Shown here: positions 1 to 64,000 of the stretch, piece by piece
How the letters are laid out: each line of letters opens with the position of its first letter
Numbering within the stretch: the stretch's first letter is position 1
DNA from: Candidatus Moraniibacteriota bacterium
Lineage (GTDB): Bacteria; Patescibacteriota; Minisyncoccia; Moranbacterales; UBA1568
DNA: 64,000 bases
Reading direction: 5' to 3'
NCBI GenBank assembly: GCA_013334575.1
Contig: JAAXXG010000001.1
Location: 41,280-105,279 of the forward strand
The notes under the pieces: generated by a model
What the model saw: only the letters and a program-made list of their open reading frames with translations
The model's database searches: none
What the model was told of the DNA's origin: nothing
Position numbers and translations under genes: made by a program

Positions 1-613
1 GGGTGCCGATATCGTCGTCATTCCGAACGGGGTCGATATGCCACAGGAGCCGGCGCAACCTGAGACCGGTAAACATGTCCTGTTTATCGGGCGGACCGAG
101 GTCGATCAGAAGGGGTTGGACCTCTTGGTATCCGCGTGGTCGTCGGTGGCATCTCGCGTTTCGGTACCGCTCCTGATAGCGGGTGACGGTCAGGCGACGG
201 AATCGCGGCGACTCAAGGAAATCGTCGATGGCTCCGGCTGTGCCGATTCGATACGACTCGTCGGGCACGTTACCGGAGCGGAGAAAGACAGCCTGTTCCG
301 TGATGCCGCATTGGTCGCAATCCCGTCCCGGTTCGAGACCTTTTCCATGGTCGCGCTCGAGGCGTTCTCGTACGGGCTTCCGGTTGTCGCGTTCGACATT
401 TTGAACACGGGATGGTTTCCGGATGAGGCGGCAATTCGTATCGACCTGTTCGATACGGTGTCGTTCGGCAAGGCGATTGTATCCCTTCTTGACGATCCGG
501 ACCGACGTCGTCGCATGGGTGCGGCGGCCCGGGAGTCCGTGCGGCACTATGATTGGGACGGTATCGCCGAGCGCTATATTCGACATGCCGATCTTGTGAC
601 AGGAACGCTATGA
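1..613 (+). CDS. Glycosyltransferase family 4 (GT-B fold), C-terminal part; 5' end lies outside the window
   Basis: The frame is open from position 2 (GADIVVIPNGVD...). GT4-type motifs are present: EVDQKGLDLL, FETFSMVALEAFSYGLPVVAF. The stop overlaps the next start (ATGA). Confidence 0.8.
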   Translation, partial: GADIVVIPNGVDMPQEPAQPETGKHVLFIGRTEVDQKGLDLLVSAWSSVASRVSVPLLIAGDGQATESRRLKEIVDGSGCADSIRLVGHVTGAEKDSLFRDAALVAIPSRFETFSMVALEAFSYGLPVVAFDILNTGWFPDEAAIRIDLFDTVSFGKAIVSLLDDPDRRRRMGAAARESVRHYDWDGIAERYIRHADLVTGTL

Positions 614-1398
614 ATCTGGACAATCTCATCGAAACGATCGTCGCCGAGCGGATTCCGCTCCGATTCGTCTCTCCGCACCTCGATGACGCCGCGTTGTCGT
701 GCGGCAATCTTATGACGTACCTGCTTGGGAAGACCGATATGGAGGTCTGGACGGTCTTTACCGAGGCGTCCGCTCCTCCGTATACGCTGTCTGCAAAGGC
801 GTTCCTTTCCCAGTGCGGGATTTCGGATGCCAACCGGCTGTTTAGGGTACGGAAGGACGAGGACAAAGAGGTCCTTGACAGGTTGCGGTCCGGCTTCCGT
901 CATCTCGGTCATCCGGATGCGCTCTTTCGTCGTCGGAAGGTCGGCTTGTTCCTTCGGACGATCGCCCGACTTGTTCCGGAATTCGATCATGCGTATCCGA
1001 CCTATCGATGGCATGTCGTGACAGGCCGGGTCGCCTTATCGGAGGAGGCATTTCAAAGTCATATTCTTTCGGAAATTACGGAAGGTGTGACCGAAAGGGT
1101 TCCGATTCTCTTTTTTCCGCTCGGTTTGGGAAAGCATGTGGATCACGTACTGGTACGTGAGGTCGGCTTGCAATATTCCGGTCCTGTGGTATTCTATTCC
1201 GATTTCCCATATAGCCTGTCCGATCGTCCGGATCAGGGATTCCTGGACCGTCACGGACTCCGGAGTCACCAGTTCGGAGGGGCGGAGGGGGCCAAGCGGG
1301 AACTCATCGGTCTGTACGGCAGTCAGCACCTCTTCGAGGGCGACATCCCGGTTGTTTCCGAGGAGTATTTCTTCCGTGATGCTATCATGAAAGTATGA
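610..1398 (+). CDS. PIG-L/LmbE family N-acetylglucosaminyl deacetylase
   Basis: N-terminal SPHLDDAALSCG matches the PIG-L zinc-binding HxDD motif region. Start is ATG 610 in an ATGA overlap with the upstream stop. Confidence 0.65.
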   Translation: MNLDNLIETIVAERIPLRFVSPHLDDAALSCGNLMTYLLGKTDMEVWTVFTEASAPPYTLSAKAFLSQCGISDANRLFRVRKDEDKEVLDRLRSGFRHLGHPDALFRRRKVGLFLRTIARLVPEFDHAYPTYRWHVVTGRVALSEEAFQSHILSEITEGVTERVPILFFPLGLGKHVDHVLVREVGLQYSGPVVFYSDFPYSLSDRPDQGFLDRHGLRSHQFGGAEGAKRELIGLYGSQHLFEGDIPVVSEEYFFRDAIMKV

Positions 1399-2999
1399 AG
1401 TTCCGATTTGAAGGCCTGAGAGATATGATCCGACGAGAGGCGTTTGTTTTTGGCTGCGTCTGGTTCGTGATGATCCTTTTGCTTGTATCGGGAATACGCG
1501 GATTACCGGGAAATCCTGGAATCGATGAATTGAATACGGCTTCATGGACTGGAACGGGCCCTTTTGAATCCTCAAACGACAGGGGGCGATTCGCATTGAC
1601 GTATTCGCTTCTTGAAGACCACTCCCTGTCGTTTTCGATTCCAGTCGCGGCATTTGCCGCTCCCGATCTTGCAGTGACGGCTGACGGGCGTTATGTGTCT
1701 CTTTTTGCGCCGGGCGTATCATTTATGCTGATACCCGGGTACTACATAGGAAGACTGTTTCATTATTCTCAGGTCGGCGCGTTCGTCGTAGTGAGTCTTG
1801 TTGCCTTCGTAAATGCAGTGTTGCTGTACCTGATTGCCCGAAGAATCGGCGTTGGGAGAATCGCATCTCTAATCGGTTCGTTTGCTTTTCTGTTCGCGAC
1901 ACCGGCATTTACGTATGCCGTGTCCGTATCGCAGCATCATTTTGCGGTATTCTTCATATTTGCAAGCATATACGCGCTTCTCAAGTGGGACGATTGGAAA
2001 GCTCTCTTATTGGTGTGGTTTCTCTGTGCATGGTCCGTCGCAGTCGATAATCCGAATCTTTTCCTGCTGTTTCCGATCGGACTCTTAGCCTTGGTTAGGA
2101 TTGTTCGGACGAGGATATCGTCGGACCGTATTCGTATCACGTTGAAGCCGTTACGGGTTTTTACCATACTGATAATGATTGTCCCGCTTGTTTTTTTCGG
2201 GTGGTATAACTCGAACGCGAACGGTAGCGCCTTTCAGCTTGCTGGAACCCTTCGGCGAGCGCTGTCGGTATCGCAGTATCAGTCTGAAAGCGAACAGAGA
2301 GAGCTCGAGACGCTTGTTGCGATGCACGAAGAGGGGACCGGAGATTCCGGGACGGATTCTCCGAGTACGGTCGGATTCTTCAAGACGAGAAACCTGTACA
2401 ACGGTTTTTTCGTCCACTTCCTCAGTCCCGATCGCGGTATTTTGTATTTTACTCCGGTCGTGCTTTTCGGGATCGCCGGACTTGTCATATTGTCCAGAAA
2501 GAGAAGGGAACTCGCGAATACTTTGATTGCCGTTGTCGGCGTGAATATCTTGTTGTATTCAATGTGGGGTGATCCCTGGGGTGGATGGTCGTTCGGGTCG
2601 AGATATCTAGTGCCAACTTATGCGGTTCTTTGTCTTGCTGCAACCGTCGCTGTCGAACAATGGAGAAAGAATCGGATATTCATGCTTGTTTTCCTGTTGA
2701 TTTTTGGGTATTCATTGTGGATAAACGTACTTGGTGCGCTCGGAACCAATGCGATTCCACCACAGGCGGAAGTTCTGGCTCTCGAGCAGCTGACCGGACA
2801 TGAGGAAAAGTATACATACCAGCGGAGTTGGGATTACCTTGTCGTTAACGGCTCGAAGTCGTTGGTGTATCAGACAATTGCGAAACAGGAGATTACCGGG
2901 ATTCAATACTACCTGATTGTCGGTTCAATCGGTATGGTTGCTGCAACCTTGCTGGTCGTAGGCCTTCATTTCTCGTCACGCGCAAAAGATACCGTATGA
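1395..2999 (+). CDS. GT-C fold integral membrane glycosyltransferase (PMT/ArnT-like, GT39/GT83-type)
   Basis: 534 aa with more than 10 predicted TM helices and an acidic residue pair in the first extracytoplasmic loop (IDELN). Size and architecture match dolichyl/undecaprenyl-phosphate-sugar dependent transferases. ATGA overlap with the upstream gene. Confidence 0.55.
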   Translation: MKFRFEGLRDMIRREAFVFGCVWFVMILLLVSGIRGLPGNPGIDELNTASWTGTGPFESSNDRGRFALTYSLLEDHSLSFSIPVAAFAAPDLAVTADGRYVSLFAPGVSFMLIPGYYIGRLFHYSQVGAFVVVSLVAFVNAVLLYLIARRIGVGRIASLIGSFAFLFATPAFTYAVSVSQHHFAVFFIFASIYALLKWDDWKALLLVWFLCAWSVAVDNPNLFLLFPIGLLALVRIVRTRISSDRIRITLKPLRVFTILIMIVPLVFFGWYNSNANGSAFQLAGTLRRALSVSQYQSESEQRELETLVAMHEEGTGDSGTDSPSTVGFFKTRNLYNGFFVHFLSPDRGILYFTPVVLFGIAGLVILSRKRRELANTLIAVVGVNILLYSMWGDPWGGWSFGSRYLVPTYAVLCLAATVAVEQWRKNRIFMLVFLLIFGYSLWINVLGALGTNAIPPQAEVLALEQLTGHEEKYTYQRSWDYLVVNGSKSLVYQTIAKQEITGIQYYLIVGSIGMVAATLLVVGLHFSSRAKDTV

Positions 3000-4651
3000 G
3001 AACTCTGGATAGACATCAAAATCCCATAGAAGCGGAAATTTCGCTGGACAGGCGGAGCGCCGACCGATTCGTCAGATTCATCGATCGAAACTCGACCTTC
3101 CTTGTGACTGTCCTGCTTACCTTTGTTTCGGTATCCGCGTTCGCATATTATTACGCGAACGGCCTCGGTGTGGCGTACAACGACGCTCGGTCGCACCTCG
3201 ACATCGGCCGCCGCGTCGTCGAGGGGCTCAATCCCGGCGCCGCGCAGCTCGGATCGGTATGGCTGCCGCTCACGCACGCCCTGATGGGTCTCACCATCTG
3301 GAACGACTTCATGTGGCACTCGGGACTGGCCGGGGCGCTCTGGTCCATGATCGCGTTCGTCGGCACCGGAGTGCTGATCGACCGATACCTGAAGGAGATC
3401 GGAGTCGGCCTGCTCGGGCGCTTTACCGGTGTCGGCATCTTCGCCGCGAACCTCAATACGCTCTACCTGCAGTCGACCGCCATGACCGAACTCATGCTGC
3501 TCGGTACGATGACCGCCGGATGCTATTTCTTCCTGCTGTGGTACAAAAGACGGAAGATTCTCCATCTTGTCGCCGCGGCGTTCTTCATCGCGCTCTCGAC
3601 GCTCGTGCGGTACGACGGATGGTTCCTGCTCTTCATGGCGGCGGCGATACTCTTCCTGTCCACCTGGCGTGAGGGCGGGTACCGGAAGGCGGAGGGACTC
3701 TTCATCCTGTTCTCGACGCTCGGGGGATTCGGCGTCGCGCTCTGGGTGCTGTGGAACGCGCTTATCTTCAAGGATCCGCTTTACTTCGCGTTCGGTCCGT
3801 ATTCCGCGCATGCCCAGCAGGACCAGCTCGAGAGCGCCGGTGTCCTGCCGACCAAATGGCACTGGCTGCCGTCCATCAAGGTCTACTTTTACGCGCTCGC
3901 GTACAACTCCGGCGCGTTCACGATGATCCTCGGACTCGTCGGGCAGGTGACCATGTGGCTTGACCGGCGTCTTTCCCGGGAAGTTCGGACCGCGAGCGCG
4001 TTACTCGTCGCGCCGCTTCTCTTTAACGTGCTCGCTCTGTATCTGGGTCATTCCGTGCTCTACATCCAGGGTCTTTCCGGCGATACCTGGTTCAATGTCC
4101 GCTACGGTATCATGATGCTTCCCTCGTTCGCGATCGCGATCGGATATCTGACGGACCGACTCCGCGGTCTGCGGTTCACGCTCGTCGGACTCCTCCTGTT
4201 CACGACATTCTTCATGTTCTCGAGCGGGGATGCCGTAACCATCGACGATGCCCGCGTCGGCTCGAGTCAGAAGAACGTGAGCGAGGTGTCCGGATGGTTA
4301 CATGCCAATGCCGGACCGAAGAAGGGATTCATCCTCATCTCCGCCGCCTCTCACGACTCGGTCATCTTCTCGTCCGGTCTGCCGATGAGCCGGTTCATAC
4401 ACGAGGGCACCGGCAAATACTATGACGCGGCCATCGAAAGCCCCGATCATTGGGCTCGCTGGATCGTCGTGCGCAGCTATTCCGACGACGACTCCACCTG
4501 GCGCCAGCTCAAGGATAACGAGGGGTTCCTGGAGCGCTTTGAGAAGGTCGATTCCTATCCGTTCGCGGACATCTACGAGCTGCGACCCGAGTTCATTTCG
4601 GGCCTCGTGACGGATCAGATCTTCGCCGACAATCCGGGTAGCGAACGCTGA
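2996..4651 (+). CDS. GT-C fold membrane glycosyltransferase paralog (PMT/ArnT-like) with a soluble C-terminal domain
   Basis: 551 aa with a multi-TM N-terminal half and a soluble C-terminal ~150 aa. It is tandem to the previous GT-C gene, with an ATGA overlap. Confidence 0.5.
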   Translation: MRTLDRHQNPIEAEISLDRRSADRFVRFIDRNSTFLVTVLLTFVSVSAFAYYYANGLGVAYNDARSHLDIGRRVVEGLNPGAAQLGSVWLPLTHALMGLTIWNDFMWHSGLAGALWSMIAFVGTGVLIDRYLKEIGVGLLGRFTGVGIFAANLNTLYLQSTAMTELMLLGTMTAGCYFFLLWYKRRKILHLVAAAFFIALSTLVRYDGWFLLFMAAAILFLSTWREGGYRKAEGLFILFSTLGGFGVALWVLWNALIFKDPLYFAFGPYSAHAQQDQLESAGVLPTKWHWLPSIKVYFYALAYNSGAFTMILGLVGQVTMWLDRRLSREVRTASALLVAPLLFNVLALYLGHSVLYIQGLSGDTWFNVRYGIMMLPSFAIAIGYLTDRLRGLRFTLVGLLLFTTFFMFSSGDAVTIDDARVGSSQKNVSEVSGWLHANAGPKKGFILISAASHDSVIFSSGLPMSRFIHEGTGKYYDAAIESPDHWARWIVVRSYSDDDSTWRQLKDNEGFLERFEKVDSYPFADIYELRPEFISGLVTDQIFADNPGSER

Positions 4652-5934
4652 TGATCCGAAGGGCACTCTTTATTCTTGCTATCGGGACGCTCCCTGTCTT
4701 TCTGTGGGCGTACGCGAATCTCATTCCGGAGAAGCGCGTCTTTTATCCCGTCGAACGCGTCAGCACCTTTCCGTTTCAGTCGGTCGATACCATGAAGTAC
4801 TCGCGCGATCTCGCTCGCGAGAAGGCCGAGGACGTCTCTTTCGACGCGATTATCGAACGACAGGTCGCCGCCATCGCGGAATCCGGCGCGACACATGTCG
4901 CGGTCGCGACACCCTACGACGAAGAGTTCGCGCCCATGCTCGCGCGTTGGATCTCGTCGGCCAGGCGTCACGGGATCAAGGTGTGGTTCCGCGGGAACCT
5001 TTCCGGTTGGGAGGGGTGGTTCGGCTATCGGAAAATCACCCGTGCGCAGCATCTTTCCGGAATCGTCTCGTTCATCAATTCGCATCCCGAGTTCTTCGAG
5101 GATGGGGATGCGTTCTCGACCTGTCCCGAGTGCGAGAACGGCGGTCCGGGTGATCCGCGGCAGACGGGCGATGTCGCCGGTTTCCGGCAGTTCCTCGTTT
5201 CCGAGCATGATGCGGCAAGAGACGCGTTTCGAAAGATGGGAAAGGACGTGCGAACGGACCTGTTTTCCATGAACGGCGACGTCGCGCGTCTCGTGATGGA
5301 CAGACCGACGACCAAGGCGCTCGGTGGCACGGTGACCATCGATCACTACGTGAAGACGCCGGAATGGCTTGTCGCCGATGCGGAGGCTATCGCCAAGCAA
5401 AGCGGCGGGACCGTGGTATTCGGCGAATTCGGCGCGCCTATTCCGGACATACACGGCGAGATGACCGAGGAACAGCAGGCGCAGTGGCTCGAATCGGCGA
5501 TGCGTCTCCTCTCGGGCTCTTCCGCGGTGTCCGGTGCGAACTACTGGTCGGCGGTCGGAAGCTCGACGCAGCTTTGGGATAGCGAAGGGAATCCGTCCAA
5601 GGCGGCGAAGGTGCTCCGACAGTATTACCGTCCCCGTATCGCGCAGGGCATCGTCTCGGATGAGTTGGGAAGGGTATTGTCCGGTGTCTCCGTCACGTCC
5701 TCAAGCGGGGCGACGGCGGTGACCGATACACATGGGCACTATTCGTTCGGCGTTCCGGGAACGGAAACGGCGACGATCCGTTTTTCCCTGGACGGTTACG
5801 ACTCCCGAGAGGTCGCGTTTACCGGTGACACGCCGGAGACCGATGTCATTTTGCGGCCAATATATACGAACCCGCGCTACCGACTCCTGCGCCTGTTCGG
5901 CAGGTTCTTCGGTTTTTTGCACATGGCACAGTAA
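4651..5934 (+). CDS. Secreted/membrane-anchored protein: putative TIM-barrel glycoside hydrolase-like domain plus C-terminal carboxypeptidase-regulatory-like beta-sandwich
   Basis: N-terminal hydrophobic anchor (ALFILAIGTLPVFLWAYA). The FGEFG motif is compatible with a GH5-type nucleophile region. The C-terminal SSSGATAVTDTHGHYSFGVPGTETATIRF resembles a CarboxypepD_reg fold. TGATG overlap with the upstream gene. Confidence 0.35.
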   Translation: MIRRALFILAIGTLPVFLWAYANLIPEKRVFYPVERVSTFPFQSVDTMKYSRDLAREKAEDVSFDAIIERQVAAIAESGATHVAVATPYDEEFAPMLARWISSARRHGIKVWFRGNLSGWEGWFGYRKITRAQHLSGIVSFINSHPEFFEDGDAFSTCPECENGGPGDPRQTGDVAGFRQFLVSEHDAARDAFRKMGKDVRTDLFSMNGDVARLVMDRPTTKALGGTVTIDHYVKTPEWLVADAEAIAKQSGGTVVFGEFGAPIPDIHGEMTEEQQAQWLESAMRLLSGSSAVSGANYWSAVGSSTQLWDSEGNPSKAAKVLRQYYRPRIAQGIVSDELGRVLSGVSVTSSSGATAVTDTHGHYSFGVPGTETATIRFSLDGYDSREVAFTGDTPETDVILRPIYTNPRYRLLRLFGRFFGFLHMAQ

Positions 5935-6218
5935 TCACATCAGAGGAACCGATAGTACCGATGGATATCCGAGTGTCGAATCAGTTGGTTCGCGATGAGG
6001 CGTGCAAGGAGTCTATCTCAAAATTCGCTTCACTGTCATTCCGGAATCCGCCCGAGCATGCGCCAGGCAAGAGCCGGAATCTATTTCCTGGATCCCACCC
6101 CGGCATTCGCAGGGCAAGGGTCAACCGGCATACGCCGGTCAAAAGCCCGGGATGAAAAAACCATAGTTTTCGCAGATCGAAATATGCTCTGGTATTTTCG
6201 TATTGAAAGCGACCGGAT

Positions 6219-6247
6219 TTGACAGCTTCTCCGTACGGAGGTATCAA
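6219..6247 (+). promoter_or_regulatory. sigma70-like promoter TTGACA-17-TATCAA
   Basis: TTGACA at 6219-6224, a 17-nt spacer, then TATCAA. It lies about 300 nt upstream of the first tasA-like gene. Confidence 0.4.
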
Positions 6248-6348
6248 GGAGGTAAGAGCGGTGCGGAATCGGAGAGGAGTCAGTCGTTCGTCCGACGAAT
6301 GAACCTCGTATGACCTGCTACCACAATTTTCAGCCCGGTGCGGTACGG

Positions 6349-6410
6349 AAGGCCGACGGAAGCATGACAGCGAAGGCTGTCGCGTTTCCGTCGGTTTTTT
6401 CTTTGTCTCG
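6349..6410 (+). terminator. Intrinsic terminator (long nested hairpin plus U-tract)
   Basis: ccgacggaagc...gtttccgtcgg outer stem with a gacagc/gctgtc inner stem, followed by tttttt-cttt. Confidence 0.5.
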
Positions 6411-6518
6411 GAGAATGCTTCCGGGACGGGCGCAGAAACCGAGACGCCGCGGGAGCGAATCTCCCGGTCGATGTGGCGAGGTGGAAAGGTGAAATATGTT
6501 TTTCATAATTCAAATCCT

Positions 6519-7124
6519 ATGATGAAAATCTTGAAGAGTCTCGGGCTCATCGGGGCGGTCGTCGCGGTCGCGGGCGGCGCCACCTACGCGTACTTCAGCG
6601 ACACGGAGACGTCGTCGGGGAATACCATCGCCGCTGGAACGCTCGACCTGCAAATGAGCGGAGAAGGGACGGTGCCGTTCAGCGTGACGGACGCGTATCC
6701 GGGGATGCCGGCAGTGAAACGGCTTGTCCATGTGAAGAACGCGGGGTCGATCAATGGCCATCTGCAATTCACTGGCGCGACCGTCTCAAATGATGAAAAT
6801 GGTTTGAAGGAACCGGAAAGTTCAGACGGCGATAGCACGGACGGTGCGAGTGGAGGTGAGCTTTGTGCGAACCTCGAAGTGCAGGTCTCTTTCGTGGGTG
6901 GAGCATCTGATGTGGTGCTCTATCCGTGGGGATCGCTTGCGGCGCTCAATCCGACCGGAGATGCTCTGATGCCGGCGGCAGCCGAGCGGGATCTGAAGGT
7001 GGAGTTCCGCGTACCGGGAACGGTTGGAAATACGATTCAGAGTGATATTTGCGGGATCAATTACGGTCTCAAACTCGTCCAGGATGTGAATCAGGACGGA
7101 ACCGCCGATGAGGACGGACATTGA
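6519..7124 (+). CDS. TasA/camelysin-like secreted protein with SipW-cognate class signal peptide
   Basis: MMKILKSLGLIGAVVAVAGGATYAYFSDTETSSGNTIAAGTLDL aligns with the B. subtilis TasA N-terminus (GGGTWAAFND...ASGTLDLS). The downstream PG..K....V.N.GS region is also TasA-like. Confidence 0.7.
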   Translation: MMKILKSLGLIGAVVAVAGGATYAYFSDTETSSGNTIAAGTLDLQMSGEGTVPFSVTDAYPGMPAVKRLVHVKNAGSINGHLQFTGATVSNDENGLKEPESSDGDSTDGASGGELCANLEVQVSFVGGASDVVLYPWGSLAALNPTGDALMPAAAERDLKVEFRVPGTVGNTIQSDICGINYGLKLVQDVNQDGTADEDGH

Positions 7125-7245
7125 TCGGTAGGCTTGGTGTGCTCCCGGGGCCGATAGGAGCCCCGGGAGCGGGGTGACGGTAGACTACCGTTTGACCGTG
7201 CGACGGTAACGGGAGCATGACGGATAATCCGTGTCGACGAACGAT

Positions 7246-7947
7246 ATGATGAGGATACTGAAGAGTCTGTTCCTCATTTCGGCGGTCGTCGCGGTGGTAG
7301 GAGGGGCGACATACGCGTATTTCAGTGATACCGAAACGAGCGAAGGCAATACGGTGACGGCGGGAACCCTCGACCTCAAGGTTGGCGGCAAAGACGATCC
7401 GCTTGTCGAGAAGATCTCGGTGGGCGATATATATCCCGGAAGCGTCGTTACCAAGACGTGGAAGGTGGAGAATGCCGGGTCGGTTCCCGGCAAGGTGAAG
7501 GTGAAAATCAGGAACATAGCCGATAACGACAACGGCTGCGAGGAGCCCGAATCTCCGGGTGAGATCGCGGAATACGGCTTGGCGACCTGCGGTGCGGGCG
7601 AAGGGGAACTTTCAAGTTATCTGCGCACGCGCGTGTTTCAGAGCCATGTGAACTCGAACAATCCGGACTGGGGCATCAACGACTATCATTCGTACAATCT
7701 CGCCGGGCGGCACCCGGGCGGTTCGCCGTACGGTGGTGTGAAGTATATCGAGAACCTGTCCATGGGCGGGCAGTTAACGCTCAATCCGGGCGAGTTCCAG
7801 GTCATCAAGCTCGATATGCGTCTCGATCCGGACGTGAAGAGTCTGAGCGACTGGGGCGGCTGGCTGACTCATGATGTGAATGACAATCTTCTTCAGGGTG
7901 ATTCGACGACCTTCGATGTCGAATTCACGCTGGAACAGGTACACTGA
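7246..7947 (+). CDS. TasA/camelysin-like secreted protein paralog with SipW-cognate signal peptide
   Basis: MMRILKSLFLISAVVAVVGGATYAYFSDTETSEGNTVTAGTLDLKVGG. Tandem paralog of 6519..7124. Confidence 0.7.
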   Translation: MMRILKSLFLISAVVAVVGGATYAYFSDTETSEGNTVTAGTLDLKVGGKDDPLVEKISVGDIYPGSVVTKTWKVENAGSVPGKVKVKIRNIADNDNGCEEPESPGEIAEYGLATCGAGEGELSSYLRTRVFQSHVNSNNPDWGINDYHSYNLAGRHPGGSPYGGVKYIENLSMGGQLTLNPGEFQVIKLDMRLDPDVKSLSDWGGWLTHDVNDNLLQGDSTTFDVEFTLEQVH

Positions 7948-8039
7948 CGAAGTGGCGGAAGATCGTTCCGATCTCCTCTCCCGGCGTCGCGGCGGTGCCG
8001 GGGAGGGAGCGAGGAATATCGGAATATTACTGATAGGCA

Positions 8040-8693
8040 ATGAAACGGTTTCTCTCCATCGTGAACGGACTGGTCATGACGCTCCTCGTTTTGGTAGCGC
8101 TTCTTTCGCTTTCCTCGGCGTTCTCGGTGGGCGGGGTGCGGACCTTCTCGGTGTTGTCCGGGTCGATGGAGCCGACCATCCATACCGGAAGCGTCATCGT
8201 GACCGTACCGGCTTCGTCGTATGCAGTCGGAGACATCGTGACGCGCCGAACGGAGAACGCTTCCGTGACCGTGACGCACCGCATCGCCGAGGCATCGGAG
8301 AAGGGTGAAACGACGATGTTTCGTACGAAGGGCGATGCGAACGACATCGCGGACAGCGAGACGTTTCCGGAGGCGGATATTCTCGGCAGGGTACGCTTCT
8401 CGATCCCGTGGCTCGGCTATGTCGCGAGTTTCGCACGGACACGCGAGGGCTTCCTTCTCTTGGTCATCATCCCGGCGGTCATCGTGGTCTACGAGGAACT
8501 GCGGAAGCTGAAGGACGAGGTCGTGCGGCTTTGGCGGAAACGGCGGGAACGGAAGACCCTGTCGCGGGTCCGTATCGACGACGGGCCGAAGCCGGACCGA
8601 CCGGTCGCTCGTCCTGTTTCCGTGCCGGAAGGCAATATCGGCGAGATGCAATTCGGAGGACGGGAAGACGTGCCGAGGAAAAAGATCGTATGA
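8040..8693 (+). CDS. sipW: Signal peptidase I, SipW (archaeal/ER Sec11-type)
   Basis: N-terminal TM, then the SGSMEPT catalytic-Ser motif, a His in TVTHRIAEA, and KGDANDIADSE (GDxN box). A C-terminal TM is followed by a basic tail. Confidence 0.75.
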   Translation: MKRFLSIVNGLVMTLLVLVALLSLSSAFSVGGVRTFSVLSGSMEPTIHTGSVIVTVPASSYAVGDIVTRRTENASVTVTHRIAEASEKGETTMFRTKGDANDIADSETFPEADILGRVRFSIPWLGYVASFARTREGFLLLVIIPAVIVVYEELRKLKDEVVRLWRKRRERKTLSRVRIDDGPKPDRPVARPVSVPEGNIGEMQFGGREDVPRKKIV

Positions 8694-9739
8694 TGCTCAC
8701 GCTTCACACTGTGCGAAATTCGAAACAGGCTCTCCGGAACGGAGCGTTCCGGGCGGCGTTCGTTTCGCTGCTTGCAGTCGCAACGGGACTGTCGGGTGGC
8801 ATGTCGGGAACGAATGCCTTCTTTTCGGATACCGAGAGCGTGACCGGAAACTCCGTAGAGGCCGGTGTCTGGATTCCGACGCTCCACGCGTCGGTGTCGC
8901 CTGCGTCGCCGAACGGGCAGTATGACGCGACTCTCTACAAGACGCGTCCGTGCGTCACGCTTTCGTATGACGGTCTCTCGTCCGGGACCGCTACCATATG
9001 GTATGAATTTTCGGACGACGGAGATCCTCGGGACGGCGGGACGGTCTACGGCGGGGCCTGTATCGAGGTTCCCGACGGGGATCCGGTTCCGTTCCAGGCT
9101 GTCGCGGTGAACGTCGCGAATCCGGACTGGAGGAGCTCGGTCTTCTCGCGGGTGTTCAGGGTGGATACGGAATGTCCGGAGATCACGCTTGAGGACCCGG
9201 ATAATGGCGATACCGTTTCGGGAACCGTGAAGCTGCGCGGCACGCTTTCCGACAAGCATCCGCATCACTACTGGCTGGTCGTCGTAAGGAAATCGAACGG
9301 GGAACAGGTGGCGGGCCCGGGTGTCGTGAACGATTCGGATAGCTTTTCGGATAAGATTCTCTATGACTGGGATACGACGAAGGTCGTCGACGGGGACTAT
9401 GTCGTCAAGTTCGAGGCGCGCGACGCGGCCGGGAACAAGTGCGAACCGGGCAAGTCGGTCGATTGGAACACCGTTACCGTTCGAAATGCCGTTCCTGTCA
9501 CGGAAGCGGGAAATATGGACGCGAATCCCGGAGACGTGACGGTTTCCACGTCCGTCTCATCTCCGTCCGCATTGACGGTCGACGGAACCGGGCTGGATGG
9601 TGTTTCTGCTACGGGTGATCCGGGAACGGCGGAGGTTGTCGTGATAGAATCGGACCAGCGGCAGGTCAGCGGCGCGGAAACGGAAGAAATACGATCCGAA
9701 GGAACGGATGTTTCCGGATCGGGTGGATCCGGAGCATGA
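8690..9739 (+). CDS. Large secreted protein with SipW-cognate signal peptide (TasA-like N-terminus plus extra beta-rich domains)
   Basis: MMLTLHTV...AVATGLSGGMSGTNAFFSDTESVTGNSVEAG carries the SipW-type motif. ATGA overlap with the sipW stop. Ser/Gly/Asp-rich C-terminus. Confidence 0.6.
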   Translation: MMLTLHTVRNSKQALRNGAFRAAFVSLLAVATGLSGGMSGTNAFFSDTESVTGNSVEAGVWIPTLHASVSPASPNGQYDATLYKTRPCVTLSYDGLSSGTATIWYEFSDDGDPRDGGTVYGGACIEVPDGDPVPFQAVAVNVANPDWRSSVFSRVFRVDTECPEITLEDPDNGDTVSGTVKLRGTLSDKHPHHYWLVVVRKSNGEQVAGPGVVNDSDSFSDKILYDWDTTKVVDGDYVVKFEARDAAGNKCEPGKSVDWNTVTVRNAVPVTEAGNMDANPGDVTVSTSVSSPSALTVDGTGLDGVSATGDPGTAEVVVIESDQRQVSGAETEEIRSEGTDVSGSGGSGA

Positions 9740-9749
9740 ACGAAAAGAT

Positions 9750-10418
9750 ATGGCGTCAATGAAACGGACATTCGCACTTGCCTTCTTCACGGTCATGCTT
9801 ATGATTCCGAGCGCCGCGGTACAGGCGCGCGACGAACTCGATATCGATCCGGATCGGGGAAGGTTGTTCAACGAGCGGGATATGGCGCCGGGCGAGTCCG
9901 TATCGGCGGAAGTATCGGCTCGGAACCGTACGAAGGACAAGGCGGACCTTTTCCTTTCGGTCGACGGGCTCCAGGGCGAACGCCTGGCGAGAGTGATGCA
10001 GGTCGCTGTCATTGACCGAACGAACGGTGAGTATCTTGTCGGCGGTGAGAATGACGGCATGACGCTTGCGGATCTGAATGGTGCGCACCAGGTCTTTTTG
10101 GAACGGCTCGGGAAAAACCGTTCCGGATCGTACGAGATAAGGCTGACGTTCGATCCGAATGCCGGGAACCGGTATCAGGGAACGAAGACGAAGTTCGACT
10201 TATCTTTCAGACTTACGTCCTCGGTCGCGAAACCGGATTCCAATCCGCCGTGCCGGACCGACCGATGTCGCGATCGATGGGAACATGAGCGCGGGCGGGA
10301 CGACGACCGTAGCAATGACCGCGATTGGCGTGGTCGCTTTGTGGAAAGGTACCATCGTTTTTCGGATTCCATGTCTTGGTTTTTCGGCCGCGTATCGCAG
10401 GCTCTATCGCGAAGATAG
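9750..10418 (+). CDS. Secreted protein (Sec signal peptide, AVQA cleavage site) with a highly charged Arg/Asp-rich C-terminal tail
   Basis: MASMKRTFALAFFTVMLMIPSAAVQA. The C-terminus reads CRTDRCRDRWEHERGRDDDRSNDRDWRGRF. It is the last gene of the sipW cluster. Confidence 0.4.
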   Translation: MASMKRTFALAFFTVMLMIPSAAVQARDELDIDPDRGRLFNERDMAPGESVSAEVSARNRTKDKADLFLSVDGLQGERLARVMQVAVIDRTNGEYLVGGENDGMTLADLNGAHQVFLERLGKNRSGSYEIRLTFDPNAGNRYQGTKTKFDLSFRLTSSVAKPDSNPPCRTDRCRDRWEHERGRDDDRSNDRDWRGRFVERYHRFSDSMSWFFGRVSQALSRR

Positions 10419-10640
10419 CCGCCTGAACGGAACATTTCCCATGTCGACCCTGTTCGGGGTCGTTTTCGGATTCCGGCCCGCATCGGAGCGGGTCCGTACT
10501 CGCACCGCATTCAAGACACGATCGTTCAGGGGAAGCATTGTTGACAGAATTGCATAAAAGTGCCATGCTGTTCTTTCGACGTATTTAACAATTCGCCATT
10601 CACAACGGAAGCGAATGCTTCCATAAACAGGAGAACGGCC

Positions 10641-11198
10641 ATGAGAAAACAGCGATTCGGTTTCTTTCGAGAACTTCTTGTCCATGAGCACAAGGTCGTC
10701 TTGGAGGTTCTTGCGGTCGGGGTCATGCTGACGATCGCTTTTAATGTGTTCGACTACGCCTTCGGATATCGGTATCTTGATGTAAGCAGGCAGGTCCGAT
10801 TGAATCTGGAGAGCGGGCCTTCGTCTCAGCAGCTCGGGGTTATGGAAGCTCGCTTACGTGAGTTCAACGGCAACGAGCGAAACCCGGTGTCTATCGGTAT
10901 CTATGACCATTCGGACGGGCCTCATGCGACTAAGCGGGATATCAAGGAGCGACTCGACAACCTGCGCTTTTCCGGTCCGCGGGGAAAGACGTCACTTCTC
11001 TTTGTGGTACAGGATGATTACGTCATAATCAAGGCGCTTGGAAGCCCGAGTTTGAGCCAGGAAGAAATGGATGGAATCGCCAGACTGCAGCGAAAGGTGC
11101 AGAAGGCTCTCGATAAAGCGGATTCCTCTGATTCGTTCCGCTACGGAGATCCGACGAAGGCTATCCTGGCTGCGATCCTATCCGACAATGTGAACTAG
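10641..11198 (+). CDS. Hypothetical N-terminally membrane-anchored protein
   Basis: AGGAGAA RBS 5 nt before ATG 10641. One TM (VVLEVLAVGVMLTIAFNVF). AT-richer segment. Confidence 0.4.
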   Translation: MRKQRFGFFRELLVHEHKVVLEVLAVGVMLTIAFNVFDYAFGYRYLDVSRQVRLNLESGPSSQQLGVMEARLREFNGNERNPVSIGIYDHSDGPHATKRDIKERLDNLRFSGPRGKTSLLFVVQDDYVIIKALGSPSLSQEEMDGIARLQRKVQKALDKADSSDSFRYGDPTKAILAAILSDNVN

Positions 11199-11408
11199 CC
11201 GATTTCGGTCGGTATGATACTCCCGGTATGCGAATGCGTATCGGGAGTCGTTCGTTTTCACGCGGTATTCCGGTATCCCTGACAAAGACAGGGATTCGGA
11301 ATGAGAGGAACTGATAGCGAAAGCGCAAGAACGAGTCGAGAGAATCGGAAGCCATCACGTCTTCGAAAATGAAGAAGACCCGCCTTGGTGACGAGTCTTC
11401 GGAAGAAA

Positions 11409-11564
11409 TCAGCGAAACCAATCGCCGAACGTAAAACGGATTGCCTGGCCCGGAAGGCCGGCGATGATTTCGGTCACGTGTCCCATCTGGCCGCTCACGG
11501 TTAGGAGGATTACCGTCCAGATAGTCACGATCGTGAGGCCGATAATCATAGGAGCGTTTTTCAT
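11409..11564 (-). CDS. Possible 51-aa hydrophobic small membrane protein
   Basis: Own translation: MKNAPMIIGLTIVTIWTVILLTVSGQMGHVTEIIAGLPGQAIRFTFGDWFR. It is not in the ORF track (under 60 aa) and has only a weak GGGG Shine-Dalgarno. Confidence 0.2.
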   Translation of the reverse strand: MKNAPMIIGLTIVTIWTVILLTVSGQMGHVTEIIAGLPGQAIRFTFGDWFR

Positions 11565-11970
11565 GGGTACCCCGGTTGATTTTCGAGGATCTATTGTGAC
11601 TCAATATATCTATTATACATCAATTCATTATGAAAGTCAAATTGTTTCTTGGGCGGAATGAGTTCGGATCGGATGAGTGACTCGTGGCTTTCCGCGGTTG
11701 CGGAAGCGCGGTGATTCTTGACAAAGATGCGGATTCGGAATAGAAAGAAGCACCTGGGAAAACCAAAAATCAAGCCGGAAAATGGGCGTATCTGTTGTAT
11801 ACGGTATCCGCGGGCGAGAGTTTTCGTCCGGAGGCGTATGAAGAAGGCTTGTCTGGAATCGATCCTGGGAGGGATGAACGGGAAGACCGACCGGTGTCCG
11901 TCAGTTTCTGGCGCGCTCCGGTCGGTTTTTCATTGGTAACGAAATCGGTAACACGATAACGGAAAGGTCT

Positions 11971-14900
11971 ATGACGCTCAGTTTGACCCGAAGGTTCCGC
12001 AGGTGGTTCCGCGTCTTCGACGCGGTCGTGATCCTGGCGATGACTTTCCAGCCGGTCGCCCCGGCGGTGATTTTCTCGCAGGAGGCTCCTGCAGCCGAAG
12101 AGAAGTCGGTTGTGGAGACACCGAAGGATACCGAAGAAGTGAAACCGGAAGAGGAGGCGAAGCAGGAAGTGAAAGCGCCGGAAGCGCCTGTGACCGAGGA
12201 GTCGGAAGTCGCTGCGGCGGTCGAACCGACCGTTTCCGTTCCGGAAGTCGCCGTTAAGACGGAGACTTTGGAAACGGTGACGGATCCGACCGATGGCCAG
12301 TCGGCCGTTTCGGTTGAGGACGGAGCGGATATGCCGACCGAGCCGACCGTGGAAGCGGCCGGAGCGGCGTTCGATGAGCGTGCTCCCGAATGGAAGAAGA
12401 ACGACGACGGCTCGCGGACGATCCGCGTCGTCGTGGGAGAGGAATATGCATATCCGGATTCGGATCTTTCGATCCGGTTCACGAAGATCGATGCCGACAA
12501 GAACGCCGGAAACCCGCGGGAGATTACCGTGAAGTCACTGAAGCTTTCCGGGCGATTGGCGGACTCTCTCCGCTCGGTGTCGGATGACGCCTACGAAATC
12601 ACGTCCAGCATGGAGGATGGCACGTTCGAATATGCGCTTTCCATGCCTATCGGGAAGGGGATCGATGAGGGATCGCTTTCCGCTGCCTATGCGGACGATG
12701 AGCATGCGCTCGAAGACGAACGCATTAAGGAAGTCGATGACGAAGACTTGACGTTTGATGACGACCGTGGGATCGCGACCGTATCGGGAATGGATCATTT
12801 CACGGTTTGGTTTCTGCGGCATGATCCGGATCCCGTGAAAGTGAACATCTGTCACGCGACCGGATCCGAGACGAATCCGTTCACGAAGAACGAGGTGAGC
12901 ATCAACTCGGTCTCGAAGTGTCGCGATGCGGCGGGGCACGATGATCATGGCGGCGATATCATTCCTCCGTACTCGTATGGATCGTGCTCGTTCCGCGGGC
13001 AGAACTGGGATACCGACGGACGGGCCATCTGGAACAACGGCTGCAAGAGGCCGCTCGGATCCGCGACGCTTTTCGTTCGTAAGGAGGTTGTCAATGACGA
13101 CGGAGGAACGCTAGTCGCTCGTGATTTCGGTCTGCGTGTGCTGGATGCTCGCGGGAACGACGTGACGGGGAGTCCTGTCGCAGGCTCGGAATCGGGTATC
13201 GCGTTCGCGCTGCCGGCCGGTTCTTACTGGATCGGAGAGCGTTCCGTCACCGGGTATGTCCTGAAGGGATTCGAAGGGGATTGCGGGGTGGATGGTTCGG
13301 TGACGCTGGTCGCCGGAGAGTCGCGAAGCTGCACCGTCGTGAACGATGATATCGCTCCGCGTCTTACCGTGGTGAAACACGTGATAAACGACAACGACGG
13401 TACGCTTTCGGCAGGAAACTTCACCATGACCGTTTCCGGTACGGGCGTTTCCGAACCGTTCTTCGCTGGAAGCGAAACGGGAACGACGGTGACGCTCCGA
13501 CCCGGATCATACGAAGTCGGAGAGATCGGCGATGCGGGATATTCCATGACCGCGACCGAGTCATGCTCGGGAACGATCGCGCTCGGCGAGCATCGTACCT
13601 GTACGTTGACAAACGACGACAAGGCTCCGGTGAACATCGTCGCGTGGAAGGTCGTCTGTGACAACGAATCCGATTTGCCGAACCGCGACGGGGGCGCGGA
13701 TATATCAGCAACCACGGCTACGGACTACGTGGCGAGTCATCCGTCCTGCCGACTCGTGTCCGGATGGGGCTTCGAATGGGGAAACGAATGGGTAAGCAAT
13801 CCCGGTGACGATTTCGTCGGACCTGCCGGAAACGGTTGGTTGACATTCGGTCCGACCGGAGAGGATGGCTCCGCATCGGTTGCCATCGAGGATTTCTCAG
13901 AACGCGGAATCTGGCTCCGTGAGATCCTGCAGGAAGGGTATCTGCCGTTCACCTATACGCTCAACGGAAATACGAACGCGAACGATGTGTCCGCGGAATT
14001 TTTCTGCGACACCGACGTCGAGAACTACGATAATCAGGAGTGGATTCCGAATCCGGTTCGCGGCGCTACGTATCATTGCGTCGCGTGGAATGTCGGATTG
14101 GGATCGATTCACGGACGCAAGTGGGAGGACCTCGACGGAAACGGAACGATGGACGAAGTCGAGAATCTTCTGGGGGGATGGACGGTTTTTCTGGATAAAG
14201 ACGGAGACGGTGACCTTGATAAGGGAGAAGAATCGACCGAGACCGCTTCCGAGGGCGATCATTTCGGTTGGTACCGGTTCGGGAATCTGCTTCCGGGTAC
14301 CTACTCGGTCTGCGAGGTTCCGCGGGAGGGTTGGGTACAAAGCTATCCCGGTACCGTTTCCGAACCCGCATGTCATTCGGTCACGGTTCCCGATTCCGGT
14401 AATCGCGAGTCGGCTGGAAATTCGGTTGACGGTTCAGCGTACGACTTCGGAAACGGAAGACTCGGAACGCTCTCGATAGAGAAATTCAACGATGCGACGT
14501 CGCCGAAGAAGCCTGGCGAGACCGTGAAATATACGCTGCGCATATCCGCGTCCGAGGGGCGCGTTCTCGGTGTCAGCGTGACCGACCTTCCGCCGTCGGT
14601 GGCGGCATATGTCGACGGTTCCTGGTCGGCCGAGTCCAGCGAGGGCTCGTCGCATATCGGCGCGCTCGCGCTTGATCACGAGTACCACTCGCCGGGCGTA
14701 TGGGCTCTCGGCGATATGCTTCCGGGCGAGGTGATCACCCTTTCCTACGACGCGCTGGTGGCGGATGGTACCGATGCGGGTCAATATCCGGACCTCGCGT
14801 ACGCGCAGGGTGTCGGTCGGAGCGGAAATCTGTATGCCATGGCCGGTATCGGTGGAAACATCGATGATTCGCGCTATGTCGGAACGGCGATCGCCGTAGC

Positions 14901-16101
14901 GGATACGGATACGGCGGATCCCGCGAAGGTGACGACCGACCATCACGAGAAGGAACAGAAGGTCGTGAAGGGGCGGGTGCTCGGCGCGACGCTTCCGGAA
15001 ACGGGATCACCCTCGTTCATCCTGGTCCTCGCTCTCCTGCTTGTCGGAATCGGCGGCGCGACGCTTGCGATCGGAGGATCTGTAAGGAGCGGGAAACTCC
15101 GCGCGTACCTGCGGCGGACGGTTCGCCGATGGGCCATCGTGCCGGTAGTTGTCTTGACTGGAGCGTCCTGGGCATGGGGAACGGTCGATGCGGGATCCAT
15201 ACCGGACCTCTATATCCGGGCGGAAAGTCCTGAGTCGGCCGCGAACGGATCCTTCCTGATGGACTATGTGACGCTCGATACGGACAAGCAGGGAGGTATC
15301 GACGTTTCGTGTCAGGTGAAGAAGCCGGGGGCGTCCGGGTTCGCGACGTTCCAGACTGCCGTGATCGACAACGAACAAGGGGGAAATTCCGGACAGTGCG
15401 AAGTGGGTCCGTCGGAGCTTGCCGACGACGGAACGTATGTCTTCCGCGTGAAGGCGGAATCTGGAAGCGAAGAAGCGTTGAGCGCGGAATATTCCGTGGC
15501 ATACGATTCGACGCTGCCGGGTAGGCCGAAATCGATCGACAAGAGCTATGTGTCCAGCTGTATTAACCGCGTGAAGCTCCGTACCGCGGACGACGGTCAG
15601 ACGACACGCGTGGAAGTGTATCGTTCGACGAGTGAGGATTTCATGGCGGACGCCTCGACCCTGGTTCATACGGCTGTCGTCGGTCCGAATGCGACGTACG
15701 AGTATGACGATGCGCGTCCGTCCGCCATCTGCGGAAACAGGACGTATTACGCGGTACGCGCGTTCGACGATGCGGGGAACGCGTCTCCGGTACGTGAGGA
15801 GGATATGACCGAGACGAACAAGACGACCGCATACGAGGATGTGACGACGGAAGGCTCGGTAACGCTGAAGCCGGGCGCCGGTACGACGGTTTCCGAAGGA
15901 ACCGGTTCTGGCGAGACGACGGTGACCGGAGAGGTTGCCGGCGAGCAGTCCGGCAGCGGGGAGGGAACGGTCGAAGGAGCGGAGACGACCGCAGGCGGTT
16001 TCCCGCGGTGGGGATGGATACTTGTCGCGCTCGCGGCGTATGCCGGGTACCGGTGGTATGCTCTCCGGAAAGAACGGAAGGCGAGAATGCCGAAGATCTA
16101 G
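11971..16101 (+). CDS. 1,376-aa cell-surface adhesin-like protein with prealbumin/Cna-B/SdrD-B-like and DUF11-like repeats, an internal LPETG sorting signal and a second C-terminal membrane anchor
   Basis: N-terminal signal/anchor. Repeated V.NDD.AP beta-sandwich modules. SdrD-B-like DLDGNGTMDE...DKDGDGDLD. LPETG at nt 14992-15006, followed by a hydrophobic stretch and RSGKLRAYLRRTVRRW, then about 360 more aa ending in a TM plus KERKARMPKI. Confidence 0.7.
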   Translation: MTLSLTRRFRRWFRVFDAVVILAMTFQPVAPAVIFSQEAPAAEEKSVVETPKDTEEVKPEEEAKQEVKAPEAPVTEESEVAAAVEPTVSVPEVAVKTETLETVTDPTDGQSAVSVEDGADMPTEPTVEAAGAAFDERAPEWKKNDDGSRTIRVVVGEEYAYPDSDLSIRFTKIDADKNAGNPREITVKSLKLSGRLADSLRSVSDDAYEITSSMEDGTFEYALSMPIGKGIDEGSLSAAYADDEHALEDERIKEVDDEDLTFDDDRGIATVSGMDHFTVWFLRHDPDPVKVNICHATGSETNPFTKNEVSINSVSKCRDAAGHDDHGGDIIPPYSYGSCSFRGQNWDTDGRAIWNNGCKRPLGSATLFVRKEVVNDDGGTLVARDFGLRVLDARGNDVTGSPVAGSESGIAFALPAGSYWIGERSVTGYVLKGFEGDCGVDGSVTLVAGESRSCTVVNDDIAPRLTVVKHVINDNDGTLSAGNFTMTVSGTGVSEPFFAGSETGTTVTLRPGSYEVGEIGDAGYSMTATESCSGTIALGEHRTCTLTNDDKAPVNIVAWKVVCDNESDLPNRDGGADISATTATDYVASHPSCRLVSGWGFEWGNEWVSNPGDDFVGPAGNGWLTFGPTGEDGSASVAIEDFSERGIWLREILQEGYLPFTYTLNGNTNANDVSAEFFCDTDVENYDNQEWIPNPVRGATYHCVAWNVGLGSIHGRKWEDLDGNGTMDEVENLLGGWTVFLDKDGDGDLDKGEESTETASEGDHFGWYRFGNLLPGTYSVCEVPREGWVQSYPGTVSEPACHSVTVPDSGNRESAGNSVDGSAYDFGNGRLGTLSIEKFNDATSPKKPGETVKYTLRISASEGRVLGVSVTDLPPSVAAYVDGSWSAESSEGSSHIGALALDHEYHSPGVWALGDMLPGEVITLSYDALVADGTDAGQYPDLAYAQGVGRSGNLYAMAGIGGNIDDSRYVGTAIAVADTDTADPAKVTTDHHEKEQKVVKGRVLGATLPETGSPSFILVLALLLVGIGGATLAIGGSVRSGKLRAYLRRTVRRWAIVPVVVLTGASWAWGTVDAGSIPDLYIRAESPESAANGSFLMDYVTLDTDKQGGIDVSCQVKKPGASGFATFQTAVIDNEQGGNSGQCEVGPSELADDGTYVFRVKAESGSEEALSAEYSVAYDSTLPGRPKSIDKSYVSSCINRVKLRTADDGQTTRVEVYRSTSEDFMADASTLVHTAVVGPNATYEYDDARPSAICGNRTYYAVRAFDDAGNASPVREEDMTETNKTTAYEDVTTEGSVTLKPGAGTTVSEGTGSGETTVTGEVAGEQSGSGEGTVEGAETTAGGFPRWGWILVALAAYAGYRWYALRKERKARMPKI

Positions 16102-16125
16102 CGACGGGGCTGATGTTTCGCAAAA

Positions 16126-16155
16126 AGCGCCCGGCACCTTGCCGGGCCTTTGTCC
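16126..16155 (+). terminator. Hairpin downstream of the giant ORF (weak terminator)
   Basis: gcccggcaccttgccgggc followed by ctttgtccgtt. Confidence 0.35.
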
Positions 16156-16208
16156 GTTCGGAAGTGGACAAGATATCCCGTTTCGGCTAGGATGGTCGAA
16201 GCGGGAAC

Positions 16209-16282
16209 GGACAATTAGCTCAGTTGGTTAGAGCACTGCATTCACATTGCAGGGGTCGCTGGTTCGAGTCCAGCATTGTCCA
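16209..16282 (+). tRNA. tRNA-Val (anticodon CAC)
   Basis: 74-nt cloverleaf: acceptor GGACAAT/ATTGTCC, D-stem GCTC/GAGC, anticodon stem CTGCA/TGCAG with loop TTCACAT, T-stem GCTGG/CCAGC with loop TTCGAGT. Confidence 0.9.
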
Positions 16283-16392
16283 CAGCGATAAGACTTACGA
16301 CGTACAGCATACAACTTACGACACCGAATCGTATTCAGTCCGATTTTTCATACGGTTGTGCGTTGTCAGTTGTCGGTTGTCGGTTTCGGTAT

Positions 16393-17718
16393 ATGCTCGA
16401 TATACAGTTCATACGCGATCACCGGGACGAGATTGTCCGTGCGGCCAAGGGAAAGCGGCTCGATTTCGATGTCGACGCGCTGTTTGCGGCGGACCGCGAC
16501 CGCATCGAGGCCGCGCAGGCGCTCGAGGCCGCTCAGGCCCAGAAGAACGGGCTCAATCAGAAGATCGCCTCCGCGGGAAGCGACGGGGAACGTGCGGCCG
16601 CCATCGCCGAGGGAAAGGCGATCAAGGAGCGGATCGAATCGCTCGAGCCGGCGGCGCGCGAGACGAAGGAACGCTTCGACGCCCTCATGGCGCAGGTGCC
16701 GAATGTCGTGGCACCGGACACGCCGGCGGGGGAGAGCGACGAGGACAACGTCGAGGTCGCGAGAAAAGGGGATATCCGTGAGTTTCCGTTCGCGCCGAAG
16801 GATCATATCGCGCTTGGTGCGTCGCTCGGACTGTTCGATCTTGAGCGTGGAACGAAGGTGGCCGGATACCGGGGGTACTACCTGACCGGCGACGGTGCGA
16901 TGCTCGCGATGGGGCTCATGTCCTTTGCGCTCTCGAAGATGGCGTCCAAGGGATATGTTCCGATGATTCCGCCGACCTTGGTGAAGGGATTCCCGCTTTT
17001 CGGAAGCGGCTACTTCAAGGGGCTCGAGTACGACGGCGAAGTCGACGAGATCTATCAGGTCGCTTCCGGTGATCGCGATGCCGACGGGAGCGAATCCAAG
17101 GAACGGAAGTTTCTGGTCGGGACGGCGGAACCTTCGCTGCTCGCGTTCCATTCCGGAGAGACGATCGCGGCGGACCGGCTCCCGATCCGCTATGCCGGGT
17201 TCAGCCAGTGCTATCGGAGCGAGATCGGTTCGTACGGCAAGGATACCAAGGGTCTCTACCGGGTCCACGAGTTCATGAAGGTCGAACAGGTGGTTCTCGC
17301 GCCGGCGGATCCCGCGTTGGCCGATACGCTTCAGGAGGAGATGCTCGGTATCACAGAAGAGATCCTGACCGACCTCGGTCTTCCGATCCGTCGGATCCGC
17401 ATCTGTGCGGGTGACATGGGAACCGGGAAGTACAAGGCGTTCGATGTCGAGGCGTGGATGCCGGGTCTGGGGCGCTGGGGTGAGCTCGGAAGCGCGTCGA
17501 ACTTTACCGATTGGCAGGCGCGTCGCCTCGAGGTGCGGTATGCCGATCCGGATACCGGCAGAAAGATCCCGGTCTATATGCTCAATAACACCGCGCTTAC
17601 GTCCGTCCGACCGCTGATCGCGATTCTCGAGAACTTCCAGGAGTCGGATGGGTCGGTCGTCGTTCCGGAAGTCCTTCGCCCCTTTGTCGGTAAGGATCGT
17701 CTGATGCCGAACGTCTAG
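16393..17718 (+). CDS. serS: Seryl-tRNA synthetase
   Basis: MLDIQFIRDHRDEIV... N-terminal coiled-coil and class II aaRS core motifs. Length about 441 aa. Confidence 0.9.
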   Translation: MLDIQFIRDHRDEIVRAAKGKRLDFDVDALFAADRDRIEAAQALEAAQAQKNGLNQKIASAGSDGERAAAIAEGKAIKERIESLEPAARETKERFDALMAQVPNVVAPDTPAGESDEDNVEVARKGDIREFPFAPKDHIALGASLGLFDLERGTKVAGYRGYYLTGDGAMLAMGLMSFALSKMASKGYVPMIPPTLVKGFPLFGSGYFKGLEYDGEVDEIYQVASGDRDADGSESKERKFLVGTAEPSLLAFHSGETIAADRLPIRYAGFSQCYRSEIGSYGKDTKGLYRVHEFMKVEQVVLAPADPALADTLQEEMLGITEEILTDLGLPIRRIRICAGDMGTGKYKAFDVEAWMPGLGRWGELGSASNFTDWQARRLEVRYADPDTGRKIPVYMLNNTALTSVRPLIAILENFQESDGSVVVPEVLRPFVGKDRLMPNV

Positions 17719-17744
17719 GTTGACGCCTCACTTATTCCGCTTCG

Positions 17745-17780
17745 TACGAAAGACGCCTTCCGCAGGCGTCTTCGTTTCGT
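17745..17780. terminator. Hairpin terminator between convergent serS and the malic enzyme gene
   Basis: acgaaagacgcc ttccgca ggcgtcttcgtttcgt. Confidence 0.45.
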
Positions 17781-17799
17781 AGGTATCCGGTCGCTTCCG

Positions 17800-18954
17800 T
17801 CAGCGTTCGACGATTGCTGCACGGATGGCCGGGACGACGCCGGCGTCGAAGACCGAGGGAAGGATGCCGTCTCGTGACGGCTCAATGACCGAGGCGAGCG
17901 CCCGGGCTACGTCGTTCTTGAGTGTCGGAATGTCGGTCATGCGGAACGAGCGGTCTTTCATTCGGGCATCAAGGAGTCCGCGGAAGAGTCCCGGGAAGAC
18001 GAGCGCGTTGTTGATCTGGTTCGGAAAGTCGGAGCGTCCGGTGCCGACGATGAACGCGCCTCCGGCGACGGCTTCGTCGGGCAGGATTTCCGGGTCGGGA
18101 TTGGCCATGGCAAGCACGATGGGCCGTTCTGCCATCGTGCGGATATCGCCGGCGTTCAGGATATTGCCTTTGGAAACGCCGACGAACGCGTCGGCTTCCG
18201 AAATCGCGGTGGCAAGATCGCCTGCCAGTCCGCGCGGATTCGACCGCTCGGCGATATTCCGTTTTGCTCCGCTAAGGTCGTTCCGCTCCGGACCGAGTAT
18301 CCCGCGGCTGTCGACCAGGACGAGATCCCGCACGCCTTCGTCCAGGAGGAGCCGCGCGATAGCGATGCCGGCCGCGCCGGCGCCGTTTATGACGACCCGC
18401 ATGTCGGGAAGTGCGGTTCCGCGGACTTTGGCCGCGTTGAGGAGCGCGGCGAGCGTGACGATCGCCGTGCCGTCCTGGTCATCGTGGAAAACGGGGATAT
18501 CGAGCTCCCGTTCCAGACGTTCGAGAACCTCGAAACATGTCGGTGCGGCGATGTCCTCGAGGTTTATGCCTCCGAAGGAGGGCTCGATCCGTTTGCAGAA
18601 ATCGACGATCTCGTCGACACTTTCGGCTCGGATGCAAAGCGGCACCGCATCCACGTCCGCGGTCTTCTTGAAGAGCATGGCCTTGCCTTCCATGACCGGC
18701 AGGCCCGCGGTCGGGCCGATATCTCCGAGTCCGAGGATGGCGGTACCATCGGTCACGATGGCGACCGTGTTGCCGCGATTCGTGAGGAGGACGTCGGTTT
18801 CCGGTTCCGCGGCGATGGTTCGGCATACCTCCGCCACTCCCGGCGTATAGGCGAGCGCCAGATCTTCCGGAGTCTCGACCGGCGTCTTGATCGCGGTCCC
18901 TATCTTGCCGTGTCCGTCGAGGTGGTAGCGGATGGCGGGGTTGTTCCGGTCCAT
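17800..18954 (-). CDS. NAD(P)-dependent malic enzyme (short form)
   Basis: MDRNNPAIRYHLDGHGKIGT...LAYTPGVAEVC...VTDGTAILGLGDIGP, the canonical short malic enzyme pattern. Confidence 0.85.
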   Translation of the reverse strand: MDRNNPAIRYHLDGHGKIGTAIKTPVETPEDLALAYTPGVAEVCRTIAAEPETDVLLTNRGNTVAIVTDGTAILGLGDIGPTAGLPVMEGKAMLFKKTADVDAVPLCIRAESVDEIVDFCKRIEPSFGGINLEDIAAPTCFEVLERLERELDIPVFHDDQDGTAIVTLAALLNAAKVRGTALPDMRVVINGAGAAGIAIARLLLDEGVRDLVLVDSRGILGPERNDLSGAKRNIAERSNPRGLAGDLATAISEADAFVGVSKGNILNAGDIRTMAERPIVLAMANPDPEILPDEAVAGGAFIVGTGRSDFPNQINNALVFPGLFRGLLDARMKDRSFRMTDIPTLKNDVARALASVIEPSRDGILPSVFDAGVVPAIRAAIVER

Positions 18955-19075
18955 AGTCGGGTCCTTATCGGTTCAGCCGGCAGTGTATCACGCATACCTC
19001 GCCGCGAACAGGGTCGCCGGTATCGCGTATTGCTGCTATACTTGTACGATATCGAATCACTAAGGTATTCGTCCT

Positions 19076-20107
19076 ATGAAGTTCGGTTTGGAGCGCCGGT
19101 CCAAGAAGTCGGAAGCCGAGGGAGCGCGGAAGACGAAGTTCGAAAAGCCGCTTACCTATCTCCTATCCGGCATGATGCTTGTCGGCGGCGCACACGGTGC
19201 CTCGAAGATGGCGGAAAAACAGGCCGAAGCGCAGCGCGAGAAGCAGCGGAAGGAGCTTGTACAGCGGCACGAGCGCGAGATGCGCGCCCGGGAATCGGAT
19301 CGCGAACGCCTTACTAAGCTTGCCTCCGAAAGGAATCCAATAGCCGAACAGTTTGATTTCGACCGGGCGCATACGGATATCAGGGCAGAGACCGTGCGAG
19401 CCGCCGCTGAACATTGGTATGCGCGGAACATGGAAGGCGATTTTAGGGAAAAATTCTCGGGGGCGGCCGAGAAACTCGAGCGGCATTGGTCGGAGATAGG
19501 GGTGAACTTCGAACGGAACGACGTTCCGACGGAGTTCGCTACGCTTGCCATACAGGAAAGCTATCTGGAAGATACGAAGGATGGGAAGACCTACGGGGCG
19601 TATCAGTTGACGAAGATGAACGTGAATCGGTTTCATGTTCGCGACACGCATAGTCTTCGTGAGACATCGCGCGGTGCCGCCGAACTAATCGCGTCGATCG
19701 GACAGGAGATGCACAATCGTGGCATCGAAGAGCCTGCCTTTGTCACGCTCGCGTATAATGGTACGTTTGCGGTGCCATTTTTACTCAAGTGGAAGAAGAA
19801 TCATCCTGATCATCAGCCGACCATTGATGATTTCTGTCGATACATGAGCGACAGGGTGAATGCTGAGCGTGCACGTATCATCCGAGAGTATGGTCGTGGG
19901 AAAGATGCTCGTGAGCGATTTCACGATGCGGTCTACCCTATGCAGATAAATATCGATTATCTCGCGAAGTTTGAGGGAACGCTCCGGACGATCAAGAAGA
20001 TGCAGGATGACAATCGGATCCATGTCACGATGGTCGGACATTCCGATCCTTCGACGCTGGTCGCACAGGGGTCCGAGAAGTCCAATTCGGATAGGCGGGA
20101 GGGATAA
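19076..20107 (+). CDS. Hypothetical membrane-anchored protein with a possible SLT-like lytic transglycosylase motif
   Basis: N-terminal TM. AIQESYLEDTKDGKTYGAYQLTK resembles the SLT ES...GA.Q region. Charged coiled-coil linker. Confidence 0.3.
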   Translation: MKFGLERRSKKSEAEGARKTKFEKPLTYLLSGMMLVGGAHGASKMAEKQAEAQREKQRKELVQRHEREMRARESDRERLTKLASERNPIAEQFDFDRAHTDIRAETVRAAAEHWYARNMEGDFREKFSGAAEKLERHWSEIGVNFERNDVPTEFATLAIQESYLEDTKDGKTYGAYQLTKMNVNRFHVRDTHSLRETSRGAAELIASIGQEMHNRGIEEPAFVTLAYNGTFAVPFLLKWKKNHPDHQPTIDDFCRYMSDRVNAERARIIREYGRGKDARERFHDAVYPMQINIDYLAKFEGTLRTIKKMQDDNRIHVTMVGHSDPSTLVAQGSEKSNSDRREG

Positions 20108-20180
20108 GGGGAAGAGACACGATCTCAAAACCGAGGATGCGATACGCTTCCCTGATAGCATGGGGAATATTTTCCGGGGA

Positions 20181-20208
20181 TTGACGGAAGTCGATAATAC
20201 GCTATAAT
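20181..20208 (+). promoter_or_regulatory. sigma70-like promoter TTGACG-16-TATAAT
   Basis: ttgacg at 20181-86 and tataat at 20203-08. Confidence 0.55.
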
Positions 20209-20234
20209 GCGATGTTTTCGTTAAAACATCGCAT
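20207..20234 (+). promoter_or_regulatory. Perfect 12-bp inverted repeat (ATGCGATGTTTT-cgtt-AAAACATCGCAT) overlapping the -10 and predicted +1: operator-like
   Basis: Read directly from the sequence. It lies between the TATAAT box and the ATG of 20275. Confidence 0.5.
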
Positions 20235-20274
20235 ATTTCAAAACGGGAGGAAACTCCCACGAACCGTTATCATC

Positions 20275-20838
20275 ATGAAAAAACTCACCCGTTTACTGTT
20301 CCTTTGCGCAGTCGTTTTTGCGCTTATCCACTCGTCGCTTTCGGCGAAGGAGAGGTCATGCCTTTGGAAAGAAGTTTTTGTTCCGCTGGATACGGCATGC
20401 TCAAGAAACGATGATATCTATGTAAAATTATCCGGGAAGTTCAGAGTGCTTGATGTGGATCGGAACGGGGCTAGAATGCTCGCTCATGGAGAAGCCGCAC
20501 CAGACTTCGCAGGGCTTGAAGATGACATTTGTAAAAAAAACCAGCAATCGACCTATCCGGTGATGATCTACTGCCATCCGATGCGCATAATCACGAAAAC
20601 GGAGGAGACAAAAATCATCAGCAATTTCAAGCAGCAATTTCCGGGAAAACAAGGATACCTGATATTCTTTATCGGTCAGGAACAGGGTGGTTGTCTTATG
20701 ACAGCGTCAAGCGATGATGAATTGCGGCTTATGAGTGCCGAACTGGATCGCATCGTTTCACGTGCAGGAGCTACTAGGGATGGTAGCGGACGCTGGAATT
20801 GTATAAGGCCGCACATGTTGCCGAACGCAATCCTCTAA
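20275..20838 (+). CDS. Secreted hypothetical protein (Sec signal peptide), AT-richer composition
   Basis: MKKLTRLLFLCAVVFALIHSSLSA. No recognisable domain. Several Cys residues. Confidence 0.5.
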   Translation: MKKLTRLLFLCAVVFALIHSSLSAKERSCLWKEVFVPLDTACSRNDDIYVKLSGKFRVLDVDRNGARMLAHGEAAPDFAGLEDDICKKNQQSTYPVMIYCHPMRIITKTEETKIISNFKQQFPGKQGYLIFFIGQEQGGCLMTASSDDELRLMSAELDRIVSRAGATRDGSGRWNCIRPHMLPNAIL

Positions 20839-20858
20839 ACATAAGCGGTTGATTATTG

Positions 20859-20892
20859 AAAGCTCCCGGACAGAGATTCGGGAGCTTTTTTC
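20859..20892 (+). terminator. Intrinsic terminator
   Basis: aagctcccg gacagagatt cgggagctt followed by ttttt. Confidence 0.7.
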
Positions 20893-20925
20893 GGCGGCTT
20901 CGTTTCTGTGGGTCGTGCAGGGCTC
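20889..20925. repeat. 37-bp direct repeat, copy A: the last 17 nt of tRNA-Lys (3' T-arm/acceptor) plus 20 nt of 3' flank
   Basis: tttcggcggcttcgtttctgtgggtcgtgcagggctc is identical at 21067..21103. Confidence 0.8.
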
Positions 20926-21066
20926 TCCCTCACCTCTCGTCGCGCCGTCGCGCGACTCGGGCTGGGCACCACCTCGCGGTTTTGTCCTCTGACAAAACCC
21001 GCTCCGGCGTTCTCGCCCTGAGGAAGCGGAATCGTCCGCTTCCTTACGACCCAAACGAAAACCGCC

Positions 21067-21103
21067 TTTCGGCGGCTTCGTTTCTGTGGGTCGTGCAGGG
21101 CTC
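21067..21103. repeat. 37-bp direct repeat, copy B (overlaps the 3' end of the intact tRNA-Lys)
   Basis: Identical to 20889..20925. Confidence 0.8.
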
Positions 21104-21159
21104 GAACCTGCGACCGTTGGCTTAAAAGGCCACTGCTCTACCAGCTGAGCTAACGACCC
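21087..21159 (-). tRNA. tRNA-Lys (anticodon TTT)
   Basis: Reverse complement is GGGTCGTTAGCTCAGCTGGTAGAGCAGTGGCCTTTTAAGCCAACGGTCGCAGGTTCGAGCCCTGCACGACCCA. All four stems pair. Confidence 0.9.
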
Positions 21160-21321
21160 GGAATATGCCGATCCCGATCTTTCATTTTATTTCCGGTGCC
21201 ATTGTCGTCTAGGGCTCGGTCACGGATATCTTTCACGCCGTCGCATGAAAGATTCCTCGACCCCGGCTCGCTGTCCGGTCTGCTGACCAAACGACGCTCC
21301 GCCTTTCGAATCCTGACGGAT

Positions 21322-21379
21322 TCGAACCTGCGACCGTTGGCTTAAAAGGCCACTGCTCTGCCAGCTGAGCCAACGACCC
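21322..21379 (-). pseudogene. Truncated tRNA-Lys: 5' fragment covering positions 1-58, with the 3' T-stem/acceptor replaced
   Basis: 58 nt match the intact gene apart from two D-arm substitutions. The 3' T-stem and acceptor cannot pair (CCGTC / AGGATTC). The fragment is followed by an 8-bp perfect hairpin, tcgaatcc-tgac-ggattcga. Confidence 0.7.
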
Positions 21380-21499
21380 GGAAACATGGCAAGTATATAC
21401 TTGCTCTTACAAGGCGTCAATCAGTCGCTTTTCGGGCATCGGTCCTTCTGATATACTGATTCCGTGCCGGAAACGGCCGAAAATAACCATCGGACCAAT

Positions 21500-22618
21500 A
21501 TGAAACGGGCCGCGTTGTTGGGAATACCTCTGTTGGCATTGATGCTTTCCGGCTGTTCATCGTCTCAGACTCCTTCGGACGGCCAGAAGTCGCTCATTCC
21601 GGAAGGCCTCGTTTCCAAGAATGAGAAGGGAAGTGTCTGGAAGAGCGACGACGGAGGAGAGAGCTTTCATGTGAGTTCGACCGTCGACGCGACGAGGTCG
21701 ATCGACAAGGCGGATATTCTGTCGATCAGTTTTCATCCGACGAAGCCGATGTCGGTCATCCTGGGGACGGTCAACGACGGAGTCTTCAAGACCGAGGATG
21801 GCGGCGATACCTGGATGCCGATAGCCTTTCCCCCGAAACGGATTTACAGTTTCATCATCGACCGCAAGGACCCGGACAACCGCATGTTCGTCTCCGGTGT
21901 CGTGAACGGGCACGGAAAGATTTTCCGGACGGACGATGACGGGACCGCGTGGCACGAGGTGTATTCGGAGCCGGGCGAGAACACGTTCATTTCCTCGCTC
22001 GCGCAGGATCCGTTCGATGCCGCCGTCATCTATGCCGGAACGAGCGCCGGGACGCTGCTGAAGTCCGGGGACGCCGGGGCCACCTGGGGAAACGTAAGCG
22101 TGCCGGATACCGGAACCGGGATCGTGGCCGACATCGTCTTCGATCCGAAGAGGCGCGGATCCGTCTCGTTCCTTTCCTATACGAACAAGATGTTCCATTC
22201 CGACGATGGCGGGGTTACGTGGATAGACTGGGATCAGGTGCGACGGAACGACCGATCGCTCGAGAATCAGCAGGCGCCGAATCAGATGCTTACGCTGGTT
22301 GCCGATCCGTCGGTCTCCGGGACGTTGTATGCCGGGACCGGATCCTCCGGTATGTACCGGACGACGGATAACGGACGTACCTGGACCAAGATAAACATCA
22401 TCGAGAGTGCGGAGAAGTTCCCGATCAAATCGATAGCCGTGGACCCGAAGGATCCGCGTCGGATCGTATTCGTTGCGGGAAAGGCCTTTTACCGCTCGAC
22501 GGACGGCGGATCCACCTGGTCCGTCACGGCGCTCAACTCGGATCGCTCCGCGTCGGTCGCCGCATATGACCCGTTCGACTCCCGGTTCGTGTTCGTAGGC
22601 CTGAGGAGTTCGCAGTAA
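21500..22618 (+). CDS. Lipoprotein with BNR/Asp-box repeat beta-propeller (sialidase/Ycf48-like fold)
   Basis: MKRAALLGIPLLALMLSGC lipobox. Seven S/T-x-D-G-G-x-T-W repeats (SDDGGESF, TEDGGDTW, TDDDGTAW, SGDAGATW, SDDGGVTW, TTDNGRTW, STDGGSTW). Confidence 0.6.
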   Translation: MKRAALLGIPLLALMLSGCSSSQTPSDGQKSLIPEGLVSKNEKGSVWKSDDGGESFHVSSTVDATRSIDKADILSISFHPTKPMSVILGTVNDGVFKTEDGGDTWMPIAFPPKRIYSFIIDRKDPDNRMFVSGVVNGHGKIFRTDDDGTAWHEVYSEPGENTFISSLAQDPFDAAVIYAGTSAGTLLKSGDAGATWGNVSVPDTGTGIVADIVFDPKRRGSVSFLSYTNKMFHSDDGGVTWIDWDQVRRNDRSLENQQAPNQMLTLVADPSVSGTLYAGTGSSGMYRTTDNGRTWTKINIIESAEKFPIKSIAVDPKDPRRIVFVAGKAFYRSTDGGSTWSVTALNSDRSASVAAYDPFDSRFVFVGLRSSQ

Positions 22619-22645
22619 CGTATTAAGCAGGGAAATCGAAGGCAT

Positions 22646-23209
22646 ATGAGCTTGATCAAGGACATACTCGAGGGCGGCGGCGGACGTTTCGGTGCGGCGG
22701 TGGAACATTTTCGGTCGGAAGCGGCGAAGCTTCGTACCGGACGGGCTCACCCGTCGCTGGTGGAAGACCTGCTGGTCGACTATTACGGTACGAAGACTCC
22801 CGTGAAACAGCTTGCGAGCGTTTCGGTTCCGGAATCCCGGACGATCCTGATCCAGCCGTGGGACATCTCCGGACTGCAGGCCGTGGCGGACGCGATACGC
22901 GTATCCGATCTCGGTCTCAATCCGGCGGACGACGGTCGCGTCATCAGGTTGTCGTTGCCGGCTCTCACGGAAGACCGTCGCAAGGAGCTTGTCAGGACGC
23001 TGAACGCCCGAATGGAAGACGCCCGCGTCTCCATCCGCACTACCCGCGAGGAACTGTGGAAGGAGATCCAGCAATACGAGAAGGAAGGTTTGATCGGGGA
23101 AGACGAGAAGTTTTCCGGCAAGGACGAGCTGCAGAAGGAGGTCGACCGCTTCAACGCGGAGCTTGAATCGGTCCGGAGAAAGAAAGAGGAGGAGATCATG
23201 ACGGTCTGA
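22646..23209 (+). CDS. frr: Ribosome recycling factor
   Basis: Full-length RRF (187 aa). Confidence 0.9.
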   Translation: MSLIKDILEGGGGRFGAAVEHFRSEAAKLRTGRAHPSLVEDLLVDYYGTKTPVKQLASVSVPESRTILIQPWDISGLQAVADAIRVSDLGLNPADDGRVIRLSLPALTEDRRKELVRTLNARMEDARVSIRTTREELWKEIQQYEKEGLIGEDEKFSGKDELQKEVDRFNAELESVRRKKEEEIMTV

Positions 23210-23227
23210 TAACGTAACCGCACGACC

Positions 23228-24385
23228 ATGACCATCGGCACGCTCGTTATCTTCATCGTGATGCTCGGCGTACTCGTGCTTGTGCACGAGTACGGGCACT
23301 ACTTCGTCGCCGTTCGGAGCGGCATCAGGGCCGAAGAGTTCGGTTTCGGATTCCCGCCGCGACTCGTCGGCTTTTATCGCAAGCGCGGTTCCGGGAAGTG
23401 GGGCGTGGTCCTGGGGGAGCGGGAGGCGGAAACGGACGGCACGGTATGGTCCCTTAACTGGATACCGTTCGGCGGGTTCGTGCGCATGAAGGGCGAGGAC
23501 GAAAACGCGCGACGCGATCGGGACAGCTTCGCCTCCAAAGGCGTATGGACGCGCGTGGCCGTGCTGTCGGCCGGAGTCGTCATGAATTTCCTGCTTGCGT
23601 GGGCGATCGTTTCCGCGCTCTACGTCGTAGGCGTCCCTCGCACGGTCACCGACGAGACACGGGCGAACGCTTCGGACGTGTCGGTGATGATCATGTCGGT
23701 CGCGAAATCGTCTCCGGCGGAGGAGATGGGCCTGCGCCCCGGAGACCGGATCGTCGCGATAGAAGGAGAGTCCGTTTCGGGACTGACCGAGGCGAAGCAG
23801 GCGATCGATTCCCGGCGCGGGACGGAGACTGTGATCTCGATCGACCGTTCCGGGACGAGGATGGATCTTCACGGGACTCCGCGCTCGGTGACGCCGGAGA
23901 ACGAAGGCGCGCTCGGTATCGCGTTCGCGGAGATGGGTATCGTACGGTATCCGTGGTACGAGGCGCCGTTCCGCGGAGCGGTCGCGACATGGAACGCGTC
24001 GGTATCGGTCGCATCGGCCCTGTTCGAGATCGTCCGCGGAATCGTTCTCGGACGTTCCGGTGCCGGCGATGTCACCGGCCCGATCGGCATCGTCTATGCG
24101 ACACGGGAGGTGGCGGATCTGGGCCCCGCGTATCTGTTGCAGTTCGCCGCCATCCTTTCCATCAACCTTGCTATCTTCAATATCCTGCCGATTCCGGCAC
24201 TCGACGGGGGTCGGATCCTGTTCGTCCTTATCGAGAAGTTCAAGGGGGCGCCGGTCCGGGAAATCGTCGAACAGCGGTTTCACCAGATAGGATTCCTGCT
24301 GCTGTTGCTGCTGATGTTGGCGGTGACCGTCAGGGACGTCGCCCAGTTTCGGATACTCGAGAAGGTCTGGCAGCTGATTACGTAG
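23228..24385 (+). CDS. rseP: RIP metalloprotease RseP (site-2 protease)
   Basis: HEYGHY HExxH motif in TM1, a PDZ domain, and the C-terminal LDGG motif region. Confidence 0.85.
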   Translation: MTIGTLVIFIVMLGVLVLVHEYGHYFVAVRSGIRAEEFGFGFPPRLVGFYRKRGSGKWGVVLGEREAETDGTVWSLNWIPFGGFVRMKGEDENARRDRDSFASKGVWTRVAVLSAGVVMNFLLAWAIVSALYVVGVPRTVTDETRANASDVSVMIMSVAKSSPAEEMGLRPGDRIVAIEGESVSGLTEAKQAIDSRRGTETVISIDRSGTRMDLHGTPRSVTPENEGALGIAFAEMGIVRYPWYEAPFRGAVATWNASVSVASALFEIVRGIVLGRSGAGDVTGPIGIVYATREVADLGPAYLLQFAAILSINLAIFNILPIPALDGGRILFVLIEKFKGAPVREIVEQRFHQIGFLLLLLLMLAVTVRDVAQFRILEKVWQLIT

Positions 24386-24423
24386 TTCGAAAAGCCTTAT
24401 ATAAGGGATTATTTATTCCCATA

Positions 24424-24470
24424 CACCGCAGCGTCAGGCCGTATGCCGACGCTGCGATTCCTTTTGTGGG
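24424..24470 (+). terminator. Hairpin terminator after rseP
   Basis: cgcagcgtc aggccgtatgcc gacgctgcg followed by attccttttgtgg. Confidence 0.45.
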
Positions 24471-24499
24471 AATTACTCTGATTAAAAATCATTCGAATA

Positions 24500-24528
24500 T
24501 TGACAAAATGGCTTAGAAACGCTATTAT
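24500..24528 (+). promoter_or_regulatory. sigma70-like promoter TTGACA-17-TATTAT
   Basis: Read from the sequence. It precedes the gene at 24586. The 5'UTR carries two small hairpins. Confidence 0.5.
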
Positions 24529-24585
24529 ACCAGGTCGGATTTTCTCCGACTGATTCTCTTCGAAACGATTTCGAATCACAAGACT

Positions 24586-25218
24586 ATGGAACATTCGACA
24601 CTGCCCTTTGTTCTGCGCCGATGGCGAAAGGCCACTTTCGTCGGCGTTATGGTCGCCTCGCTGTCGTTCGTAGCCGTCTTCGTTTTCGGACCGGATTATT
24701 CCGTCCGGACGGACTATCTTGTCAGTCAGGATGGTGCCATGACCAAGGACTATTATTCGTTGACCCGTTCGGCGGAGTATATGAGCCGTATCCTTACGGA
24801 GGTGACGGGGAGCGAGCGTTTTATCGACGCGGTCATCGAGACCGGGAAGGTCGGGCAGGATTTTCTTCCTTCCGATAAGCGCGAACGACTCGCTTCGTGG
24901 AGGAGGATGGTCAGGATCGACAAGAAGCTCGACCTCGGCATTATCGGCGTTACGGTATCCGCCGACGACATGAAGTCGGCACAGAAGGTGTCGCTCGCGA
25001 TTTCGCAGGTCTTTACCGAGCGTAACGGCCGGTTTCTCGGCGGCGGGGATGCGAACGTCCCGGTCACGATCCTCTCCGGCCCGATAACGGAACGGAATCC
25101 TTCCGCAATACGGATCGCTATCGCCGTCCTGGGCGGATTCGCCGTAGGCTTTTTCGGATACCTGCTGCGCTCGTTCGTCGCCTCCATGTTCCGCGAGACG
25201 AAGGATCACGTTTCCTGA
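24586..25218 (+). CDS. Hypothetical bitopic membrane protein (TM, ~140-aa extracytoplasmic loop, TM), Wzz/CapA-like topology
   Basis: Annotation is from topology only. TM1 is FVGVMVASLSFVAVFVFG and TM2 is AIAVLGGFAVGFFGYLL. Confidence 0.3.
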   Translation: MEHSTLPFVLRRWRKATFVGVMVASLSFVAVFVFGPDYSVRTDYLVSQDGAMTKDYYSLTRSAEYMSRILTEVTGSERFIDAVIETGKVGQDFLPSDKRERLASWRRMVRIDKKLDLGIIGVTVSADDMKSAQKVSLAISQVFTERNGRFLGGGDANVPVTILSGPITERNPSAIRIAIAVLGGFAVGFFGYLLRSFVASMFRETKDHVS

Positions 25219-25456
25219 TCGATCTTCTCATGCCGGGTCGGAGCGCATTCTACGATCCGGACGAGAGGACCGATACCATGATATCGACGATATCGCGGTA
25301 GGCGATCCTCACGAGTTTGTTTACAATTCCATGACAGTCATGGTTCCGCCCGACCGGTGTCGGGATACGTGCATACCATCGCGCCACCGCGCGTCCATAG
25401 ATCGAACGAGTGTAATGATCCGAAACAAGCAATAAACGAGAAGGAGGGCAGCAGCG

Positions 25457-26401
25457 ATGACAGCTCTGCAGACATACGTAAGAAGGCTTCTCGTCGCGAT
25501 GTTTCTCCTGCTTGGAGGATGTGCGACGGTCGAGTCGAATACCGTCACTCTCAAGGGTGACAAGGGGAACGCGACGGAGCGGGTCCGCCGGGATATGACG
25601 ATCGCGATCGACCCGGTCGCATTCGCCGGGATTCCGTATACGGACGATATCAGGAACGGGAACTTCGTCGCCCTGTTGGCGACGTTTCCCCGTTCGGACG
25701 TTGCGTATTCGGAGTACCACTATTTCCGCGTGTCGTACCCGTGCTATGCGGTCGACGCGTCGGGAAAGGTGTATCCGGCACACGCCGTGTTTTCGGGTTA
25801 CGTCGGTGCTCGGCTGAGCGCGACCGTGATCGTCGAGGGCACGCGAACCGTTCCGGAGGATCTCCACATTATCTGGTTGTCTACCAGGGTGCGGAAAGCC
25901 TTCACGCTGGATGGGCCGGAAACGACGGAACCGCTCGATGAAAAGGTGTTCCGGGAGTCCGCATCGTATCGCCAGTCGTTCACGATGAACAACGGCTCGT
26001 CGGCACGGTCGCTCTCTCCCGTTAAAAGCGTGGATAAGGCGATCCGAAACTGGACGGTGTTCGAGACGAAGTCGGGCACGATCGTGTCACCGCTTTCCAT
26101 CGAACAGATACGCTTCCTGGCCCGGATCAACCCGATGTATTCCTTCAAGGAAAAGCTCATCGGGACCGGAAAGGGAGGCATCCAGATATCGTTCAATCCG
26201 ACGAACGACCTCATTATGAACGCCACGCAATTGGCGTTCAATATCGGGGTCGCCGCCGGTTCGAAGCCGATGGGACTCGACTACGAGTCGAACGTCTCGC
26301 GACTGGAGCTCGGTCGGAACACGCTGGTGCTTGAGGGTCTCATGCGCCAGCAGCAGTTGAAATTCGAATTCTTCAAGCAACCAACAAAAGGAGGGCAGTA
26401 A
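25457..26401 (+). CDS. Hypothetical lipoprotein
   Basis: MFLLLGGCATVES lipobox. No recognisable domain. Confidence 0.4.
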   Translation: MTALQTYVRRLLVAMFLLLGGCATVESNTVTLKGDKGNATERVRRDMTIAIDPVAFAGIPYTDDIRNGNFVALLATFPRSDVAYSEYHYFRVSYPCYAVDASGKVYPAHAVFSGYVGARLSATVIVEGTRTVPEDLHIIWLSTRVRKAFTLDGPETTEPLDEKVFRESASYRQSFTMNNGSSARSLSPVKSVDKAIRNWTVFETKSGTIVSPLSIEQIRFLARINPMYSFKEKLIGTGKGGIQISFNPTNDLIMNATQLAFNIGVAAGSKPMGLDYESNVSRLELGRNTLVLEGLMRQQQLKFEFFKQPTKGGQ

Positions 26402-26403
26402 CC

Positions 26404-28071
26404 GTGAAACGGAACTGGCATCTTCCGGTACTCGTCGTCCTGCTGATCCTCTGCGGAGGGTTCGTGGATGCAGGTGCCGTGGCACGGGCACAGTATGTCG
26501 TCCGCAAGGGCGACGTCATGTCCCGGCTGTTCGGAGCCGGCTACCGCAAGGTGGCGGCCGCGAGCGGCATCAAGGATCCGAACAGGATCAAGGTAGGGCA
26601 GAAGCTTACCATTCCCGACGGAGTCCGTTTCCGAAAGGAAACAGCCTCGTCCGGGAAATATGGCTTCGCGCTCAAGACGATCAACGGTGACTTCCGGTGG
26701 AAGAGCGGAAGGGATAAGTTGTCCGCGTTCCCGTCGAAAGGGTCATCTGCGATCAGGCTGCTCATGCCCGATCTCTCGGCAGTCGAGGCGAAAGTTCTCT
26801 GGGATCGGCTCTGCGCCGTCCCGACGAACGGCCGTTTCGAGAAAGGGGAGAACGGAGTCTTGTCCGCCGTGCTGGATGACAGCACCAAGACGAGACTCGA
26901 CCTGTCGAACGGCATGATGATCGGTGGTCGGAAAGCGATCCGTTTCACCGGAAATCTGAAGCTGGCGAAAGGTGATGCGTTGAAGACGGATCACCTGAGT
27001 GCGATCCGTGTCGGTGACCGATGGCTCATCCGTCCCGAGGTCTGTGGCAACCTGTTGCCCGGCCGCGGCGGCGAACGTCCTCCGGTCGTCGAGCCGCCCG
27101 TCGTACCATCAGTTCCGCCTGCCGCTCCGCCGTCTATCTCGGTGTTTCCGAACAAAGAGGGGTGTAACGCGGAATATGAACTCATCGTCGGTGCCGGTGT
27201 CTGGCAGAACGATCTTGCGAACGGGAGTTTCCAGTTCGGCGAAGGTATGATCTCCTGCCAGGTCGGCAACGGCTATTCCGCCGGTGTCGGATTCTACGGC
27301 TACCATGGCGAGGGTGAAAACGGCGAGGGCTACAGCTGGGAAGAGGGCGGAATAGGACCGCAGGTCGGCGTCAAGAGGAACTTCCTCAAGTCGCATCTCG
27401 ACGAGTTCGGTCAGGAGGTATTGTATCCGGCCGGATGGCAGCTTAAGTTCCGCTATCTGCCAAACGACTATGTCGAGGGCGGGAGCGACAGCTACCATGT
27501 CAAGCAGTGGGGGCATAAGTACGGCCTCTACGGCGAATACTGGCAGCGCGAGTCGGAAAACAGGATCGTCGGCGTGACCGGCGAGTACTGGTGGTACGAC
27601 CCGACGCGGTTCACATCATCCTGGTGTGGTGACAGCCCTCAGGACCGGGGAACGTGGAAGCTTGGCGTATACGACCAGCGACGCCTGAACGACCGTTGGC
27701 AGCTCCGGCTCGGCGCGAGCTATCTTCACCAGAACTGGGACAAGGTGAACTTCTTACAGCTCACTCCCGAGTTCAGGCTTGATGAGACGCTCATGCTGAC
27801 GCCGTGGGTGTCCATACCGCTTATCAACGACGTGAACCATGCCGGTCCGACGAAGGGCTTTACGGTCCGCCTCGAGGTTTGGGGCAAGTTCCGAAAGGAC
27901 TTCGAGAAGCGTTCCGAGCAGTCGGTCGTCGAGCTTGGCAAAGTCGGGGAATCAACCGACGAGAAGCCGGCAGATCCGGAAACGGTCGTCGCGGCTCCTG
28001 AAAAGGAAGCCGAAAGTCCGGCGGAATCGGTCGAAACGCCTGAAGCCGTCGATATCTACCAGGGTCAGTAA
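26404..28071 (+). CDS. LysM domain surface protein with aromatic-rich beta-strand C-terminal domain and acidic tail
   Basis: GTG start. Signal peptide. LysM region YVVRKGDVMSRLF...IKVGQKLTIP. The C-terminal half has alternating W/Y/F. Acidic low-complexity end. Confidence 0.55.
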   Translation: MKRNWHLPVLVVLLILCGGFVDAGAVARAQYVVRKGDVMSRLFGAGYRKVAAASGIKDPNRIKVGQKLTIPDGVRFRKETASSGKYGFALKTINGDFRWKSGRDKLSAFPSKGSSAIRLLMPDLSAVEAKVLWDRLCAVPTNGRFEKGENGVLSAVLDDSTKTRLDLSNGMMIGGRKAIRFTGNLKLAKGDALKTDHLSAIRVGDRWLIRPEVCGNLLPGRGGERPPVVEPPVVPSVPPAAPPSISVFPNKEGCNAEYELIVGAGVWQNDLANGSFQFGEGMISCQVGNGYSAGVGFYGYHGEGENGEGYSWEEGGIGPQVGVKRNFLKSHLDEFGQEVLYPAGWQLKFRYLPNDYVEGGSDSYHVKQWGHKYGLYGEYWQRESENRIVGVTGEYWWYDPTRFTSSWCGDSPQDRGTWKLGVYDQRRLNDRWQLRLGASYLHQNWDKVNFLQLTPEFRLDETLMLTPWVSIPLINDVNHAGPTKGFTVRLEVWGKFRKDFEKRSEQSVVELGKVGESTDEKPADPETVVAAPEKEAESPAESVETPEAVDIYQGQ

Positions 28072-28249
28072 CATCTGATCCGAACGAAACGAAAGTTTCG
28101 CTCCGAAGGAGGATGCCGTACCGTGAAAAGGTGATGGCGTCCGTTCCGACGGAATGTCGAAAATTCCAAGAAGGGGATCCAACGAGATACCCCTTTTTGC
28201 GTTTTCGGAGTATATGGAACGACTCAAGGCTGACTTGAGGGATGGCCTC

Positions 28250-28278
28250 TTGACAAATGTAATATTTTGCGCTAAAGT
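28250..28278 (+). promoter_or_regulatory. sigma70-like promoter TTGACA-17-TAAAGT
   Basis: Read from the sequence. A strong AGGAGG RBS precedes ATG 28385. Confidence 0.55.
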
Positions 28279-28384
28279 GGAAGGCTTCGTTCGATAAAGG
28301 GACCAACGTTATCCTTTTTGCAGAGCGAGGCTCAAACTTCAGTAGTTTTAATAAACCTTTCCGCTCATAGGAGGAGCGGTTATC

Positions 28385-28843
28385 ATGTTAAAAAACATCA
28401 GAAAAGTTGCGTTCGCATTCATGCTGATCGCAACACCGGTAACTATCGGAGTTACAGCAAACGCTTCGGCACAGGTCGTACAGACCTACCAGGCGCCTGC
28501 TTCAGCATCGCTTACGGTGACGAAGCAGGGCGGGAATGCCATTGTCACCTGGAAGGGACTCGATGCTGATGTAGCTTTTGTCGAACACTACATCGGGAAC
28601 GGCAAGAAAGGGGGCTTCATAAAACCCATAAAGGTTCCCGCCGGCGCAAGCAGCGTGGTTCTCGCTGACATCGCCAAGAACGGCGGCCGCTTCAACCTGA
28701 AGATGGCGGACGGGACGTTCCTGCACCTGGAGTGCGGCGGAAACCCGGAAACCACCATGCCGAAGTTCGTCGGCTGTCACGTCGACTGCAGCTGGGTCGA
28801 TACCAGGACCGGACAGCCGGCTGGCGCTCTTGAAGTCGACTAA
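28385..28843 (+). CDS. Small secreted Cys-containing protein (152 aa), apparently strongly expressed
   Basis: Signal peptide MLKNIRKVAFAFMLIATPVTIGVTANASA. Four Cys residues in the C-terminal third. Consensus promoter, AGGAGG RBS and strong terminator. Confidence 0.5.
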   Translation: MLKNIRKVAFAFMLIATPVTIGVTANASAQVVQTYQAPASASLTVTKQGGNAIVTWKGLDADVAFVEHYIGNGKKGGFIKPIKVPAGASSVVLADIAKNGGRFNLKMADGTFLHLECGGNPETTMPKFVGCHVDCSWVDTRTGQPAGALEVD

Positions 28844-28865
28844 CGTCAGTCGACACATACTAAAC

Positions 28866-28906
28866 AAGTCCCCGGTGTGACAAACTCCGGGGCTTGCTTT
28901 TTTTAT
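28866..28906 (+). terminator. Intrinsic terminator
   Basis: agtccccgg...ccggggctt followed by gcttttttta. Confidence 0.65.
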
Positions 28907-28950
28907 AATTATGTAGTATTATATAAGGTCGGTTCGAGAAAAGTATCCGT

Positions 28951-30441
28951 ATGGAACAGGGCGTTTCCGTATCGAAGGCCAATCCGCTTCCGTCAACCGA
29001 GGGAGTCGCTTTCGCGTTTCTCACCGTCCTGCTGTCGGTTGACGCGATTGTGAATGCGTCGTTCGGGTTTTCACTCCCGGTCTTCCTTGCGACGATCGTC
29101 CCGTCAGTCATGCTTTCCTTCCTCTTTCCGCGAGCCGGTCTTGCGGCATCGGTCTCGGTGACGGTCCTCTTCGAACGGTTTTTCACCCTCGCGCCGATCG
29201 TCCTCGGTGAGGCGACCTACAAGCTCTATCCGTTGGACGTCGTCCTTCTGGCGTCGTACTCCGGAATGATCGCGACGGGCCTGCTTCATGAAGGGCGTCG
29301 CCTCCGTCCGCGAATGTCCGACCTGTTTCTCGTCGCGTTCTTCGTGCTCGTGACCGCGATTTTCCTTTCCGATGTCGCTACGCGTTCCGAGGGTATCGCG
29401 ACCGCGTTTTCCACATGGAAGAATTACGTTTTCTATGGATCGGCATATTTCGCCGTCGCCGCCGCGACCAGGTCGATACCCGATCTGCGAGCGGCTTCTC
29501 GGGTATTCGTCGGATCCGTCGCGGTAGCGCTTACTATCCTTGTCATCGGCATCGTACGGGGCGGCGGTCTCTGGACGGAATTCACGCCGCTTTCGACGTC
29601 GGGAACCAGGTTTCTGGCGTTTCCGCACGCGTTCTATTATTCGCTTGCGTTCCTTGTCGTCATGCTGGGGTATTCGGGATCCGATACGAAGGCATCGGAT
29701 CGGGATCCTCACGGCACCGATCTCGCGCTTCTCCTGTTTCTCGGACTCGGCATCGTCGCGTCGCTGATGCGGCACCTGTGGATCGGTCTCGGTATCACGC
29801 TCCTTTCGGTCGCGATCTTTCGCCTCGCAACGGATGGTCGAAGAATCGTCTCGCGTCTTTTCCGACTCGCGGTTCCGGCGGTCTTCGTCCTTTCCCTGGT
29901 CGCGCTTCTTTTATCGATAGCACCTTCCTTCGTCGGTGACGTCGATCTTTCCGATGCCGTTTCCGTCATCAGGGAACGGGTTATCTCGATCGGAAATACG
30001 ACCGATGAGAGTCTCGTGTGGCGGGACGAGGTCTGGCACAGCGCGATAGCCAGATTCGCGGAACGCCCGGTCTTCGGGCTCGGATTCGGAGCGAGCGTTC
30101 CGGTGGAGTTCGGTGACTATCGTCAGTATGTCGAGGTCCGGAACATGCACAATTCCTGGCTTGCGCTCCTTATACAGACGGGCATCGTCGGCGGCGTCAT
30201 TTTCGCATCCTTTCTCGGGTTTCTGTTCTTCGATCTCTTCCGTTCGGCCTCGCGTTCTTCCGTGTTCCTGTCGGCGGGAAGAATCCTGACCGCATTGGCT
30301 TTTTTCCAGGGGCTCGTCTTTTTCTCGCAACCGTATCTGGAAACCAATCTGCTCGGAATCTTCTTCTGGATCACTCTCGGCTTGATCCGTTCGCTGCCGG
30401 ATATGAAAGCCGGTCCCAGCAAAGGTGTGACGACGATCTGA
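28951..30441 (+). CDS. O-antigen ligase/polymerase family membrane protein (Wzy_C domain)
   Basis: About 12 TM helices. HNSWLALLIQTGIVGGVIF matches the O-antigen ligase signature region. Confidence 0.6.
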   Translation: MEQGVSVSKANPLPSTEGVAFAFLTVLLSVDAIVNASFGFSLPVFLATIVPSVMLSFLFPRAGLAASVSVTVLFERFFTLAPIVLGEATYKLYPLDVVLLASYSGMIATGLLHEGRRLRPRMSDLFLVAFFVLVTAIFLSDVATRSEGIATAFSTWKNYVFYGSAYFAVAAATRSIPDLRAASRVFVGSVAVALTILVIGIVRGGGLWTEFTPLSTSGTRFLAFPHAFYYSLAFLVVMLGYSGSDTKASDRDPHGTDLALLLFLGLGIVASLMRHLWIGLGITLLSVAIFRLATDGRRIVSRLFRLAVPAVFVLSLVALLLSIAPSFVGDVDLSDAVSVIRERVISIGNTTDESLVWRDEVWHSAIARFAERPVFGLGFGASVPVEFGDYRQYVEVRNMHNSWLALLIQTGIVGGVIFASFLGFLFFDLFRSASRSSVFLSAGRILTALAFFQGLVFFSQPYLETNLLGIFFWITLGLIRSLPDMKAGPSKGVTTI

Positions 30442-30449
30442 CTCGACGT

Positions 30450-31673
30450 ATGCGTATTCTCGAAGTCAACAAGTTCTGCTACGGACGCCGCGGTGCCGAG
30501 CGGCATTTTCTCGATGTGATCGGCCTCTTGTCGCGAAACGGACACGACGTGGCCGTTTTCTCGATGCGTGATCCGCGGAATTGTCCGACGGGACACCCTG
30601 AATATCTCCTCAGCAGAGCCGGTTTCGCATCCGGTGATCATACCGGACCCCGGGAGTTCGCCAAAGGGATCGGCCGGCTATTCTGGTCCTTCGAGGGGCG
30701 ACGGCTCATGCGGCGGGCGCTCGAGGAATTCGATCCCGATATCGTCCATATCCACAACGCGTACCATCAGTTGTCCCCCTCGTTCTTTCCGGTCATTCGC
30801 TATCGGGGTATTCCGATCGTCCTGACGGTGCACGATTATCATATCGTCTCGCCGGACAAGGACGCCTATCATGATGAAGTCGGAACGGCGTACTGGAAAT
30901 ACCTGCGGATCGGACGGGATCCTCTTCCGAAGCGGATCCTGCTCGTGCTTCGAGCCTATGCCGACCGGTTGGCCGGATATTATACCCGCCATGTCGACGT
31001 CTTCATAGCTCCGAGCCGGTTCGTGGCGGATACGCTTATCCGTGCCGGAATCCCGGCGCGGAAGATCGTCATCGTACCGCATTTCGTTTCGGAAGAATTC
31101 CTGCCGGAGGCAGGTAGCCGCGTTCGGGCGGAGGTCGGTCCGTACGCCTTGTATGCCGGAGCCGTCGCGCCGGAGAAGGGGATCGGTAACCTCGTTTCGG
31201 TATTCGAAAAGCTCCGATATCCGCTTGTTCTTGCCGGCAGACGCACGATGGACATACCGTCGTCGAGGTATGTCAGGTATGCGGGTGACCTTACCCGCGA
31301 AGAACTCGGACCATTGATGAGCGGCGCATCCTTCGTCGTCAGCGCCTCGAGACTCAACGAGACGTTCGGACTGATCGCCCTTGAGGCGAACGCGGCCGGA
31401 AAGGCGTTCGTCGGTTATTCGGTCGGAGCCTTTCCGGAAATGATCGAGAACGGCGTGAACGGATGGCTTGCGGATACGGACAAGTCGTTCGAGCGATCGC
31501 TTGAAGGGCTGATTTCGGGACGAAAACGGTTGCCGGAAGCGGAGAGTCTCCGACGTCGTTCCCGCGAACGATACGGGGCTGATCGGTATCATCGTTCGCT
31601 GGAGTCCGTGTACCGCGACACGATAGCAAAAAAGCCGGCTCAGGACACGATGATCCGTCCGTCGAGCGCATGA
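30450..31673 (+). CDS. Glycosyltransferase family 4
   Basis: MRILEVNKFCYGRRGAERH (GT4 N-terminal domain). C-terminal EXFG motif (NETFGLIALEANAAGKAFV). Confidence 0.75.
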   Translation: MRILEVNKFCYGRRGAERHFLDVIGLLSRNGHDVAVFSMRDPRNCPTGHPEYLLSRAGFASGDHTGPREFAKGIGRLFWSFEGRRLMRRALEEFDPDIVHIHNAYHQLSPSFFPVIRYRGIPIVLTVHDYHIVSPDKDAYHDEVGTAYWKYLRIGRDPLPKRILLVLRAYADRLAGYYTRHVDVFIAPSRFVADTLIRAGIPARKIVIVPHFVSEEFLPEAGSRVRAEVGPYALYAGAVAPEKGIGNLVSVFEKLRYPLVLAGRRTMDIPSSRYVRYAGDLTREELGPLMSGASFVVSASRLNETFGLIALEANAAGKAFVGYSVGAFPEMIENGVNGWLADTDKSFERSLEGLISGRKRLPEAESLRRRSRERYGADRYHRSLESVYRDTIAKKPAQDTMIRPSSA

Positions 31674-33751
31674 GACAGCGATCCGTCCGGATAGACGGAG
31701 AGCGGATTGATGTCGAGTTCGGCGATCTGCGGAAAATCCTCGACGAGACGCGAAAGGCGAACTATACAATCGGTCAGGACGTCGAGATCGACCGCGCGTT
31801 CCCCGCGGATGCCGGAAAGGATCGGAAACGAGCGGAGTTCGGACAGCATTTCCTTGCCGTCCTCGTGCGTGACCGGAGCGAAGCGGGATGCGGCATCGCG
31901 GATCGCTTCCGTGTAGATCCCGCCCATCCCGACCAGGATCACCGTTCCGAGTCCGGGTTCGCGCTTCGCCCCGAGAATGATTTCCTTTCCTCCCGGTGAA
32001 GCCATCTCCATGACGGTCACCCCGTCGAGATGCGCGTTGGGCCGATGCGAACGGACGCGTGCCATGAGGCGACCGAATTCGGAGGCGACGTCCTCCGGCG
32101 GCACGTCGAGCGAGACGCCGCCGACATCGGTCTTATGCGATATATCCGACGACGAGATCTTGAGCGCGACGGAACGTCCGAACGTGCGCGCGATCGAGGC
32201 TGCTTGTGACGGCTCGGTCGCGAGTTCCGAACGGAGGAGCGGAAAGCCGTATGCGCCGAGAACTTCGAAGACTTCGGACTGGGTCAATGCGTAGCGGGAT
32301 TCCCGTGCGACCGCGCGGAACACGGATTCCGCGCGCGAGGTATCGATGTTCCCGAGGCGTCGTTTGCCCGAGACGTGTCGGAGATGCCAGGCGCCGGCCT
32401 GCGCAAGGTGCCCCAGTGTCCTCGTGGCGTCCTCGGGGTAGGTGAATACGGTGACGCCGCCCTCCCGAAGAACGGTGACGCCTTGTTCGACGGCGCGTCC
32501 GCCGGCAAAGACAGCGATGACGGGTTTCCCGGAGAGCCGTTTCGTCCTGACGATCTCGTGTGCGGTCTCTTCGGCCTCCGTCATGGATTGAGGGGTGAGT
32601 ATGACGAGAATCGCATCGATTCCATCGTCTTTTCCGACGACGTCCAGCGCGATGCGATACCGATCGCTCCTCGCGTCTCCGAGCAGGTCGATCGGATTGC
32701 CGACACTCGCGGCGGACGGAAGATGCGGACGGAGCGATGCGGCCGATCGTTCGGAAAGCGGAAGGATATCGAGTCCTGCGCGGGTGGCGGCATCGGCCGC
32801 GACGACGCCGAGTCCTCCGGCATTCGTGACGATGGCGACGCGACGACCGGGCGGGAGTGGGTTCTCGGAGAACGCCGCCGCCGTATCGATAAAATCCCTG
32901 ATGCTCTCCGCACGGATGACGTGAGCCTGGCGGAACAGGGCATCATACGATGAGTCGGAGCCCGCAAGCGATCCGGTATGGGAGCCGGAGGCGCGCTTTC
33001 CGGACTCGGTCTGTCCCGACTTGAGAACGATGATCGGTTTCGGTTCGCGCTTCGCGAGCGTCGCGCGACCGAGCGTCACGAACGACGCCGCATCGGAAAG
33101 GTCCTCCGAATACATCGCGATAACCCGCGTGTCCGGGTCTTCCGAAAGGTATTTGATAAGGGTCTTCTCGTCCAATACCGTCTTGTTCCCGGTACTCACG
33201 AATTTGGAGAAGCCGACCCGCCCGTCAGTCAGGTCGAGAATCGCGGTCATGAGCGCCCCGCTCTGCGAAAGAAGCCCGATGGAACCGCGTTTCGGCAGCC
33301 GGGATGCGAAGGAGGCGTTCAGACCGATCGCCGGATGCAGGAATCCGAGACAGTTCGGGCCGAGAAGGGCTATGCCGGATTCTTTGGCGATATCCGCGAT
33401 TTCACGCTCGAGAGCGAGACCGTCCGGGCCGGTCTCCCGGAAACCGGCGGAGACGACGACCGCGGCAGGTGAACCGATATCCGCCGACTGCCGAAGTATT
33501 TCCGGAACCGATGCCGCGGGCACCGCGATGATGACGAGGTCGGGTACGGCCTTCAGGGAGGCGAGATCGGGATGGCAGCGGACCCCGTAGAGTTCGTCGG
33601 CATTCGGGTTCACGAGGAAGACCTTTCCCGGGTACCCCCCGTAGACGAGATTCTTTGCTATGTCGTTGCCGACGCTGCCGATGCGGGCGGATGCACCGAC
33701 GAGGGCGACGGACTTCGGGGAGAAGAGGGAATCCAAGGGGGAGCGTTTCAT
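31640..33751 (-). CDS. ADP-forming acetyl-CoA synthetase / NDP-forming acyl-CoA synthetase (fused alpha-beta)
   Basis: 703 aa. CoA-binding N-terminus SVALVGASARIGSVG, a succinyl-CoA-synthetase-like flavodoxin domain and an ATP-grasp C-terminus. Typical of fermentative anaerobes and archaea. Confidence 0.8.
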   Translation of the reverse strand: MKRSPLDSLFSPKSVALVGASARIGSVGNDIAKNLVYGGYPGKVFLVNPNADELYGVRCHPDLASLKAVPDLVIIAVPAASVPEILRQSADIGSPAAVVVSAGFRETGPDGLALEREIADIAKESGIALLGPNCLGFLHPAIGLNASFASRLPKRGSIGLLSQSGALMTAILDLTDGRVGFSKFVSTGNKTVLDEKTLIKYLSEDPDTRVIAMYSEDLSDAASFVTLGRATLAKREPKPIIVLKSGQTESGKRASGSHTGSLAGSDSSYDALFRQAHVIRAESIRDFIDTAAAFSENPLPPGRRVAIVTNAGGLGVVAADAATRAGLDILPLSERSAASLRPHLPSAASVGNPIDLLGDARSDRYRIALDVVGKDDGIDAILVILTPQSMTEAEETAHEIVRTKRLSGKPVIAVFAGGRAVEQGVTVLREGGVTVFTYPEDATRTLGHLAQAGAWHLRHVSGKRRLGNIDTSRAESVFRAVARESRYALTQSEVFEVLGAYGFPLLRSELATEPSQAASIARTFGRSVALKISSSDISHKTDVGGVSLDVPPEDVASEFGRLMARVRSHRPNAHLDGVTVMEMASPGGKEIILGAKREPGLGTVILVGMGGIYTEAIRDAASRFAPVTHEDGKEMLSELRSFPILSGIRGERAVDLDVLTDCIVRLSRLVEDFPQIAELDINPLSVYPDGSLSHALDGRIIVS

Positions 33752-33850
33752 ATCGGTGTCTCTTTGCCCCCATTGTACGGGAATGGCGTCTTATTGACAA
33801 AAAATGGCTTCCTTGATATCATAGCCCGTTAATCATTGAGCGGGTGACGT

Positions 33851-34792
33851 ATGACTTTTCATGGGCGTTTTCACGTAAAATACGCCATTCTGGCGGTCGT
33901 TCTGGCGATGATCGTCCTGGTTCCGGCTGTCGTTTTCGGAAGTTCGCGAACCATTCATGTGGACGATGACGCCGATGGGACGCAGGACGGTTCGTACTCG
34001 CATCCGTATCGGAAGATCGGCGACGCGCTGAAGCATGCCGAAGAGGGTGACGAGGTATACGTCCATAACGGGACGTACGACGAGAACGTCACCATTCCGA
34101 AGGGCGTGAAGGTGAAAGGTAATTACAAGGATCGGAGCAAGGTCGTCATCGACGGGGACAAGGATGAGCCGACCGTGTCCATGAAGCACGAATCGGAATT
34201 GAGTTTCGTTACGGTGAAGGACGGACGTCATGGCATATCGGTCCGTGAGGACGCGAAAGCGAAGCTGTTCGACGTCGTCGTAAAGGGGGCGGAGCGTGAC
34301 GGCATACATGCCTATTCCGCACCCCGCGAGAAGAACCGCCGTCTGTACGCGGAAAAGGTGGAGGTAAGAGGGAGCGGTAAGGCCGGTATCTTTTCCGAGA
34401 AGCGTTACGTGGTGCTCGTCAACTGCGATATTCATGACAATGCGAACGACGGGATCGACTTCCTTGCCGGCACGAAGGCGTGGCTCGAGGACGTCCGTTC
34501 GAACGATAACCGCGGCAGCGGATGGAAGCTCGTGCTTGATGGTGCCGAAATCTGGACGAAGAACGATCAGTTCCGGCGGAACGGACGCGAGGGGGTGCTG
34601 GTGGAAAGCTTCGGAGCGGCCGGAAAGTTCGGACTGAAGCAGTCGAAAACCGTCGAAAACAAGCGATGGGGAGTCGCGCTCGTCGCGCGCGGCGCGGCCG
34701 CATCCGGCATGTGGAAGAACGTCTTCCTGGAGAAGGACTCGTCCTGGGGAAACGGCTTCGGTGACGTTTCGAGCGTGATCGTCACGCGATAG
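33851..34792 (+). CDS. Secreted right-handed parallel beta-helix repeat protein (pectate-lyase-like fold)
   Basis: Signal peptide. NGTYDENVTIPKGVKVKG, DGIHAYS, NDGIDF and NRGSGWKL repeat rungs. Confidence 0.5.
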   Translation: MTFHGRFHVKYAILAVVLAMIVLVPAVVFGSSRTIHVDDDADGTQDGSYSHPYRKIGDALKHAEEGDEVYVHNGTYDENVTIPKGVKVKGNYKDRSKVVIDGDKDEPTVSMKHESELSFVTVKDGRHGISVREDAKAKLFDVVVKGAERDGIHAYSAPREKNRRLYAEKVEVRGSGKAGIFSEKRYVVLVNCDIHDNANDGIDFLAGTKAWLEDVRSNDNRGSGWKLVLDGAEIWTKNDQFRRNGREGVLVESFGAAGKFGLKQSKTVENKRWGVALVARGAAASGMWKNVFLEKDSSWGNGFGDVSSVIVTR

Positions 34793-34823
34793 GTTTCGTG
34801 CCCGAGAAAGATAAGCGGAGGAC

Positions 34824-35972
34824 ATGAAGATCGCATTCATCGGACAGAAGGGGATTCCGGCGAAGTCCGGCGGGGTAGAGACCCACGTCGGACATCTTGC
34901 CGCGCGTCTCGCCGCAGCCGGTCACGAGGTGACCGTTTACGCGCGGTCGAACTATACCGACAAGACGCTGCGCTCATGGCGCGGCGTCCGGATCGTCACG
35001 CTTCCCAGCATTCCGACGAAGCATCTTGATGCCATCTCGCACACGGCGTTCGCGACGATACACGCTCTCTTCCGCCGATACGACGTGATCCATTATCAGT
35101 CGATCGGACCGAGCACGCTCGCCATCATACCGCGGATCCTTCTCCGTCGGACCGCCGTTATCTCGACCTTCCATAGTCGGGACTATTTCCACGGAAAGTG
35201 GGGGGTCGTCGCGAAGGCGTTCCTGCGTTTCGCCGAGCGATGCGCCTGCCGCTTTCCGCATCGGACGATAGCCGTTTCCAAGGGCATGTCCGAATACGCG
35301 CAAAAACGGTACGGAAGAGAGATCCCGTATGTTCCGAACGGGGCCGAGGCGATACGACCGGACTCGGATGCGTTCCTGACCGGGTTCGGACTCCGCGAGA
35401 AGCGGTATGTCCTCGCCGTTTCACGCCTCGTGGCACATAAGGGAATCCATCATCTTATCCGAGCTTTTCTGGAGCTCGAGGATACCGGACGGTTGCCGAA
35501 CAATTTCCGACTCGCGATCGTCGGAGCGAATGCGGGAACGCCGGGATACGAGCGTCATCTGCGGAAGATGTCCGAAGGACGTGAAAGCGTCCTGTTTCTC
35601 GGGGAGCAGACCGGTGAGGCGCTTGCCGAACTCTTCGCGAATGCGGCCATGTTCGTGCAGCCTTCGGAGGACGAGGGACTTTCCATCGCGCTGCTTGAAG
35701 CCATGAGCTACCGGCTCCCGATAGTCGCTACCAATATAACCGGAAACGAGGAAGCCTTGTCCGATTCCGGCATGTACTGCGAACCGAAGGACGTGGAATC
35801 CCTGAAAGGGGCGCTCGCCAGGATGCTGAGTCGTCCGGATCTCATGAAGGAATACGGGGAACGTGCCGGCAGGCGGGCATCCGAGGAATATGGCTGGGAC
35901 GCCATAGCCCGGAGGACGATGTCGTTGTATTCGGAAACGCTCGCTTCGATCGGACGCGTTGAAACGGAATAA
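34824..35972 (+). CDS. Glycosyltransferase family 4
   Basis: MKIAFIGQKGIPAKSGGVETHVGHLA. EXFG-type motif (DEGLSIALLEAMSYRLPIVA). Confidence 0.75.
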   Translation: MKIAFIGQKGIPAKSGGVETHVGHLAARLAAAGHEVTVYARSNYTDKTLRSWRGVRIVTLPSIPTKHLDAISHTAFATIHALFRRYDVIHYQSIGPSTLAIIPRILLRRTAVISTFHSRDYFHGKWGVVAKAFLRFAERCACRFPHRTIAVSKGMSEYAQKRYGREIPYVPNGAEAIRPDSDAFLTGFGLREKRYVLAVSRLVAHKGIHHLIRAFLELEDTGRLPNNFRLAIVGANAGTPGYERHLRKMSEGRESVLFLGEQTGEALAELFANAAMFVQPSEDEGLSIALLEAMSYRLPIVATNITGNEEALSDSGMYCEPKDVESLKGALARMLSRPDLMKEYGERAGRRASEEYGWDAIARRTMSLYSETLASIGRVETE

Positions 35973-35991
35973 TTCGCTTTCTCGAACTGAC

Positions 35992-37143
35992 ATGGAACGG
36001 AAGGGACGATTCGAAAAGGGAAACGGCAGACGGAACCCGTACATCGTGACGGGATTCGTCGCCGCGGTCGTGATGTTCGGCATGGCGGCCGGAATGTCCT
36101 GGGGGTATCGTGCCGACGTCCCCGTTCTCGCGATCGCAAAGAAGGATTCCGGGACCGATGCGGGCCGTCTTGCCGATGCGCTCGAGTATCTCTCGGAGAC
36201 CTCCCGTTTCCGGAATGCTTTCCTGGAGGAGGTTGACGGATTATCCGTACGCATGGGAGAGGAACCGGTTTCGGACCTTTCCGGCTCCGAACGCCGAAAA
36301 CTCGCCGATTCGATACTCTCCGTTTCGCATACCGGCGAGCACGTGACGGTGACCGGCTATGCCGACGATCCCGAAGCCGCGCGCGACATCGCGCGGACCG
36401 GCGCGCTGTCGCTGTTCCGGTATGCCGCAAAGTACTATGATGTGGATACGGAAGCGGACTTCCGTATCGTCGACGAACCGTCCGTGTCTTCGAGACTTCC
36501 GAACGCGTGGATCCTCCTGCTCGGCAGCGCGATACTCGGAACGCTTCTGACGGCGCTGCTCTTTTCGGTCGTTCCGAAGATCCGCACCGCTTCACGACGG
36601 ACCCCGATCATCTCGATGCCTTTCAACTCGGACATTTTCATGCCGAAACGTCCGGTGTCACCGATATTGACCGGAGATATCGACGGGATCGGCGAATCGG
36701 TTCCGACGGAATCGGGGAAAGAAGAGGCGGCATCCGACAAGTTCTTCGAGCCTGAGCCGGTCCGAAAGGATGCGGGAACCGAAGCGGCACGGTCGACATC
36801 GAAAAAGGCGCCCGCTCCTACCGATATTCCCGTCGCGATGTCCGAAGAGGAACGGAGGTTTCTTGAAGAGTTCAGTTTCGAACAGCCTGCCGGTGCCGAC
36901 CGCGACGAAACGATCGTATCCGAAGCGGAACCGCAGTCGGTATCGGAGGCCGACTCGGAGACGGTCGCAATGATCGATACCGAAAAGGAATCTTCGGTCG
37001 TCGCCGCGCCGACCCGGCCTCAGACCGGTGAAGAGTCCATCAGGAAGTCCGGAGCGGTCGGAATTAGGGATTCCGGCGAACCGCATCCCGTCCCGAGCCG
37101 GGAGGAATACCTGAAACGTCTCAACGAGCTGCTTCGCGGGTAG
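35992..37143 (+). CDS. Hypothetical bitopic membrane protein with Wzz/CapA-like topology and disordered acidic C-terminal tail
   Basis: TM1 is IVTGFVAAVVMFGMAAG, followed by a ~150-aa loop and TM2 WILLLGSAILGTLLTALLF. The start could also be 35959. Confidence 0.3.
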   Translation: MERKGRFEKGNGRRNPYIVTGFVAAVVMFGMAAGMSWGYRADVPVLAIAKKDSGTDAGRLADALEYLSETSRFRNAFLEEVDGLSVRMGEEPVSDLSGSERRKLADSILSVSHTGEHVTVTGYADDPEAARDIARTGALSLFRYAAKYYDVDTEADFRIVDEPSVSSRLPNAWILLLGSAILGTLLTALLFSVVPKIRTASRRTPIISMPFNSDIFMPKRPVSPILTGDIDGIGESVPTESGKEEAASDKFFEPEPVRKDAGTEAARSTSKKAPAPTDIPVAMSEEERRFLEEFSFEQPAGADRDETIVSEAEPQSVSEADSETVAMIDTEKESSVVAAPTRPQTGEESIRKSGAVGIRDSGEPHPVPSREEYLKRLNELLRG

Positions 37144-37177
37144 GGAGGTCATAAGCGGACCGATATCGAGAGATATT

Positions 37178-38572
37178 ATGGGAACCGACGAAATGGAAAG
37201 CAGGCGGAAAGGCGGATACGCCGGTGTCGTCATCGCGGTCATATCCGCGCTGTTTTTGGTCGGATGGTTCGGATATTGGCAGTTCAGGAATCGCGGGCTT
37301 ACCGCGGTAGGAGATCTCGCCTCTTCGCTTCCGATTTCGACGGTCACACGGAACGAGACGCAGGCCTTCGCGCTTCTTGCGGATTCGGTTCTGCGAACCG
37401 ACGGACGGGATCGGACGTATCTTATCCTGTTTCAGAACAGTCTCGAGCTCCGTCCGGGAGGGGGTTTCATAGGCTCCTTCGGCATTCTTAAGGTGAAGGA
37501 CGGACACGTGACGGAGTTTACGACGCACGATACCGGGAATTTTGACGGACGTATTCCCGATACGGTGACGCCTCCGTATCCCATGAAGGAAACCCTCAAG
37601 ATCGCCTCGTGGAAACTCCGCGACTCGAACTGGGAGCCTGACTTTCCGACGAACGCGAGGAAGGCGGTGGAATTCTACGAGATGGGAGGAGGCGGTGAAA
37701 AGTTCGACGGGGTCGTCGGCATCACGACCGACGTGCTTTCGTCGTTTCTTTCCGTCACGGGTCCGGTCGAGGTTCCGGGATTTCCCGGGACATATGCCGC
37801 CGACAACGCCGTCGTCGATCTCGAACGGCAGGTCGAACAGTCGTACGCCGAACAAGGTATCGATTTCGGTGAACGGAAATCGGTACTCGCGCTTCTCGGA
37901 CGGGAAATCATCGCCAAGGTGAAGTCACTGCCCGCAGGAGACAGACTCCGCCTGTTCGGCGTCCTCCGTGATGACCTGAATCGCAAGGATATCCAGCTTT
38001 ACTTCTCCGACGAGACTCTCGAGAACGCGGTGATATCGTCCGGATGGGACGGTGGATTCGAGGGGAATCGGTCGGACGATTTTCTGATGATGGTCGATGC
38101 CAACCTTGGGGCATGGAAAACGGATTCCGTCATCCGGCGTTCGGCGTCGTACGTGGTCGATCTTTCCCGTGAGACACCGAGGGCGACCCTTTCCGTTACG
38201 TACGAACACACCGGGAATGAGAAGACCTTCATGGTGAAGGATTATCAGAGTTATCTCCGCGTCTATGTCCCTTCCGGAAGCCATTTCGATACGGTGACAG
38301 GCGGTGCGACCGACCCCGTCTACGGTGAATTCATGGGGAAAAAGTATGTCGGAACGATCGTTCAGGTTCCGATCGGGCAAAAAAGGACCGTACAATTCGA
38401 ATACGACCTTCCCGCCGATCTCGAACGCGAGTACTACGATCTTATGATTCAGCGACAGGCAGGGGCCGGCGATGCGCCGATAGCGATTACGGTTATCGGC
38501 AAGGACGGCTCTAAGATAGAACGGAACGCCACGCTCGACAGGGATTTCGTACTGAGCGAAGCGGGTGGATAG
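37178..38572 (+). CDS. DUF4012 domain membrane-anchored protein
   Basis: N-terminal TM. LFQNSLELRPGGGFIGSFGILKVKDG matches the DUF4012 signature as I recall it, a family often found beside polysaccharide loci. Confidence 0.5.
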   Translation: MGTDEMESRRKGGYAGVVIAVISALFLVGWFGYWQFRNRGLTAVGDLASSLPISTVTRNETQAFALLADSVLRTDGRDRTYLILFQNSLELRPGGGFIGSFGILKVKDGHVTEFTTHDTGNFDGRIPDTVTPPYPMKETLKIASWKLRDSNWEPDFPTNARKAVEFYEMGGGGEKFDGVVGITTDVLSSFLSVTGPVEVPGFPGTYAADNAVVDLERQVEQSYAEQGIDFGERKSVLALLGREIIAKVKSLPAGDRLRLFGVLRDDLNRKDIQLYFSDETLENAVISSGWDGGFEGNRSDDFLMMVDANLGAWKTDSVIRRSASYVVDLSRETPRATLSVTYEHTGNEKTFMVKDYQSYLRVYVPSGSHFDTVTGGATDPVYGEFMGKKYVGTIVQVPIGQKRTVQFEYDLPADLEREYYDLMIQRQAGAGDAPIAITVIGKDGSKIERNATLDRDFVLSEAGG

Positions 38573-38687
38573 GTCTTATCGGATCTTCGGAACGACTCGG
38601 ACCCGGTTTCTCGCCCACGAGAGACGGGTCCCGTTTGTTTCAGTCTTCCGTTCATGACGGATACGGGGTATGATATATCGTACCGAT

Positions 38688-39380
38688 ATGAGTATGCGTT
38701 TCGATTTCGTCTCCATCTTTCCCGAGTGCTTCGATTCCTATCTCGGGGTATCCATGATGAACCGGGCACGCCAGGACGGGCTCGTCTCGTTCCGTTTCGC
38801 CGATCCGCGCAAGTACGCTACCGATAAACATCATACGGTCGATGATTCTCCGTACGGCGGCGGGGCGGGCATGGTAATGAAGCCGGAGCCGCTCTTCGCC
38901 TGTGTCGAGGACCTGCTCTCGGAAGGGGAGGCGTCGCGCGATCGGACCAGGATCATTCTCTTTTCGGCGAAAGGAAGACCCTTCGTACAGGACGATGCCA
39001 GACGGCTCGTAGGGTCTTACGATCGACTCATCCTTATAGCCGGACGCTACGAGGGGGTGGACGAACGCGTCCACGAACATCTTGTCGACGAGGAGCTTTC
39101 GATCGGCGAATACGTACTCACCGGCGGAGAACTTCCGGCGATGGTCGTCGCCGACGCGGTTACCCGACTCATTCCCGGCGTACTCGGCAACGCCGAGAGC
39201 GCCGAGACCGAATCGCATTCCGAAGAGGGTGTCCTCGAACATCCGCAGTATACGAAGCCGGAGGAATTCAGAGGATGGCGGGTGCCGGATGTCCTGCTCT
39301 CCGGCCATCACGAAGAGATTCGGAAATGGCGCGAGCGGATGTCGTCACGCCGTGCCGGAACCGATATCGAAACGGTATGA
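38688..39380 (+). CDS. trmD: tRNA (guanine37-N1)-methyltransferase
   Basis: [13 protein letters not shown]...[17 protein letters not shown]. Alternative starts at 38670 and 38694. Confidence 0.85.
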
Positions 39381-40525
39381 GCGTCCGACGACTGAGCGGA
39401 AGATCGGTCGCCAAGACGGATCGGACGACGTTCGATCGGCCGCTGCTTATGGCAGTCGCGCTACTTCTGGGTATCGGACTGGTGATGGTCGCAAGTGCCG
39501 GGGTGGCATACGGAAACCTCCGGTTCGAGGACGGAGCGTTTTTCCTGAAACGACAGTTTTTCGGAGTGATAGTCGGTGCCGTCGCCCTGTTCGCGTTCCA
39601 GCGAATCCCATACCGATTCTGGAAACGGGTGGCCGTCCCCATGTTCTTCGCCTCGATTGGGCTTCTTATTCTCGTCCTCATTCCCGGGGTCGGAACGTCC
39701 GCCTATGGCGCGGCCCGCTGGATCCAGCTCGGACCCATCCCTCCGTTCCAACCGTCGGAAATCATGAAGCTCTCCCTTATCGCCTATCTGGCGGCATGGT
39801 TTTCCGGCCGCGACCGCGGCGACATTTCCGATTTCTTCGAACACGTCATCCCGTTCCTGCTCATCCTCGGATCGGTCGCGTTTCTTATCCTGAAACAGCC
39901 GGATACCGGGACGCTCGCACTCATGTTCCTCATCGCGCTCTCGATGTTCTTCACGGCTGGCGGCCGACTTTCTCATATCGGGATCATGGTCGGATCGGGC
40001 CTGGCAGGTCTTGCCGTCCTTATCCTGATTGCCCCCTACCGAATGAAGCGCCTGCTCGTCTTTCTCAATCCCGACCACGATCCGACCGGAGCCGGATATC
40101 AGGTCCGGCAAGCGCTTATCGCGCTCGGTTCCGGGGGCCTTTTCGGAGTAGGTCTCGGGCACAGCAGGCAGAAGTTCCTGTATCTCCCGGAGCCGATGAC
40201 CGATTCGATCTTCGCGGTGCTCGGCGAGGAACTCGGCTTCATCGGCTGCATGGCGGTCATCTCGCTCTTCGTCTTTCTCGCGTATCGCGGATATCGCATC
40301 GCCAGGAACGCGCCGGACGAATTCGGCCGGCTCCTCTCGGTTGGCATCGTCTCATGGATCGTCTTTCAGGCATTCGTCAACATTTTCGCGATCAGCGGAC
40401 TGATGCCGCTTACCGGGGTTCCGCTCCCATTCATCAGTTACGGAGGAACTTCGCTGGCGGCGCTTCTCGGAGCGGTCGGCATATTGCTGAACGTCTCGAA
40501 AAACGCTACGATAAAGGGGAAATAG
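39377..40525 (+). CDS. ftsW: SEDS-family peptidoglycan glycosyltransferase FtsW/RodA
   Basis: 10 TM helices and SEDS motifs (e.g. [27 protein letters not shown]). ATGA overlap with trmD. Confidence 0.8.
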
Positions 40526-40540
40526 AACCGAACGTCCCAT

Positions 40541-41683
40541 ATGCCGAAGCATGAAGCACACCGGAACGAGCTGCGTATCGTTCTTACGGGAGGCCTTACC
40601 GGAGGACATCTTTTCCCGTTGCTCGCCGTCGCGAAGGCCGTCGCGAATCGGTCATCCGTACCGGTCACGTTCCTCTACCTCGGTCCTCCCGGACGTTTCG
40701 GATGCGATGCCGTTCGGAACGAGAACATTCCCGTCCGACCCATCGTAACCGGGAAGCTTCGTCGGTACTTCTCTTTCCGGAACGTCGTAGACCCCTTTAA
40801 GGCCGTTATCGGTTTCGTACAGTCGATTTGGTACCTGTACGCGTTCATGCCGGATGTCGTTTTCGCGAAAGGAGGCGCCGTCTCGGTGCCCGTCTGTCTT
40901 GCGGCCTGGGCACTTCGGATTCCGTTCATGATTCACGATTCGGATGCGGTTCCCGGGGCCGCCAACAGGATGCTTGCCGGATTCGCTTCCAGGATCGCCG
41001 TCGCGTATCCGTCGGCGGCGGGCGAGTTCCCCGTCGAAAAGACCGCCGTCACGGGAAATCCCGTCAGGCCTGAACTGTCGGGCGGGATCGCGTCACGGGC
41101 AGATTCATACTTCGGCTTCGCCTCCGATAAACCGCTCGTACTCGTGCTCGGTGGCAGTCTGGGGGCGAAATCCCTCAACGCGGCGGTGGCCCGCATGCTA
41201 CCCGATGTCATACGCGAGACACAGATCCTACACCAGACCGGGGAGGCGGGATACGCGGAAACGGTCTCTATCGCCGGAGAATACGGCATCAAGGCGGGCC
41301 GGGAAGGATACGTCGTCACCCCGTTTCTTTCCGCTTCGGAACTCGCAGACGCGCTCGTCAGGGCGGATATCGTTATTTCCCGAGCCGGAGCCTCGACCGT
41401 TTCCGAGCTCGCCGCGTTCGGAAAACCCTCCATACTTGTTCCGCTTCCCACCGCCGCGAACGATGAACAGAGAATGAATGCCTATCAGGTGGCGGGCATC
41501 GGCGGGGCTGTCGTCCTCGAGGAATCGAACCTGGGCGAACATATTCTCTCGGCGAAGGTCGATGCGCTTCTTCGTGACGGGAATCTCCGTGAAGCGATGT
41601 CGGAAGCCATCAGGGCCTTTCATAATCCCGCGGCCGCAGATATGCTCGCCGACGGCATCATCGGACTTTCCGCAAACGCATGA
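40541..41683 (+). CDS. murG: UDP-GlcNAc:undecaprenyl-PP-MurNAc-pentapeptide GlcNAc transferase
   Basis: LTGGLTGGHLFPLLAVA G-loop and a GT28 C-terminal domain. Confidence 0.85.
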   Translation: MPKHEAHRNELRIVLTGGLTGGHLFPLLAVAKAVANRSSVPVTFLYLGPPGRFGCDAVRNENIPVRPIVTGKLRRYFSFRNVVDPFKAVIGFVQSIWYLYAFMPDVVFAKGGAVSVPVCLAAWALRIPFMIHDSDAVPGAANRMLAGFASRIAVAYPSAAGEFPVEKTAVTGNPVRPELSGGIASRADSYFGFASDKPLVLVLGGSLGAKSLNAAVARMLPDVIRETQILHQTGEAGYAETVSIAGEYGIKAGREGYVVTPFLSASELADALVRADIVISRAGASTVSELAAFGKPSILVPLPTAANDEQRMNAYQVAGIGGAVVLEESNLGEHILSAKVDALLRDGNLREAMSEAIRAFHNPAAADMLADGIIGLSANA

Positions 41684-43059
41684 AGATCCATATCGTCGGA
41701 ATAGAAGGAGCCGGGACGTCCGCATTGGCAACCCTGTACGCACGACGGGGTCATGCGGTTACCGGCTCGGATGACGGGGACCGGTTTTATGCGTCCGTAC
41801 TCGAACACGAAAACATTCCCGTTTCGGTCGGATTCGACGCCCAAAACGTTCCCGAAGACGCCGAGCTGGTCGTTTATTCGACGGCGTTCGCGGAGAATCC
41901 CGAAACGGCCAGGGCACGAGACCTCGGTATACGGACCCTGTCGTACCCGGAGGCGATCGGAGAGCTTACCCGCGAATACATGAGCCTGCTCGTCTGCGGA
42001 ACACACGGAAAGACGACTACCTCGGCCATGCTCGCGGAGACATTGCGATCGGCCGGAAAGGATCCGTCCGCCGTCATCGGGAGCCGCGTTCGGGAATGGG
42101 ACGGAAACTCCCTGAGCGGATCCGGCAACCTGTTTGTCCTCGAAGCGGACGAGTATCAGGATAAACTTTCGCTCTATCATCCGTTCGCCGTCATCCTGAC
42201 CAGTGTCGACTGGGATCATCCGGATTTCTTTCCGGACGAGACGTCCTACCGGAAGACGTTTGAACGGTTCGTTTCCAGGATACCGGCACACGGAGTGTTG
42301 GTCTCGTCGTCCGATTCGGCCTCTGTCGTCGCCGTCGCCGAATCGGCGCACTGCCGCCGAATCACCTACGGATTCGACGGAAACGCGGATTACCGTATCG
42401 TTGACCGACATGCGGTCACGGCCGCGGAATCGGGTCCGGAAGGCATACGGCAGCGTTTCTCGATCGAAACCGACGCGGGACCGCTCGGAGTCTACGAGCT
42501 TCGTCTGCCCGGAAAACACAACGCCCAGAATGCCGCCGCCGTCATAGCGCTCGCATCGTATCTCGGGGTCGATCCCGAGGCCGTCCGCTCGGCGCTTGCC
42601 TCGTTCATCGGGACGGCCAGACGAAGCCAGTATGTGGGGGAGTTCAACGGCATCCCGATATACGACGACTACGCGCATCACCCCGAAGAGCTTCGCGCGA
42701 CCATTTCCGCCTTCCGCGACGCGTATCCCGAACACCGACTCGTCGCCGTATTCCACCCGCATACCTTCACCCGTACGGCCGCGCTTCTCTCCGAATTCGC
42801 GCAGGCCTTCGACAACGCCTCGCGAGTGTTGGTTCTCGACATCTACGGTTCGGCCCGCGAGAAACAGGGAGGGGTTTCCTCGGCGGATCTCGTCGCGGGC
42901 ATCAACCGCTACGCGCCAGGAAAGGCGGAGCATATCCCGACGATCCCGGAAGCCGTCTCCCGTCTTCGCGATACCCTTGAAGACGGGGATCTTCTGGTCA
43001 CCTTCGGCGCCGGAGATGTCTGGCACGTAGCCGAGGGGGTAGTCGGAGCGGAAACGTGA
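41680..43059 (+). CDS. murC: UDP-N-acetylmuramate--L-alanine ligase
   Basis: MKIHIVGIEGAGTSALA...GTHGKTTTSAML. ATGA overlap with murG. Confidence 0.85.
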   Translation: MKIHIVGIEGAGTSALATLYARRGHAVTGSDDGDRFYASVLEHENIPVSVGFDAQNVPEDAELVVYSTAFAENPETARARDLGIRTLSYPEAIGELTREYMSLLVCGTHGKTTTSAMLAETLRSAGKDPSAVIGSRVREWDGNSLSGSGNLFVLEADEYQDKLSLYHPFAVILTSVDWDHPDFFPDETSYRKTFERFVSRIPAHGVLVSSSDSASVVAVAESAHCRRITYGFDGNADYRIVDRHAVTAAESGPEGIRQRFSIETDAGPLGVYELRLPGKHNAQNAAAVIALASYLGVDPEAVRSALASFIGTARRSQYVGEFNGIPIYDDYAHHPEELRATISAFRDAYPEHRLVAVFHPHTFTRTAALLSEFAQAFDNASRVLVLDIYGSAREKQGGVSSADLVAGINRYAPGKAEHIPTIPEAVSRLRDTLEDGDLLVTFGAGDVWHVAEGVVGAET

Positions 43060-43239
43060 GCATCGTGCAGGATGATTATGAATGAAGTATTCGAAAATCT
43101 GATAGTGCCGAAACGGATTCGAGAAAGGGATGCTGAAAATACTATCGATTCCTTGGATGTTTCGCCCGTCCGAAGATCTGATATCAAACAGCGCCATGAA
43201 AGCGGCTTGAGTCGGGAATAGTGGACTCGACGGGAAGTC

Positions 43240-44775
43240 TTGAAGACGCTGGTCGCCTTTCTCGGCGGGGCGGCGGTTTTTAGCGTGTCCGGTTGTGCGC
43301 TTGAAGGAAAAGAGGAAAGGACGGGAAATGATTTCGAAATCGAACGACTCCCGGATGATTTCTGGTTTCGGGTAATCACGAGGATCTACGAGCGCTTCGG
43401 CGAGGATCCGAATCCCATGCAGATCCGCGCTCATGCGATCGTCCGCGCGCTAGGTATCCCGTCGGGGCAGGTATCCGCACTGACATCGACCGAAGCCGCC
43501 GTCCGGACCGATTCGAAAACGGATGAGGTCATCGCGGAGAAACTGACCAACAGGGCCGGCGTCGAAATATTGCCGGAGCATATCTCCTCATCCGATATCC
43601 TCGACCTGTATCCGGACGGTTTGCCGGAAGAAATCAAACAACACCTCGATCCGCGAATCGTGGAGATGTTCGAAGCGCGGTACGAGCATGCCGCGGAGAT
43701 AAAAAGGCTGTACGGAGATACTGAAGACAGAAAAATCGCTTTGAATCAGGAAATCTATTTCAGGCTCCCGGGAGGCATCGACCTCCTGAGTATCGGCTAT
43801 GCGCATACGCCAGAATATCAGGAAATCCATGGTGATTACCTGGAGCGGATTTCAAGGAATGCGTCAGTTATCGCTATTGAAGGGTTTTCGAATTTTCCGT
43901 ACGGGGCAAGTAATGAAGCGCGATATCAAGGGGATGGCAAGGAAGATGGTCATTACGATAGACTCATGCATCGGGCCGTGCGAGCGGGTTTCAAAGGTCT
44001 GTTTGCCGAAGTGGATGCGAGGGATACTCGCGAGGATTGGGAGGTCCTTATGAAAACAGACGAGAGAAATCCGCTTCCGTTCATGGATGATTTTTATGAG
44101 AAATATCTGGCGTATATCCGCAGGGAACACCCGGTTTTGTATGCCGAGATAGGTTCGGAAGATCAATTCCGGAAGCTTCTCCTTCTGCAATTGACTGATC
44201 TGCCTGATAGGGAGGTGATGCGGAGTGGTCGAAGCTATGATGACCGTAGGGCGGTCGGAAGTGATTTCGAGTATGCTCCGGATCCCGAAGGGTTCGAATT
44301 CGGCCAGGTGTTATTTTCCGATGCACTCTCGGCCGTCAAGCTGCACCTTATCGGCAGGCTGATGGCGGACGGAAAAATCAGCAAAGGCCCGATTCTTGAT
44401 TTCGAGGGGGCGGCTCATCTCCCGAACAAGTCGTTCTTTCTCCGTTATCCGGAGTATGCCATGGAGGTTGTTCTGCGGACATTACCTGAACTTATCTCAT
44501 ATCACGCATTCGCTGACATACTCGCGCGGGACCTCGAGCATCCCGACTGGTCGGAAGTCGTTTGGCATATCGCCAAGCTTGCCTTCGCTCGGACAACCGA
44601 CGATCCGGATCGCATAGATTCGTTTTTCTACGACTACCTCGGTGAATACGGCATCGACCCAGAGACGGTCATCCCGTCGGACGAAGAGATACGTGAGATC
44701 ATGAGGCGGAAGAAATACACCGCTACAATCCGAAAGGAGAGTGTCGTCGACTCAAAATCTGGCCGCTCGGACTAG
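43240..44775 (+). CDS. Hypothetical lipoprotein (TTG start), AT-richer gene between murC and murB
   Basis: With TTG read as Met: MKTLVAFLGGAAVFSVSGC lipobox. No recognisable domain. Confidence 0.45.
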   Translation: MKTLVAFLGGAAVFSVSGCALEGKEERTGNDFEIERLPDDFWFRVITRIYERFGEDPNPMQIRAHAIVRALGIPSGQVSALTSTEAAVRTDSKTDEVIAEKLTNRAGVEILPEHISSSDILDLYPDGLPEEIKQHLDPRIVEMFEARYEHAAEIKRLYGDTEDRKIALNQEIYFRLPGGIDLLSIGYAHTPEYQEIHGDYLERISRNASVIAIEGFSNFPYGASNEARYQGDGKEDGHYDRLMHRAVRAGFKGLFAEVDARDTREDWEVLMKTDERNPLPFMDDFYEKYLAYIRREHPVLYAEIGSEDQFRKLLLLQLTDLPDREVMRSGRSYDDRRAVGSDFEYAPDPEGFEFGQVLFSDALSAVKLHLIGRLMADGKISKGPILDFEGAAHLPNKSFFLRYPEYAMEVVLRTLPELISYHAFADILARDLEHPDWSEVVWHIAKLAFARTTDDPDRIDSFFYDYLGEYGIDPETVIPSDEEIREIMRRKKYTATIRKESVVDSKSGRSD

Positions 44776-44859
44776 GGGTCTTCCGCGATTCCGACGGTTC
44801 CGTATGGTATACTGCGCAATGAAAGTCTCCTCTCGGCAGTAATCCGTCGCCGTTCGCTT

Positions 44860-45870
44860 ATGGAATTCCGAAGCAACGTTCCGCTCGCACACTATACGAC
44901 CTTCCGGATCGGAGGCCCGGCAAAACTCTACGCGGAAGTATCGGACGCAAGCGAGCTCTCGCTCGGATACGAACGCGCGGCGAAGGATCACCTGCCGGTA
45001 TACGTCTTTTCGGGAGGGAGTAACATACTCTTCTCGGACGAAGGATTCCCGGGTCTGATCCTCCGTCTCACGGACGGCGGATTCCGGATCCTTGACGCGG
45101 GACTTGTCTCCGTCGGCGCCGGACGGAAGCTGAACGAGCTTGTTACCGAGTGCTGCAAGTCGGGTTTGTCGGGTCTCGAAAGACTGGCCGGGATTCCCGG
45201 ATCGGTCGGAGGGGCGATCCGAGGAAACGCAGGCGCCTTCGGCGCAGACACGGGGTCGGTCGTCGCATCGGTCAAGGCGCTTGATACGAGGACCGGGATG
45301 GTGCGCGAGTATCAACGGGAGGAATGCGTTTTCGGATACCGGGAAAGTCTATTCAAACGGCATCCCGAACTCGTCGTCCTGTCGGCGGAATTCCGTCTCG
45401 GAACGGGCGCGGACCCGAAGGCCCTGCTTTGGAAGGCGGAATCGGTCCGGCGGGAACGCGAGGAAAAACACTCGCAGGACGCGTTCAGCGCGGGATCTTT
45501 CTTCATGAATCCGGTAGTACTCGACGAACGTCTTCGGGAGGAATTTCGACGGGATTCCGGAAAGGAACCTAAGGACGAGCGGCTTCCTGCGGGATGGATA
45601 ATCGACCAGGTCGGACTTCGCGGGCGAATCATCGGACATGCGAAGGTCAGCGAACAGCACCCGAACTATATCGTGAACACCGGAGGAGCAACCGCGGCGG
45701 AGGTGCTCACCCTCGTCTCGATCGTCAAGCAGAAGGTCCGGGACGAACTCGACATTCAGCTTCAGGCGGAAGTGCAGCTCGTCGGTTTCGGGCACGAATC
45801 AGCCAAACATCGAAGAAAACCGATCGAAAATCAGCCTGCGGATGAAAGCTGGCCGCCGCTCGGTACGTAA
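44860..45870 (+). CDS. murB: UDP-N-acetylenolpyruvoylglucosamine reductase
   Basis: FAD-binding N-terminus (HYTTFRIGGPA), GGSNIL, and a C-terminal MurB domain. Confidence 0.85.
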   Translation: MEFRSNVPLAHYTTFRIGGPAKLYAEVSDASELSLGYERAAKDHLPVYVFSGGSNILFSDEGFPGLILRLTDGGFRILDAGLVSVGAGRKLNELVTECCKSGLSGLERLAGIPGSVGGAIRGNAGAFGADTGSVVASVKALDTRTGMVREYQREECVFGYRESLFKRHPELVVLSAEFRLGTGADPKALLWKAESVRREREEKHSQDAFSAGSFFMNPVVLDERLREEFRRDSGKEPKDERLPAGWIIDQVGLRGRIIGHAKVSEQHPNYIVNTGGATAAEVLTLVSIVKQKVRDELDIQLQAEVQLVGFGHESAKHRRKPIENQPADESWPPLGT

Positions 45871-45914
45871 GAAGGTCGGGTGTATACTATGGGTGATCAG
45901 TAACGGCACGACGT

Positions 45915-46265
45915 ATGAGAACCACGTTTCTGGCGAAAGATTGTACGATACGCGACAGTGAGCGGGAGTATATCGAGAAGCGCCTTTCGGAGATTTCCGA
46001 CCTGTTCCATACCGATTCGCTCTTCGACGTCGAGGTCGACATGGATAAGAAGGGTTTTTTCCGGGTGGAGGTGAACGTACGGGAGCCTCACGATCTGACC
46101 CGGGCGGAAGAGACCTCAAAGAGCGTGGAAGGGTCTATCGACATGGTTATCGACAAGCTTCGGGTCCAGATCGTCCGCGAGAAGGACCGGAAACGCGACT
46201 TGCAGGAACGTGGCGCACGCTCAATCAAGAAAGGATTGGTCATCGACGATTCCGCAAGGTTCTGA
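45915..46265 (+). CDS. hpf: Ribosome hibernation promoting factor / RaiA family
   Basis: 116 aa with YfiA/HPF-type fold signatures (EKRLSEISDLF...VEVDMDK...AEETSKSVEGSIDMVIDKL). Confidence 0.8.
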   Translation: MRTTFLAKDCTIRDSEREYIEKRLSEISDLFHTDSLFDVEVDMDKKGFFRVEVNVREPHDLTRAEETSKSVEGSIDMVIDKLRVQIVREKDRKRDLQERGARSIKKGLVIDDSARF

Positions 46266-46334
46266 CCGTGTCCCGCGACGGGAAGTTCCGTAGATTCTTT
46301 CGTTAACACTATCCAGCCCGCAAGGAGGTGGGTC

Positions 46335-46832
46335 ATGAGAAACACACGCACAAGAAGGCATCCGATCATCATCGTCGGTGCAGGTGCCGATTTCGAGGAA
46401 ATCGGCCGTGATATCGCGGCACTGTCTCCCGAGCATCTCGTTCCCATATTCGCCGGCATGATCACGCGAATCAGGGAGGAGGGGGACGGAGACGCGGTGC
46501 GGGGAAGAACGCGTCTTTCCGGATTATTGGGGCGCGCGCTTGATGCCGCAGCGGGAGTGCACGCCTGTTTCGTGAGAATCGGATCGGAAGACACGTCGAA
46601 AAGCCGAAAATGGCATTACAGGACATCTCCCGAAAAACTTGGAGCCGGCATTATCGCTCTTCGTTACGATCTGACCGTTCGGGTTCTCCGGTCGATGCTT
46701 GAATCCTTCGCTCATCGGGAAGCGGGGAGGTATCGATCCGCTCTGAAACCGATGCTGATGTTCGTCGCGACGTTCGTGCGCATAGAGCGCTTGTGCACGC
46801 CGTATATCGAACAGGAAAAGAAGGGGGAATGA
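46335..46832 (+). CDS. Hypothetical protein
   Basis: AGGAGG RBS. A terminator hairpin follows at 46849-46885. Confidence 0.35.
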   Translation: MRNTRTRRHPIIIVGAGADFEEIGRDIAALSPEHLVPIFAGMITRIREEGDGDAVRGRTRLSGLLGRALDAAAGVHACFVRIGSEDTSKSRKWHYRTSPEKLGAGIIALRYDLTVRVLRSMLESFAHREAGRYRSALKPMLMFVATFVRIERLCTPYIEQEKKGE

Positions 46833-46848
46833 TGGATGATCCCCGTCG

Positions 46849-46885
46849 CGCCGCATGGCTTTGACGGGGACGTTTTTTGCCTTTA
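46849..46885 (+). terminator. Intrinsic terminator
   Basis: ccccgtcgcgccgcatggctttgacgggg followed by acgttttttgcc. Confidence 0.55.
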
Positions 46886-46970
46886 GAATAGGAAAAACGG
46901 AAAGTTTACGTTCCGGAAATGACCGGGACGCTTCCGATGATCCGGTTTCGTCCGCATAACTGTCTCCCGT

Positions 46971-49619
46971 ATGGATTTCATGAAGAAAATGTTCGGATCG
47001 AACGAGCGAGTCATCGCGTCGTTGCGTCCGACCGTCGACGCGATCAATGCGCTCTCGAAGGCGATGGAGGATCTTTCTGACGAGGCCCTGCGCGCGAAGA
47101 CCGAGGAATTCCGCTCACGTCTCGCGAAAGGCGAGACGGAGGGCGACCTCCTGCCGGAAGCGTTCGCGGTCGTCCGCGAAGCGGCTCGACGGGTGATCGG
47201 CGAGCGACATTACGACGTGCAGCTTCTGGGCGGTATCGTACTGCATCAGGGGAAGATCGCGGAGATGCGGACCGGAGAAGGGAAGACGCTCACGTCGACC
47301 TTGCCGGTCTATCTCAACGCGGTTTCCGGAAAAGGGGTGCATGTCGTCACGGTAAACGACTACCTGGCGAAACGGGACGCGAACTGGATGGGTCGGGTAT
47401 TCCATTTCCTCGGGCTTTCCACGGCCTGCATCCTGCAGCAGGGCATCTCGTACCGGTACGAGCCGAACGTGATCGACCGCGACGAAGTGACCGTCGAGGC
47501 CGAAAATCTCGTTCCGGTGACACGTCGGGAGGCTTACGCCGCGGATATCACCTACGGGACGAACAACGAGTTCGGCTTCGACTACCTCCGGGACAACATG
47601 GTCGCAGACCTGGCGGACATGGTTCAGCGGGGACTCAACTTCGCCATCGTCGACGAAGTGGACTCCATCCTGATCGACGAGGCACGGACGCCACTTATCA
47701 TTTCCGCACCCGATTCCGAGTCGACCAAGCTGTACGAGCGGTTCGCTCGGATCGTTCCGCGGCTCCATGCCGAAGAGGACTACGTCCTGGATGAGAAGTT
47801 CCGTTCCGTCACCCTGACCGACAAGGGAATCAGCCGTGTCGAGGAGCTGCTCGGAATGCCGAACCTGTACGGGGAAGGGAATATCCAGTATGTCCACCAT
47901 CTCGAACAGTCGCTTAAGGCCCAGTTCGTCTTCCACCGCGATCGGGACTACGTCGTTCGCGACGGCGAGGTGCTTATCGTGGACGATTTCACGGGCCGGA
48001 TCATGCAGGGACGCCGGTACAGCGAAGGGCTCCATCAGGCGATCGAAGCGAAGGAGGGAGTGACGGTACAGCGCGAATCGCGGACGCTTGCGACCATCAC
48101 GTTCCAGAACTATTTCCGCCTCTACGGAAAGCTGGCCGGAATGACCGGTACCGCATCGACCTCCGCCGAAGAGTTCTCGAAGGTCTACTCGCTCGACGTC
48201 GTCGAAATACCCACGAACCGTCCCATGACGCGTACGGACCTTCCGGATATCATCTACAAGACCGAGGAGGGAAAATTCCGGAAGATCGCGGAGGAGGTGA
48301 AGCGGATACATGAAACCGGGCAACCGGTCCTGATCGGGACGATCGCCATCGAGAAATCGGAATACCTGTCGGCGCTCCTCGAACGCGAGGGTGTCCCGCA
48401 CGAGGTACTGAACGCCAAGCAGCACGAGCGCGAGGCGTCCATCGTCGCGGCCGCGGGCCGAAAGGGCGCGGTCACGATCGCCACGAACATGGCCGGTCGC
48501 GGAACCGACATCAAGCTCGGTGACGGCGTCAGGGAGCTTGGCGGGCTCGTGATCCTCGGGACCGAACGGCACGAGGCGCGTCGCATCGACAATCAGCTGC
48601 GCGGCCGTTCCGGACGCCAGGGCGATCCGGGAATGACGAGATTCTACCTTTCGCTTGAAGACGAGCTCATGCGCCGATTTGCCGGCGACCGGCTCAAGAA
48701 CATGATGAACACGATGGGGCTTCCGGATGACGAACCCATCGAAAGCAAGGCTATCTCGCACATGGTAGAGAGCGCCCAGACGAAGATCGAAGGATTCAAC
48801 TTCGACATCCGCAAGCACGTCCTCGACTACGACGATGTCATGAACCGCCAGCGCGAGGTGATCTATCGTCGTCGGCGCGAAGCCCTTTCGGCATCGGCGA
48901 TGACCGAAGTCACCGAGGACCTGCTTGCCGAGGAATTGGACCGGATCGTCGGGTTCCATTGTGCCGGGAGCGAATCGGAGTGGGCGATCGCGGAAATCGT
49001 CGCCGAAGCGAACGGTATGTATCCCTCCCTCGATGAACGCGCGACCATCGGAAACGTCGAGGCTATCCGGGACGACCGGGCGCTCGACGAGGAAGAGAAG
49101 CGGGCGCAGATCCGGGAACTGATGCTTTTGGAAGGAAAATCCGCGCTATCGAAGAAGGCGGAAGCCGTGCCGACGGAGATCTGGGATAGGATCCAGCGGG
49201 CGCTGTATGTCCAGTCGCTCGACCAGCTGTGGATGAACCACCTCGACGAGATCGAATATCTCCGTCAGGGCATCGGCCTGCGCGGCTACGGGCAGCGCGA
49301 TCCGCTCGTCGAATACAAGCGGGAAGCGTTCAATCTGTTCACGGGACTGCTCGACGCGGTCCGAAAGACCTACCTTCTGACCGTCTTCAAGATCGGCCCC
49401 ATACAGGAAGCGCCCATCGCCGTCGAGCGGAAGAACATCGTCCTCTCGGGCGCTTCGGATTCGGCGGAGCAGTTCTCCGGCTCCGGGGAAGAAGGAAACG
49501 ACCGCTCAAAGGGATCGACCGCCAAGAGCGAACCGCTCCATGCGGACAACGTCATCGGTCGCAACGATCCCTGCCCGTGCGGCTCGGGGAAGAAGTACAA
49601 GAAGTGTTGCGGGAAATAG
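46971..49619 (+). CDS. secA: Preprotein translocase ATPase SecA
   Basis: Full-length SecA with DEAD motor motifs and a C-terminal zinc-binding CPCGSGKKYKKCCG. Confidence 0.95.
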   Translation: MDFMKKMFGSNERVIASLRPTVDAINALSKAMEDLSDEALRAKTEEFRSRLAKGETEGDLLPEAFAVVREAARRVIGERHYDVQLLGGIVLHQGKIAEMRTGEGKTLTSTLPVYLNAVSGKGVHVVTVNDYLAKRDANWMGRVFHFLGLSTACILQQGISYRYEPNVIDRDEVTVEAENLVPVTRREAYAADITYGTNNEFGFDYLRDNMVADLADMVQRGLNFAIVDEVDSILIDEARTPLIISAPDSESTKLYERFARIVPRLHAEEDYVLDEKFRSVTLTDKGISRVEELLGMPNLYGEGNIQYVHHLEQSLKAQFVFHRDRDYVVRDGEVLIVDDFTGRIMQGRRYSEGLHQAIEAKEGVTVQRESRTLATITFQNYFRLYGKLAGMTGTASTSAEEFSKVYSLDVVEIPTNRPMTRTDLPDIIYKTEEGKFRKIAEEVKRIHETGQPVLIGTIAIEKSEYLSALLEREGVPHEVLNAKQHEREASIVAAAGRKGAVTIATNMAGRGTDIKLGDGVRELGGLVILGTERHEARRIDNQLRGRSGRQGDPGMTRFYLSLEDELMRRFAGDRLKNMMNTMGLPDDEPIESKAISHMVESAQTKIEGFNFDIRKHVLDYDDVMNRQREVIYRRRREALSASAMTEVTEDLLAEELDRIVGFHCAGSESEWAIAEIVAEANGMYPSLDERATIGNVEAIRDDRALDEEEKRAQIRELMLLEGKSALSKKAEAVPTEIWDRIQRALYVQSLDQLWMNHLDEIEYLRQGIGLRGYGQRDPLVEYKREAFNLFTGLLDAVRKTYLLTVFKIGPIQEAPIAVERKNIVLSGASDSAEQFSGSGEEGNDRSKGSTAKSEPLHADNVIGRNDPCPCGSGKKYKKCCGK

Positions 49620-49628
49620 CGAAAAACC

Positions 49629-50159
49629 ATGTCTGCCGAATACATCAGCCTCAAGAATGCGAAACAGGACAAGTTATTCTATTTCGTGGCGAACGTGGTC
49701 GTCTATCGCGAGGCCGACGGAAGATGCCTCATCCTGAAAAGAAGCGAGGCGGAGAAAGTCCATCCCGGCCGCTGGTGCGTTCCCGGAGGGAAGCTCGAGT
49801 GGCACCAGCTTGATCCGACACGACCGACCCGTCGAAATGGAGACGTGCTCGATTACGAGAATGCCGTCGAGGAACTTCTCAGCCGAGAAGTGGAGGAAGA
49901 GGCCGGGATTTCCATACGGAACGGACTCGAATACATCAACAGCGTCGCCTTTATCCGCCCGGATGCCGTACCGGTCATCCTCGTCAAGTTCGCGGCCATA
50001 TATGCAGCCGGAGAGGTACGGATCGAGAAGGGAGCCTTCACCGACTCCGCCTGGGTAAACGCCGAAGAAGTCGGATCGTACGAATGTATCGACGGAATCA
50101 AGGAAGAGGTCGGAAAGACGATCGATCTATTTCGAAAACGCGCTATCGATCGCGTATGA
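49629..50159 (+). CDS. NUDIX hydrolase
   Basis: Nudix box GGKLEW...REVEEEAGI. Confidence 0.7.
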   Translation: MSAEYISLKNAKQDKLFYFVANVVVYREADGRCLILKRSEAEKVHPGRWCVPGGKLEWHQLDPTRPTRRNGDVLDYENAVEELLSREVEEEAGISIRNGLEYINSVAFIRPDAVPVILVKFAAIYAAGEVRIEKGAFTDSAWVNAEEVGSYECIDGIKEEVGKTIDLFRKRAIDRV

Positions 50160-50671
50160 GCAAGATCATGACGCTCACGATGATCGTCCGGGACGGGAAG
50201 ATGCTTCTCGGCATGAAGAAGCGGGGATTCGGTGTCGGAAAATGGAACGGATTCGGAGGAAAGGTTGAGGAAGGGGAATCGATACGCGAAGCCGCCATAC
50301 GCGAAGTCTTCGAAGAATCGGGCCTGACCGTCGAAGAACTCGAGGAAGCGGGAACGGCTGAGTTTTCTTTCGAGGACGGGACCGGGTCGCGGACGGTTCA
50401 TGTGTTCCGATGCGCTTCGTACTCGGGAGACCCGGTCGAGACGGATGAGATGCGACCGGAATGGTTTGACCTGGACAGACTTCCGATTTCGGACATGTGG
50501 CCCGCCGATACGCATTGGCTGTCCGGCTACTTCCTCCATGACAAACCGTTTCGGGCGGAATTCCTGTATGATCACCCGACGGCACCGGACCGTCCCAGTA
50601 CGATCCTCCGGATGGAAATCTCGGAAATTCGGAATGATGAAAATATTTCCGGTCGAATTTCTATCCGATAA
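50156..50671 (+). CDS. NUDIX hydrolase (MutT-like)
   Basis: GGKVEEGESIREAAIREVFEESGL Nudix box. ATGA overlap with the upstream NUDIX gene. Confidence 0.7.
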   Translation: MSKIMTLTMIVRDGKMLLGMKKRGFGVGKWNGFGGKVEEGESIREAAIREVFEESGLTVEELEEAGTAEFSFEDGTGSRTVHVFRCASYSGDPVETDEMRPEWFDLDRLPISDMWPADTHWLSGYFLHDKPFRAEFLYDHPTAPDRPSTILRMEISEIRNDENISGRISIR

Positions 50672-50970
50672 CGCGTAGTGGAAAAAGTCTTCAATCGGGC
50701 TCTTTGACGACAAAAAAACCGGCATACCCGCGTTTTCAACCAAACAAAGGAGTGAATGGGTGAAGTGCCTGCTGTGCACGCGGGTTGCCGGTCCATAATC
50801 GCTGTCGGAACGAACTGAGTGGAGTATAGTCTATCGCCCGTTCCTGTCAAGAGTCGCAAAAAATGAACCCGGCCGACCCTGCCCGTTGGCATAGAATTCG
50901 ACCGGGTTACCGCGTTTGTCGCTGAACAAGCCGCGGGAAGAACTGTCACCAGTATAGTCGGGATCAAAGG

Positions 50971-51027
50971 AAAAAAACAACCCCGTCTGTGATTGTTTTC
51001 CACCGAAGCGGAATCATCAGACGGGGT
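50971..51027 (-). terminator. Minus-strand intrinsic terminator (14-bp stem with one bulge, plus U7)
   Basis: ccccgtctg-tgatt ... aatcatcagacgggg. Read on the minus strand it is followed by TTGTTTTTTT. Confidence 0.55.
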
Positions 51028-51144
51028 GCAGCGGCGTGTCCCCCAATTCACGCCGCCTATTGCCTGTATTGCGCAGACAAATCCAAATCAAGAAAGGTAC
51101 TATGCACCTACCCGGTAGCCACTTTTTGGCCACCGTTCCGTAGT
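50971..51144 (-). ncRNA. Candidate small RNA (~175 nt), unidentified family
   Basis: Minus-strand promoter TTGACG-17-TAAATT (plus coordinates 51179-51151). Two 3' hairpins and a U-tract terminator. No plausible ORF. Confidence 0.3.
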
Positions 51145-51274
51145 GATACGAATTTATCACTTGAACAGCCATGCGTCAAGAGTGGGTGAAAGTATTTCAA
51201 GTGACGGAATATCTCCGAAAGGCTTTCCTTTCTGAGCCATATCGATATACAATCCGATATAATGGCTTATCCAT

Positions 51275-52345
51275 ATGGATTTATCCGATCTCGAATCGTA
51301 CGATTACAAGCTTCCTGAAGAACTTATCCGGAAACGCGGCGTGGAACCGCGCGACTCGGCACGTCTCTTCGTTTACGACACGGCCGAGAACCTGGTCGTT
51401 CACGATACGTTCGCGAATCTTAGTGACCATCTTCCGAAAGGATCGCTGCTCGTACTCAACGAAACCCGCGTCGTCCCGGCGCGCCTCGTCCTGCGGAAAG
51501 AAACGGGCGGCAAGATCGAGGTCTTCGTACTGGCGAACGAGATACGAAACGGCGAGGACACCGTTCCGGTCCTTGTCGACCGGAAGTGCGTCCCCGGAAT
51601 GCGGCTTTCGTTTCCGGATGGGAGTTATTTCGAGGTCGTTTCGCAACGGGAGAATCGATTTTTCGTCCGGCCAGTATCCGAAATGGCGCTCGGTGAGCTG
51701 CTCGATCGGTACGGCTCGACGCCGATCCCTCATTATCTGGAAAACGGGAACGAAGCGGACGAGGAGATGGCTCTCAGGAGCCGATATCAGACCGTTTTCG
51801 CGAATGCCGGCGCATCCGTCGCCGCACCGACCGCATCGCTTCACTTCACGGAGAAGGTATTCGACCGGCTCCGGGAAAAGGGAGCAGGGGCGGTTCGGAT
51901 CGGACTCGACGTCGGTCTCGGAACCTTCTCGCCGCTCCGGCGGGAACACTTCGAGACCGGACGGCTTCATCGCGAGCATGTCACCGTATCCGCGGAAGCC
52001 GCGACCCGACTTTCGGAAGCGAAACGGAAGGGGAATGCCATCGTCGCCGTCGGTACGACCGCGCTTCGGACGCTCGAGACGGTAGTTCAGACGGATGAGT
52101 CGGGAGTAGCACGCTTCGCGGCATACGAAGGCGAGACCGACATCTTCATCAGGCCTCCGTACGTCTTCCTGTCAGCCGATATGCTGATTACCAATTTCCA
52201 TCTCCCGAAGAGCTCGCTTATGCTGCTCGTAGAAGCGTTCCTTCGGGACAAAGGAGCGGACAGGAGTCTGGTTTCGCTGTATGAAGAGGCGATCCGGGAG
52301 AGCTATTCCTTCTATTCGTTCGGCGACTCGATGCTTATCCGATGA
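51275..52345 (+). CDS. queA: S-adenosylmethionine:tRNA ribosyltransferase-isomerase
   Basis: MDLSDLESYDYKLPEELIRKRGVEPRDSARLFV, the canonical QueA N-terminus. 356 aa. Confidence 0.9.
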   Translation: MDLSDLESYDYKLPEELIRKRGVEPRDSARLFVYDTAENLVVHDTFANLSDHLPKGSLLVLNETRVVPARLVLRKETGGKIEVFVLANEIRNGEDTVPVLVDRKCVPGMRLSFPDGSYFEVVSQRENRFFVRPVSEMALGELLDRYGSTPIPHYLENGNEADEEMALRSRYQTVFANAGASVAAPTASLHFTEKVFDRLREKGAGAVRIGLDVGLGTFSPLRREHFETGRLHREHVTVSAEAATRLSEAKRKGNAIVAVGTTALRTLETVVQTDESGVARFAAYEGETDIFIRPPYVFLSADMLITNFHLPKSSLMLLVEAFLRDKGADRSLVSLYEEAIRESYSFYSFGDSMLIR

Positions 52346-52725
52346 TTCGGACATGGGACAGGGAGGCTCGAAGCGCAACGCCGTTCCGGCCCTGTGCTAA
52401 AATGACGGAAACGGACGAATCTATGAGATATGACAAACTAGTCAGGGATCGTATTCCGGAACTGATACGCGAAAAGAATCAATCCTGCTCGTTTCATGTC
52501 GCGACGGACGAGGAGTACCGGAAAAAACTCTACGAAAAGCTTCACGAGGAGGCGGAAGAACTCGTCGCCGACCGGAATGCGGGGGAGGTCGCGGACATCC
52601 TGGAAGTACTCGATGCGATCATGGCGCTCGAGGGCATTTCTCCGGAAGAGGTCTCCGTCGTGAAGCAGGAAAAACATGAACGGCGCGGAGGCTTCGAAAG
52701 TCGGATCATCCTGGAGGAATCATGA
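52342..52725 (+). CDS. MazG/HisE-like nucleotide pyrophosphohydrolase domain protein
   Basis: KLVRDRIPELI...EEAEEL...EVADILEVLDAI, an all-alpha NTP-PPase pattern. ATGA overlap with queA. Alternative starts at 52402 and 52423. Confidence 0.4.
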   Translation: MIRTWDREARSATPFRPCAKMTETDESMRYDKLVRDRIPELIREKNQSCSFHVATDEEYRKKLYEKLHEEAEELVADRNAGEVADILEVLDAIMALEGISPEEVSVVKQEKHERRGGFESRIILEES

Positions 52726-52726
52726 T

Positions 52727-53113
52727 ATGAAAAAGAAAATGATCGTCGCCGTACTCGGAGCGAGCGATAAGCCGGCGCGGTATTCGAACAAGGCGGTCCG
52801 GGAACTTGTCGCCCACGGGTACGACGTCATACCGATCCATCCTTCGCTTTCAGCCGTAGAAGGAATTCCGGTCGTTCGTGGAATGAACGGAATCGACGGC
52901 GAAGTCGACGCGCTTTCGGTGTATGTGAGGCCGGATATCAGCGGAAACCTTGCGGACGAGATCATCCGACTTGCACCGAAGACGGCCATATTCAATCCCG
53001 GAACGGAGAATCCGGATCTCGAAGGACGCCTTTCCGAGGCGGGTATCCGTGTGGCCCATGCCTGCACCGTTACGACGCTCCGGACCGGCACGTTCGCCTC
53101 ACTCATACGGTAA
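52727..53113 (+). CDS. CoA-binding domain protein (YccU-like)
   Basis: MKKKMIVAVLGASDKPARYSNKAVRELVAHGYDVIPIHP. Confidence 0.6.
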   Translation: MKKKMIVAVLGASDKPARYSNKAVRELVAHGYDVIPIHPSLSAVEGIPVVRGMNGIDGEVDALSVYVRPDISGNLADEIIRLAPKTAIFNPGTENPDLEGRLSEAGIRVAHACTVTTLRTGTFASLIR

Positions 53114-53123
53114 CGATCCTCCT

Positions 53124-54272
53124 GTGACCTTCCGTCTTCTCAGAGCGTTTTCCTTCATCTTCTCGGTCGTCATCGGACTTGCGATGGCATACGCATCCGT
53201 CACGGGAGTCCGTTTCGGAGTGCAGGCTTTCGGTGCACGGACCGTTTCCGCTACCACGGTTTCCTCGGAGATCAGGGATCCCGAACAGCCGTTCCTTATA
53301 TCGTTCTCGGATTCCGTAGGATCTTCGGATGCTCTTTCCGGTCTCTCGGTCGAACCGGCGACACCGTTTCACACCGAATGGCGCGATGGTGGAAAGATTC
53401 TCGCAGTCCTTCCCGAAACGGCGTGGGAGTCGGGAGCAACCTACCGAATAGGGTCGGCAGGCGGTCATGTCGGCGTTCGGACCCGCGTCGAACCGTTCTC
53501 ACTCGGATTCTCGGTTCCGGGGTACCCCGCCGTCGCCGAGGTCAATCCTTCCGATGGTGCGTCCGACGTGCTGCTCGACATTGAGGATCCGATCACGGTC
53601 CGTTTCGACCGTTCTATATCGGATTTTTTCGCGGACTTTTCGATAACGCCGGACATAGGCGTCACGTACGAGAACGATTCCGATAAGACGACGTTCCGGA
53701 TCCTTCCGCGAGAACCGCTCCGGCCGGATACCGTCTATACGATGACCGTGCGTGTCAGATGGCGATACGAAGCGGATGACGCGTTTCGTGAAGTCACGCG
53801 GGTTTCGTTTCGAACTCCTCCCGCGAAGCCCGTATCGTGGGCGCAGGACGTATCCGAACGCGTCTCGCAGGTCCGACGCTATGCCAAGGCGCCATTGCCG
53901 ATGGGAAAGGTCATAGATATCGATCTCTCGAGTCAGGTCATGACGATCTTCGAGAACGGACAACTGCTTGATGCGTATCCGGTCTCATCCGGGAAGCCCG
54001 GCATGGATACGCCAAAAGGGGAGTATGCGATCCGGAACAAGGCGCCACGCCCGTGGTCTTCCGCGTACGGGCTCTATATGCCGTATTGGATGGCGCTTGT
54101 TCCGGACGGAAAATTCGGAATACACGAGCTTCCCGAATGGCCGGGCGGCTATAAGGAGGGAGCCGCACACCTCGGTCGGCCCGTCTCGCATGGATGCGTC
54201 CGGCTCGGTGTCGGTCCAGCGGAGCGTGTCTTTGCATGGGCGGATATAGGAACTCCGGTCATCGTCCATTGA
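53124..54272 (+). CDS. L,D-transpeptidase (YkuD domain) with N-terminal Ig-like domains
   Basis: C-terminal HGCVRL catalytic motif (GRPVSHGCVRLGVGP). Probable GTG start at 53124 before a signal anchor. Confidence 0.7.
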   Translation: MTFRLLRAFSFIFSVVIGLAMAYASVTGVRFGVQAFGARTVSATTVSSEIRDPEQPFLISFSDSVGSSDALSGLSVEPATPFHTEWRDGGKILAVLPETAWESGATYRIGSAGGHVGVRTRVEPFSLGFSVPGYPAVAEVNPSDGASDVLLDIEDPITVRFDRSISDFFADFSITPDIGVTYENDSDKTTFRILPREPLRPDTVYTMTVRVRWRYEADDAFREVTRVSFRTPPAKPVSWAQDVSERVSQVRRYAKAPLPMGKVIDIDLSSQVMTIFENGQLLDAYPVSSGKPGMDTPKGEYAIRNKAPRPWSSAYGLYMPYWMALVPDGKFGIHELPEWPGGYKEGAAHLGRPVSHGCVRLGVGPAERVFAWADIGTPVIVH

Positions 54273-54392
54273 CAGTCCTTGAAAAGTCGCTGGAAAAGCC
54301 TCCGATTCCGTGGTATCCTGGATCGGTTACCGGTGCGGATGCCCGGTTTTTGGTGAGCCGAAACGGAGGGGCAGTATCAGAGAGACCACCCT

Positions 54393-55154
54393 ATGAACCA
54401 AGTCATCATCATGGCCGGCGGAAAGGGCACCCGCATGAACATGGTCGAAAAACCCAAGACCATGATCGAGGTGGCCGGCAAGCCGATCGTCGAACATATC
54501 GTCGAGGCCGCCGAGAAAGCCGTCCCCGAGACGAAGCCCGTCGTCATCATCGGCTTCCAGGGCCACACCATCGTCGAGCACTTCGGAGACCGCATCCATG
54601 CCGTCGAGCAGAAGGAACAGCTCGGCACCGGACACGCCGTCGCCTGCGCCGCCCCGCTCCTCCGGGACGAACGGGACATCGAGCACATCATCGTGCTCGC
54701 CGGCGACCAACCCCTCATCTCCGAGCTCACCATCCGCACCGTCCTCACCCATCACCGGGACCGGAGCGAGACCGTCACCCTCGGTACCGTCGTCGTTCCC
54801 GACTACGAGGGTATCAACGCCCACCTCCTCCACTACGGACGCATCGTCCGAGGAGAAGACGGCTCCGTCCTCCGCATCGTCGAGTACAAGGACGCCACCG
54901 ACGCGGAACGCGCCCTCCGTGAGGTCAACACCAGCATCTACTGCTTCGACGCGAAGTGGCTCTGGGAGCACATCGACCGTCTCGAAAGCGACAATGCCGC
55001 CAAGGAGTTCTACCTGACCGACCTCATCGCCATGGCCATGGGAGAGGGGAGGACCATCTGCGCTCTCGCGCTGCCGAATCCCGAGGAGGGACTCAACGTG
55101 AACACGCCGGAGCAGCTGGAAGTGATAGAGGGGATATTCGGGAATCGTTTATGA
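54393..55154 (+). CDS. Sugar-1-phosphate nucleotidyltransferase (GlmU uridyltransferase-domain-like, lacking the LbH acetyltransferase domain)
   Basis: IIMAGGKGTRM G-loop. LAGDQPLI and FYLTDLI resemble the GlmU N-terminal domain. Only 253 aa. Confidence 0.6.
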   Translation: MNQVIIMAGGKGTRMNMVEKPKTMIEVAGKPIVEHIVEAAEKAVPETKPVVIIGFQGHTIVEHFGDRIHAVEQKEQLGTGHAVACAAPLLRDERDIEHIIVLAGDQPLISELTIRTVLTHHRDRSETVTLGTVVVPDYEGINAHLLHYGRIVRGEDGSVLRIVEYKDATDAERALREVNTSIYCFDAKWLWEHIDRLESDNAAKEFYLTDLIAMAMGEGRTICALALPNPEEGLNVNTPEQLEVIEGIFGNRL

Positions 55155-55296
55155 ACGCGTGCCGATCGTGACCATGCGGCGGGTCCGGGCTCGGACCCGC
55201 CTTTTGTATTCCGAAGAATTTTGCATTCCGACAAACGATGGGGTATAACGGCGGTAGTCGGACAGTCTCGTTAACAGAATCGAAGGCAGGTGACCC

Positions 55297-55470
55297 ATGG
55301 TTACGGATACGAACGATCAATCAGGACTTGAGCTCGTCATCATTTCCATCGCGTTTTTTTCGGCCTATGTATTACTGATGGCGATAATGGCTTTTTTGAA
55401 GATATTTTGGCTTCCATATGTGATAGGAGCCGTCGTCATCGGACTCTCATGGAAAGCCGTGTATCGATAG
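55297..55470 (+). CDS. Possible 57-aa two-TM small membrane protein
   Basis: Own translation: MVTDTNDQSGLELVIISIAFFSAYVLLMAIMAFLKIFWLPYVIGAVVIGLSWKAVYR. Not in the ORF track. Confidence 0.2.
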   Translation: MVTDTNDQSGLELVIISIAFFSAYVLLMAIMAFLKIFWLPYVIGAVVIGLSWKAVYR

Positions 55471-55732
55471 GGCGGTGCTTCTGCGTACGAAGGATACCGT
55501 GATCAGGAGGGCTATAATGGCTCTCCTGAACTGGTTTTCAGAAGAGGTTCTGTCGGAAAGAGTCTTGACAGAACGTTTGTTTCGCTGTAAAATAAGTTGA
55601 TTCCGACACTTGATCGGAATTATCTGGCACATTACCAAATGCGATCAATCGGACAGCGTCTCGGACGTCTCTTTGCGAGGTTTCTGAAGCGCTGTCCGAT
55701 TTCCGGCAGCGCAATAAAAAGAATATCGAACG

Positions 55733-56242
55733 ATGTACAAGAAAGGTATCATTATCGACCCCCACGGAAAACGGTGGACTTTTGCTCCAGAGTCCTTATC
55801 GTACGTGCTGAGGGATGCGCAGAGAAACGTCATATTCACGATAAGCGTGAAAGATACTGAACTGATTGTTCCTGACTTTGAGAACGATCTCCCTCAATTG
55901 CAAAACTTCGATATCGAACTTGACATATCCGGGTCAACGCTATTCGCTCAACCGGCATCGGAATGCCGGAAGTGCCTGATGATTTTGTATGTGAATGCCG
56001 TCGACCGAGTCGATTTCTCGAAAAAGGCCGAGCCGTTGCGTTTCATCGAGTTGGGAACGGGAAGGATCGGAAACCCGCGAAAACTGAAACGCGACTGCTG
56101 TCGATTTGAATCGTCGCGAATGCTCGTAGTCGCCCTCCAACCAGGGGGTCGGGTCGTGGTGCATCCCGGAGGCAGGACGTCGTCGGATAAGAAGAAGACG
56201 TATCGTTACACTGGCAACGAAATCTGGACCGCCGTCCCTTAG
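55733..56242 (+). CDS. Hypothetical protein (AT-richer segment)
   Basis: No recognisable domain. A hairpin terminator follows at about 56281-56325. Confidence 0.35.
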   Translation: MYKKGIIIDPHGKRWTFAPESLSYVLRDAQRNVIFTISVKDTELIVPDFENDLPQLQNFDIELDISGSTLFAQPASECRKCLMILYVNAVDRVDFSKKAEPLRFIELGTGRIGNPRKLKRDCCRFESSRMLVVALQPGGRVVVHPGGRTSSDKKKTYRYTGNEIWTAVP

Positions 56243-56359
56243 AGGCTCCCAGCGCGCGGAAAGCGGAATCGAGTAAAAAATGAAATCTCCCTTCGGTAGT
56301 ACCCGGGGAGATTTCTTCATTTATGCTAGAATACCGATGAAACTACGAATTTCTATACT

Positions 56360-57766
56360 ATGTCCCTCATGGTCAGCGTCTCGGGAATCCGAGGCATCGT
56401 CGGGGAAGACCTGACACCGGAAAATCTCGTCTCCTACGCCCGGGGGTTCGCCGTCTGGCTGCGGAGATCGGTACCGGATAGCCGGAAACCGCTCGTCGTC
56501 ATCGGTCGGGATACCCGGCCTTCGGGGCGTCCGATCGCCGCACTCATAGCCGAGACGCTCGCCCTTTCCGGGTGCGACGTGATCGACCTCGGTATCGCGA
56601 CCACTCCGACGGTCGAACTCGCCGTCACCGACAAGAAAGCCGACGGAGGCATCATCGTGACCGCATCCCATAATCCCGCTCCCTGGAACGCGCTCAAGCT
56701 GCTTACGTCGGCGGGGGAGTTTCTCAGCGGAACGGAGCTCGACGAATTCCTCGCCGCGACGGACCATGCCGATCGGTCCTCGGCCGCCTGGGACGGTATC
56801 GGTTCCGTCGAGCGCGACGCGACGGCGGATACGGCACATATGGACCGGATCCTGGCGCTCCCGTTCGTCGACACGGACGCGATATCGCGGCAGGGATTCC
56901 GGGTCCTCGTGGACGCCGTGGAAGGGGCCGGCTCGTCCGTGGTTCCGGCGCTCTGCGAGCGGCTCGGTATCGCGCACGTGGAACGGCTCGACTGCGACGG
57001 AACCGGCCTGTTTCCGAGGAATCCCGAACCGATCATCGACAACCTCGGGGAAACGATCGCGAAAGTCCGCGAGACGGACTGCGACTTCGGCATCATCGTC
57101 GATCCGGACGTCGACCGACTCGCGCTCGTCTGCGAGGATGGAACGCTCTTCGGCGAAGAATACACCCTCGTGGCCTGCGCCGATTTCTACCTTGAGAAAT
57201 ATCCCGGAACCGTCGTGAATAACCTCTCGAGTAGCCGCGCGCTTCGCGACGTGGCCGTCTTACACGGACAGCGATGCGTCAGCGCCGCAGTCGGCGAAGC
57301 GAACGTCGTTTCTGTCATGAAGGAGGAAGATGCTGTCATCGGCGGCGAGGGAAACGGCGGCGTCATCCTGCCGTCGCTTCACTACGGGCGAGACGCGCTT
57401 GTCGGTATCGCACTGTTCGTTTCTGCGTTCGCATCCTGGCGCGAGAAACGCGGAGCGGATGAGGAGCGTACGCTCTCAGCCTTCCGAAAGACCTTCCCGC
57501 AATACTTCATGGCCAAGAAGAAGATCGAGGTCTCCGTCCCGAAGGACCGTCTCGCAACACTCTTTGAGACGATTGCACAGGCACATCCTGAAGCCGAACC
57601 GGATACGCGCGACGGTCTCAAACTTGATTTTCCGGACTCCTGGGTCCATCTCCGGGCCTCGAACACCGAACCGATCGTCCGTATCTATACCGAAGCGAAG
57701 ACGGCGGAAGAAGCCGACCGGATAGCGGAATCGTATATTTCAGAAATCTCCGCGATTCAGGAATAA
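56360..57766 (+). CDS. glmM: Phosphoglucosamine mutase / phosphohexomutase
   Basis: SVSGIRGIVGEDLTPE plus the TASHNPAPWNALK active-site Ser motif. Four-domain alpha-D-phosphohexomutase length. Confidence 0.8.
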   Translation: MSLMVSVSGIRGIVGEDLTPENLVSYARGFAVWLRRSVPDSRKPLVVIGRDTRPSGRPIAALIAETLALSGCDVIDLGIATTPTVELAVTDKKADGGIIVTASHNPAPWNALKLLTSAGEFLSGTELDEFLAATDHADRSSAAWDGIGSVERDATADTAHMDRILALPFVDTDAISRQGFRVLVDAVEGAGSSVVPALCERLGIAHVERLDCDGTGLFPRNPEPIIDNLGETIAKVRETDCDFGIIVDPDVDRLALVCEDGTLFGEEYTLVACADFYLEKYPGTVVNNLSSSRALRDVAVLHGQRCVSAAVGEANVVSVMKEEDAVIGGEGNGGVILPSLHYGRDALVGIALFVSAFASWREKRGADEERTLSAFRKTFPQYFMAKKKIEVSVPKDRLATLFETIAQAHPEAEPDTRDGLKLDFPDSWVHLRASNTEPIVRIYTEAKTAEEADRIAESYISEISAIQE

Positions 57767-57815
57767 GCCCAAGGGATGGGATTTTCGGGGCCGATGGCGC
57801 TTCCGTTTCCGGTAC

Positions 57816-57844
57816 TTGATTTATTTTTGCGGAAGTGCTATAAT
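57816..57844 (+). promoter_or_regulatory. Consensus sigma70 promoter TTGATT-17-TATAAT
   Basis: Read from the sequence. There is no protein gene downstream on this strand. Confidence 0.55.
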
Positions 57845-57850
57845 ATAGAC

Positions 57851-58066
57851 GAATGAGGATAGTGCCGAAACAGTTTCGGACAACGGCCTTTCGGCTTCGG
57901 AATCGGGCAATGTCCCGCTTCTCCTCGTCAGTCGGCGTCCAGAACAAAACCAGGGAGGTAGTGATGCGATGACCACCCCTCTTGCGCGTAATCATACATA
58001 AAACGGCCGGGCAACTAAGAGGAGTCCTTGCGAGCGCAACGCCGGACTCCTCTTCTTATTTTTTTC
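57851..58066 (+). ncRNA. Candidate small RNA (~215 nt), unidentified family
   Basis: A consensus promoter is followed by hairpin-rich sequence and a strong terminator. The only ORF is a 41-codon, extremely basic peptide starting at the TSS with no RBS. Confidence 0.35.
58017..58066 (+). terminator. Intrinsic terminator: 11-bp stem aagaggagtcc/ggactcctctt plus U-tract
   Basis: Read from the sequence. It may also terminate the convergent RND operon. Confidence 0.65.
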
Positions 58067-58189
58067 TCCGAACCGTTCTGATACGAAGGTATGCATCGGT
58101 TTTCATTCCGCTTCAGGCAAAGGCCTGCTTCGGAAGCGAATCACGATTCCTGTCCGCACTGAACCGGAAAGCCCAGACTTCGCTCACGT

Positions 58190-58417
58190 TCATCTTTTCT
58201 TATCGAATGTCGTATCGACGAGGATCGCCATCGGGCAGTAGCCCGTCATCGCGAAGAAGACAAGCATGACGCCCACGAAGAGATCGCCCCACGCGAAGCG
58301 GATGTCCGCAAGGATCGAGAGTGCCGCGAAGACCGCGACCATGATTCCCGCGATGGCGAACATGATCCGCTCGACCGTCCACGCGGAGGTATCGAGCCGG
58401 TAGATATTCCGTTTCAT
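58190..58417 (-). CDS. DUF2892 (YgaP-like) small membrane protein
   Basis: 75 aa with two TM helices. The DUF2892 pattern ...AGIMVAVFAALS...GVMLVFFAMTGYCPM is present. Confidence 0.55.
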   Translation of the reverse strand: MKRNIYRLDTSAWTVERIMFAIAGIMVAVFAALSILADIRFAWGDLFVGVMLVFFAMTGYCPMAILVDTTFDKKR

Positions 58418-58450
58418 AGTGGTTTCGTTGCGATTTCCGATGTTCCGACG

Positions 58451-61400
58451 CTAGGCGTCCCAGTGTTTCCGCTCGAAGACATGGTATACGAGCGGGAAGA
58501 TGACCAGCGTCAGGAAGGTCGATGCGGAGAGTCCGAAGATGATCGCCCAGGCGAGCCCTTCCCAGACCGGATCAGTGATGATCGTGAGAGAGCCCAGGAT
58601 CGCCGTCAGCGAGGTGAGCGTGATCGGGAGCAATCTGACCCGTCCCGTCTCCACGAGCGCCTCCTTGAGGGGTTTTCCGGCCTTTCGAAGGGGTTCCAGG
58701 TATTCGAGGAAGATGACCGAGTTCTTGACCGAGAGGCCGGCGAGCGAGATGACGCCGATCATCGAGGTCGCGTTGAAGTAGGTCCCCTTGATCGCATGAA
58801 GGAGCGCGAATCCCGGGAACACCCCGATGAGTCCGAGCGGGATGGATACCATGATGAGCAGCGGGACGAAGAGAGATTCCGTTTTCGCGGCGAGCACGAA
58901 GTAGATAAGGAAGATGGCGACACCCATCGCGATGCCCAGGTCGCGGAAAACCTCGAGCGTCAGCTTCCATTCGCCGCCTAGTTCGACCGCATAGCGCTTT
59001 CCGGTCGTCTGATCCTCGTATTCGGCACCGAGCAGGGACCAGGAGACAAGCTTCCCGTTTCCGTCCGGCAGCCGGTATGAGAGCAGTTTCGGGAACAGGT
59101 CGATCACCGCGTAGACTACGCTCCGCCCTTCCATCTCGGCCGAGACCGCCACGGTCGGCTGCCGGTTGTCCGAAAGAATCGGGAGATCCGTCGCACGGTC
59201 CGTCTTTTCGAGCAGTTCGGTGAGCGGAACCTGCGTTCCGGTCGTACGTGAGGGGATGGAGATTCCGGAGAGATCGTTCTCCTCGTCACGCGATTCGCGG
59301 GCAAGGCGCAGGAAGACGTATTCCTGTTCCGACTGCCGGACACCCGGAGCCAGCGACTCGTGGTACAGTCCGACCTGAGCTCCGGAAAGCGCGATATGCA
59401 GCGTCGCGGCGATATCCGATGGCGAGACGCCGAGCAGACCGGCCTTCTCGGTACGGATGCGATAGGAATAGCCGAGGACGCGTTCCGGTGTCGAGCGGTC
59501 GATATCCGTCGTTCCGGAGATATTCCTGACCTCATCCTCGATGTCGCGCGCCATATCCTCACGGACACGTTCATCGTCACCCTTCACCTTGAGGTAGAAA
59601 GTCGCCATGACCGGCGGTCCCGGCGGATCCTCCATGATACGCACGGACATATCCGGATGTTCCTGCGAGAGCCGTTCGGCGCGTTTCCGGAAGTCGGACG
59701 CGATCTCCTCGGACATGCGGTCGCGGTCTTCCGATTCGGAGAGATTCACCCGCAGGGTCGCCTGGTTACCCGATACGCGCGTCGCGCTTCCCTTGAAGAG
59801 CCCGTTGAAATCGCTCACCGGAGCCTCGCCGACGAAGCTCTCCACGCTTTCGACTTCCGAGATATCGAGTGCCACGCTCTCGGTCTCCCGCGCGATATCG
59901 CGGGTCACGTCGACGGAAGTCGACGTCGGCATATCGAGATAGACGTAGAACTGCTGGCGATCCGCCTTCGGAAGCATGCGGAACGGGACGGCGGGCGAGA
60001 AGGGGAGGATGACGGAAACCGCGAAGATCGCCGCGGTACCGAGGATCGTGCCGAGCCGGCGCTTCCGCGTGGCCAGGAGCGACGAGAGGAGCTTCCCGTA
60101 GCGTCGGTCGAGCCGCTCGAACTGACGCAGGAAGAATCCTTCGTGCGCATGGTCCTTGCCGGTATCCTTCGGCGTGAAGACGAGCGCGAGAAAAGGATTC
60201 ACCGTCACGGAAAAGAGGAGGGACGCGAAGAGCGATGCCGGCACGAAGAAGGGGATGGGAGCCATGTAGGGCCCCATCATACCGGTGACGAACGCCATCG
60301 GGATGAAGGAGATGGCCATGGTCAGCGTCGAAAGCGCCAGGGCGCCGCCGACCTCGTCGACCGCCTTCACGATGAGGCGGATGCGGTTCTCCCCGGGATA
60401 GAGGCGGAAATATCGTGCGACGTTCTCGATGACGACGATCGCGTCGTCGACAAGGAGTCCGAGCGCCAGGATGAGCGCGAAGAGGGTGATGCGGTTCACC
60501 GTCTGACCGGCGAAGAGTCCCATGCCGAATACCGCCAGAAGCACGAGCGGGATCGAGACCGCCGCGACCATCGCGTTCCGGAAACCGAGGAACATCATGA
60601 GCAGTACGGCGACCACGATGACCGATTTCGTAAGGTCGAAGGTGAGCTTGCCGATTTCCTCGCCTGCGATGGCCCCCTCGTCGCGCAGCACGTGTGCGGA
60701 GACGTCGGACGGGATCGTCGTTCCCTTGAGCGACTCGAGGCGGGAGAGGACCCCTTCGGAAACGGTCGTCGCGTTCGTTCCGCGCAGTTTGGAGAGGGCG
60801 ATATGCACGACCGGAGAATCGGATCCCTCGTGTTCCGACAGGTCGACGGAGTCGGTGATCTCGCCGGGTCCGTACGAGATGTCGGCGATATCGGAAAGCC
60901 GCGTCACGGCCGATCCCTCCTGCCGTATGACGAGATTGCCGAGGTCCTCGGTACCCCGGAGATTCCCAGATACGGTAAGAGACGGCGTCCGATCCTCACC
61001 GTCGACGGGCTCGACGAGTCCGATGCCGTTCGACCCGCCGATTATGCCGGCGATCTCGCCGAGGGATATGCCACGGGCGGAAAGTTCGGAAGCGCGCGGC
61101 TCGACCAGAAGCCGATTGACGCGCCCACCGATCACTTCGACGCGCGATACGCCGTCCTCACGCTTCAGTTCGTCCGCGACATCGGCGGCGAGCCGGCGGA
61201 GCGAGGTCTCGGAGAGGGTTTCCGAGGTGAGGCCGATATCGATGATCGGTACGTCGTCCGGATCGACCGACTGTACGATCGGATCCATGGCGCCGGCAGG
61301 CTTCTGTGTAATATGGTCCCGGAGCTTCTGATTGAGAGCGATCTTCGCCTCTTCGCGGTCGTATCCGACGAGAAATTTGACCATGACCATACTCCGCCCG

Positions 61401-61732
61401 CCCGGATGACTTTCGGACGAGATCTCGTCGATTCCCGGCAACTCGGAGACGCGGTCTTCCATCGGTCGCGTGATGAGCTCGTACACCTCGGAAGCGGACG
61501 CGTTCGGAAAATCCGTCACGATCACGAACGCGGGAGCGACGATGTCGGGATTGTACTGTTTCGGTGTCAGGATGAAAGAAAGCGTGCCCCAGGCCGCGAC
61601 TACGATGATCGTCAGGATGGAAAGTTCCCGCTTTCCGAGAAAGAGCGCGGTGATCCTTCCCGCAAGACCGAGGCGCTCGCGCCCGCTCGGGGCTTCTTCA
61701 CGACCGGAAACCGGAGATGTCGGTTCGTTCAT
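58451..61732 (-). CDS. RND efflux transporter permease (AcrB/HAE-like)
   Basis: 1093 aa with 12 TM helices and two large periplasmic loops. The N-terminal region aligns with AcrB. Confidence 0.85.
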   Translation of the reverse strand: MNEPTSPVSGREEAPSGRERLGLAGRITALFLGKRELSILTIIVVAAWGTLSFILTPKQYNPDIVAPAFVIVTDFPNASASEVYELITRPMEDRVSELPGIDEISSESHPGGRSMVMVKFLVGYDREEAKIALNQKLRDHITQKPAGAMDPIVQSVDPDDVPIIDIGLTSETLSETSLRRLAADVADELKREDGVSRVEVIGGRVNRLLVEPRASELSARGISLGEIAGIIGGSNGIGLVEPVDGEDRTPSLTVSGNLRGTEDLGNLVIRQEGSAVTRLSDIADISYGPGEITDSVDLSEHEGSDSPVVHIALSKLRGTNATTVSEGVLSRLESLKGTTIPSDVSAHVLRDEGAIAGEEIGKLTFDLTKSVIVVAVLLMMFLGFRNAMVAAVSIPLVLLAVFGMGLFAGQTVNRITLFALILALGLLVDDAIVVIENVARYFRLYPGENRIRLIVKAVDEVGGALALSTLTMAISFIPMAFVTGMMGPYMAPIPFFVPASLFASLLFSVTVNPFLALVFTPKDTGKDHAHEGFFLRQFERLDRRYGKLLSSLLATRKRRLGTILGTAAIFAVSVILPFSPAVPFRMLPKADRQQFYVYLDMPTSTSVDVTRDIARETESVALDISEVESVESFVGEAPVSDFNGLFKGSATRVSGNQATLRVNLSESEDRDRMSEEIASDFRKRAERLSQEHPDMSVRIMEDPPGPPVMATFYLKVKGDDERVREDMARDIEDEVRNISGTTDIDRSTPERVLGYSYRIRTEKAGLLGVSPSDIAATLHIALSGAQVGLYHESLAPGVRQSEQEYVFLRLARESRDEENDLSGISIPSRTTGTQVPLTELLEKTDRATDLPILSDNRQPTVAVSAEMEGRSVVYAVIDLFPKLLSYRLPDGNGKLVSWSLLGAEYEDQTTGKRYAVELGGEWKLTLEVFRDLGIAMGVAIFLIYFVLAAKTESLFVPLLIMVSIPLGLIGVFPGFALLHAIKGTYFNATSMIGVISLAGLSVKNSVIFLEYLEPLRKAGKPLKEALVETGRVRLLPITLTSLTAILGSLTIITDPVWEGLAWAIIFGLSASTFLTLVIFPLVYHVFERKHWDA

Positions 61733-61756
61733 AAGGTTCGTTCTGGAGAGGAAGGA

Positions 61757-62908
61757 TCAACGGGAGACGATCACGCGATCTCCATCGCGCAAGGCGTAGG
61801 CACCCTCGACGACCACCTCCGTTCCGGCATCGATACCGGAGCGGATCTCGCGTCGGTCGGCGACCGATTCGCCGAGAACGACCTTCCGGAAGGAAACCGT
61901 ATCGTTTTCGACGGCCGCGACGAAGGTGTCGTCGTACAGGTGAATGATCGCCGTTTCCGGAACGGATACCGTTTCCCGTGCCGTTCCGGAGGGAAGTGTC
62001 ACCGTCACGAACCGACCCGGAAGAAGAGAACCTCCGACATCGGCCGGAATTCCGACACGGATGATCGTCGACTGCGACGAGATGCCGACCGCCCGGGCGA
62101 TCGAGATGACCGAGCCGGAAACCGGATCGGAGCCGGTCTCCGAACGGACCGACACGGTATCTCCCTTCGCTATCGCGGTCGCGACATCACCCGGTACGGA
62201 CAGACGCGTTTCGAGCGATTCGGTCGAGGCGACCGTAAACAGCGGCATGCCGGGGCCGACGAAGGTGCCAAGCGAGACGAAGCGGTTCGTCACGACGCCG
62301 GAAAACGGCGCGGTGATAGTCGCGTCCGAGACCGCCGCTCCGGCGACCAGGCTTCCGCCGTATGCCGCCCCCACTTCCGCCTTGGCGGCGGCATGCTGCG
62401 CGTCGCGCATGCGTTTCGCGCTCGTGACCGCCTCCTTCGCGATCGAAAGGTCGCGGGACGAAAGGTCTCCGTTCTCATAGGCGTCTTCCGCCTTATGAAG
62501 TGACGCCTCGGCCTCGTCGACCTTCTGGTCATAGAAATCGTCGGATGCGGAAAGGGCGTTTTTCGCCGCATCGAGAGAGATTCCGGCGCTCTCGAGCATC
62601 GCGCGCTGATCGCTGCCGTCGAGAATGGCGAGCGTCTCGCCGGCGCGCACGGTGTCACCTTCCTCCTTGAGAAGCTTCACGACGTATCCGCCGACCTTGG
62701 GAGCGACGTCCGCCTGACGAGCACCGGTCACGAATCCGGAAACGTCGCGTGACGGCCGGAACGGGGCAGGGGAGAGCGTCTCGGTACTGACCTGTTTCGA
62801 TGCCACGACGGGAACCGGTTCGGCCTCCGTTTTTCGGAGGGTCAGGTATCCGACGGCGATCGCAGCGGCTGGGATAACGAAAAAGAGAGCGGAACACATC
62901 CGTTTCAT
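61757..62908 (-). CDS. Efflux RND transporter periplasmic adaptor (membrane fusion protein, HlyD family)
   Basis: N-terminal anchor, coiled-coil hairpin, lipoyl and beta-barrel domains. Lies immediately upstream of the RND gene. Confidence 0.75.
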   Translation of the reverse strand: MKRMCSALFFVIPAAAIAVGYLTLRKTEAEPVPVVASKQVSTETLSPAPFRPSRDVSGFVTGARQADVAPKVGGYVVKLLKEEGDTVRAGETLAILDGSDQRAMLESAGISLDAAKNALSASDDFYDQKVDEAEASLHKAEDAYENGDLSSRDLSIAKEAVTSAKRMRDAQHAAAKAEVGAAYGGSLVAGAAVSDATITAPFSGVVTNRFVSLGTFVGPGMPLFTVASTESLETRLSVPGDVATAIAKGDTVSVRSETGSDPVSGSVISIARAVGISSQSTIIRVGIPADVGGSLLPGRFVTVTLPSGTARETVSVPETAIIHLYDDTFVAAVENDTVSFRKVVLGESVADRREIRSGIDAGTEVVVEGAYALRDGDRVIVSR

Positions 62909-62927
62909 AGGATTCCGGTTTACGGGT

Positions 62928-63209
62928 TTACTTGCTTTGCGCGGTCTTCACGATCCGGACGAGCTCGTCGCGGAGCGCGTCGGCATTCCTGACACCGTCG
63001 AGCTCGCGGGCGATGTGCCGGTCGAGCATGAGGAGATTCGCCGACTTGAGGAGTCCGATGACCGAAAGCACCTGCTGGATCACCGGGAAGCATTCCCGCT
63101 CCTCGCCGACCATCGTCTCGATCTTGCCGAGACTCGTCCGTGCCTTCCGAAGGGCGATGAGAATCTTCTCCTTTTCGCCGGAAGGACGGAGTGACTGCTT
63201 CGTTTCCAT
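62928..63209 (-). CDS. Metal-sensing transcriptional repressor, CsoR/RcnR/FrmR family (DUF156)
   Basis: 93 aa. KILIALRKARTSLGKIETMV...ECFPVIQQVLSVIGLLKSANLLMLDRHI matches the CsoR helix-bundle signature with a conserved Cys/His. Confidence 0.75.
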   Translation of the reverse strand: METKQSLRPSGEKEKILIALRKARTSLGKIETMVGEERECFPVIQQVLSVIGLLKSANLLMLDRHIARELDGVRNADALRDELVRIVKTAQSK

Positions 63210-63236
63210 GGTACGCCTGTCAACGGATTATATATC

Positions 63237-63257
63237 TATACCTATGGTACAGGTATA
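63237..63257. promoter_or_regulatory. Inverted repeat TATACCT-atggtac-AGGTATA overlapping the csoR promoter: candidate CsoR-type operator
   Basis: ATACC-N9-GGTAT-like palindrome 28 nt upstream of the csoR start. On the minus strand it overlaps a TATAAT -10 box. Confidence 0.45.
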
Positions 63258-63319
63258 TATCGGAACTGTCAAGAAAACGGAATAGTCTGAAATATTCCCT
63301 GAATAAGCCTATTTCTTAC

Positions 63320-64000
63320 CTATTCCGACAATCCGAGTGCCGAAAGGAACGTCCGGAGTTCCTCGCCACGGAGGGCCCGATACGATCCGCGGGGGATCGA
63401 TCCGAGGCGGATATCCATGATACGGACGCGCCGAAGCGCGATGACGGTGCCACCGACGGCCGCCAGCATACGGCGGACCTGATGTTTCCGTCCTTCGGTG
63501 ATCGTAAGCGAAAGCGTGCGCGGGCCGGTCTTCCGCGCTTTCGCGGGCCGGGCGGGGCCGTCCTCGAGCGAGACGCCGCTTTCGAGAGCGGTGATCATAT
63601 CCGTACGGATTGGCTCACGGATCGTCACCTCGTATTCCTTCTCGTGCCGGAAACGCGGCGAGAGGAGACGCTCGGTGATGCGCCCGTCGTCGGTGAGGAT
63701 GATGAGTCCCTCCGACTCCTTGTCGAGTCGGCCGACCGGAAAGACTCCGGAGACCGGAACGATGTCCGCGATCGACTTCGCGGAATGACCTTTCTCGGGA
63801 TTCGTCAGGACACCGCGGGGCTTGTTGTAGGCGAGGTAGCGGAACGCCTTCCTTCGGATCTCGTTTCGGACGATGACCTTGTCGCCTTCATTCACGCGGT
63901 CGGCCAGTGCAGCGACACGGCCGTTTATAGTGATCAATCCCTTTACGATGAGATCGTCGGCGCCCCGGCGCGTCGAAACGCCCGTCAGTGCAAGATAGCG
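63320..64000 (-). CDS. Pseudouridine synthase, RsuA/RluB family; N-terminus lies beyond the window edge
   Basis: GRLDKESEGL catalytic Asp motif. An S4-like region is likely upstream. Confidence 0.8.
   Translation of the reverse strand, partial: RYLALTGVSTRRGADDLIVKGLITINGRVAALADRVNEGDKVIVRNEIRRKAFRYLAYNKPRGVLTNPEKGHSAKSIADIVPVSGVFPVGRLDKESEGLIILTDDGRITERLLSPRFRHEKEYEVTIREPIRTDMITALESGVSLEDGPARPAKARKTGPRTLSLTITEGRKHQVRRMLAAVGGTVIALRRVRIMDIRLGSIPRGSYRALRGEELRTFLSALGLSE

Follow-up and report, generated by a model that had tools for sequence, protein, structure and literature searches.

Loci for surface or secreted proteins that vary between strains, such as O-antigen, pilin and surface-protein islands, are replaced by homologous recombination between conserved flanks, and such flexible or hypervariable loci have reportedly been described in population genomics by, for example, Rodriguez-Valera and colleagues. 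Stem-loops in the 5'-UTR are known to modulate mRNA stability or translation, as the ompA-type 5' stabilisers and the hairpins sequestering a Shine-Dalgarno sequence do. The prevailing view of CPR bacteria (Patescibacteria) is that they live attached to host cells. Exported proteins of unknown function abound in their genomes. We know of essentially no studies of gene regulation in this phylum.

We found a locus resembling the hypervariable surface loci in a Candidatus Moranbacteria MAG. In the window (the whole stretch of 64,000 nucleotides analysed here), a small gene next to tRNA-Lys forms a cassette, and the evidence supports an autonomous promoter-to-terminator unit with one gene, an exported product and no known domain. 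This self-contained unit probably sits at a strain-variable locus whose alleles are swapped by homologous recombination. Like the hypervariable surface loci, the locus has near-identical flanks, a step-like drop in identity and saturated dS inside, as well as an atypical composition, exported (here predicted) proteins and affinities discordant with genome relatedness. Unlike them, the segment covers just 1.6 kb, or one and a half genes, its right anchor is a tRNA-derived repeat, its host belongs to the CPR, and its protein family has no known relatives. Overall, we see a familiar population-genomic pattern together with an orphan gene, and the perfect operator that had been flagged lacks comparative support. 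The features are as follows, in window coordinates, with the strand where one is assigned.

19076-20107, + strand: upstream ORF (343 aa), mosaic, with a membrane anchor, a charged helical stretch and a variable domain
19300-20888: strain-variable (mosaic) segment with a step in identity to L023, comprising the central and C-terminal part of the upstream ORF and the whole cassette
20148-20177, + strand: weak terminator-like hairpin 3' of the upstream ORF
20181-20208, + strand: predicted sigma-70-type promoter TTGACG-16-TATAAT (-35 at 20181-20186, -10 at 20203-20208, 16-nt spacer, 11/12 matches)
20207-20234: perfect 12-bp palindrome, arms ATGCGATGTTTT (20207-20218) and AAAACATCGCAT (20223-20234), 100% complementary, loop CGTT
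20245-20258, + strand: conserved leader hairpin GGGAG-N4-CTCCC (loop GAAA in the window), stem invariant in five alleles
20259-20274, + strand: A/C-rich 16-nt spacer without a Shine-Dalgarno sequence, identical in length in five alleles
20275-20838, + strand: CDS of 187 aa, residues 1-24 (20275-20346) being a predicted Sec signal peptide
20859-20891, + strand: predicted intrinsic terminator with a perfect 10-bp stem (20859-20868 and 20879-20888), a 10-nt loop and T6
20889-20925: 37-nt perfect direct repeat R1, identical to 21067-21103, made of the 3' 17 nt of tRNA-Lys and half of its terminator
20909-21052, - strand: tRNA-Lys-derived structured unit (z = -8.5) with a tRNA 5' acceptor strand and a 3' T-stem and acceptor end
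21087-21159, - strand: intact tRNA-Lys(UUU), 69.8 bits
21307-21380, - strand: degenerate second tRNA-Lys copy, 41.2 bits, with its 5' 60 nt intact and its 3' end replaced

Every sequence element named in the original prediction (promoter, palindrome, hairpin, ORF with signal peptide, terminator and low GC) is present. The N-terminus of the 187-aa protein is MKKLTRLLFLCAVVFALIHSSLSA|KE, which reads as MKK + LTRLLFLCAVVFALIHS + SLSA|KE, and, as read from the sequence, contains the positively charged n-region, the hydrophobic h-region and the cleavage motif of a signal peptide. An equivalent N-terminus is found in all five alleles, and those of L023 and L025 carry a lipobox-like (L/I)PAC. The protein is thus predicted to be exported via Sec, with a mature form of ~163 aa. 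Neither the protein nor its relatives matched Pfam, NCBIfam, PHROGs, PADLOC or PDB sequences, searched as single sequences and as profiles of two to four sequences, in agreement with the secreted protein without a recognisable domain that had been described. A word-indexed search of 5.8 billion proteins recovered the query alone, an exhaustive phmmer search of 1.84 billion cluster representatives yielded one other cluster, and a profile search added a third family member. The L023 allele is homologous to the family according to hhalign (98.4% probability, E = 1e-14). The four relatives are all from related Moranbacteria and all at the same position, and the family was found neither in JGI metagenomes (searched with peptide and conserved leader patterns) nor in IMG/VR. 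Judging from these searches, the family appears to be tiny and limited to one Moranbacteria clade. The protein diverges fast: its identity is 38-41% between genomes that show 56-82% identity in the neighbouring proteins. Between L018 and L020, dN/dS is 0.27 for the 187-aa gene, 0.07 for the malic enzyme gene and 0.17 for the GNAT acetyltransferase gene; the value of 0.27 indicates a real gene under constraint.

Structure prediction, which the original prediction had suggested for this protein, did not bring it closer to the effector- or toxin-like role proposed there. The AF2 model (pLDDT 65.6) has mixed alpha/beta secondary structure and no confident fold match, and a single-sequence AlphaFold model (pLDDT 43) was unusable; PADLOC, PHROGs, Pfam and PDB likewise gave no match in favour of that role. 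Proteins with a TPM domain or DUF5130 come up repeatedly among the best of the sub-threshold structural matches. These are small exported alpha/beta proteins, among them BA41, BA42 and a mycobacterial respiratory supercomplex subunit; they are similar in size and often have signal peptides, but all matches are sub-threshold, and there is no significant structural or profile match to the TPM-domain fold. The gene is an ordinary one for a small, predicted exported protein, and what stands out is how greatly its versions differ between near-identical strains.

This difference is seen between the window and L023 (the HGA38 MAG). The flanks (10.7 kb) are 98-100% identical overall, with at least 97.6% in every 250-bp bin, whereas 19300-20888 is only 27-65% identical, except for a short bin of ~85% at 20000-20100. 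The dS values are 0.015-0.04 in the flanks and saturated inside the segment, where dN is 0.38-0.90. The 1.6-kb segment has its left edge within the upstream ORF and its right edge exactly at the tRNA-Lys-derived repeat: the high-identity alignment starts again at exactly base 20889, the first base of R1. Because the identity drops in a single step between otherwise near-identical genomes, as expected of a locus exchanged by recombination, we infer that the locus is a strain-variable allele rather than an integrase-borne island. The affinities of both proteins are also discordant with genome relatedness, indicating mosaicism. In the upstream ORF, identity over residues 1-75 is 98.7% to L023 and 70.7% to L025, while over residues 76-300 it is 48.9% to L023, which is of the same species, and 80.9% to the distant L025. 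Similarly, the 187-aa protein is 38-41% identical to the L018 and L020 alleles of distant genomes and 26% identical to that of the near-identical strain L023. Either an ancient balanced polymorphism or a recent import from a divergent lineage may account for the segment. The two alleles come from different runs, SRR11449211 for the window and SRR11449212 for L023; a literature search turned up nothing on these runs or on the assemblies. One predicted exported protein and the predicted exported domain next to it differ almost wholly between strains that otherwise share 98-100% identity. This makes the locus a natural candidate for a part in evading phages, in competition or in host recognition specific to the strain, and the window and L023 alleles are a concrete pair for comparison.

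We compared the surrounding gene order in the related genomes. The order serS, malic enzyme, GNAT or the 343-aa ORF, secreted-protein gene, tRNA-Lys, BNR protein, frr and rseP is kept in L018/L019, L020, L023/L024 and L025, so that the gene family occupies the same syntenic site in five related Moranbacteria genomes. In L018 and L020, the GNAT acetyltransferase gene lies between the malic enzyme and the 187-aa gene, and no copy of the upstream ORF is found there. At the cassette site, L023 has a divergent homologue and no empty site; the whole region is missing in distant Moranbacteria only.

The composition of the segment is atypical. Between 20100 and 20850, GC is 0.45-0.48, compared with 0.582 (sd 0.040) on average in the window. 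Of the 35 window genes, the 187-aa gene ranks lowest in both GC (0.47) and GC3 (0.51), the means being 0.587 (sd 0.038) and 0.706 (sd 0.072). The low-GC stretch starts near 19350, within the upstream ORF, and the mosaic segment coincides with it. The foreign composition that had been claimed is therefore real as an anomaly of windowed GC and GC3, but a foreign donor is uncertain: the L023 allele is likewise low in GC (0.46-0.51), and low GC may thus be a property of the locus, reflecting fast evolution. Low GC is also seen elsewhere in the window, in patches that correspond to promoter regions and orphan ORFs.

According to the explanation that we prefer, the near-consensus sigma-70 promoter would drive an mRNA with a leader of ~60 nt, in which the GGGAG-N4-CUCCC stem-loop would sit exactly 16 nt upstream of an AUG without a Shine-Dalgarno sequence. 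The product would be exported by its N-terminal Sec signal, leaving a mature protein of ~160 aa (mixed alpha/beta in the moderate-confidence model), and the unit would be closed by the intrinsic terminator, head-on to the tRNA-Lys terminator. Homologous recombination would swap the alleles between co-occurring lineages, along with the upstream ORF's variable domain, with the left crossovers in the conserved 5' part of the upstream ORF and the right ones in the tRNA-Lys-derived repeat. Allele swapping with such crossovers would account for the sharp edges, for a terminator that abuts the tRNA-Lys repeat and for the foreign composition. The place of the terminator had been noticed before, and we found that the T-run of the predicted terminator overlaps the start of R1.

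We then investigated the leader. All five alleles keep the promoter, the GGGAG-N4-CTCCC hairpin and the exact 16-nt distance to the ATG. The aligned promoters are TTGACA-17-TATAAT in L023 and L025, TTGACA-17-TACGAT in L018 and TTGACA-17-TATGAT in L020, and the hairpin loops of the five alleles are GAAA, ACGT, ACAA, AAAA and AAAA. All five pairs of the stem are invariant, so no covariation can be obtained, and the conservation statistics are thin with five alleles from a single clade. GGGAG-GAAA-CTCCC is unique in the window, and within the window and 26 fetched loci the motif occurs only upstream of the 187-aa gene family. The conserved cis-element of the unit therefore seems to be this second hairpin, which the original prediction had located correctly and mentioned only in passing. 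Since its distance to the AUG is fixed, we read GGGAG-N4-CUCCC as a probable RNA-level leader element for translation or mRNA stability; a DNA-level protein site may fit the conservation data equally well. Like the known 5'-UTR stem-loops, it has an invariant stem, a free loop, a fixed distance to the AUG and a Shine-Dalgarno-like 5' arm. Unlike them, it is not 5'-terminal, all of its pairs are invariant, it has no Rfam match, and its Shine-Dalgarno-like arm lies 25 nt from the AUG, too far to act as a Shine-Dalgarno sequence. Rfam scans returned only tRNAs, both with gathering thresholds on the whole window and with E-value thresholds on 20050-21500. With its invariant stem and fixed spacing, this leader hairpin offers a small cis-element that can be put to the test, in a phylum whose gene regulation has hardly been studied.

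The original prediction placed the palindrome at a classical repressor-operator position, or alternatively read it as a 5' RNA hairpin, and spoke of tight regulation. The promoter and the perfect 12-bp inverted repeat across the predicted start are both there. The palindrome begins with the last two bases of the -10 hexamer, runs across the predicted transcription start and ends at about +20; it is also present in L022, an independent Logan assembly of the same allele, which rules out an assembly artefact. A dimeric repressor could bind across the -10 hexamer and the start and keep this allele off until induction, although we consider such a genuine operator rather unlikely. In its favour, the arms match at 12/12 positions around a 4-bp spacer, and no other perfect inverted repeat in the 64 kb reaches 12 bp with a loop of up to 12. 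Its left arm lies mostly upstream of the likely start, so the full stem cannot form in the mRNA, which favours a DNA-level over an RNA-level role. Such a repeat also appears in 10 of 60 dinucleotide shuffles (17%), and the palindrome is therefore only weakly significant on its own. The palindrome is absent from L018, L020, L023 and L025, though the promoter and the second hairpin are kept there; these alleles have weak inverted repeats of -1 kcal/mol, no better than shuffles, and conservation across the alleles is limited to an inner TTTCnTTA block. The search for further half-sites near HTH regulators, proposed with the operator, found the half-site nowhere else in the window or in the fetched loci, with no matches beyond chance in the window at up to two mismatches, and no HTH regulator among the ~30 window ORFs scanned. 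Compared to operators of the LexA, LacI or TetR style, the palindrome is likewise perfect and in the right position relative to the promoter, but its 12-4-12 layout is longer than most, and no second site, regulator or orthologous conservation was found. A conserved operator is the less likely reading; the palindrome would rather be an accident of this lineage, such as a quasi-palindrome that became perfect, or a site specific to this allele. For the window allele alone, a 12/12 palindrome over the -10 hexamer and the transcription start is an uncommonly good candidate for an operator. We rejected the palindrome as a conserved 5'-terminal RNA hairpin: its counterparts in the relatives (-1 kcal/mol) are shuffle-like, and with the predicted mRNA start at 20214 it leaves only a 5-bp stem in the window transcript.

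We next consider the upstream ORF and the cassette as a polymorphic effector-immunity or enzyme-inhibitor pair, in which the small exported protein would co-vary with the variable exported enzyme domain and neutralise it; this seems improbable to us. Such a pair would resemble the polymorphic toxin loci in that the variable segment spans the interior of the upstream ORF through the small gene, and each product carries a hydrophobic segment for export or anchoring at its N-terminus. On inspection by eye, the upstream ORF also contains lytic-transglycosylase-like motifs (ES, GAYQLT and AYNGT), but assignment to this enzyme class finds no support from Pfam or PDB profiles: the ORF matched nothing in Pfam or PDB, including a profile search, and toxin and defence families gave no match either. 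Against a pair, the small gene occurs after GNAT without the upstream ORF in L018 and L020. The variable blocks of the two genes are separated by a conserved stretch and reassort independently. Finally, the small gene has its own predicted promoter and the upstream ORF its own terminator, which is only a weak hairpin at 20148-20177 in the window and is clearer at the matching position in L023 and L025.

A broader idea, to which we assign little probability, is that the 1.6-kb segment could be a strain-specific module for cell-surface interaction in an episymbiotic CPR bacterium. It would combine a variable enzyme-like exported domain with a variable exported partner, with alleles shuffled between co-occurring strains by recombination at the tRNA-Lys-derived structured repeat and a clade-specific factor acting on GGGAG-N4-CTCCC, plus a repressor at the palindrome in the window allele.

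The original prediction took the cassette for horizontally acquired effector- or toxin-like cargo beside a tRNA. As an islet integrated at tRNA-Lys by site-specific recombination, this model is largely refuted for the window, and we regard it as doubtful at best. Like the islands that tyrosine integrases target to tRNA genes, the low-GC cassette adjoins tRNA-Lys and the 37-nt perfect direct repeat of its 3' end, and there is a hybrid tRNA copy. Furthermore, four more distant Moranbacteria have nothing between serS and tRNA-Lys, L010 has a different gene there, and the L020 cassette is flanked on both sides by degenerate tRNA-Lys 3' ends, although this arrangement is inconsistent between genomes. 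Unlike such islands, the cassette in the window lies outside the repeats, and the interval bounded by them (20926-21066) holds just a 140-nt tRNA-like segment. On its left, the variable segment ends within a gene, as is typical for homologous rather than site-specific exchange, and the position of the gene is conserved clade-wide, in five genomes. Neither the Pfam scans of neighbouring genes nor the recorded Pfam hits of the syntenic loci showed an integrase or recombinase. Toxin, defence and phage families gave no match, and neither repeats bounding the window cassette nor an empty site in close relatives was seen. Of the horizontally acquired cargo, one part remains: the locus appears to have been exchanged horizontally, as the divergent segment between near-identical flanks suggests, but the synteny, the missing integrase and the repeat interval argue against a recent island or cargo gene. 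The tRNA-Lys-derived unit itself encloses ~115 nt made of three perfect hairpins and is conserved in L023, and L020 has a decayed copy of it on the other side of the cassette. Searches for these hairpins in viral contigs gave one probable chance match (L026) and otherwise none.

Fast, weakly constrained evolution in place without transfer, with incidental palindrome and hairpins, is equally hard to credit and is contradicted by the step-like identity profile: the window and L023 alleles are both low in GC, as promoter regions and orphan ORFs elsewhere in the window are, and dN/dS exceeds that of the neighbours, but such evolution cannot give saturated dS within 1.6 kb beside the low flank values and base-sharp edges, is at odds with the allele affinities, and does not fit a GGGAG hairpin whose stem and spacing are invariant amid otherwise diverged leaders.

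As for leaders and promoters elsewhere, many window genes also lack a Shine-Dalgarno sequence near the start codon, and leader hairpins at the other consensus promoters of the genome have mixed z-scores and follow no clear rule. Sites with at least 11/12 sigma-70 matches number six in the window against 0.17 expected, indicating that near-consensus sigma-70 promoters are real and common in this genome.

The promoter, palindrome, second hairpin, signal-peptide ORF, terminator and repeat named in the original prediction are all present in and beside the cassette, a plus-strand unit running from promoter to terminator.

Features of the cassette and its right flank (window coordinates; cassette on the plus strand)
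20181-20208, sigma-type promoter: TTGACG, 16-nt spacer, TATAAT (11/12 matches)
20207-20234, palindrome: ATGCGATGTTTT-cgtt-AAAACATCGCAT, a perfect 12-bp inverted repeat
20245-20258, second (leader) hairpin: GGGAG-gaaa-CTCCC
20275-20838, ORF starting with ATG, 187 aa, N-terminus typical of a signal peptide
20859-20891, terminator: perfect 10-bp stem followed by T6
20889-20925 and 21067-21103, perfect 37-nt direct repeat: last 17 nt of tRNA-Lys(UUU) and half of its terminator

Promoters close to the consensus are usual in this organism's genome: six sites with at least 11/12 matches are observed in the window, where 0.17 are expected.

We found that the cassette lies in a segment that differs abruptly between strains. 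The MAG HGA38 locus (L023) belongs to the same organism as the window at strain level. Its flanks (13076-19300 and 20889-25326) are 97.6-100% identical to those of the window in every 250-bp bin, with dS values of 0.015-0.04. Between 19300 and 20888, identity drops abruptly to 27-65%, apart from a short ~85% patch at 20000-20100, and dS is saturated, with dN values of 0.38 (residues 76-343 of the upstream ORF) and 0.90 (cassette). The left edge of this segment is within the upstream 343-aa ORF (19076-20107, plus strand), near codon 75, and the right edge is the exact first base of the tRNA-Lys-derived repeat. There, the window copy of the repeat is trimmed to 37 nt at its junction with the cassette terminator, while the L023 copy is 51 nt long and has ~110 nt of other sequence before it. 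Residues 1-75 of the upstream ORF are 98.7% identical to L023 and 70.7% identical to L025, another relative locus; for residues 76-300, these values are 48.9% and 80.9%. Judged from these alignments, the upstream ORF is itself a putative recombinational mosaic. The window cassette protein shares 38-41% identity with alleles from distant genomes, but only 26% with that of the sister strain L023. The step in identity and the discordant affinities of the blocks are the signature of allele replacement at a strain-variable locus, where homologous recombination would swap alleles. In functional terms, the cassette locus resembles the strain-variable loci for surface proteins that are familiar from population genomics.

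Allele replacement also accounts for the terminator abutting the repeat and for the low-GC stretch, which starts near 19350 rather than at 20100. The AT-rich composition proposed earlier is a genuine anomaly: GC is 0.45-0.48 along the cassette stretch against a window mean of 0.582 (sd 0.04), and the 187-aa gene (GC 0.47, GC3 0.51) is the lowest among 35 genes, ~3 sd under the mean. The foreign origin attached to it does not follow, however, since the L023 allele is likewise low in GC (0.46-0.51). Low GC thus characterises the locus or the allele pool and does not prove a single recent foreign donor.

The gene order serS, malic enzyme (minus strand), X, this gene, tRNA-Lys, BNR protein, frr and rseP is shared across the clade having this gene, where X is a GNAT acetyltransferase (L018/L019 and L020) or the 343-aa ORF (window, L023/L024 and L025). 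The 187-aa gene is therefore positionally conserved and not a one-off insertion. In more distant Moranbacteria, tRNA-Val is followed by serS, tRNA-Lys and the BNR-protein gene. The contents of the serS-to-tRNA-Lys gap vary among Moranbacteria (L010, for instance, has a 307-aa hypothetical protein there), and tRNA-Lys is on the plus strand relative to the BNR-protein gene in L002, L003, L004 and L006 and on the minus strand in L007, L009, L010 and the window, which indicates a rearrangement hot spot.

The conserved position speaks against the cargo islet acquired next to a tRNA gene that had been envisaged. Degenerate tRNA-end copies flank the cassette on both sides in L020, so tRNA-derived repeats clearly join in rearrangements here. 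An integrase-borne island is nevertheless very unlikely, and we rejected it for the window, because no integrase is found among the neighbours scanned against Pfam, the interval bounded by the repeats does not include the cassette and the left boundary falls inside a gene. The cassette adjoins a tRNA, yet it does not belong to the class of integrative islands. It is just as improbable that the upstream ORF and the small protein form an effector-partner pair. That the variability begins inside the upstream ORF makes this pairing attractive, but the small gene occurs without that ORF in L018 and L020, reassortment of the two variable blocks is independent and each gene is equipped with its own signals. 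Fast evolution in place, with no exchange, is hardly credible given the step-like identity profile. In the upstream ORF, a membrane anchor is combined with a charged helical stretch and a variable domain; lytic-transglycosylase-like motifs (AIQES, GAYQLT and LAYNGT) can be seen by eye and are kept in its two homologues, with no match to such an enzyme in Pfam or PDB profiles.

We aligned the promoter-to-ATG regions of five alleles from one clade (window, L018, L020, L023 and L025). The -35 TTGAC, the -10 TAnnAT, a TTTCnTTA block just past the predicted start and AAC-GGGAG-N4-CTCCC-A are invariant in all five leaders, and the hairpin is always exactly 16 nt from the ATG. The pattern GGGAGNNNNCTCCC is found only upstream of this gene family in the window and 26 fetched loci; the leader has no Rfam match. 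While the loops vary (GAAA, ACGT, ACAA, AAAA and AAAA), no stem position does, so covariation cannot tell an RNA structure from a DNA site. We favour a putative RNA-level role in translation or stability because the distance to the start codon is fixed and the spacer is A/C-rich and lacks a Shine-Dalgarno sequence. Genes without a Shine-Dalgarno sequence near the start are common in this genome.

The palindrome fares differently as the classical operator of the original prediction. The same allele as assembled independently by Logan (L022) also carries it. The four other alleles lack it: the inverted repeats at their corresponding positions are weak, with folding energies (~-1 kcal/mol) that shuffled sequences match. 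Overlap with the conserved TTTCnTTA block is confined to the inner part of the palindrome, and the outer arms occur in the window allele alone. Perfect inverted repeats of at least 12 bp arise in 10 of 60 window shuffles, making the palindrome notable by position, not statistics. The half-site has no other occurrence in the window beyond chance (two mismatches allowed) and no second copy in any fetched locus, and no HTH regulator turned up among ~30 window ORFs scanned. If transcription starts ~7 nt past the -10 hexamer, as predicted, the RNA would contain only 5 bp of the stem, so the palindrome, if functional, acts in DNA. A real allele-specific operator is unlikely; otherwise, the palindrome is best seen as incidental or as a recently perfected quasi-palindrome. 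Still more doubtful is that the locus serves as a dedicated module for strain-specific surface interactions, with a regulator of its own that recognises the leader.

The 187-aa product carries a hypothetical-protein annotation (HGB18_00305) in a Candidatus Moranbacteria MAG. It matches nothing in Pfam, NCBIfam, PHROGs, PADLOC or PDB sequences, and its structure model is of moderate quality. An exhaustive phmmer search of 1.84 billion cluster representatives gave one other cluster (P0002, 41% identity), and a two-sequence profile recovered P0003 (38%). Two much more divergent alleles were reached via homologues of the upstream gene: that of L023 (182 aa, 26% identity, hhalign probability 98.4%, E = 1e-14) and a partial protein in L025. 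JGI metagenomes and IMG/VR yielded no further members. Every member has an N-terminal hydrophobic signal, with a lipobox-like (L/I)PAC in the L023 and L025 versions, and the product is predicted to be exported. Shared motifs include PY-VM-Y and PGK-GY. Between L018 and L020, dN/dS is 0.27 for this gene, 0.07 for malic enzyme and 0.17 for GNAT, indicating a real, constrained, yet fast-evolving gene. Both this protein family and its leader motif are new, but very small in extent: five alleles, all from a single clade.

The tRNA-Lys repeat belongs to a 144-nt unit (20909-21052, minus strand). At its start is the 5' acceptor strand of tRNA-Lys (GGGUCGU), and at its end are the T-loop half, T-stem and acceptor (GAGCCCUGCACGACCCA), followed again by the tRNA-Lys terminator; ~115 nt with three perfect hairpins lie between these ends. 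The 186-nt stretch here folds at -101.9 kcal/mol (shuffles, -66 +/- 4.2; z = -8.5). The unit has no Rfam or ARAGORN match, is ~99% identical in L023 and exists as a decayed copy on the opposite side of the cassette in L020. It could be an att relic, a small tRNA-gene-targeting insertion or a tRNA-like RNA gene. A second tRNA-Lys (within 21204-21380, minus strand; 41 bits) has its 5' ~60 nt intact, then past the T-loop ~105 nt weakly similar to the interior of the 144-nt unit (nhmmer E = 0.004) and a degenerate tRNA 3' end (CCGAGCCCUAGACGACA); it resembles a copy of tRNA-Lys interrupted by an insertion at the T-loop. Directly upstream of it is a promoter-like TTGACG-17-TATACT (21392-21420, minus strand), so transcription of the tRNA array seemingly heads from here to the cassette and converges with it at the terminators (20859-20925). 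Compared with window 20889-20925 and 21067-21139, L022 (4661-4733) continues past the cassette terminator and the 37-nt repeat directly into the first tRNA-Lys, skipping the 140-nt segment, by either assembly repeat collapse or a real deletion by recombination between the repeat copies.

Elsewhere in the window, a perfect 11-bp inverted repeat (CGTACTCGTGC-ttgt-GCACGAGTACG, 23269-23294) lies within the 5' coding end of rseP (site-2 protease). Tandem paralogues at 6516-7124 and 7231-7947, which encode camelysin-like (Peptidase_M73/TasA-type) exported proteins, are separated by a perfect 11-bp hairpin (7141-7170). A second low-GC unit (55565-56323, GC 0.46) has the same architecture as the cassette: a consensus promoter (TTGACA-17-TAAAAT, 55565), a 169-aa orphan ORF without a Pfam match (55733-56242) and, after it, an 18-nt inverted repeat (56274-56323).

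Follow-up and report, generated by a model that had tools for sequence, protein, structure and literature searches.

Two tandem tRNA-Lys units carrying a structured non-coding element in a Candidatus Moranbacteria genome

In the genome of a Candidatus Moranbacteria (Patescibacteria) bacterium, three pieces of tRNA-Lys(TTT) sequence lie close together on the minus strand, and the question raised by this locus is whether they are the broken parts of one gene or belong to something else (we refer to the whole stretch of DNA analysed, 64,000 nucleotides in length, as the window). The original prediction, made without database searches, read them as an integration/excision scar in which an intact gene is nested between a 3' and a 5' fragment of the same tRNA. 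We find that the locus is a tandem of two units, each consisting of a tRNA-Lys copy followed by a structured non-coding element which we refer to as X in the downstream unit and as X' in the upstream unit. We are highly confident of the identity of the parts (the repeats, the tRNA copies, X and X'), and the best explanation of the locus as a whole, that these are two tRNA-Lys + X units in which X would be a T-loop-anchored insertion module, is in our view reasonably probable, this being a compromise figure.

The tRNA-Lys pieces and the units to which they belong

The intact gene, copy A, is called as tRNA-Lys(ttt) by ARAGORN and scores 69.8 bits against the Rfam tRNA model with all stems paired, and is presumably the functional tRNA-Lys(UUU) gene. 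The direct repeat of 37 nt, made up of tRNA-Lys positions 57–73 plus 20 nt of flank, is exact and has a spacing of 178 nt, and the 5' fragment at 21322–21379 (copy B) differs from copy A positions 1–58 by two mismatches, A9G and T20C. These matches of 37/37 and 56/58 nt are far above chance, and all three pieces are as originally described; the perfect hairpin reported after the 5' fragment also exists, though it is 9 bp and not 8 bp in length (see Table 1 for coordinates).

The two fragments had been expected to reconstitute one tRNA between them. However, the 3' piece is the right arm of X and the 5' piece is an older tRNA-Lys copy fused to X', and the locus is therefore [tRNA-Lys + X] twice, with the two tandem units having spacings of 220 nt and 178 nt. 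The proposed integration geometry thus survives insofar as an intact tRNA is followed by a copy of its own 3' end, in direct orientation and beginning within the T loop, but not in its pairing of the fragments, as these are parts of separate units.

Copy B is also called as a tRNA by both ARAGORN (21306–21380) and Rfam (21307–21379; 41.2 bits against a gathering threshold of 29), which bears on the original assumption that it is not a complete functional tRNA; in the Rfam alignment, though, 2/5 T-stem pairs and 1/7 acceptor pairs are broken and two further pairs are G-U. The last 11 nt at the 3' end of the Rfam-called copy are aligned as the left arm of X' by the covariance model, and copy B is best read as a pseudo-tRNA. 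Its T loop is TTCGAAT, as in relatives, and that of copy A is TTCGAGC. The fusion point between copy B and X' is the 9-bp hairpin, with the covariance-model alignment setting GUCAGGAUUCGAA as the X' left arm, and the X' core retains the hairpin TCTTTCATGC-GACG-GCGTGAAAGA. A split or trans-spliced tRNA was also considered and rejected, as joining copy B to 21204–21218 would give four broken pairs and an intact gene is present.

A fourth, degenerate 3' tRNA-Lys piece is located at 21204–21218 (GTCGTCTAGGGCTCG) and was missed earlier. The position of the stronger promoter-like site (TTGAC..TATACT) relative to the BNR-repeat gene is conserved, lying ~121 nt upstream in L003, L011 and L142, and the retention of a strong promoter by copy B suggests that B–X' is probably a transcribed leader for tRNA A. 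The first half of the terminator-like hairpin falls within the 37-nt repeat, whose downstream copy is cut at 20889 by a strain-variable segment.

Table 1. Features of the tRNA-Lys locus, in window coordinates and in minus-strand reading order.
Feature	Position	Strand	Basis or description
Promoter-like site TTGACG-17-TATACT	21392–21420	-	10/12 consensus matches; ~12 nt upstream of copy B
Copy B, pseudo-tRNA-Lys positions 1–62	21318–21379	-	T-stem 3' strand and acceptor 3' strand missing
9-bp hairpin TTCGAATCC-GTCA-GGATTCGAA	21305–21326	-	Copy B T loop plus CC (TTCGAATCC) pairs with X' left arm (GGATTCGAA)
X', diverged second X copy	21207–21323	-	R1 48.7 bits, E 2.6e-10, full model length
X' right arm, degenerate tRNA-Lys 3' fragment CGAGCCCTAGACGAC (~positions 56–70)	21204–21218	-	87% to copy in tRNA A
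Weaker promoter-like site TAGACG-16-TAAAAT, upstream of tRNA A	21184–21211	-	9/12, consensus match only
Copy A, intact tRNA-Lys(UUU)	21087–21159	-	ARAGORN, Rfam
Intrinsic-terminator-like hairpin AAACGAA-GCCGCC-GAAA-GGCGG-TTTTCGTTT, between tRNA A and X	21054–21085	-	
Element X	20909–21053	-	RNAfold, model R1, homologs, covariation
X acceptor-5'-like strand GGGTCGT	21047–21053	-	
X hairpin 1	21022–21045	-	
X left arm CAGGGC + GAGAAC	21010–21021	-	
X conserved ~84-nt core	20926–21009	-	Two internal stem-loops
X right arm	20909–20925	-	tRNA-Lys positions 57–73
37-nt direct repeat, downstream copy	20889–20925	-	100% identity; upstream copy 21067–21103
Strain-variable segment	20072–20888	+	Last ~36 nt of 343-aa gene, 187-aa secreted-protein gene (20275–20838) and its terminator

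The architecture of the locus is identical in L142, a metagenome-assembled genome (MAG) of a sister strain, with 98.9% identity across the whole module, and therefore this is not a recent scar; the original prediction had looked to related genomes for differences at this site, and this result counts against it in part. In L142 the repeat is 51 nt long, with the whole terminator hairpin duplicated after X, and copy B positions 1–58 are 100% identical to copy A. The tRNA–X–repeat module is also carried by L133 (where the exact repeat is at least 44 nt), L004 and L008, and its presence in two independent MAGs plus relatives led us to reject an assembly artefact. X is absent at tRNA-Lys(ttt) in L003, L007 and L011, and L005 and L010 have only left-arm/hairpin remnants there.

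The neighbouring genes had been suggested as the remaining cargo of an element, and we rejected this for both. The 343-aa gene is syntenic in L005, L010, L011 and L142, and in L142 the position of the 187-aa gene is occupied by a homolog with 26% identity (E 2e-10). The 187-aa protein is an ORFan in the protein database, and the strain-variable segment (46–47% GC) has no nucleotide similarity to L142 between flanks of 92.7% (left) and 98.9% (right) identity. The 187-aa gene is a divergent allele and not cargo, and the segment is not part of X.

These observations bear directly on the earlier explanation, in which T-loop recombination brought in a large integrative element with its own tRNA-Lys 3' end or whole tRNA, and later deletion of most of this element left an attL/attR scar and cargo genes. 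The direct repeat, which begins in the T loop and extends past the end of the gene, has the layout classically expected of att sites, the segment beside the repeat is strain-variable, and an island-like 860-bp Ser_hydrolase cassette flanked by tRNA-Lys-like 3' fragments is found at the same tRNA in L003 and L011. Nevertheless, we judge this explanation very improbable and already largely refuted: the sister strain shares the architecture, the adjacent genes have the synteny and positional homolog just described, the 5' fragment comes from an older unit distinct from that of the 3' piece, and no integrase was found among 79 neighbouring ORFs. The unit of ~150–180 nt is moreover a whole entity which recurs in at least 120 contigs, and as its ~150-nt body is found at many tRNAs, it is not the remnant of a random deletion, and the loss of a large element need not be supposed.

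A family of folded elements tailored to neighbouring tRNA genes

X (~146 nt) belongs to a class of structured non-coding elements of ~150 nt, with a body of 141 nt between the repeats in the window, where it has a predicted folding energy of -85.7 kcal/mol (z -5.9, RNAfold); the L004 element has the same multi-branch fold (z -4.5). The covariance model R1 matches X at 20915–21028 with 98.5 bits and scores the homologs in L004, L008, L133 and L142 at 98–113 bits. X' was left out of the R1 training set, and its L142 counterpart scores 45.9 bits.

Using the search pattern GCCCAGCCCGA-N14-24-RAGAGGYGAGGG, we matched the core in at least 120 metagenome contigs. Among the matches listed there are 127 X instances, 86 of them with a tRNA or tmRNA called on the same strand less than 300 nt upstream (median 119 nt), and the upstream genes in these listed matches include 28 anticodon species of tRNA plus one tmRNA. 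An exact run of at least 10 nt is common to the tRNA tail and the sequence directly after the core in 80 of these 86 (matches listed); this run begins 13–21 nt before the tRNA 3' end and has a median length of 16 nt, with values up to >43 nt, compared with a control median of 6 nt. Across the family the repeat varies from ~10 to >44 nt. Tandem arrays were seen in L042, L065, L070, L090 and L126, with extra copies on some contigs, and single genes sometimes stand between the X units (L093 and L121). Taxonomic range was placed for the Moranbacteria loci only; at one further locus there is a pilin-like neighbour whose sole taxon-named match is a Candidatus Taylorbacteria protein with 40% identity.

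Members of the family share a layout of variable hairpin, left arm, ~85-nt conserved core and right arm. The left arm can pair with the T-loop/T-stem 3' half of the neighbouring tRNA, being complementary to it, and is often complementary to the acceptor 3' strand too (the acceptor-complement strand is absent from L046, L118 and L126), the core has two stem-loops bearing tandem G-A motifs (K-turn-like), and the right arm repeats the 3' end of that same tRNA in direct orientation from T-loop position 56/57, sometimes continuing on through the terminator.

In the X-family alignment, 90.4% of cells are paired compared with 74.8% in shuffles and 35–47% in slid controls, and the covariation score of 0.456, compared with 0.169 for shuffled alignments, was reached by 0/500 shuffles (one alignment served both to derive and to test the structure, and GCCCAGCCCGA and RAGAGGYGAGGG are invariant because the search pattern fixes them). 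Pairing in the arm helix is 77%, with double changes in 7/8 pairs. A first heuristic test of left- and right-arm complementarity had given a modest signal (3.9 vs 3.3 of 5 pairs) because of register errors, and the column-based alignment count is clearer. There are 55 G-U/U-G pairs against 16 A-C/C-A pairs in the family, and the arm helix has 31 G-U pairs in which the left arm supplies the G and the right arm the U; these G-U pairs point to the tRNA-sense strand as the probable folding strand. The compensatory changes beyond controls, together with the strand-asymmetric G-U pairs, indicate that selection would act on X as a folded single strand, either RNA or ssDNA.

It is against this family that a purely local origin has to be weighed, in which tRNA-Lys and its downstream spacer were duplicated in tandem and decayed, with the folds and repeats being incidental. 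The units are indeed in tandem, with the spacings given above, and unequal crossing-over between repeats is to be expected at such loci, but the supposed spacer is a conserved, covarying family member which also follows unrelated tRNAs and tmRNA in other genomes. This evidence from the family refutes a purely local origin, to which we give scarcely any likelihood.

X does not correspond to anything we could find described. Rfam 15 (gathering and permissive E-values; the window plus 30 loci) identified only the tRNA or tmRNA next to X, with no family covering X itself, and our literature searches returned no description of the element. There were no matches in IMG/VR viral contigs (exact 20-mer and degenerate pattern) or, by blastn, in INPHARED phages and PLSDB plasmids. 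Pfam analysis of the 79 ORFs neighbouring X gave no enriched family and no recombinase, and no recombinase was found among the ORFs between tandem X copies. LAGLIDADG ORFs (L094 and L096) and GIY-YIG ORFs (L007, L011 and L004) were considered as an endonuclease belonging to X, but are separate insertions beside tRNAs.

Insertion module or host RNA gene

In the mechanism that we propose, X would be a miniature, non-autonomous and protein-less insertion/integration module, which would enter directly 3' of the universal GTTC of the tRNA T loop through an enzyme acting in trans, and would leave the tRNA intact and its 3' end duplicated, with or without flank. X would then persist under selection as a folded single strand (RNA, or tRNA-sense ssDNA) in which the left arm keeps the duplicated tRNA 3' half sequestered. 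In the window, the upstream unit is decayed, the older copy B having lost everything after position 62 and being fused to the X' left arm, and the downstream unit is the intact one, with tRNA A, the terminator, X, and the repeat of tRNA 57–73 plus flank. We hold the insertion mechanism tentatively, at somewhat short of even chances. We found no enzyme, excised form, or demonstrable empty-vs-filled pair of otherwise identical sites, and the mechanism gives no account of the left arm's fit to each new tRNA, which counts against insertion.

Alternatively, and this is the chief rival to insertion, X may be a family of host ncRNA genes located in tRNA operons, with a closing helix which imitates the T-stem/acceptor minihelix of its neighbour. 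Under this explanation the mimicry would allow tRNA-processing enzymes to release X, arm identity to the tRNA would be kept by local gene conversion with a compensatory change in the left arm, and X would be a functional gene and X' a pseudogene. The strong covariation, the junction bases that are conserved although unpaired, the K-turn-like tandem G-A motifs, and the G-U excess indicating that the tRNA-sense strand folds are all in keeping with this, as is the lack of any mobility protein nearby. The window, L133, L004 and L008 have also kept X at their orthologous tRNA-Lys, with hairpins 1 and 2 fully compensated among them, and this across hosts whose neighbouring proteins share only 48% identity. 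A host-selected RNA gene accounts for this retention, and for the covarying stems with their conserved junction bases, no less well than a mobile element does. At 8 loci X stands between co-oriented tRNA genes in terminator-less operons (tRNA-Lys(ctt)–X–tRNA-Leu(tag)), where from this arrangement it is likely to be transcribed.

However, the exact repeats (51 nt in L142, ≥44 nt in L133) do not stop at the tRNA but take in non-functional flank and entire terminators, and the same core beside 28 anticodon species requires duplicative placement anyway. X has been lost without trace or has decayed in the close relatives L003, L005, L007, L010 and L011, and the acceptor-complement strand is missing in some members. 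Furthermore, in many loci an intrinsic terminator separates X from the tRNA, and X has no evident promoter; the expression of X is therefore uncertain, which weighs on both explanations. On balance a host ncRNA family seems to us unlikely, though it deserves serious consideration.

Returning to X as an insertion module, we can also ask whether it represents an undescribed class of element, with a ~85-nt core and a programmable arm complementary to tRNA 3' halves, which would encode no protein and yet find its way to the T loop of virtually every tRNA or tmRNA gene, where it would leave the 3' end of the gene duplicated (it might be arm-guided with a trans enzyme, as in OMEGA or bridge-RNA systems, or act by folded-ssDNA recombination); or whether it might instead be the RNA subunit of a Patescibacteria ribonucleoprotein acting on tRNA 3' halves. 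We offer this as a speculative proposal which is distinctly unlikely. More generally, if X is what it seems to be, Patescibacteria tRNA and tmRNA genes would be shadowed by a conserved, protein-less structured element tailored to each neighbouring tRNA, which current RNA-family libraries and tRNA and island annotation tools do not recognise. X would account for the recurrent tRNA-fragment and pseudo-tRNA calls beside tRNA genes, otherwise read as scars or extra tRNAs, and for breaks in short-read assemblies (Logan contigs at this locus end in the repeats or skip them). One such contig, L002, has an X-less junction in which the flank of the 187-aa gene, the repeat and tRNA A follow each other directly. 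It would also be a tractable case of a minimal tRNA-targeting mobile element or of a new tRNA-linked RNA, in a phylum with much reduced protein machinery, and the R1 model and the search pattern make the question testable on complete genomes and metatranscriptomes.

Comparison with known systems

Genomic islands and prophages are reportedly integrated in tRNA and tmRNA genes by tyrosine integrases, with a T-loop sublocation, as is said to have been described by Williams in 2002. Their classical att sites are direct repeats of this kind, beginning in the T loop and continuing past the tRNA 3' end. X resembles them in its order of intact tRNA, element and direct 3'-end repeat from the T loop, which may run past the gene; repeats of this kind are present in the window (37 nt), in L142 (51 nt) and in 80/86 of the matches listed. 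X likewise occurs in tandem arrays at one tRNA and also targets tmRNA (island tools for tmRNA and tRNA genes are cited in PMC13011429). Unlike these islands, X has only 150–180 nt, not kilobases, and is without an integrase or any gene, there being no recombinase among the 79 neighbouring ORFs or between tandem copies. One X core is also found at 28 anticodon species, and has stem covariation, strand-asymmetric G-U pairs and a repeat-complementary left arm.

Integron attC and CTX-phage attP(+) are recombination sites formed by a folded single strand. Like these, X has inverted arms ~90 nt apart which fold into a stem imitating a double-stranded target, keeps structure over sequence in its stems, appears to have one active strand, and has units in arrays. 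In contrast, no link between X and IntI or XerCD was found, the X core sequence is highly conserved, and the target is the tRNA T loop. The left junction of X ends in GAAC, with the full R/L box consensus (RYYYAAC ... GTTRRRY) absent, and most X units have no ORF, unlike attC cassettes.

IS91 family elements use GTTC as a target/cleavage tetranucleotide and have single-stranded circular intermediates, and ~170 bp of their ends with subterminal palindromes suffice for transposition in trans (PMC13181058). They insert with oriIS next to the tetranucleotide (GTTC/CTTG target) and produce no target duplication (PMC13181058). The universal T-loop G53–C56 is GTTC, with the X right arm beginning immediately after it, and the X core begins with the complement GAAC. 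However, X has a duplication and no HUH transposase was seen near any X, and despite the GTTC adjacency it does not qualify as a mini-IS91; the likeness may serve as a lead only. X also differs from MITEs and classical IS, as its inverted arms are target-derived and differ per tRNA, and the repeat length is variable.

Patescibacteria tRNA genes carry group I introns at position 35/36, and a tmRNA T-loop group I intron has been mentioned (PMC13011429). X is from the same phylum and would likewise be a structured RNA tied to tRNA genes, and the T loop is a known insertion point in tmRNA; at one X-bearing locus (L096) the tRNA-Asp preceding X itself has an intron at 35/36. Unlike these introns, X lies downstream of a complete tRNA and not inside it, and the ~85-nt core is too small; the group I intron model (RF00028) had no match in the window region, searched to E<=10, nor in 10 loci searched to E<=1.

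Finally, tRNA-like ncRNAs include the tRNA-like domain of tmRNA, the bacterial Y-RNA YrlA, and mascRNA. The closing helix of many X members is similarly built from acceptor and T-stem strands, and tRNA-processing enzymes could therefore recognise X. Unlike these ncRNAs, X is without a T loop or elbow, each arm copies a specific neighbouring tRNA, and X is multicopy per genome with each copy matched to a different tRNA.

The tRNA-Lys locus

ARAGORN and Rfam calls and a repeat comparison placed the three tRNA-Lys pieces where the original prediction had them. The intact gene, A, was called by both finders (69.8 bits), the 5' piece reproduces positions 1–58 of A with two mismatches and is followed, as described, by a hairpin (TTCGAATCC-GTCA-GGATTCGAA), and an exact 37-nt repeat (spacing 178 nt) holds tRNA positions 57–73 and then 20 nt of flank; an additional degenerate tRNA 3' piece had been overlooked. 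The upstream copy containing the 5' piece, B, is also called a tRNA by both finders (41.2 bits), but with broken pairs in its T stem and acceptor.

The 141-nt stretch between A's flank and the 3' fragment is not random spacer. With the fragment itself it makes up a ~146-nt unit, X (a variable hairpin, a left arm, a conserved core and a right arm copying the tRNA 3' end), which has a multi-branch fold (-85.7 kcal/mol, z -5.9), and this structured element terminates in the "3' fragment". X also lies downstream of tRNA-Lys in L004 and L008, two relatives with host BNR proteins of only 67% and 48% identity; there it has the same fold and a ~90% identical 3' half. In these three loci the sequences of hairpins 1 and 2 are entirely different with pairing kept, and the closing and T-stem-like pairs covary with each genome's own tRNA-Lys.

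A covariance model of X cores, R1, recovered X in the window (98.5 bits) and a second, diverged copy between B and A, X', which is absent from the training set (48.7 bits, E 2.6e-10). In the R1 alignment the left arm of X' is GUCAGGAUUCGAA, located directly 3' of B's T loop; it complements TTCGAATCCTGAC, which in relatives forms the 3' half of the tRNA-Lys T arm. Because the sequence after B's T loop aligns in this way, B is a tRNA-Lys copy ending at position 62 and fused straight to X'; the hairpin is the B/X' joint, and X' has the degenerate piece as its right arm. It is very likely that the locus consists of two tandem tRNA-Lys+X units, and this replaces the earlier reading of a deleted island flanked by complementary halves of one tRNA, as the 3' piece ends X and the 5' piece is fused to X'. 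We regard B as the older resident copy, with its first 58 nt still A-like, because its T loop (TTCGAAT) has the form of relatives and not that of A (TTCGAGC). Positions 1–58 of B and A are 100% identical in the sister strain L142 (GCA_013336155.1), which suggests gene conversion between them. The strong promoter-like site belongs to B, no terminator separates B and A, and B–X' is probably transcribed as a leader to the functional gene A.

Coordinates of features in the window and in compared loci (L-numbers: Moranbacteria relatives or X-bearing metagenome contigs; L002, a Logan contig of the window strain)
Feature	Sequence	Position	Strand
Intact tRNA-Lys(ttt), A	Window	21087-21159	-
Upstream copy, B	Window	21318-21379	-
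5' piece (in B)	Window	21322-21379	-
37-nt repeat	Window	20889-20925; 21067-21103	
X, whole unit	Window	20909-21053	-
X, R1 match	Window	20915-21028	
X', R1 match	Window	21207-21323	-
Degenerate tRNA 3' piece	Window	21204-21218	
BNR-repeat protein gene	Window	21500-22618	
Dissimilar segment	Window; L142	20072-20888; 4469-5389	
X-less junction	L002	4681-4733	
GIY-YIG ORF	L004; L007; L011	5590-5830; 5530-5790; 5530-5790	-
Variant tRNA-Lys-like copies	L003; L004; L008; L011; L133	4831-4890; 5299-5380; 5408-5490; 5352-5420 and 4454-4520; 1985-2040	
Ser_hydrolase cassette	L003; L011	4831-5727; 4454-5351	
tmRNA with downstream X	L026	26-605	
Split tRNA-Asp	L096	5480-5765	
tRNA-Lys(ctt)-X-tRNA-Leu(tag), ~30-nt spacers, no terminator	L023; L034; L040; L046; L048; L064; L123; L124		

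Variation among relatives

Among named entries, the BNR-repeat protein encoded beside the locus is matched best by proteins of Candidatus Moranbacteria MAGs, and the gene order tRNA-Val, serS, malic enzyme, tRNA-Lys (minus strand), BNR gene, frr is kept in at least 15 Moranbacteria loci. L142 carries an identically arranged B–X'–A–terminator–X–repeat module (98.9% identity, ungapped, over window positions 20889-25326), which argues against a recent scar. Its direct repeat is 51 nt long and includes tRNA positions 57–73 plus the entire terminator, and the 37-nt repeat of the window is a truncated form. Similarity breaks off exactly at 20889, within the duplicated terminator, and is found again from 20071 at 92.7% identity; the intervening 817 nt share no nucleotide similarity, and the difference in identity to the left and right of this segment suggests mosaic recombination. 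The secreted 187-aa protein of the window, otherwise an ORFan in the protein database search, is 26% identical (E 2e-10) to a 182-aa protein of L142, and the two are strongly diverged alleles of a single gene at this position. Syntenic homologs of the 343-aa gene occur in L005, L010, L011 and L142, and neither gene fits the role of island cargo once proposed for them.

Locus L133 is 86% identical over A and X and is arranged A–terminator–X–repeat, with a different, palindrome-bearing truncated copy at B's place. X is absent from L003, L007 and L011, and L005 and L010 have only left-arm/hairpin-like remnants, judged by eye. The module is old; it is stable between close strains, and some lineages have lost it.

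In a Logan contig of SRR11449211 (L002), which assembles the window strain independently, the 187-aa gene and then the 37-nt repeat lead directly into positions 73 to 21 of A. The 141-nt X body is missing there, which reflects either assembler loop-skipping or an X-less population variant. In three relatives a small GIY-YIG endonuclease ORF (PF01541, E 7e-14) separates the intact tRNA-Lys from a truncated tRNA-Lys-like copy and ends directly at the 5' end of the intact gene. The ORF is reduced to a ~20-nt remnant (...AATCTC) in L003, L008 and L133; it looks like a homing-endonuclease-plus-tRNA cassette that displaced the resident gene. In the variant tRNA-Lys-like copies a 14–16-nt palindrome (GATCCGCC-NNCT-GGCGGAC) replaces the D-stem 3' and anticodon-stem 5' strands, and the same palindrome is hairpin 3 of the X downstream of tmRNA in L026. 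The ~860-bp cassettes with a single Ser_hydrolase (PF06821) gene have the tRNA-Lys 3' end on one side and a variant 3' fragment of 58 nt on the other, an attL/attR-like geometry, and contain no integrase.

X as a structured family

The core pattern GCCCAGCCCGA-N14-24-RAGAGGYGAGGG matched at least 120 metagenome contigs. Among the matches listed, ARAGORN calls a same-strand tRNA or tmRNA <300 nt upstream of 86 of 127 instances (gene 3' end to pattern, median 119 nt), 18 more are at a contig edge, and some of the remainder follow intron-bearing tRNAs that ARAGORN misses. The upstream genes in this set represent 28 anticodon species, 16 amino-acid specificities and one tmRNA, and for 80 of the 86 the gene's own 3' end is copied exactly, over 10 nt or more, from 0–2 nt after the core onwards (median 16 nt, maximum >43 nt; control median 6 nt). 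The copy starts 13–21 nt before the gene end, in the T loop, immediately 3' of the universal GTTC. Left of the core is a stretch complementary to this copy and, beyond it, a variable 9–10-bp hairpin, often with the complement of the acceptor 3' strand. Tandem arrays are common, and so are extra, more diverged copies on a single contig. At eight of the listed loci X stands between tRNA-Lys(ctt) and tRNA-Leu(tag) and, judging from this layout, is likely to be co-transcribed with them.

The last 17 nt of the tmRNA-linked X repeat the tmRNA 3' end (GATTCCCGCCATCTCCA). Two copies at different tRNAs of one contig (Ga0172379_10004249; L025 and L080) have an unusual compensated outer core helix, GACC/GGTC replacing CGCC/GGCG, which hints at within-genome spread or homogenisation. 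A tRNA-Asp in L096, missed by ARAGORN and followed by X, has its anticodon loop split by an insert of ~290 nt, which fits the 35/36 group I introns of Patescibacteria (PMC13011429), and LAGLIDADG ORFs adjoin tRNAs in L096 and L094.

For 74 non-redundant cores RNAalifold gave an outer helix enclosing two stem-loops, with double compensatory changes in 15 of 23 pairs. With the arm helix, 90.4% of cells are paired vs 74.8% when shuffled, and the covariation score of 0.456 (shuffles, 0.169) was reached by none of 500 shuffles, values obtained on the alignment from which the structure was derived; with slid partners pairing fell to 35–47%. The two core blocks are invariant because they were fixed by the search pattern, and tandem G-A juxtapositions read off the alignment may occur in both internal loops. 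G-U/U-G pairs outnumber A-C/C-A pairs (55 vs 16) and 31 G-U pairs of the arm helix have their G on the left-arm side and their U in the right arm, which derives from the tRNA, and therefore the folded strand is the tRNA-sense strand, as RNA or ssDNA.

Origin of X and known systems

X is covered by no Rfam 15 family, was not found in IMG/VR, INPHARED or PLSDB at the sensitivities used, and no description was found in a full-text literature search; the 79 ORFs neighbouring it show no enriched family and include no recombinase. It differs from the group I introns of Patescibacteria tRNAs, which concern position 35/36 (PMC13011429), and is apparently a widespread, so far undescribed structured element linked to tRNAs.

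Its anatomy, T-loop-anchored repeat, locus-specific left-arm complementarity and sense-strand folding are established, as are its multi-copy and tandem occurrence without linked proteins and its loss or retention among relatives. X may arrive by an event joining the core to a tRNA gene just 3' of GTTC, which would duplicate the tRNA 3' end, often with flank or terminator, and therefore leave the tRNA gene intact; crossover with a small circular form and staggered-cut insertion would be equivalent routes to this product. The main rival, only a little less probable, makes X a host RNA gene that undergoes tRNA-like processing. It would suit the covariation with conserved junctions, the retention at orthologous loci and the placement inside tRNA operons; against it, the repeats take in non-functional flank, terminators intervene, and placement at 28 tRNA species would still need explaining. 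The left arm pairs with the duplicated tRNA 3' half, and in a read-through transcript this would keep the decoy 3' half from interfering when the real tRNA folds. In ssDNA the same pairing could mimic a duplex target, as in attC and CTX attP, where folded ssDNA imitates one.

The rolling-circle elements of the IS91 family also target GTTC (PMC13181058). Because they make no duplication, unlike X, and no HUH gene was seen near X, we treat as a lead only the GTTC site that the two have in common.

Follow-up and report, generated by a model that had tools for sequence, protein, structure and literature searches.

The gap directly upstream of queA in a metagenome-assembled genome of Candidatus Moranbacteria (CPR/Patescibacteria) holds, on its minus strand, a stretch of DNA, here named unit A, that resembles the gene of a small RNA (sRNA). 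With a probability of roughly one half, we read unit A as an independent, intrinsically terminated non-coding sRNA of about 172 nt that is transcribed divergently from queA, and we consider it a credible, lineage-restricted candidate within the ordinary class of stand-alone bacterial sRNAs. An earlier note had proposed an sRNA candidate at this place. Its anatomy, minus-strand orientation and non-coding nature stand; the 6S or SRP identity put forward for testing is rejected, and the sequence aligns only to that of a 99%-identical strain.

Anatomy of unit A and its neighbours

The window, i.e. the whole stretch of 64,000 nt that was analysed, encodes a QueA that is 99% identical to the QueA of GCA_013336155.1 (contig JAAXUE010000003.1). 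The 603 nt between the second of two NUDIX genes and queA form the longest gap of the 64-kb window, in which the median gap is about 117 nt (crude ORF calling), so that the description of this intergenic region as unusually long holds. No genes were called in the gap in three independent assemblies. On its minus strand it contains three tandem promoter-terminator units in the order A, C, B, the first of which, unit A, diverges from queA. The second-longest gap of the window (38573-39081, 509 nt by crude ORF calling) has no Rfam match. The features of the locus are the following.

46971-49619, plus: secA
49629-50159, plus: NUDIX gene 1
about 50157-50671, plus: NUDIX gene 2
50712-50850, minus: unit B, with a long-range hairpin and T7 (50718-50712); from promoter scan and fold
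50858-50959, minus: unit C, with two hairpins and T6 (50863-50858); from promoter and terminator patterns
50971-51144, minus: predicted unit A transcript, about 172 nt, five hairpins; from fold and inferred start
50971-51027, minus: compound intrinsic terminator of unit A (hairpin 51027-50980, -26.5 kcal/mol, z -5.3)
51030-51057, minus: hairpin H4, 9-bp G+C stem (-15.7 kcal/mol, z -4.7)
51060-51080, minus: hairpin H3, 7 bp (MFE only)
51095-51109, minus: hairpin H2, 6 bp (fold prediction)
51113-51135, minus: hairpin H1, 9 bp, AAAAG loop (-16.0 kcal/mol, z -4.3)
51151-51159, minus: extended -10 of unit A, TGA plus TAAATT (hexamer 51156-51151); from promoter scan
51174-51179, minus: -35-like hexamer of unit A, TTGACG; from promoter scan (9/12 overall)
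51275-52345, plus: queA

The promoter-like site of unit A consists of the hexamers TTGACG and TAAATT, separated by a 17-nt spacer and with a TG ahead of the -10, and it has a sigma-70-like score of 9/12. Two promoter-like sites were observed in 1.1 kb, compared with 0.8 +/- 0.9 in shuffled sequences, which places the unit A site, taken alone, at chance level. Transcription is predicted, from promoter spacing only, to start at about position 51144; from there it is about 87 nt to the beginning of H4 and about 117 nt to that of the terminator. The earlier note had described this promoter (51179-51151), followed "~120 nt later" by two consecutive stable hairpins and a U7 tract. The promoter-like sequence is present as described, and the distance is roughly right.

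The 181-nt stretch of unit A folds on the minus strand with a minimum free energy (MFE) of -78.7 kcal/mol (z -5.77), and none of 200 shuffled sequences folded as well. Both the MFE and the centroid fold consist of five separate hairpins, whose loops are AAAAG, AUA, CGCAAUA, AAUUGGGGGA and UUCG. A U-rich linker, UUCUUGAUUUGGAUUU (51094-51081, minus), directly follows H2, and the fourth of these loops, the apical loop of H4, spans 10 nt (51048-51039, minus). The terminator has an outer stem of nine G+C-rich base pairs plus a closing A-U pair (51027-50980). This stem encloses a bulged A, four further base pairs (UGAU/AUCA) and a UUCG-capped inner hairpin, and it is followed by the tail UGUUUUUUU, which runs down to 50971 and includes the U7 tract. 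A standard terminator scan missed this terminator because it accepts only loops of 3-8 nt. A scan of both strands of the window for hairpins with an energy of -12 kcal/mol or lower and a run of at least T6 behind them gave 12 sites. The unit A terminator ranks second in strength among these, and the site that ranks third is found about 115 nt beyond it, in the same gap and also on the minus strand. Both NUDIX genes and queA are read from the plus strand and, as had been pointed out before, the unit A terminator does not stand at the end of any minus-strand protein gene; it is an orphan terminator, that is, a strong hairpin with a T-run but without a protein-coding gene to terminate, which counts in favour of a real RNA gene.

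Three observations back the assignment of unit A to the minus strand. Firstly, the plus strand of the same stretch folds less stably (-62.8 kcal/mol, z -4.42), the minus strand being better by 16 kcal/mol. Secondly, the 99%-identical strain (L082/L083) has five differences from the window in the gap. Three lie within unit A, and the only two substitutions in stems are C>U changes at 51129 (H1) and 51104 (H2), both opposite a G. Although the sample is small, both changes keep a G-U pair on the minus strand, while the plus strand would give A.C. Thirdly, the position of the U-tract agrees with this assignment.

The secA gene, by itself, differs by 4.1% between the window (46971-49619) and L082 (5697-8345), in a strain that is otherwise 99% identical; over the NUDIX genes, the gap and queA the difference is 0.2-0.8%. 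The secA divergence is probably a recombination tract.

Units C and B look like sibling sRNAs, and their sequences suggest that C is a paralogue of B. The -10 of unit C is GACTATACT (50959-50951, minus), with a start at about 50944. Unit B, which is the "first" sRNA candidate of the earlier note, has an 11/12 promoter, TTGACA-16-TATACT (50850-50823, minus), a start at about 50816 and a fold of -43.2 kcal/mol (z -4.15). The two units share the GACTATACT -10 region and a CAGTTC 5' end, and their similarity is significant (local alignment z 3.05, with 6 of 500 shuffles as good). Unit A has no sequence similarity to either of them (local alignment z about 0; 0.03 for A and C). A single-sequence covariance model built on the 3' half of unit A (R1) did match unit C with an E of 1.9e-4, a value in which the terminator-like architecture weighs heavily; set against the alignment z of 0.03, the idea that A is a tandem duplicate of C was left as weak. 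The R1 model mostly finds other terminators. Upstream of secA, a plus-strand terminator (46815-46882) with a CCCCGTC...GACGGGG stem, the same as in the unit A terminator, gave an R1 match of E 0.12 and a blastn match of 22 nt to the unit A terminator; this likeness is probably a convergence of G+C-rich terminator stems.

The main alternative to an sRNA, which we consider rather unlikely, sees in the gap an array that turns over rapidly, made up of old sRNA or terminator modules and without a function in trans. The promoter of unit A would then be a chance match, and its hairpins and terminator would be relics or, in a variant of equal standing, an insulator against stray minus-strand transcription into the convergent NUDIX genes, for example antisense transcription from the queA side. 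That promoter-like matches of the quality found here are expected by chance speaks for this alternative. So do two details of the array itself: H2 followed by UUCUUGAUUU resembles a degenerate terminator inside unit A, and the weak -35 of unit C (TTGTTT) sits within the U-tract of unit A. Against it, the unit A terminator is among the strongest of the window, and the substitutions in the 99%-identical strain preserve pairing.

Known RNA families and coding capacity

Searches with Rfam at gathering score reported only three tRNAs in the window, all outside the gap, and no match at ten related loci. A search of positions 50600-51350 (751 nt) at E<=10 with relaxed filters returned only sub-threshold snoRNA-like noise, without a match to 6S RNA, SRP RNA, RNase P RNA, tmRNA, a riboswitch or a ribozyme, and at E<=5 no 6S, SRP, RNase P or tmRNA match was found on L085, L088 and L170. 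Both 6S RNA and SRP RNA, which the earlier note had proposed for testing, are therefore negative even with permissive filters: neither the 6S models (RF00013 clan), at gathering score or E<=10, nor the bacterial SRP models (RF00169 and RF01854), at E<=10, match. Nor does the fold agree with either RNA. Unit A forms five separate hairpins, not the 6S rod with a closing stem between the 5' and 3' ends, a central bubble and a terminal stem, and a GNRA-capped helix like SRP domain IV was not seen. It could still be argued that unit A is a housekeeping RNA, such as 6S or SRP RNA, that is too divergent for the Rfam models; a length of about 172 nt with strong structure falls in the 6S range, and the seed alignments of Rfam contain few CPR sequences. 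However, between genomes with a QueA identity of 70% one would expect a housekeeping RNA to align, which unit A does not. Together with the missing matches to 6S, SRP, RNase P and tmRNA at E<=10 and with the five-hairpin fold, this largely refutes the housekeeping reading, which we now hold to be very improbable.

Several other classes were tried and rejected. ARAGORN found three tRNAs in the window, all elsewhere, neither a tRNA nor a tmRNA in the gap, and none in seven related loci. Recent work has reportedly described group I introns in tRNA genes of Patescibacteria, from which came the idea of an intron-split tRNA; a T-arm (5-bp stem, TTCRANN loop) is absent from the gap of the window, whereas the positive control was found, and the sole match in nine gaps was a marginal one in L170, with four of five pairs. 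A role as leader or riboswitch is excluded because no gene follows on the minus strand, where units C and B come next, and then the 3' end of the convergent NUDIX gene. Likewise, no known aptamer family matches, at gathering score or at E<=10, so that the Rfam assignment as a riboswitch or leader that had been named as speaking against an sRNA was not obtained. The CUGAUGA...GAAAA of the terminator recalls a hammerhead ribozyme, but the AAACA after the inner stem leaves no G12, no model matches at E<=10, and these nucleotides form ordinary Watson-Crick pairs around the bulged A; reading CUGAUGA as a K-turn was rejected by inspection and by Rfam. Unit A has four GGA in 172 nt, compared with about 2.7 expected from random sequence, which speaks against a protein sponge of the CsrB/RsmZ type. 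As to an origin from a mobile element, the H4 sequence has no exact match in viral contigs.

Unit A counts as having no coding capacity: there are no Pfam matches and no gene calls, and reading frames are unconserved in the nearest analogues. Of the overlapping ORFs, which would encode 159, 51, 66 and 49 aa, none matches Pfam at E<=1 and none is called in the three assemblies, in keeping with the earlier opinion that they are not protein-like; the 159-aa ORF crosses three terminators and enters the NUDIX gene on the opposite strand. Translation from the AUG-GGG-G of the loop motif treated in the next section was rejected too, since ORF lengths and frames are not conserved. The ORFs starting at the AUG or UUG of this motif comprise 5, 9 and up to about 49 aa by translation, one is open through the terminator, and the alignment of L089 and L170 contains 1-nt indels.

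We give very little chance to the reading that unit A is instead the mRNA of a small protein, for example a peptide like the type I toxins, whose mRNAs are highly structured. The candidate would be a 38-codon ORF with a GUG start (51133-51017, VAKKWLPGRCIVPFLIWICLRNTGNRRRELGDTPLHPV), the C-terminal part of the 51-aa ORF at 51017-51172, which lies in the transcript and has a short hydrophobic core with basic flanks. But the hydrophobic stretch, besides being short, is interrupted by P, G and R, and the GUG has no Shine-Dalgarno sequence at a usable distance. This ORF also has no Pfam match and is uncalled in three assemblies, the equivalent ORFs in L171/L177 shift frame through a 1-nt indel, and an antisense or antitoxin RNA is not evident.

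The queA-upstream gap in related Moranbacteria

Searches of the gap with blastn and nhmmer against 81 queA loci of GTDB species representatives, in which QueA is at most 60% identical and queA has no upstream gap, found nothing, and a metagenome scan yielded distant queA loci only. A search of a large protein collection gave QueA proteins with 64-72% identity, and contigs were retrieved for ten. In seven related contigs (L084, L087, L089, L170, L171/L177, L174 and L176; QueA 67-72% identical), queA is immediately preceded by a non-coding gap, 352-1484 nt long. Two loci carry little weight in either direction: in L173, queA has no such gap, and L175 is cut 185 nt upstream of queA, its stub still carrying a minus-strand promoter. 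Searching the strand opposite to queA for the pattern TTGAC-N16-19-TAnnnT revealed near-consensus promoters in six gaps (L084, L087, L089, L170, L171 and L174), and such promoters are also present in L175, L176 and L177. They lead into structured RNA that ends in a hairpin and T-run. Every relative that retains the gap has sRNA-like units at this position and in this orientation. Beyond the 99%-identical strain, unit A cannot be aligned by sequence to the gap of any relative, and none of its helices has covariation support.

Four of the relatives share a structured RNA domain, family X, on the strand opposite to queA:

L087, 7712-7834, opposite to queA: family X domain
L089, 9758-9897, opposite to queA: family X domain
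L170, 2623-2744, opposite to queA: family X domain
L176, 1483-1611, opposite to queA: family X domain

These sequences align, and 11-12 base pairs show compensatory changes. The domain measures about 125 nt and is closed by a long stem; it contains a three-way junction, one hairpin with the G-run and another of the form GGNRAC-NCCC-GUYNCC. It has no Rfam match, and family X is an undescribed structured RNA. Its covariance model (R2) scores the four members at 90-114 bits; in the window its only match is at 42049-42074 (E 0.4), with none in the NUDIX-queA gap. Unit A resembles family X in genomic position, orientation, type of promoter-like site and long terminator, and in presenting a G-run in a hairpin (AUGGGGG in family X, WUGGGGG as the wider motif). 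It differs in having neither the three-way junction nor the GGNRAC-NCCC-GUYNCC hairpin, nor the RGUUCYU 5' end. The latter directly follows the -10 in units C and B and in L087, L170, L175 and L176, and the starts in L089 and L177 are similar to it by eye. As for the terminator of unit A, that of L171/L177 has the same geometry (9 bp, bulged A, then UGAN/NUCA), its R1 match (E 0.04-0.4) being not significant.

The only element that unit A shares with the RNAs of its relatives is the WUGGGGG of the H4 loop. At the DNA level, WTGGGGG occurs eight times in 365,586 nt of flanking sequence, both strands counted. The gaps of the window, L084, L087, L089/L170 and L174 each hold a single copy on the minus strand and none on the plus strand, for a chance per gap of 0.008-0.026, the motif having been chosen after looking. 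It lies in or at an apical hairpin loop in unit A, L174, L087, L089 and L170, on a stem whose sequence differs from genome to genome. In L174, L170 and L089 this stem, too, includes G-U pairs, which would turn into A.C if the opposite strand were read. The motif is shortened to AUU(U)GGGGC, on a comparable hairpin, in L171/L177; L176 has AAGGGGGG in its place, and in L084 the G-run is base-paired in the MFE fold. As a sign of homology, the shared G-loop motif is suggestive but no proof.

Two further observations were made in these gaps. The G-loop hairpin of L177 (GCGAGCGAUUGGGGC) has its complement, GCCCCGAACGCUCGG, in a neighbouring unit (unit iii, 8743-8870, against unit ii, about 9240-9400), the duplex having -27.5 kcal/mol and a z of -2.9, with 1 of 300 shuffles as good. 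The window has no equivalent of this pairing, and the unit A G-loop does not pair with units B and C better than shuffled sequences do (z -0.6 and -0.3). Besides, a repeat of about 45 nt (TTGAGAATCTATCTCAAATCTCATGTCGAGATGAAATG...), perhaps of MITE-like nature or else a conserved motif, occurs in intergenic regions of different Moranbacteria genomes, including, as an inverted pair, the gap upstream of queA in L171:

L171, about 9400-9580: repeat site in the gap
L171, about 2887-2971: repeat site
L174, about 1629-1674: repeat site
L089, 6332-6359: repeat site

The comparison bears on the alternative of a decaying or insulating array in two ways. On the one hand, sequences turn over too fast between genomes for anything to align, and the genes between secA and the gap differ among the related genomes, as this alternative would have it. 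On the other hand, small CPR genomes seldom keep 350-1500 nt of junk, and all seven gap-keeping contigs do so at this exact spot; the promoters of the relatives are near consensus, and a strand-specific G motif has been kept across lineages.

The constant arrangement beside queA raises another explanation, namely that unit A is a cis-acting regulator of queA, in which transcription or the binding of RNA polymerase tunes queA through promoter competition or supercoiling and the RNA is a by-product. The queA mRNA is probably leaderless or nearly so, since a TATAAT lies 11 nt before its ATG (51275) and the start region has no Shine-Dalgarno sequence. The earlier note had suggested a short-leader or leaderless mRNA from a TATAAT at 51254-59, about 8 nt before the start; the hexamer is in fact at 51258-51263 (plus), and a leader of 3-5 nt is plausible. 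In L084, L171/L177 and L175, a conserved ATAGACTG(T/G)C is found instead, about 35-45 nt upstream of queA. Wherever a related contig has kept the gap, the divergent arrangement is seen as well, queA is without a Shine-Dalgarno sequence, its leader measures a few nt at most, and in L087 the -35 of the sRNA is only 13 nt from the queA ATG, so that the two promoters must overlap, all of which would suit regulation in cis. In the window, however, the unit A promoter (51179-51151) and the queA TATAAT are about 80-100 bp apart and the two promoters do not overlap, and units C and B are too distant from queA for such a mechanism. Moreover, five stable hairpins, a compound terminator and a conserved loop motif would be superfluous in an RNA that is only a by-product. 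We regard regulation in cis as improbable.

Possible mode of action and significance

Returning to the reading of unit A as an independent sRNA, we propose that it may be a regulatory RNA that acts in trans and would make contact through the exposed, G-rich apical loop of H4. This loop alone has been kept across lineages, on stems that are entirely different. The loop may pair with a C/U-rich RNA site or be read by a protein, either of which would fit the pattern of a conserved loop, and H1 to H3 and the compound terminator would mainly provide stability. In a scan of the 49 translation-start regions in the window for targets, none stood out: the best duplex energy, -52.7, was no better than the mean of -53.6 for shuffled unit A.

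Among known sRNAs, the closest parallels in design are those with C-rich loops from Firmicutes (RsaE/RoxS, LhrC and the RNAIII type). As is predicted for unit A, they are stand-alone intergenic genes with a sigma-70-type promoter, several hairpins, an intrinsic terminator and a short conserved motif in a hairpin loop, and LhrC1-5 also occur as tandem sibling copies, as unit A stands beside C and B. Their loops are C-rich, in contrast to the G-rich WUGGGGG loop of unit A, which would therefore pair with C/U-rich sites and not with Shine-Dalgarno sequences, and they have no sequence homology to unit A, none being reported by Rfam. Tandem sibling units are likewise known from OmrA/B, PrrF1/2, AbcR1/2 and Qrr; here there are three, head to tail on one strand, but unit A is unlike C and B in sequence and lacks their RGUUCYU 5' end. 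Unit A is also close to 6S RNA in length (about 170-190 nt), is highly stable like it and would likewise have a gene of its own, whereas its five independent hairpins contrast with the closed 6S rod and its central bubble, and unit A is not conserved between genomes sharing 70% QueA identity.

Tentatively, and with more doubt than attaches to unit A itself, the gap upstream of queA can be seen as a conserved Moranbacteria "sRNA nursery", in which fast-evolving sRNAs present an invariant WUGGGGG apical loop, unit A being its carrier in this genome. If the units are unexpressed relics, they would be only an example of rapid intergenic turnover. If the nursery exists, the Candidate Phyla Radiation would have, in these RNAs, its first defined riboregulators, with a G-loop that acts on a C/U-rich RNA site or a dedicated RNA-binding protein; our literature search found no study of small regulatory RNAs in CPR/Patescibacteria. 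These bacteria have genomes of roughly 1 Mb and very few known regulators, and the locus upstream of queA, with several non-coding units of strong putative promoter and terminator in every relative that has the gap and with a motif that survives an otherwise complete turnover of sequence, offers a concrete place in which to look for riboregulation.

Follow-up and report, generated by a model that had tools for sequence, protein, structure and literature searches.

Comparative sequence analysis supports the view that a short unit downstream of glmM in a Candidatus Moraniibacteriota genome (Moranbacteria, CPR; uncultured) behaves as an independent small-RNA gene rather than as a protein gene. 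The explanation that we favor, tentatively and with somewhat less than even confidence, is that about 57851-58065 on the plus strand of the window (the whole 64-kb stretch of DNA that was analyzed) would be an independently transcribed small-RNA gene of an undescribed family, so far detected only in some Moraniibacteriota. Its putative functional part is the 3′ domain (57948-58065), which is shared with a related locus, L001.

Genomic context and transcription signals

The unit lies in a 423-nt gap that separates glmM from a convergent DUF2892/AcrB operon. No conserved ORF was found within this gap, whose only ORFs failed every coding test applied. Flanking genes and predicted transcription signals are the following:

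56360-57766, plus strand: glmM, stop at 57766, with the unit directly downstream
57816-57844, plus strand: sigma-70-type promoter, consensus match (-35 TTGATT 57816-57821; 17-nt spacer; TG 57836-57837; -10 TATAAT 57839-57844)
58017-58054, plus strand: terminator hairpin, folding at -21.8 kcal/mol
58017-58027 and 58044-58054, plus strand: G+C-rich 11-bp terminator stem, AAGAGGAGTCC pairing with GGACTCCTCTT
58028-58043, plus strand: 16-nt terminator loop TTGCGAGCGCAACGCC, holding a 3-bp upper stem GCG/CGC
58033-58039, plus strand: apical loop AGCGCAA inside the 16-nt terminator loop
58055-58065, plus strand: U-tract CTTATTTTTTT / CUUAUUUUUUU, where the small RNA and glmM transcripts are both predicted to end
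58190-58417, minus strand: DUF2892/YgaP-like gene, the next gene beyond the gap
58451-61732, minus strand: AcrB-type pump, after the DUF2892/YgaP-like gene

The window GlmM was 99% identical to a protein from a Candidatus Moranbacteria MAG and 71% identical to GlmM of L001. Outside its own clade, the nearest GlmM sequences were those of Chlorobi (about 60%) and Bacteroidota (about 47-52%), and this similarity of CPR GlmM hints at an unusual gene history. Minus-strand genes span 58190-62908, and no gene on the same strand as the unit occurs for >3.6 kb downstream of it; an earlier sequence-only reading of this DNA had correctly placed the next gene on the opposite strand.

The predicted +1 is at about 57851-57853. 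The promoter matches the consensus at 10 of 12 positions, with a perfect -10 and an extended -10 TG. With the two strands of the window scanned in full (128 kb), only 12 sites scored at least 10/12, and when these were ranked by hexamer matches with bonuses for TG and for a 17-nt spacer, the promoter of the unit tied for second with three others, consistent with the sequence-only reading, which had counted it among the best sigma70 matches in the window. A scan of the 50-64 kb region yielded eight consensus sites versus 4.9 ± 2.2 expected, which was not a significant enrichment over shuffled sequences. Because consensus matches alone are not above chance, the promoter needs comparative support. 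At the homologous position of L001 we found TTGACA-17-TACCAT, with TGTG before the -10.

The predicted transcript, which would start at about 57851 and stop with the U-tract at 58065, has about 215 nt, the length proposed earlier. The proposed ending in an 11-bp GC-rich stem and a U-tract was also confirmed, the stem being extended by the upper one (11+3 bp). In strength, this terminator is about sixth among the hairpin-plus-T-tract sites of the window. A stock terminator scanner missed it because the 16-nt loop exceeds the scanner limit of 8. Comparison with L001, whose unit terminator folds at -21.5 kcal/mol, revealed four compensatory changes in the stem, two changes from G-C to G-U and no broken pair (counted by hand on a pairwise alignment of the two sequences), and the terminator loop was identical at 15 of 16 positions. 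Thus, the hairpin, the U-tract and stem covariation with L001 provide the intrinsic terminator expected of a stand-alone small-RNA gene.

A terminator scan of the plus strand detected no terminator-like site between the glmM stop (57766) and the hairpin of the unit. Since glmM lacks a terminator of its own, this hairpin also ends glmM transcripts, and the RNA can arise both from its own promoter and as a glmM 3′-UTR. As judged from the sequence, the unit doubles as the 3′-UTR and terminator of glmM and hence is not strictly orphan, contrary to the earlier description. At 58100-58130, the minus strand can form a hairpin (CAGGC CUUU GCCUG, extended by flanking pairs), for which Rfam gave a chance-level CRISPR-DR10 match (13 bits, E = 8.6). 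Because this hairpin has no U-tract, the DUF2892/AcrB operon has no obvious terminator before the hairpin of the unit.

Additional signals were observed in the window. A weak antisense promoter-like site (TCGGCA-17-TATTAT, 9/12; 57840-57868, minus strand) overlaps the palindromic TATAATATA of the unit -10 and is directed into glmM at its 3′ end. In a separate gap of 578 nt (55155-55732), we noted a strong terminator at 55178-55201 and a hydrophobic ORF of 57 aa at 55297-55470. Two further hairpins occur there (55503-55529 and 55547-55574), and a promoter scoring 11/12 (55565-55593) precedes an ORF of 169 aa that is unannotated.

Conservation of the 3′ domain and coding potential

A related unit was identified in L001 (4945-5170), with a promoter, a transcript of about 185 nt and a terminator. 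Its best local alignment in the 64-kb window, both strands considered, was the unit described here (score 48). The next-best distinct region of the window scored 26, the 99th percentile of 1276 tiles was 24, and background 99.5th percentiles over all compared loci were 24-25. The reverse comparison agreed, such that the two units are reciprocal best matches. The 3′ domain was identical at 75 of 108 aligned positions (69%), whereas fourfold-degenerate glmM sites were 45% identical in the same pair, and therefore the 3′ domain is under selection. The intergenic region upstream of glmM was unalignable between the two loci. Promoter and terminator were present at matching places in both units. Conservation beyond the neutral level, in the absence of a conserved ORF, was thus observed with one independent homolog. 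A second assembly of the window species (L087) did not differ from the window in the element or its flanks and adds no independent sequence, so that the comparative evidence consists of two independent sequences, the window and L001.

In L001, glmM and the unit are separated by a 72-aa ORF that has its own terminator, and this implies that the unit is not simply a glmM 3′-UTR. Beyond the L001 unit, read-through would head toward NAD kinase. We also observed three tandem copies of CCGATTATTTT directly after this unit (L001 5165-5350), followed by a second mini-unit (TTGACA-17-TATCCT, about 90 nt, and a terminator, GGATCACTCAACGAGTGATC, with a T-tract) that shares CGGCC...CATATAA with the first.

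The transcript is accordingly divided as follows:

57851-57947, plus strand: variable 5′ half, which cannot be aligned with L001 (score 12)
57853-57972, plus strand: 39-aa Arg-rich ORF that starts near the +1, judged not to be a gene
57865-57879, plus strand: predicted hairpin CCGAAACAGTTTCGG, lineage-specific
57885-57895, plus strand: second predicted hairpin GGCCTTTCGGC
57899-57920, plus strand: third predicted hairpin
57948-58065, plus strand: conserved 3′ domain of about 120 nt, shared with L001
57954-57958, plus strand: SD GGAGG, conserved in L001, 5 nt before the AUG
57964-57972, plus strand: mini-ORF AUG CGA UGA (AUG CUA CGA UGA in L001)
57983-57996, plus strand: longest conserved block TGCGCGTAATCATA, identical in L001 at 13 of 14 positions

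A four-way MAFFT alignment placed a 26-nt insertion in the window sequence relative to L001 and two further loci, L208 and L214, and the hairpin at 57865-57879 falls inside this insertion. The two internal hairpins that the sequence-only reading had cited in favor of a structured RNA do exist, but both are located in the unalignable 5′ half and do not provide that support. Moreover, the whole transcript folded no better than shuffled sequence (z = -0.39). The proposal of a structured non-coding RNA is therefore upheld in part: the unit resembles an RNA gene and the 39-aa ORF is not conserved, but folding above the level of shuffled sequence was not seen. Conservation in related genomes, which had been suggested as a check, was likewise seen for part of the unit, with the 3′ domain, promoter and terminator kept in L001 and the 5′ half not kept.

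The 39-aa ORF is indeed Arg-rich (8 Arg among 39 residues), as stated earlier, but with its stop codon it comprises 40 codons rather than the 41 reported. No homolog was found at E ≤ 0.001 among 1.84 billion representative proteins, there was no Pfam match, the sole PDB match was at chance level (E = 0.4), and the L001 unit has no counterpart; this ORF was rejected as a gene. Two other ORFs that overlap the unit, of 125 aa on the minus strand and 95 aa on the plus strand, had no family matches, and their N-terminal likeness to L001 ORFs is explained by mirroring of the conserved DNA blocks. Peptides translated in the same frame from the 3′ domains of the window and L001 gave BLOSUM scores of 35, 36 and 30. 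Since the three frames score alike, no frame of the 3′ domain shows a coding signal.

These scores also bear on whether the unit, like arfA and brfA, might encode a micro-protein that is translated from a non-stop mRNA. Such a product would end at the 3′ end of the transcript and be controlled by trans-translation. In both species the frame of the mini-ORF reopens shortly after the UGA (9 nt past it at UUG in the window, 6 nt past it at GUG in L001, in each case 18 nt from the AUG) and stays open through the terminator (MRVIIHKTAGQLRGVLASATPDSSSYFF... and MRVNITAAHIRRMLLRRAPPSILFLF...), and the lengths from the first AUG to just past the U-tract differ by exactly 3 nt. Known genes of this type are small ORFs with an internal terminator that are translated from non-stop mRNA, and in brfA the intrinsic terminator within the ORF is proven (PMC6881298). 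The unit resembles them in having, in both homologs, a frame through a strong terminator, and in being small and stand-alone with its own candidate promoter. However, no protein-level conservation or similarity to ArfA or BrfA was seen, no frame being preferred, and the differences in the stem are compensatory changes of the type expected for RNA. The putative UUG or GUG start has no SD, and an in-frame UGA separates it from the only SD-AUG. The peptide would have 26-28 aa, far below BrfA (about 62 aa). It had no Pfam match and no PDB match at E ≤ 10, although solved structures exist for ArfA and BrfA complexes. On balance, we consider such a micro-protein very improbable.

None of the known RNA families accounted for the unit. 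At gathering score, Rfam 15 identified only three tRNAs in the whole window and nothing on the unit; at E ≤ 10, the region 57700-58250 gave only the 13-bit CRISPR-DR10 match on the other strand, and the L001 and L214 units gave chance-level matches only. No tmRNA was found with ARAGORN. Candidates considered and rejected comprised 6S, SRP, tmRNA, RNase P, riboswitches and known sRNAs (no Rfam 15 match), a 6S-like rod (not supported by the fold) and a CsrA sponge (by hand count, 6 GGA motifs in 215 nt versus about 3.7 expected, which is not an enrichment). The failure of the sequence-only reading to fit the unit by eye to SRP, 6S, tmRNA or RNase P thus agrees with the Rfam check. With regard to the tRNAs, two tandem tRNA-Lys(UUU) genes, 146 nt apart, were observed at 21086-21380 (minus strand), the second scoring much lower in Rfam (41 versus 70 bits).

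Mini-ORF and predicted loop contact

A feature of the 3′ domain that qualifies its description as an RNA gene is the SD-AUG. In L001, GGAGG is followed after 5 nt by the three-codon counterpart of the mini-ORF, and the CGA-UGA ending is common to both species; in the window, another AUG (57969) shares nucleotides with the stop, forming AUGA. Because the conserved 3′ half carries this perfect SD-AUG mini-ORF, the term non-coding is not fully settled, and a perfect conserved SD-AUG counts against a purely non-coding RNA, since it is unusual for such RNA. Partition function calculations predicted that the SD and mini-ORF are mostly paired, with an unpaired probability of 0.25 for the SD region in the window and 0.11 in L001.

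One explanation for this arrangement would be a ribosome-sensing attenuator, in which the mini-ORF serves as a tiny uORF and its translation status sets read-through of the terminator. A ribosome on Met-Arg-stop (Met-Leu-Arg-stop in L001) would cover the segment after the UGA, and this segment, when freed, would pair with the 5′ arm of the terminator. A short ORF with a ribosome-binding site before the terminator is what such a device calls for, and conservation extends to the SD, its 5-nt distance from the AUG, the AUG itself and the CGA-UGA ending. The post-UGA segment paired with the 5′ arm of its own terminator at -9.9 kcal/mol in the window (p = 0.09) and -8.8 kcal/mol in L001 (p = 0.04), and at only -6.1 and -1.4 kcal/mol with the arm of the other species (p = 0.48 and 0.99). 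There is an established regulator of this kind that was first catalogued as a small RNA, the uORF leader rli53 upstream of lmo0919 in Listeria (PMC11550727), and leaders of vmlR-type ABC-F genes are tiny-uORF attenuators as well (PMC9226507). The unit is laid out in a similar way, with a candidate promoter, then an SD and an ORF of very few codons, and finally an intrinsic terminator, and an alternative pairing of a terminator arm is possible. These leaders, however, sit upstream of the gene that they control, whereas the next gene after the unit is convergent, the downstream genes vary by locus and no candidate for regulation lies on the same strand within the >3.6 kb noted above; read-through in the window would enter the DUF2892/AcrB efflux operon in antisense orientation. 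In addition, and unlike in those leaders, evidence for an antiterminator is weak: the 2:3 (antiterminator-type) pairing has only 6 bp and is weakly significant, and strong 1:2 and SD-to-3′-arm pairings were obtained for L001 only, not for the window. The predicted pairing of the SD and mini-ORF, together with the lack of an AUG at the equivalent place in L208, also argues against this explanation, and we regard an attenuator as distinctly unlikely.

A second feature of the 3′ domain, and one more in line with the favored small-RNA gene, involves the terminator loop. Complementarity exists between the apical loop and a conserved block upstream of it, UGCGCGUAA: in the window, UUGCGC (57982-57987) pairs with GCGCAA of the loop, and in L001, where the apical loop is ACGCGCAC, GUGCGCG pairs with CGCGCAC. 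Between window and L001, this helix shows one compensatory change (U-A to G-C) and one added pair, and the helix 57982-57987 : 58034-58039 was picked independently by RNAalifold. The loop-block duplex had -9.1 kcal/mol in the window (p = 0.009) and -14.5 kcal/mol in L001 (p < 0.001) relative to shuffled controls. CGGCC sits between the TGCGCGTAATCATA block and the terminator, and the partition function predicted both the A/U-rich tail after GCGCG (to about 58003) and the apical loop to be unpaired in both species. Since most paired bases are invariant and there is a single compensatory pair, the pseudoknot is a lead and not proof.

Pairing of a hairpin loop with an upstream segment to form a pseudoknot, and kissing of palindromic loops, are general RNA motifs. 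The unit is similar to these in that its apical loop (AGCGCAA, or the L001 form) has a GCGC palindrome and a complementary upstream conserved block, and differs from established examples in that the predicted interaction rests on one compensatory pair.

The post-glmM slot in relatives and the preferred model

Downstream genes differ in every locus, including L001, L208 and L214. By Smith-Waterman scan, the window-type 3′ domain was absent from 11 other distinct Moraniibacteriota glmM loci, whose GlmM proteins are 65-73% identical to that of the window. The slot after glmM contained the following in relatives:

L085 5592-5729 and L213 3320-3457: 45-aa ORF (M.TFNNRPSVW...EYFS.LTGW...KKRLP), with a strong SD and a terminator
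L209 2312-2518: 68-aa ORF, beyond which lie DUF2892/AcrB genes like those of the window
L001 4586-4804: 72-aa ORF, between glmM and the L001 unit
L208 2352-2525 and L214 4475-4650: ORF-poor units (promoter, about 140 nt, terminator) directly after glmM

The post-glmM small proteins (45-72 aa; L085, L213, L001 and L209) share the motif (V/A)CE(Y/F)F.PLTG(W/Y), each of their genes has a strong SD and a terminator, and no Pfam family was found for them.

The ORF-poor units of L208 and L214 may be distant relatives of the window unit. GTTCTTT occurs exactly 18 nt past the -10 in the L208, L214 and L001 units, and AATGAGG occurs 7 nt past the -10 in L214 and the window. The MFE folds of L208 and L214 contain a CCGGA/UCCGG hairpin, around which a 5′ CU-rich motif is base-paired with a G-rich segment resembling an SD.

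The small-protein genes raise the question of whether the window unit is a functionless, decaying remnant of such a cassette, in which the hairpin is kept for glmM termination, and perhaps also terminates the convergent efflux operon, and the promoter is a leftover. In relatives with the same flanks, the slot does hold a short ORF that has a strong SD and a terminator; its length is 45 aa in L085 and L213 and 68-72 aa in L209 and L001. The 3′ arm of the L001 terminator is similar to its counterpart in the L213 small gene (score 31, p < 0.003), and the L213 SD and start (AGGGAGG-5nt-GATGACC) have a similar counterpart in the window with 2 extra nt (p = 0.09). On the other hand, 69% identity of the 3′ domain was retained although synonymous sites are saturated at 45%, the 9-14-nt blocks and the fixed loop would not persist in a remnant, the promoter is conserved too, and L001 has an intact small gene and the unit in tandem. 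A functionless relic is therefore unlikely in our view. Shared ancestry is a separate matter: the unit may share ancestry with the small-gene cassette, although the link is weak; descent from the 45-aa gene cassette specifically is only partly supported and was kept as a lead.

Further copies were sought with the pattern TGCGCGTAAN{22,48}TTGCGAN{0,2}GCGCA. In metagenomes, this loose pattern had at least 120 GC-rich chance matches, none listed with other features of the unit, and in viral contigs it had no match. A mobile-element origin was rejected, as nothing similar was found in phage or plasmid collections.

In the small-RNA model that we prefer, the terminator stem would be free to vary and the apical loop would be fixed. 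Pairing of the loop with the upstream UUGCGC would yield a compact, pseudoknotted 3′ end, leaving exposed the A/U-rich stretch between block and loop (GUAAUCAUACAUAAAAC). The exposed stretch, the apical loop, or both would then form a contact surface in trans, either base-pairing with a target RNA or binding a protein; of these, we infer a trans-acting mechanism by base-pairing through the exposed conserved segments. A ribosome-binding site passed down from an ancestor may account for the GGAGG-AUG mini-ORF.

When start regions of 47 window genes were screened for complementarity to the conserved block or loop, nothing stood out. Other observations were made on window start regions using crude start calls. 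GGAGG was present within 20 nt of the start in 4 of 46 window genes (crude ATG-first calls), and GAACG occurred just before the start codon in 8 of 47, versus about 1.8 expected (16 nt upstream, crude starts). GAACG could be an initiation-context motif specific to the lineage, or it could be an artefact that stems from calling the starts crudely.

DapZ and MicL exemplify small-RNA genes that lie in or overlap an mRNA 3′-UTR, use their own internal promoter and share the intrinsic terminator of the mRNA. Similarly, the candidate promoter of the unit is just past the upstream stop codon and its terminator is shared with the upstream gene; it also has a conserved 3′ region, a variable 5′ region and a length of about 200 nt. 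It differs from this class in that it has no sequence or Rfam relationship to it, occurs in a CPR host and carries a perfect SD-AUG mini-ORF.

A bolder proposal, which we regard as a long shot, is that the 3′ domain is a CPR-specific ribosome-engaging device that reports translation or termination (RF2) status, or that feeds an arfA/brfA-style non-stop frame. The predicted components would be the perfect SD-AUG, the two- or three-codon ORF ending in CGA-UGA and the pseudoknotted terminator a few nucleotides downstream. Such a device may have evolved from the small-protein gene found in the slot in relatives.

Should the unit prove to be no more than a terminator or relic, it would be an ordinary finding. 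CPR bacteria (Patescibacteria) have tiny genomes, cannot be cultured alone and lack many classical regulators, and as far as we are aware next to nothing is known of their small RNAs. The unit is possibly a case of an RNA gene sharing a fast-evolving small-gene slot with a micro-protein gene. If true, a conserved stand-alone RNA gene with a fixed loop and a mini-ORF would provide a handle on post-transcriptional control in CPR bacteria.
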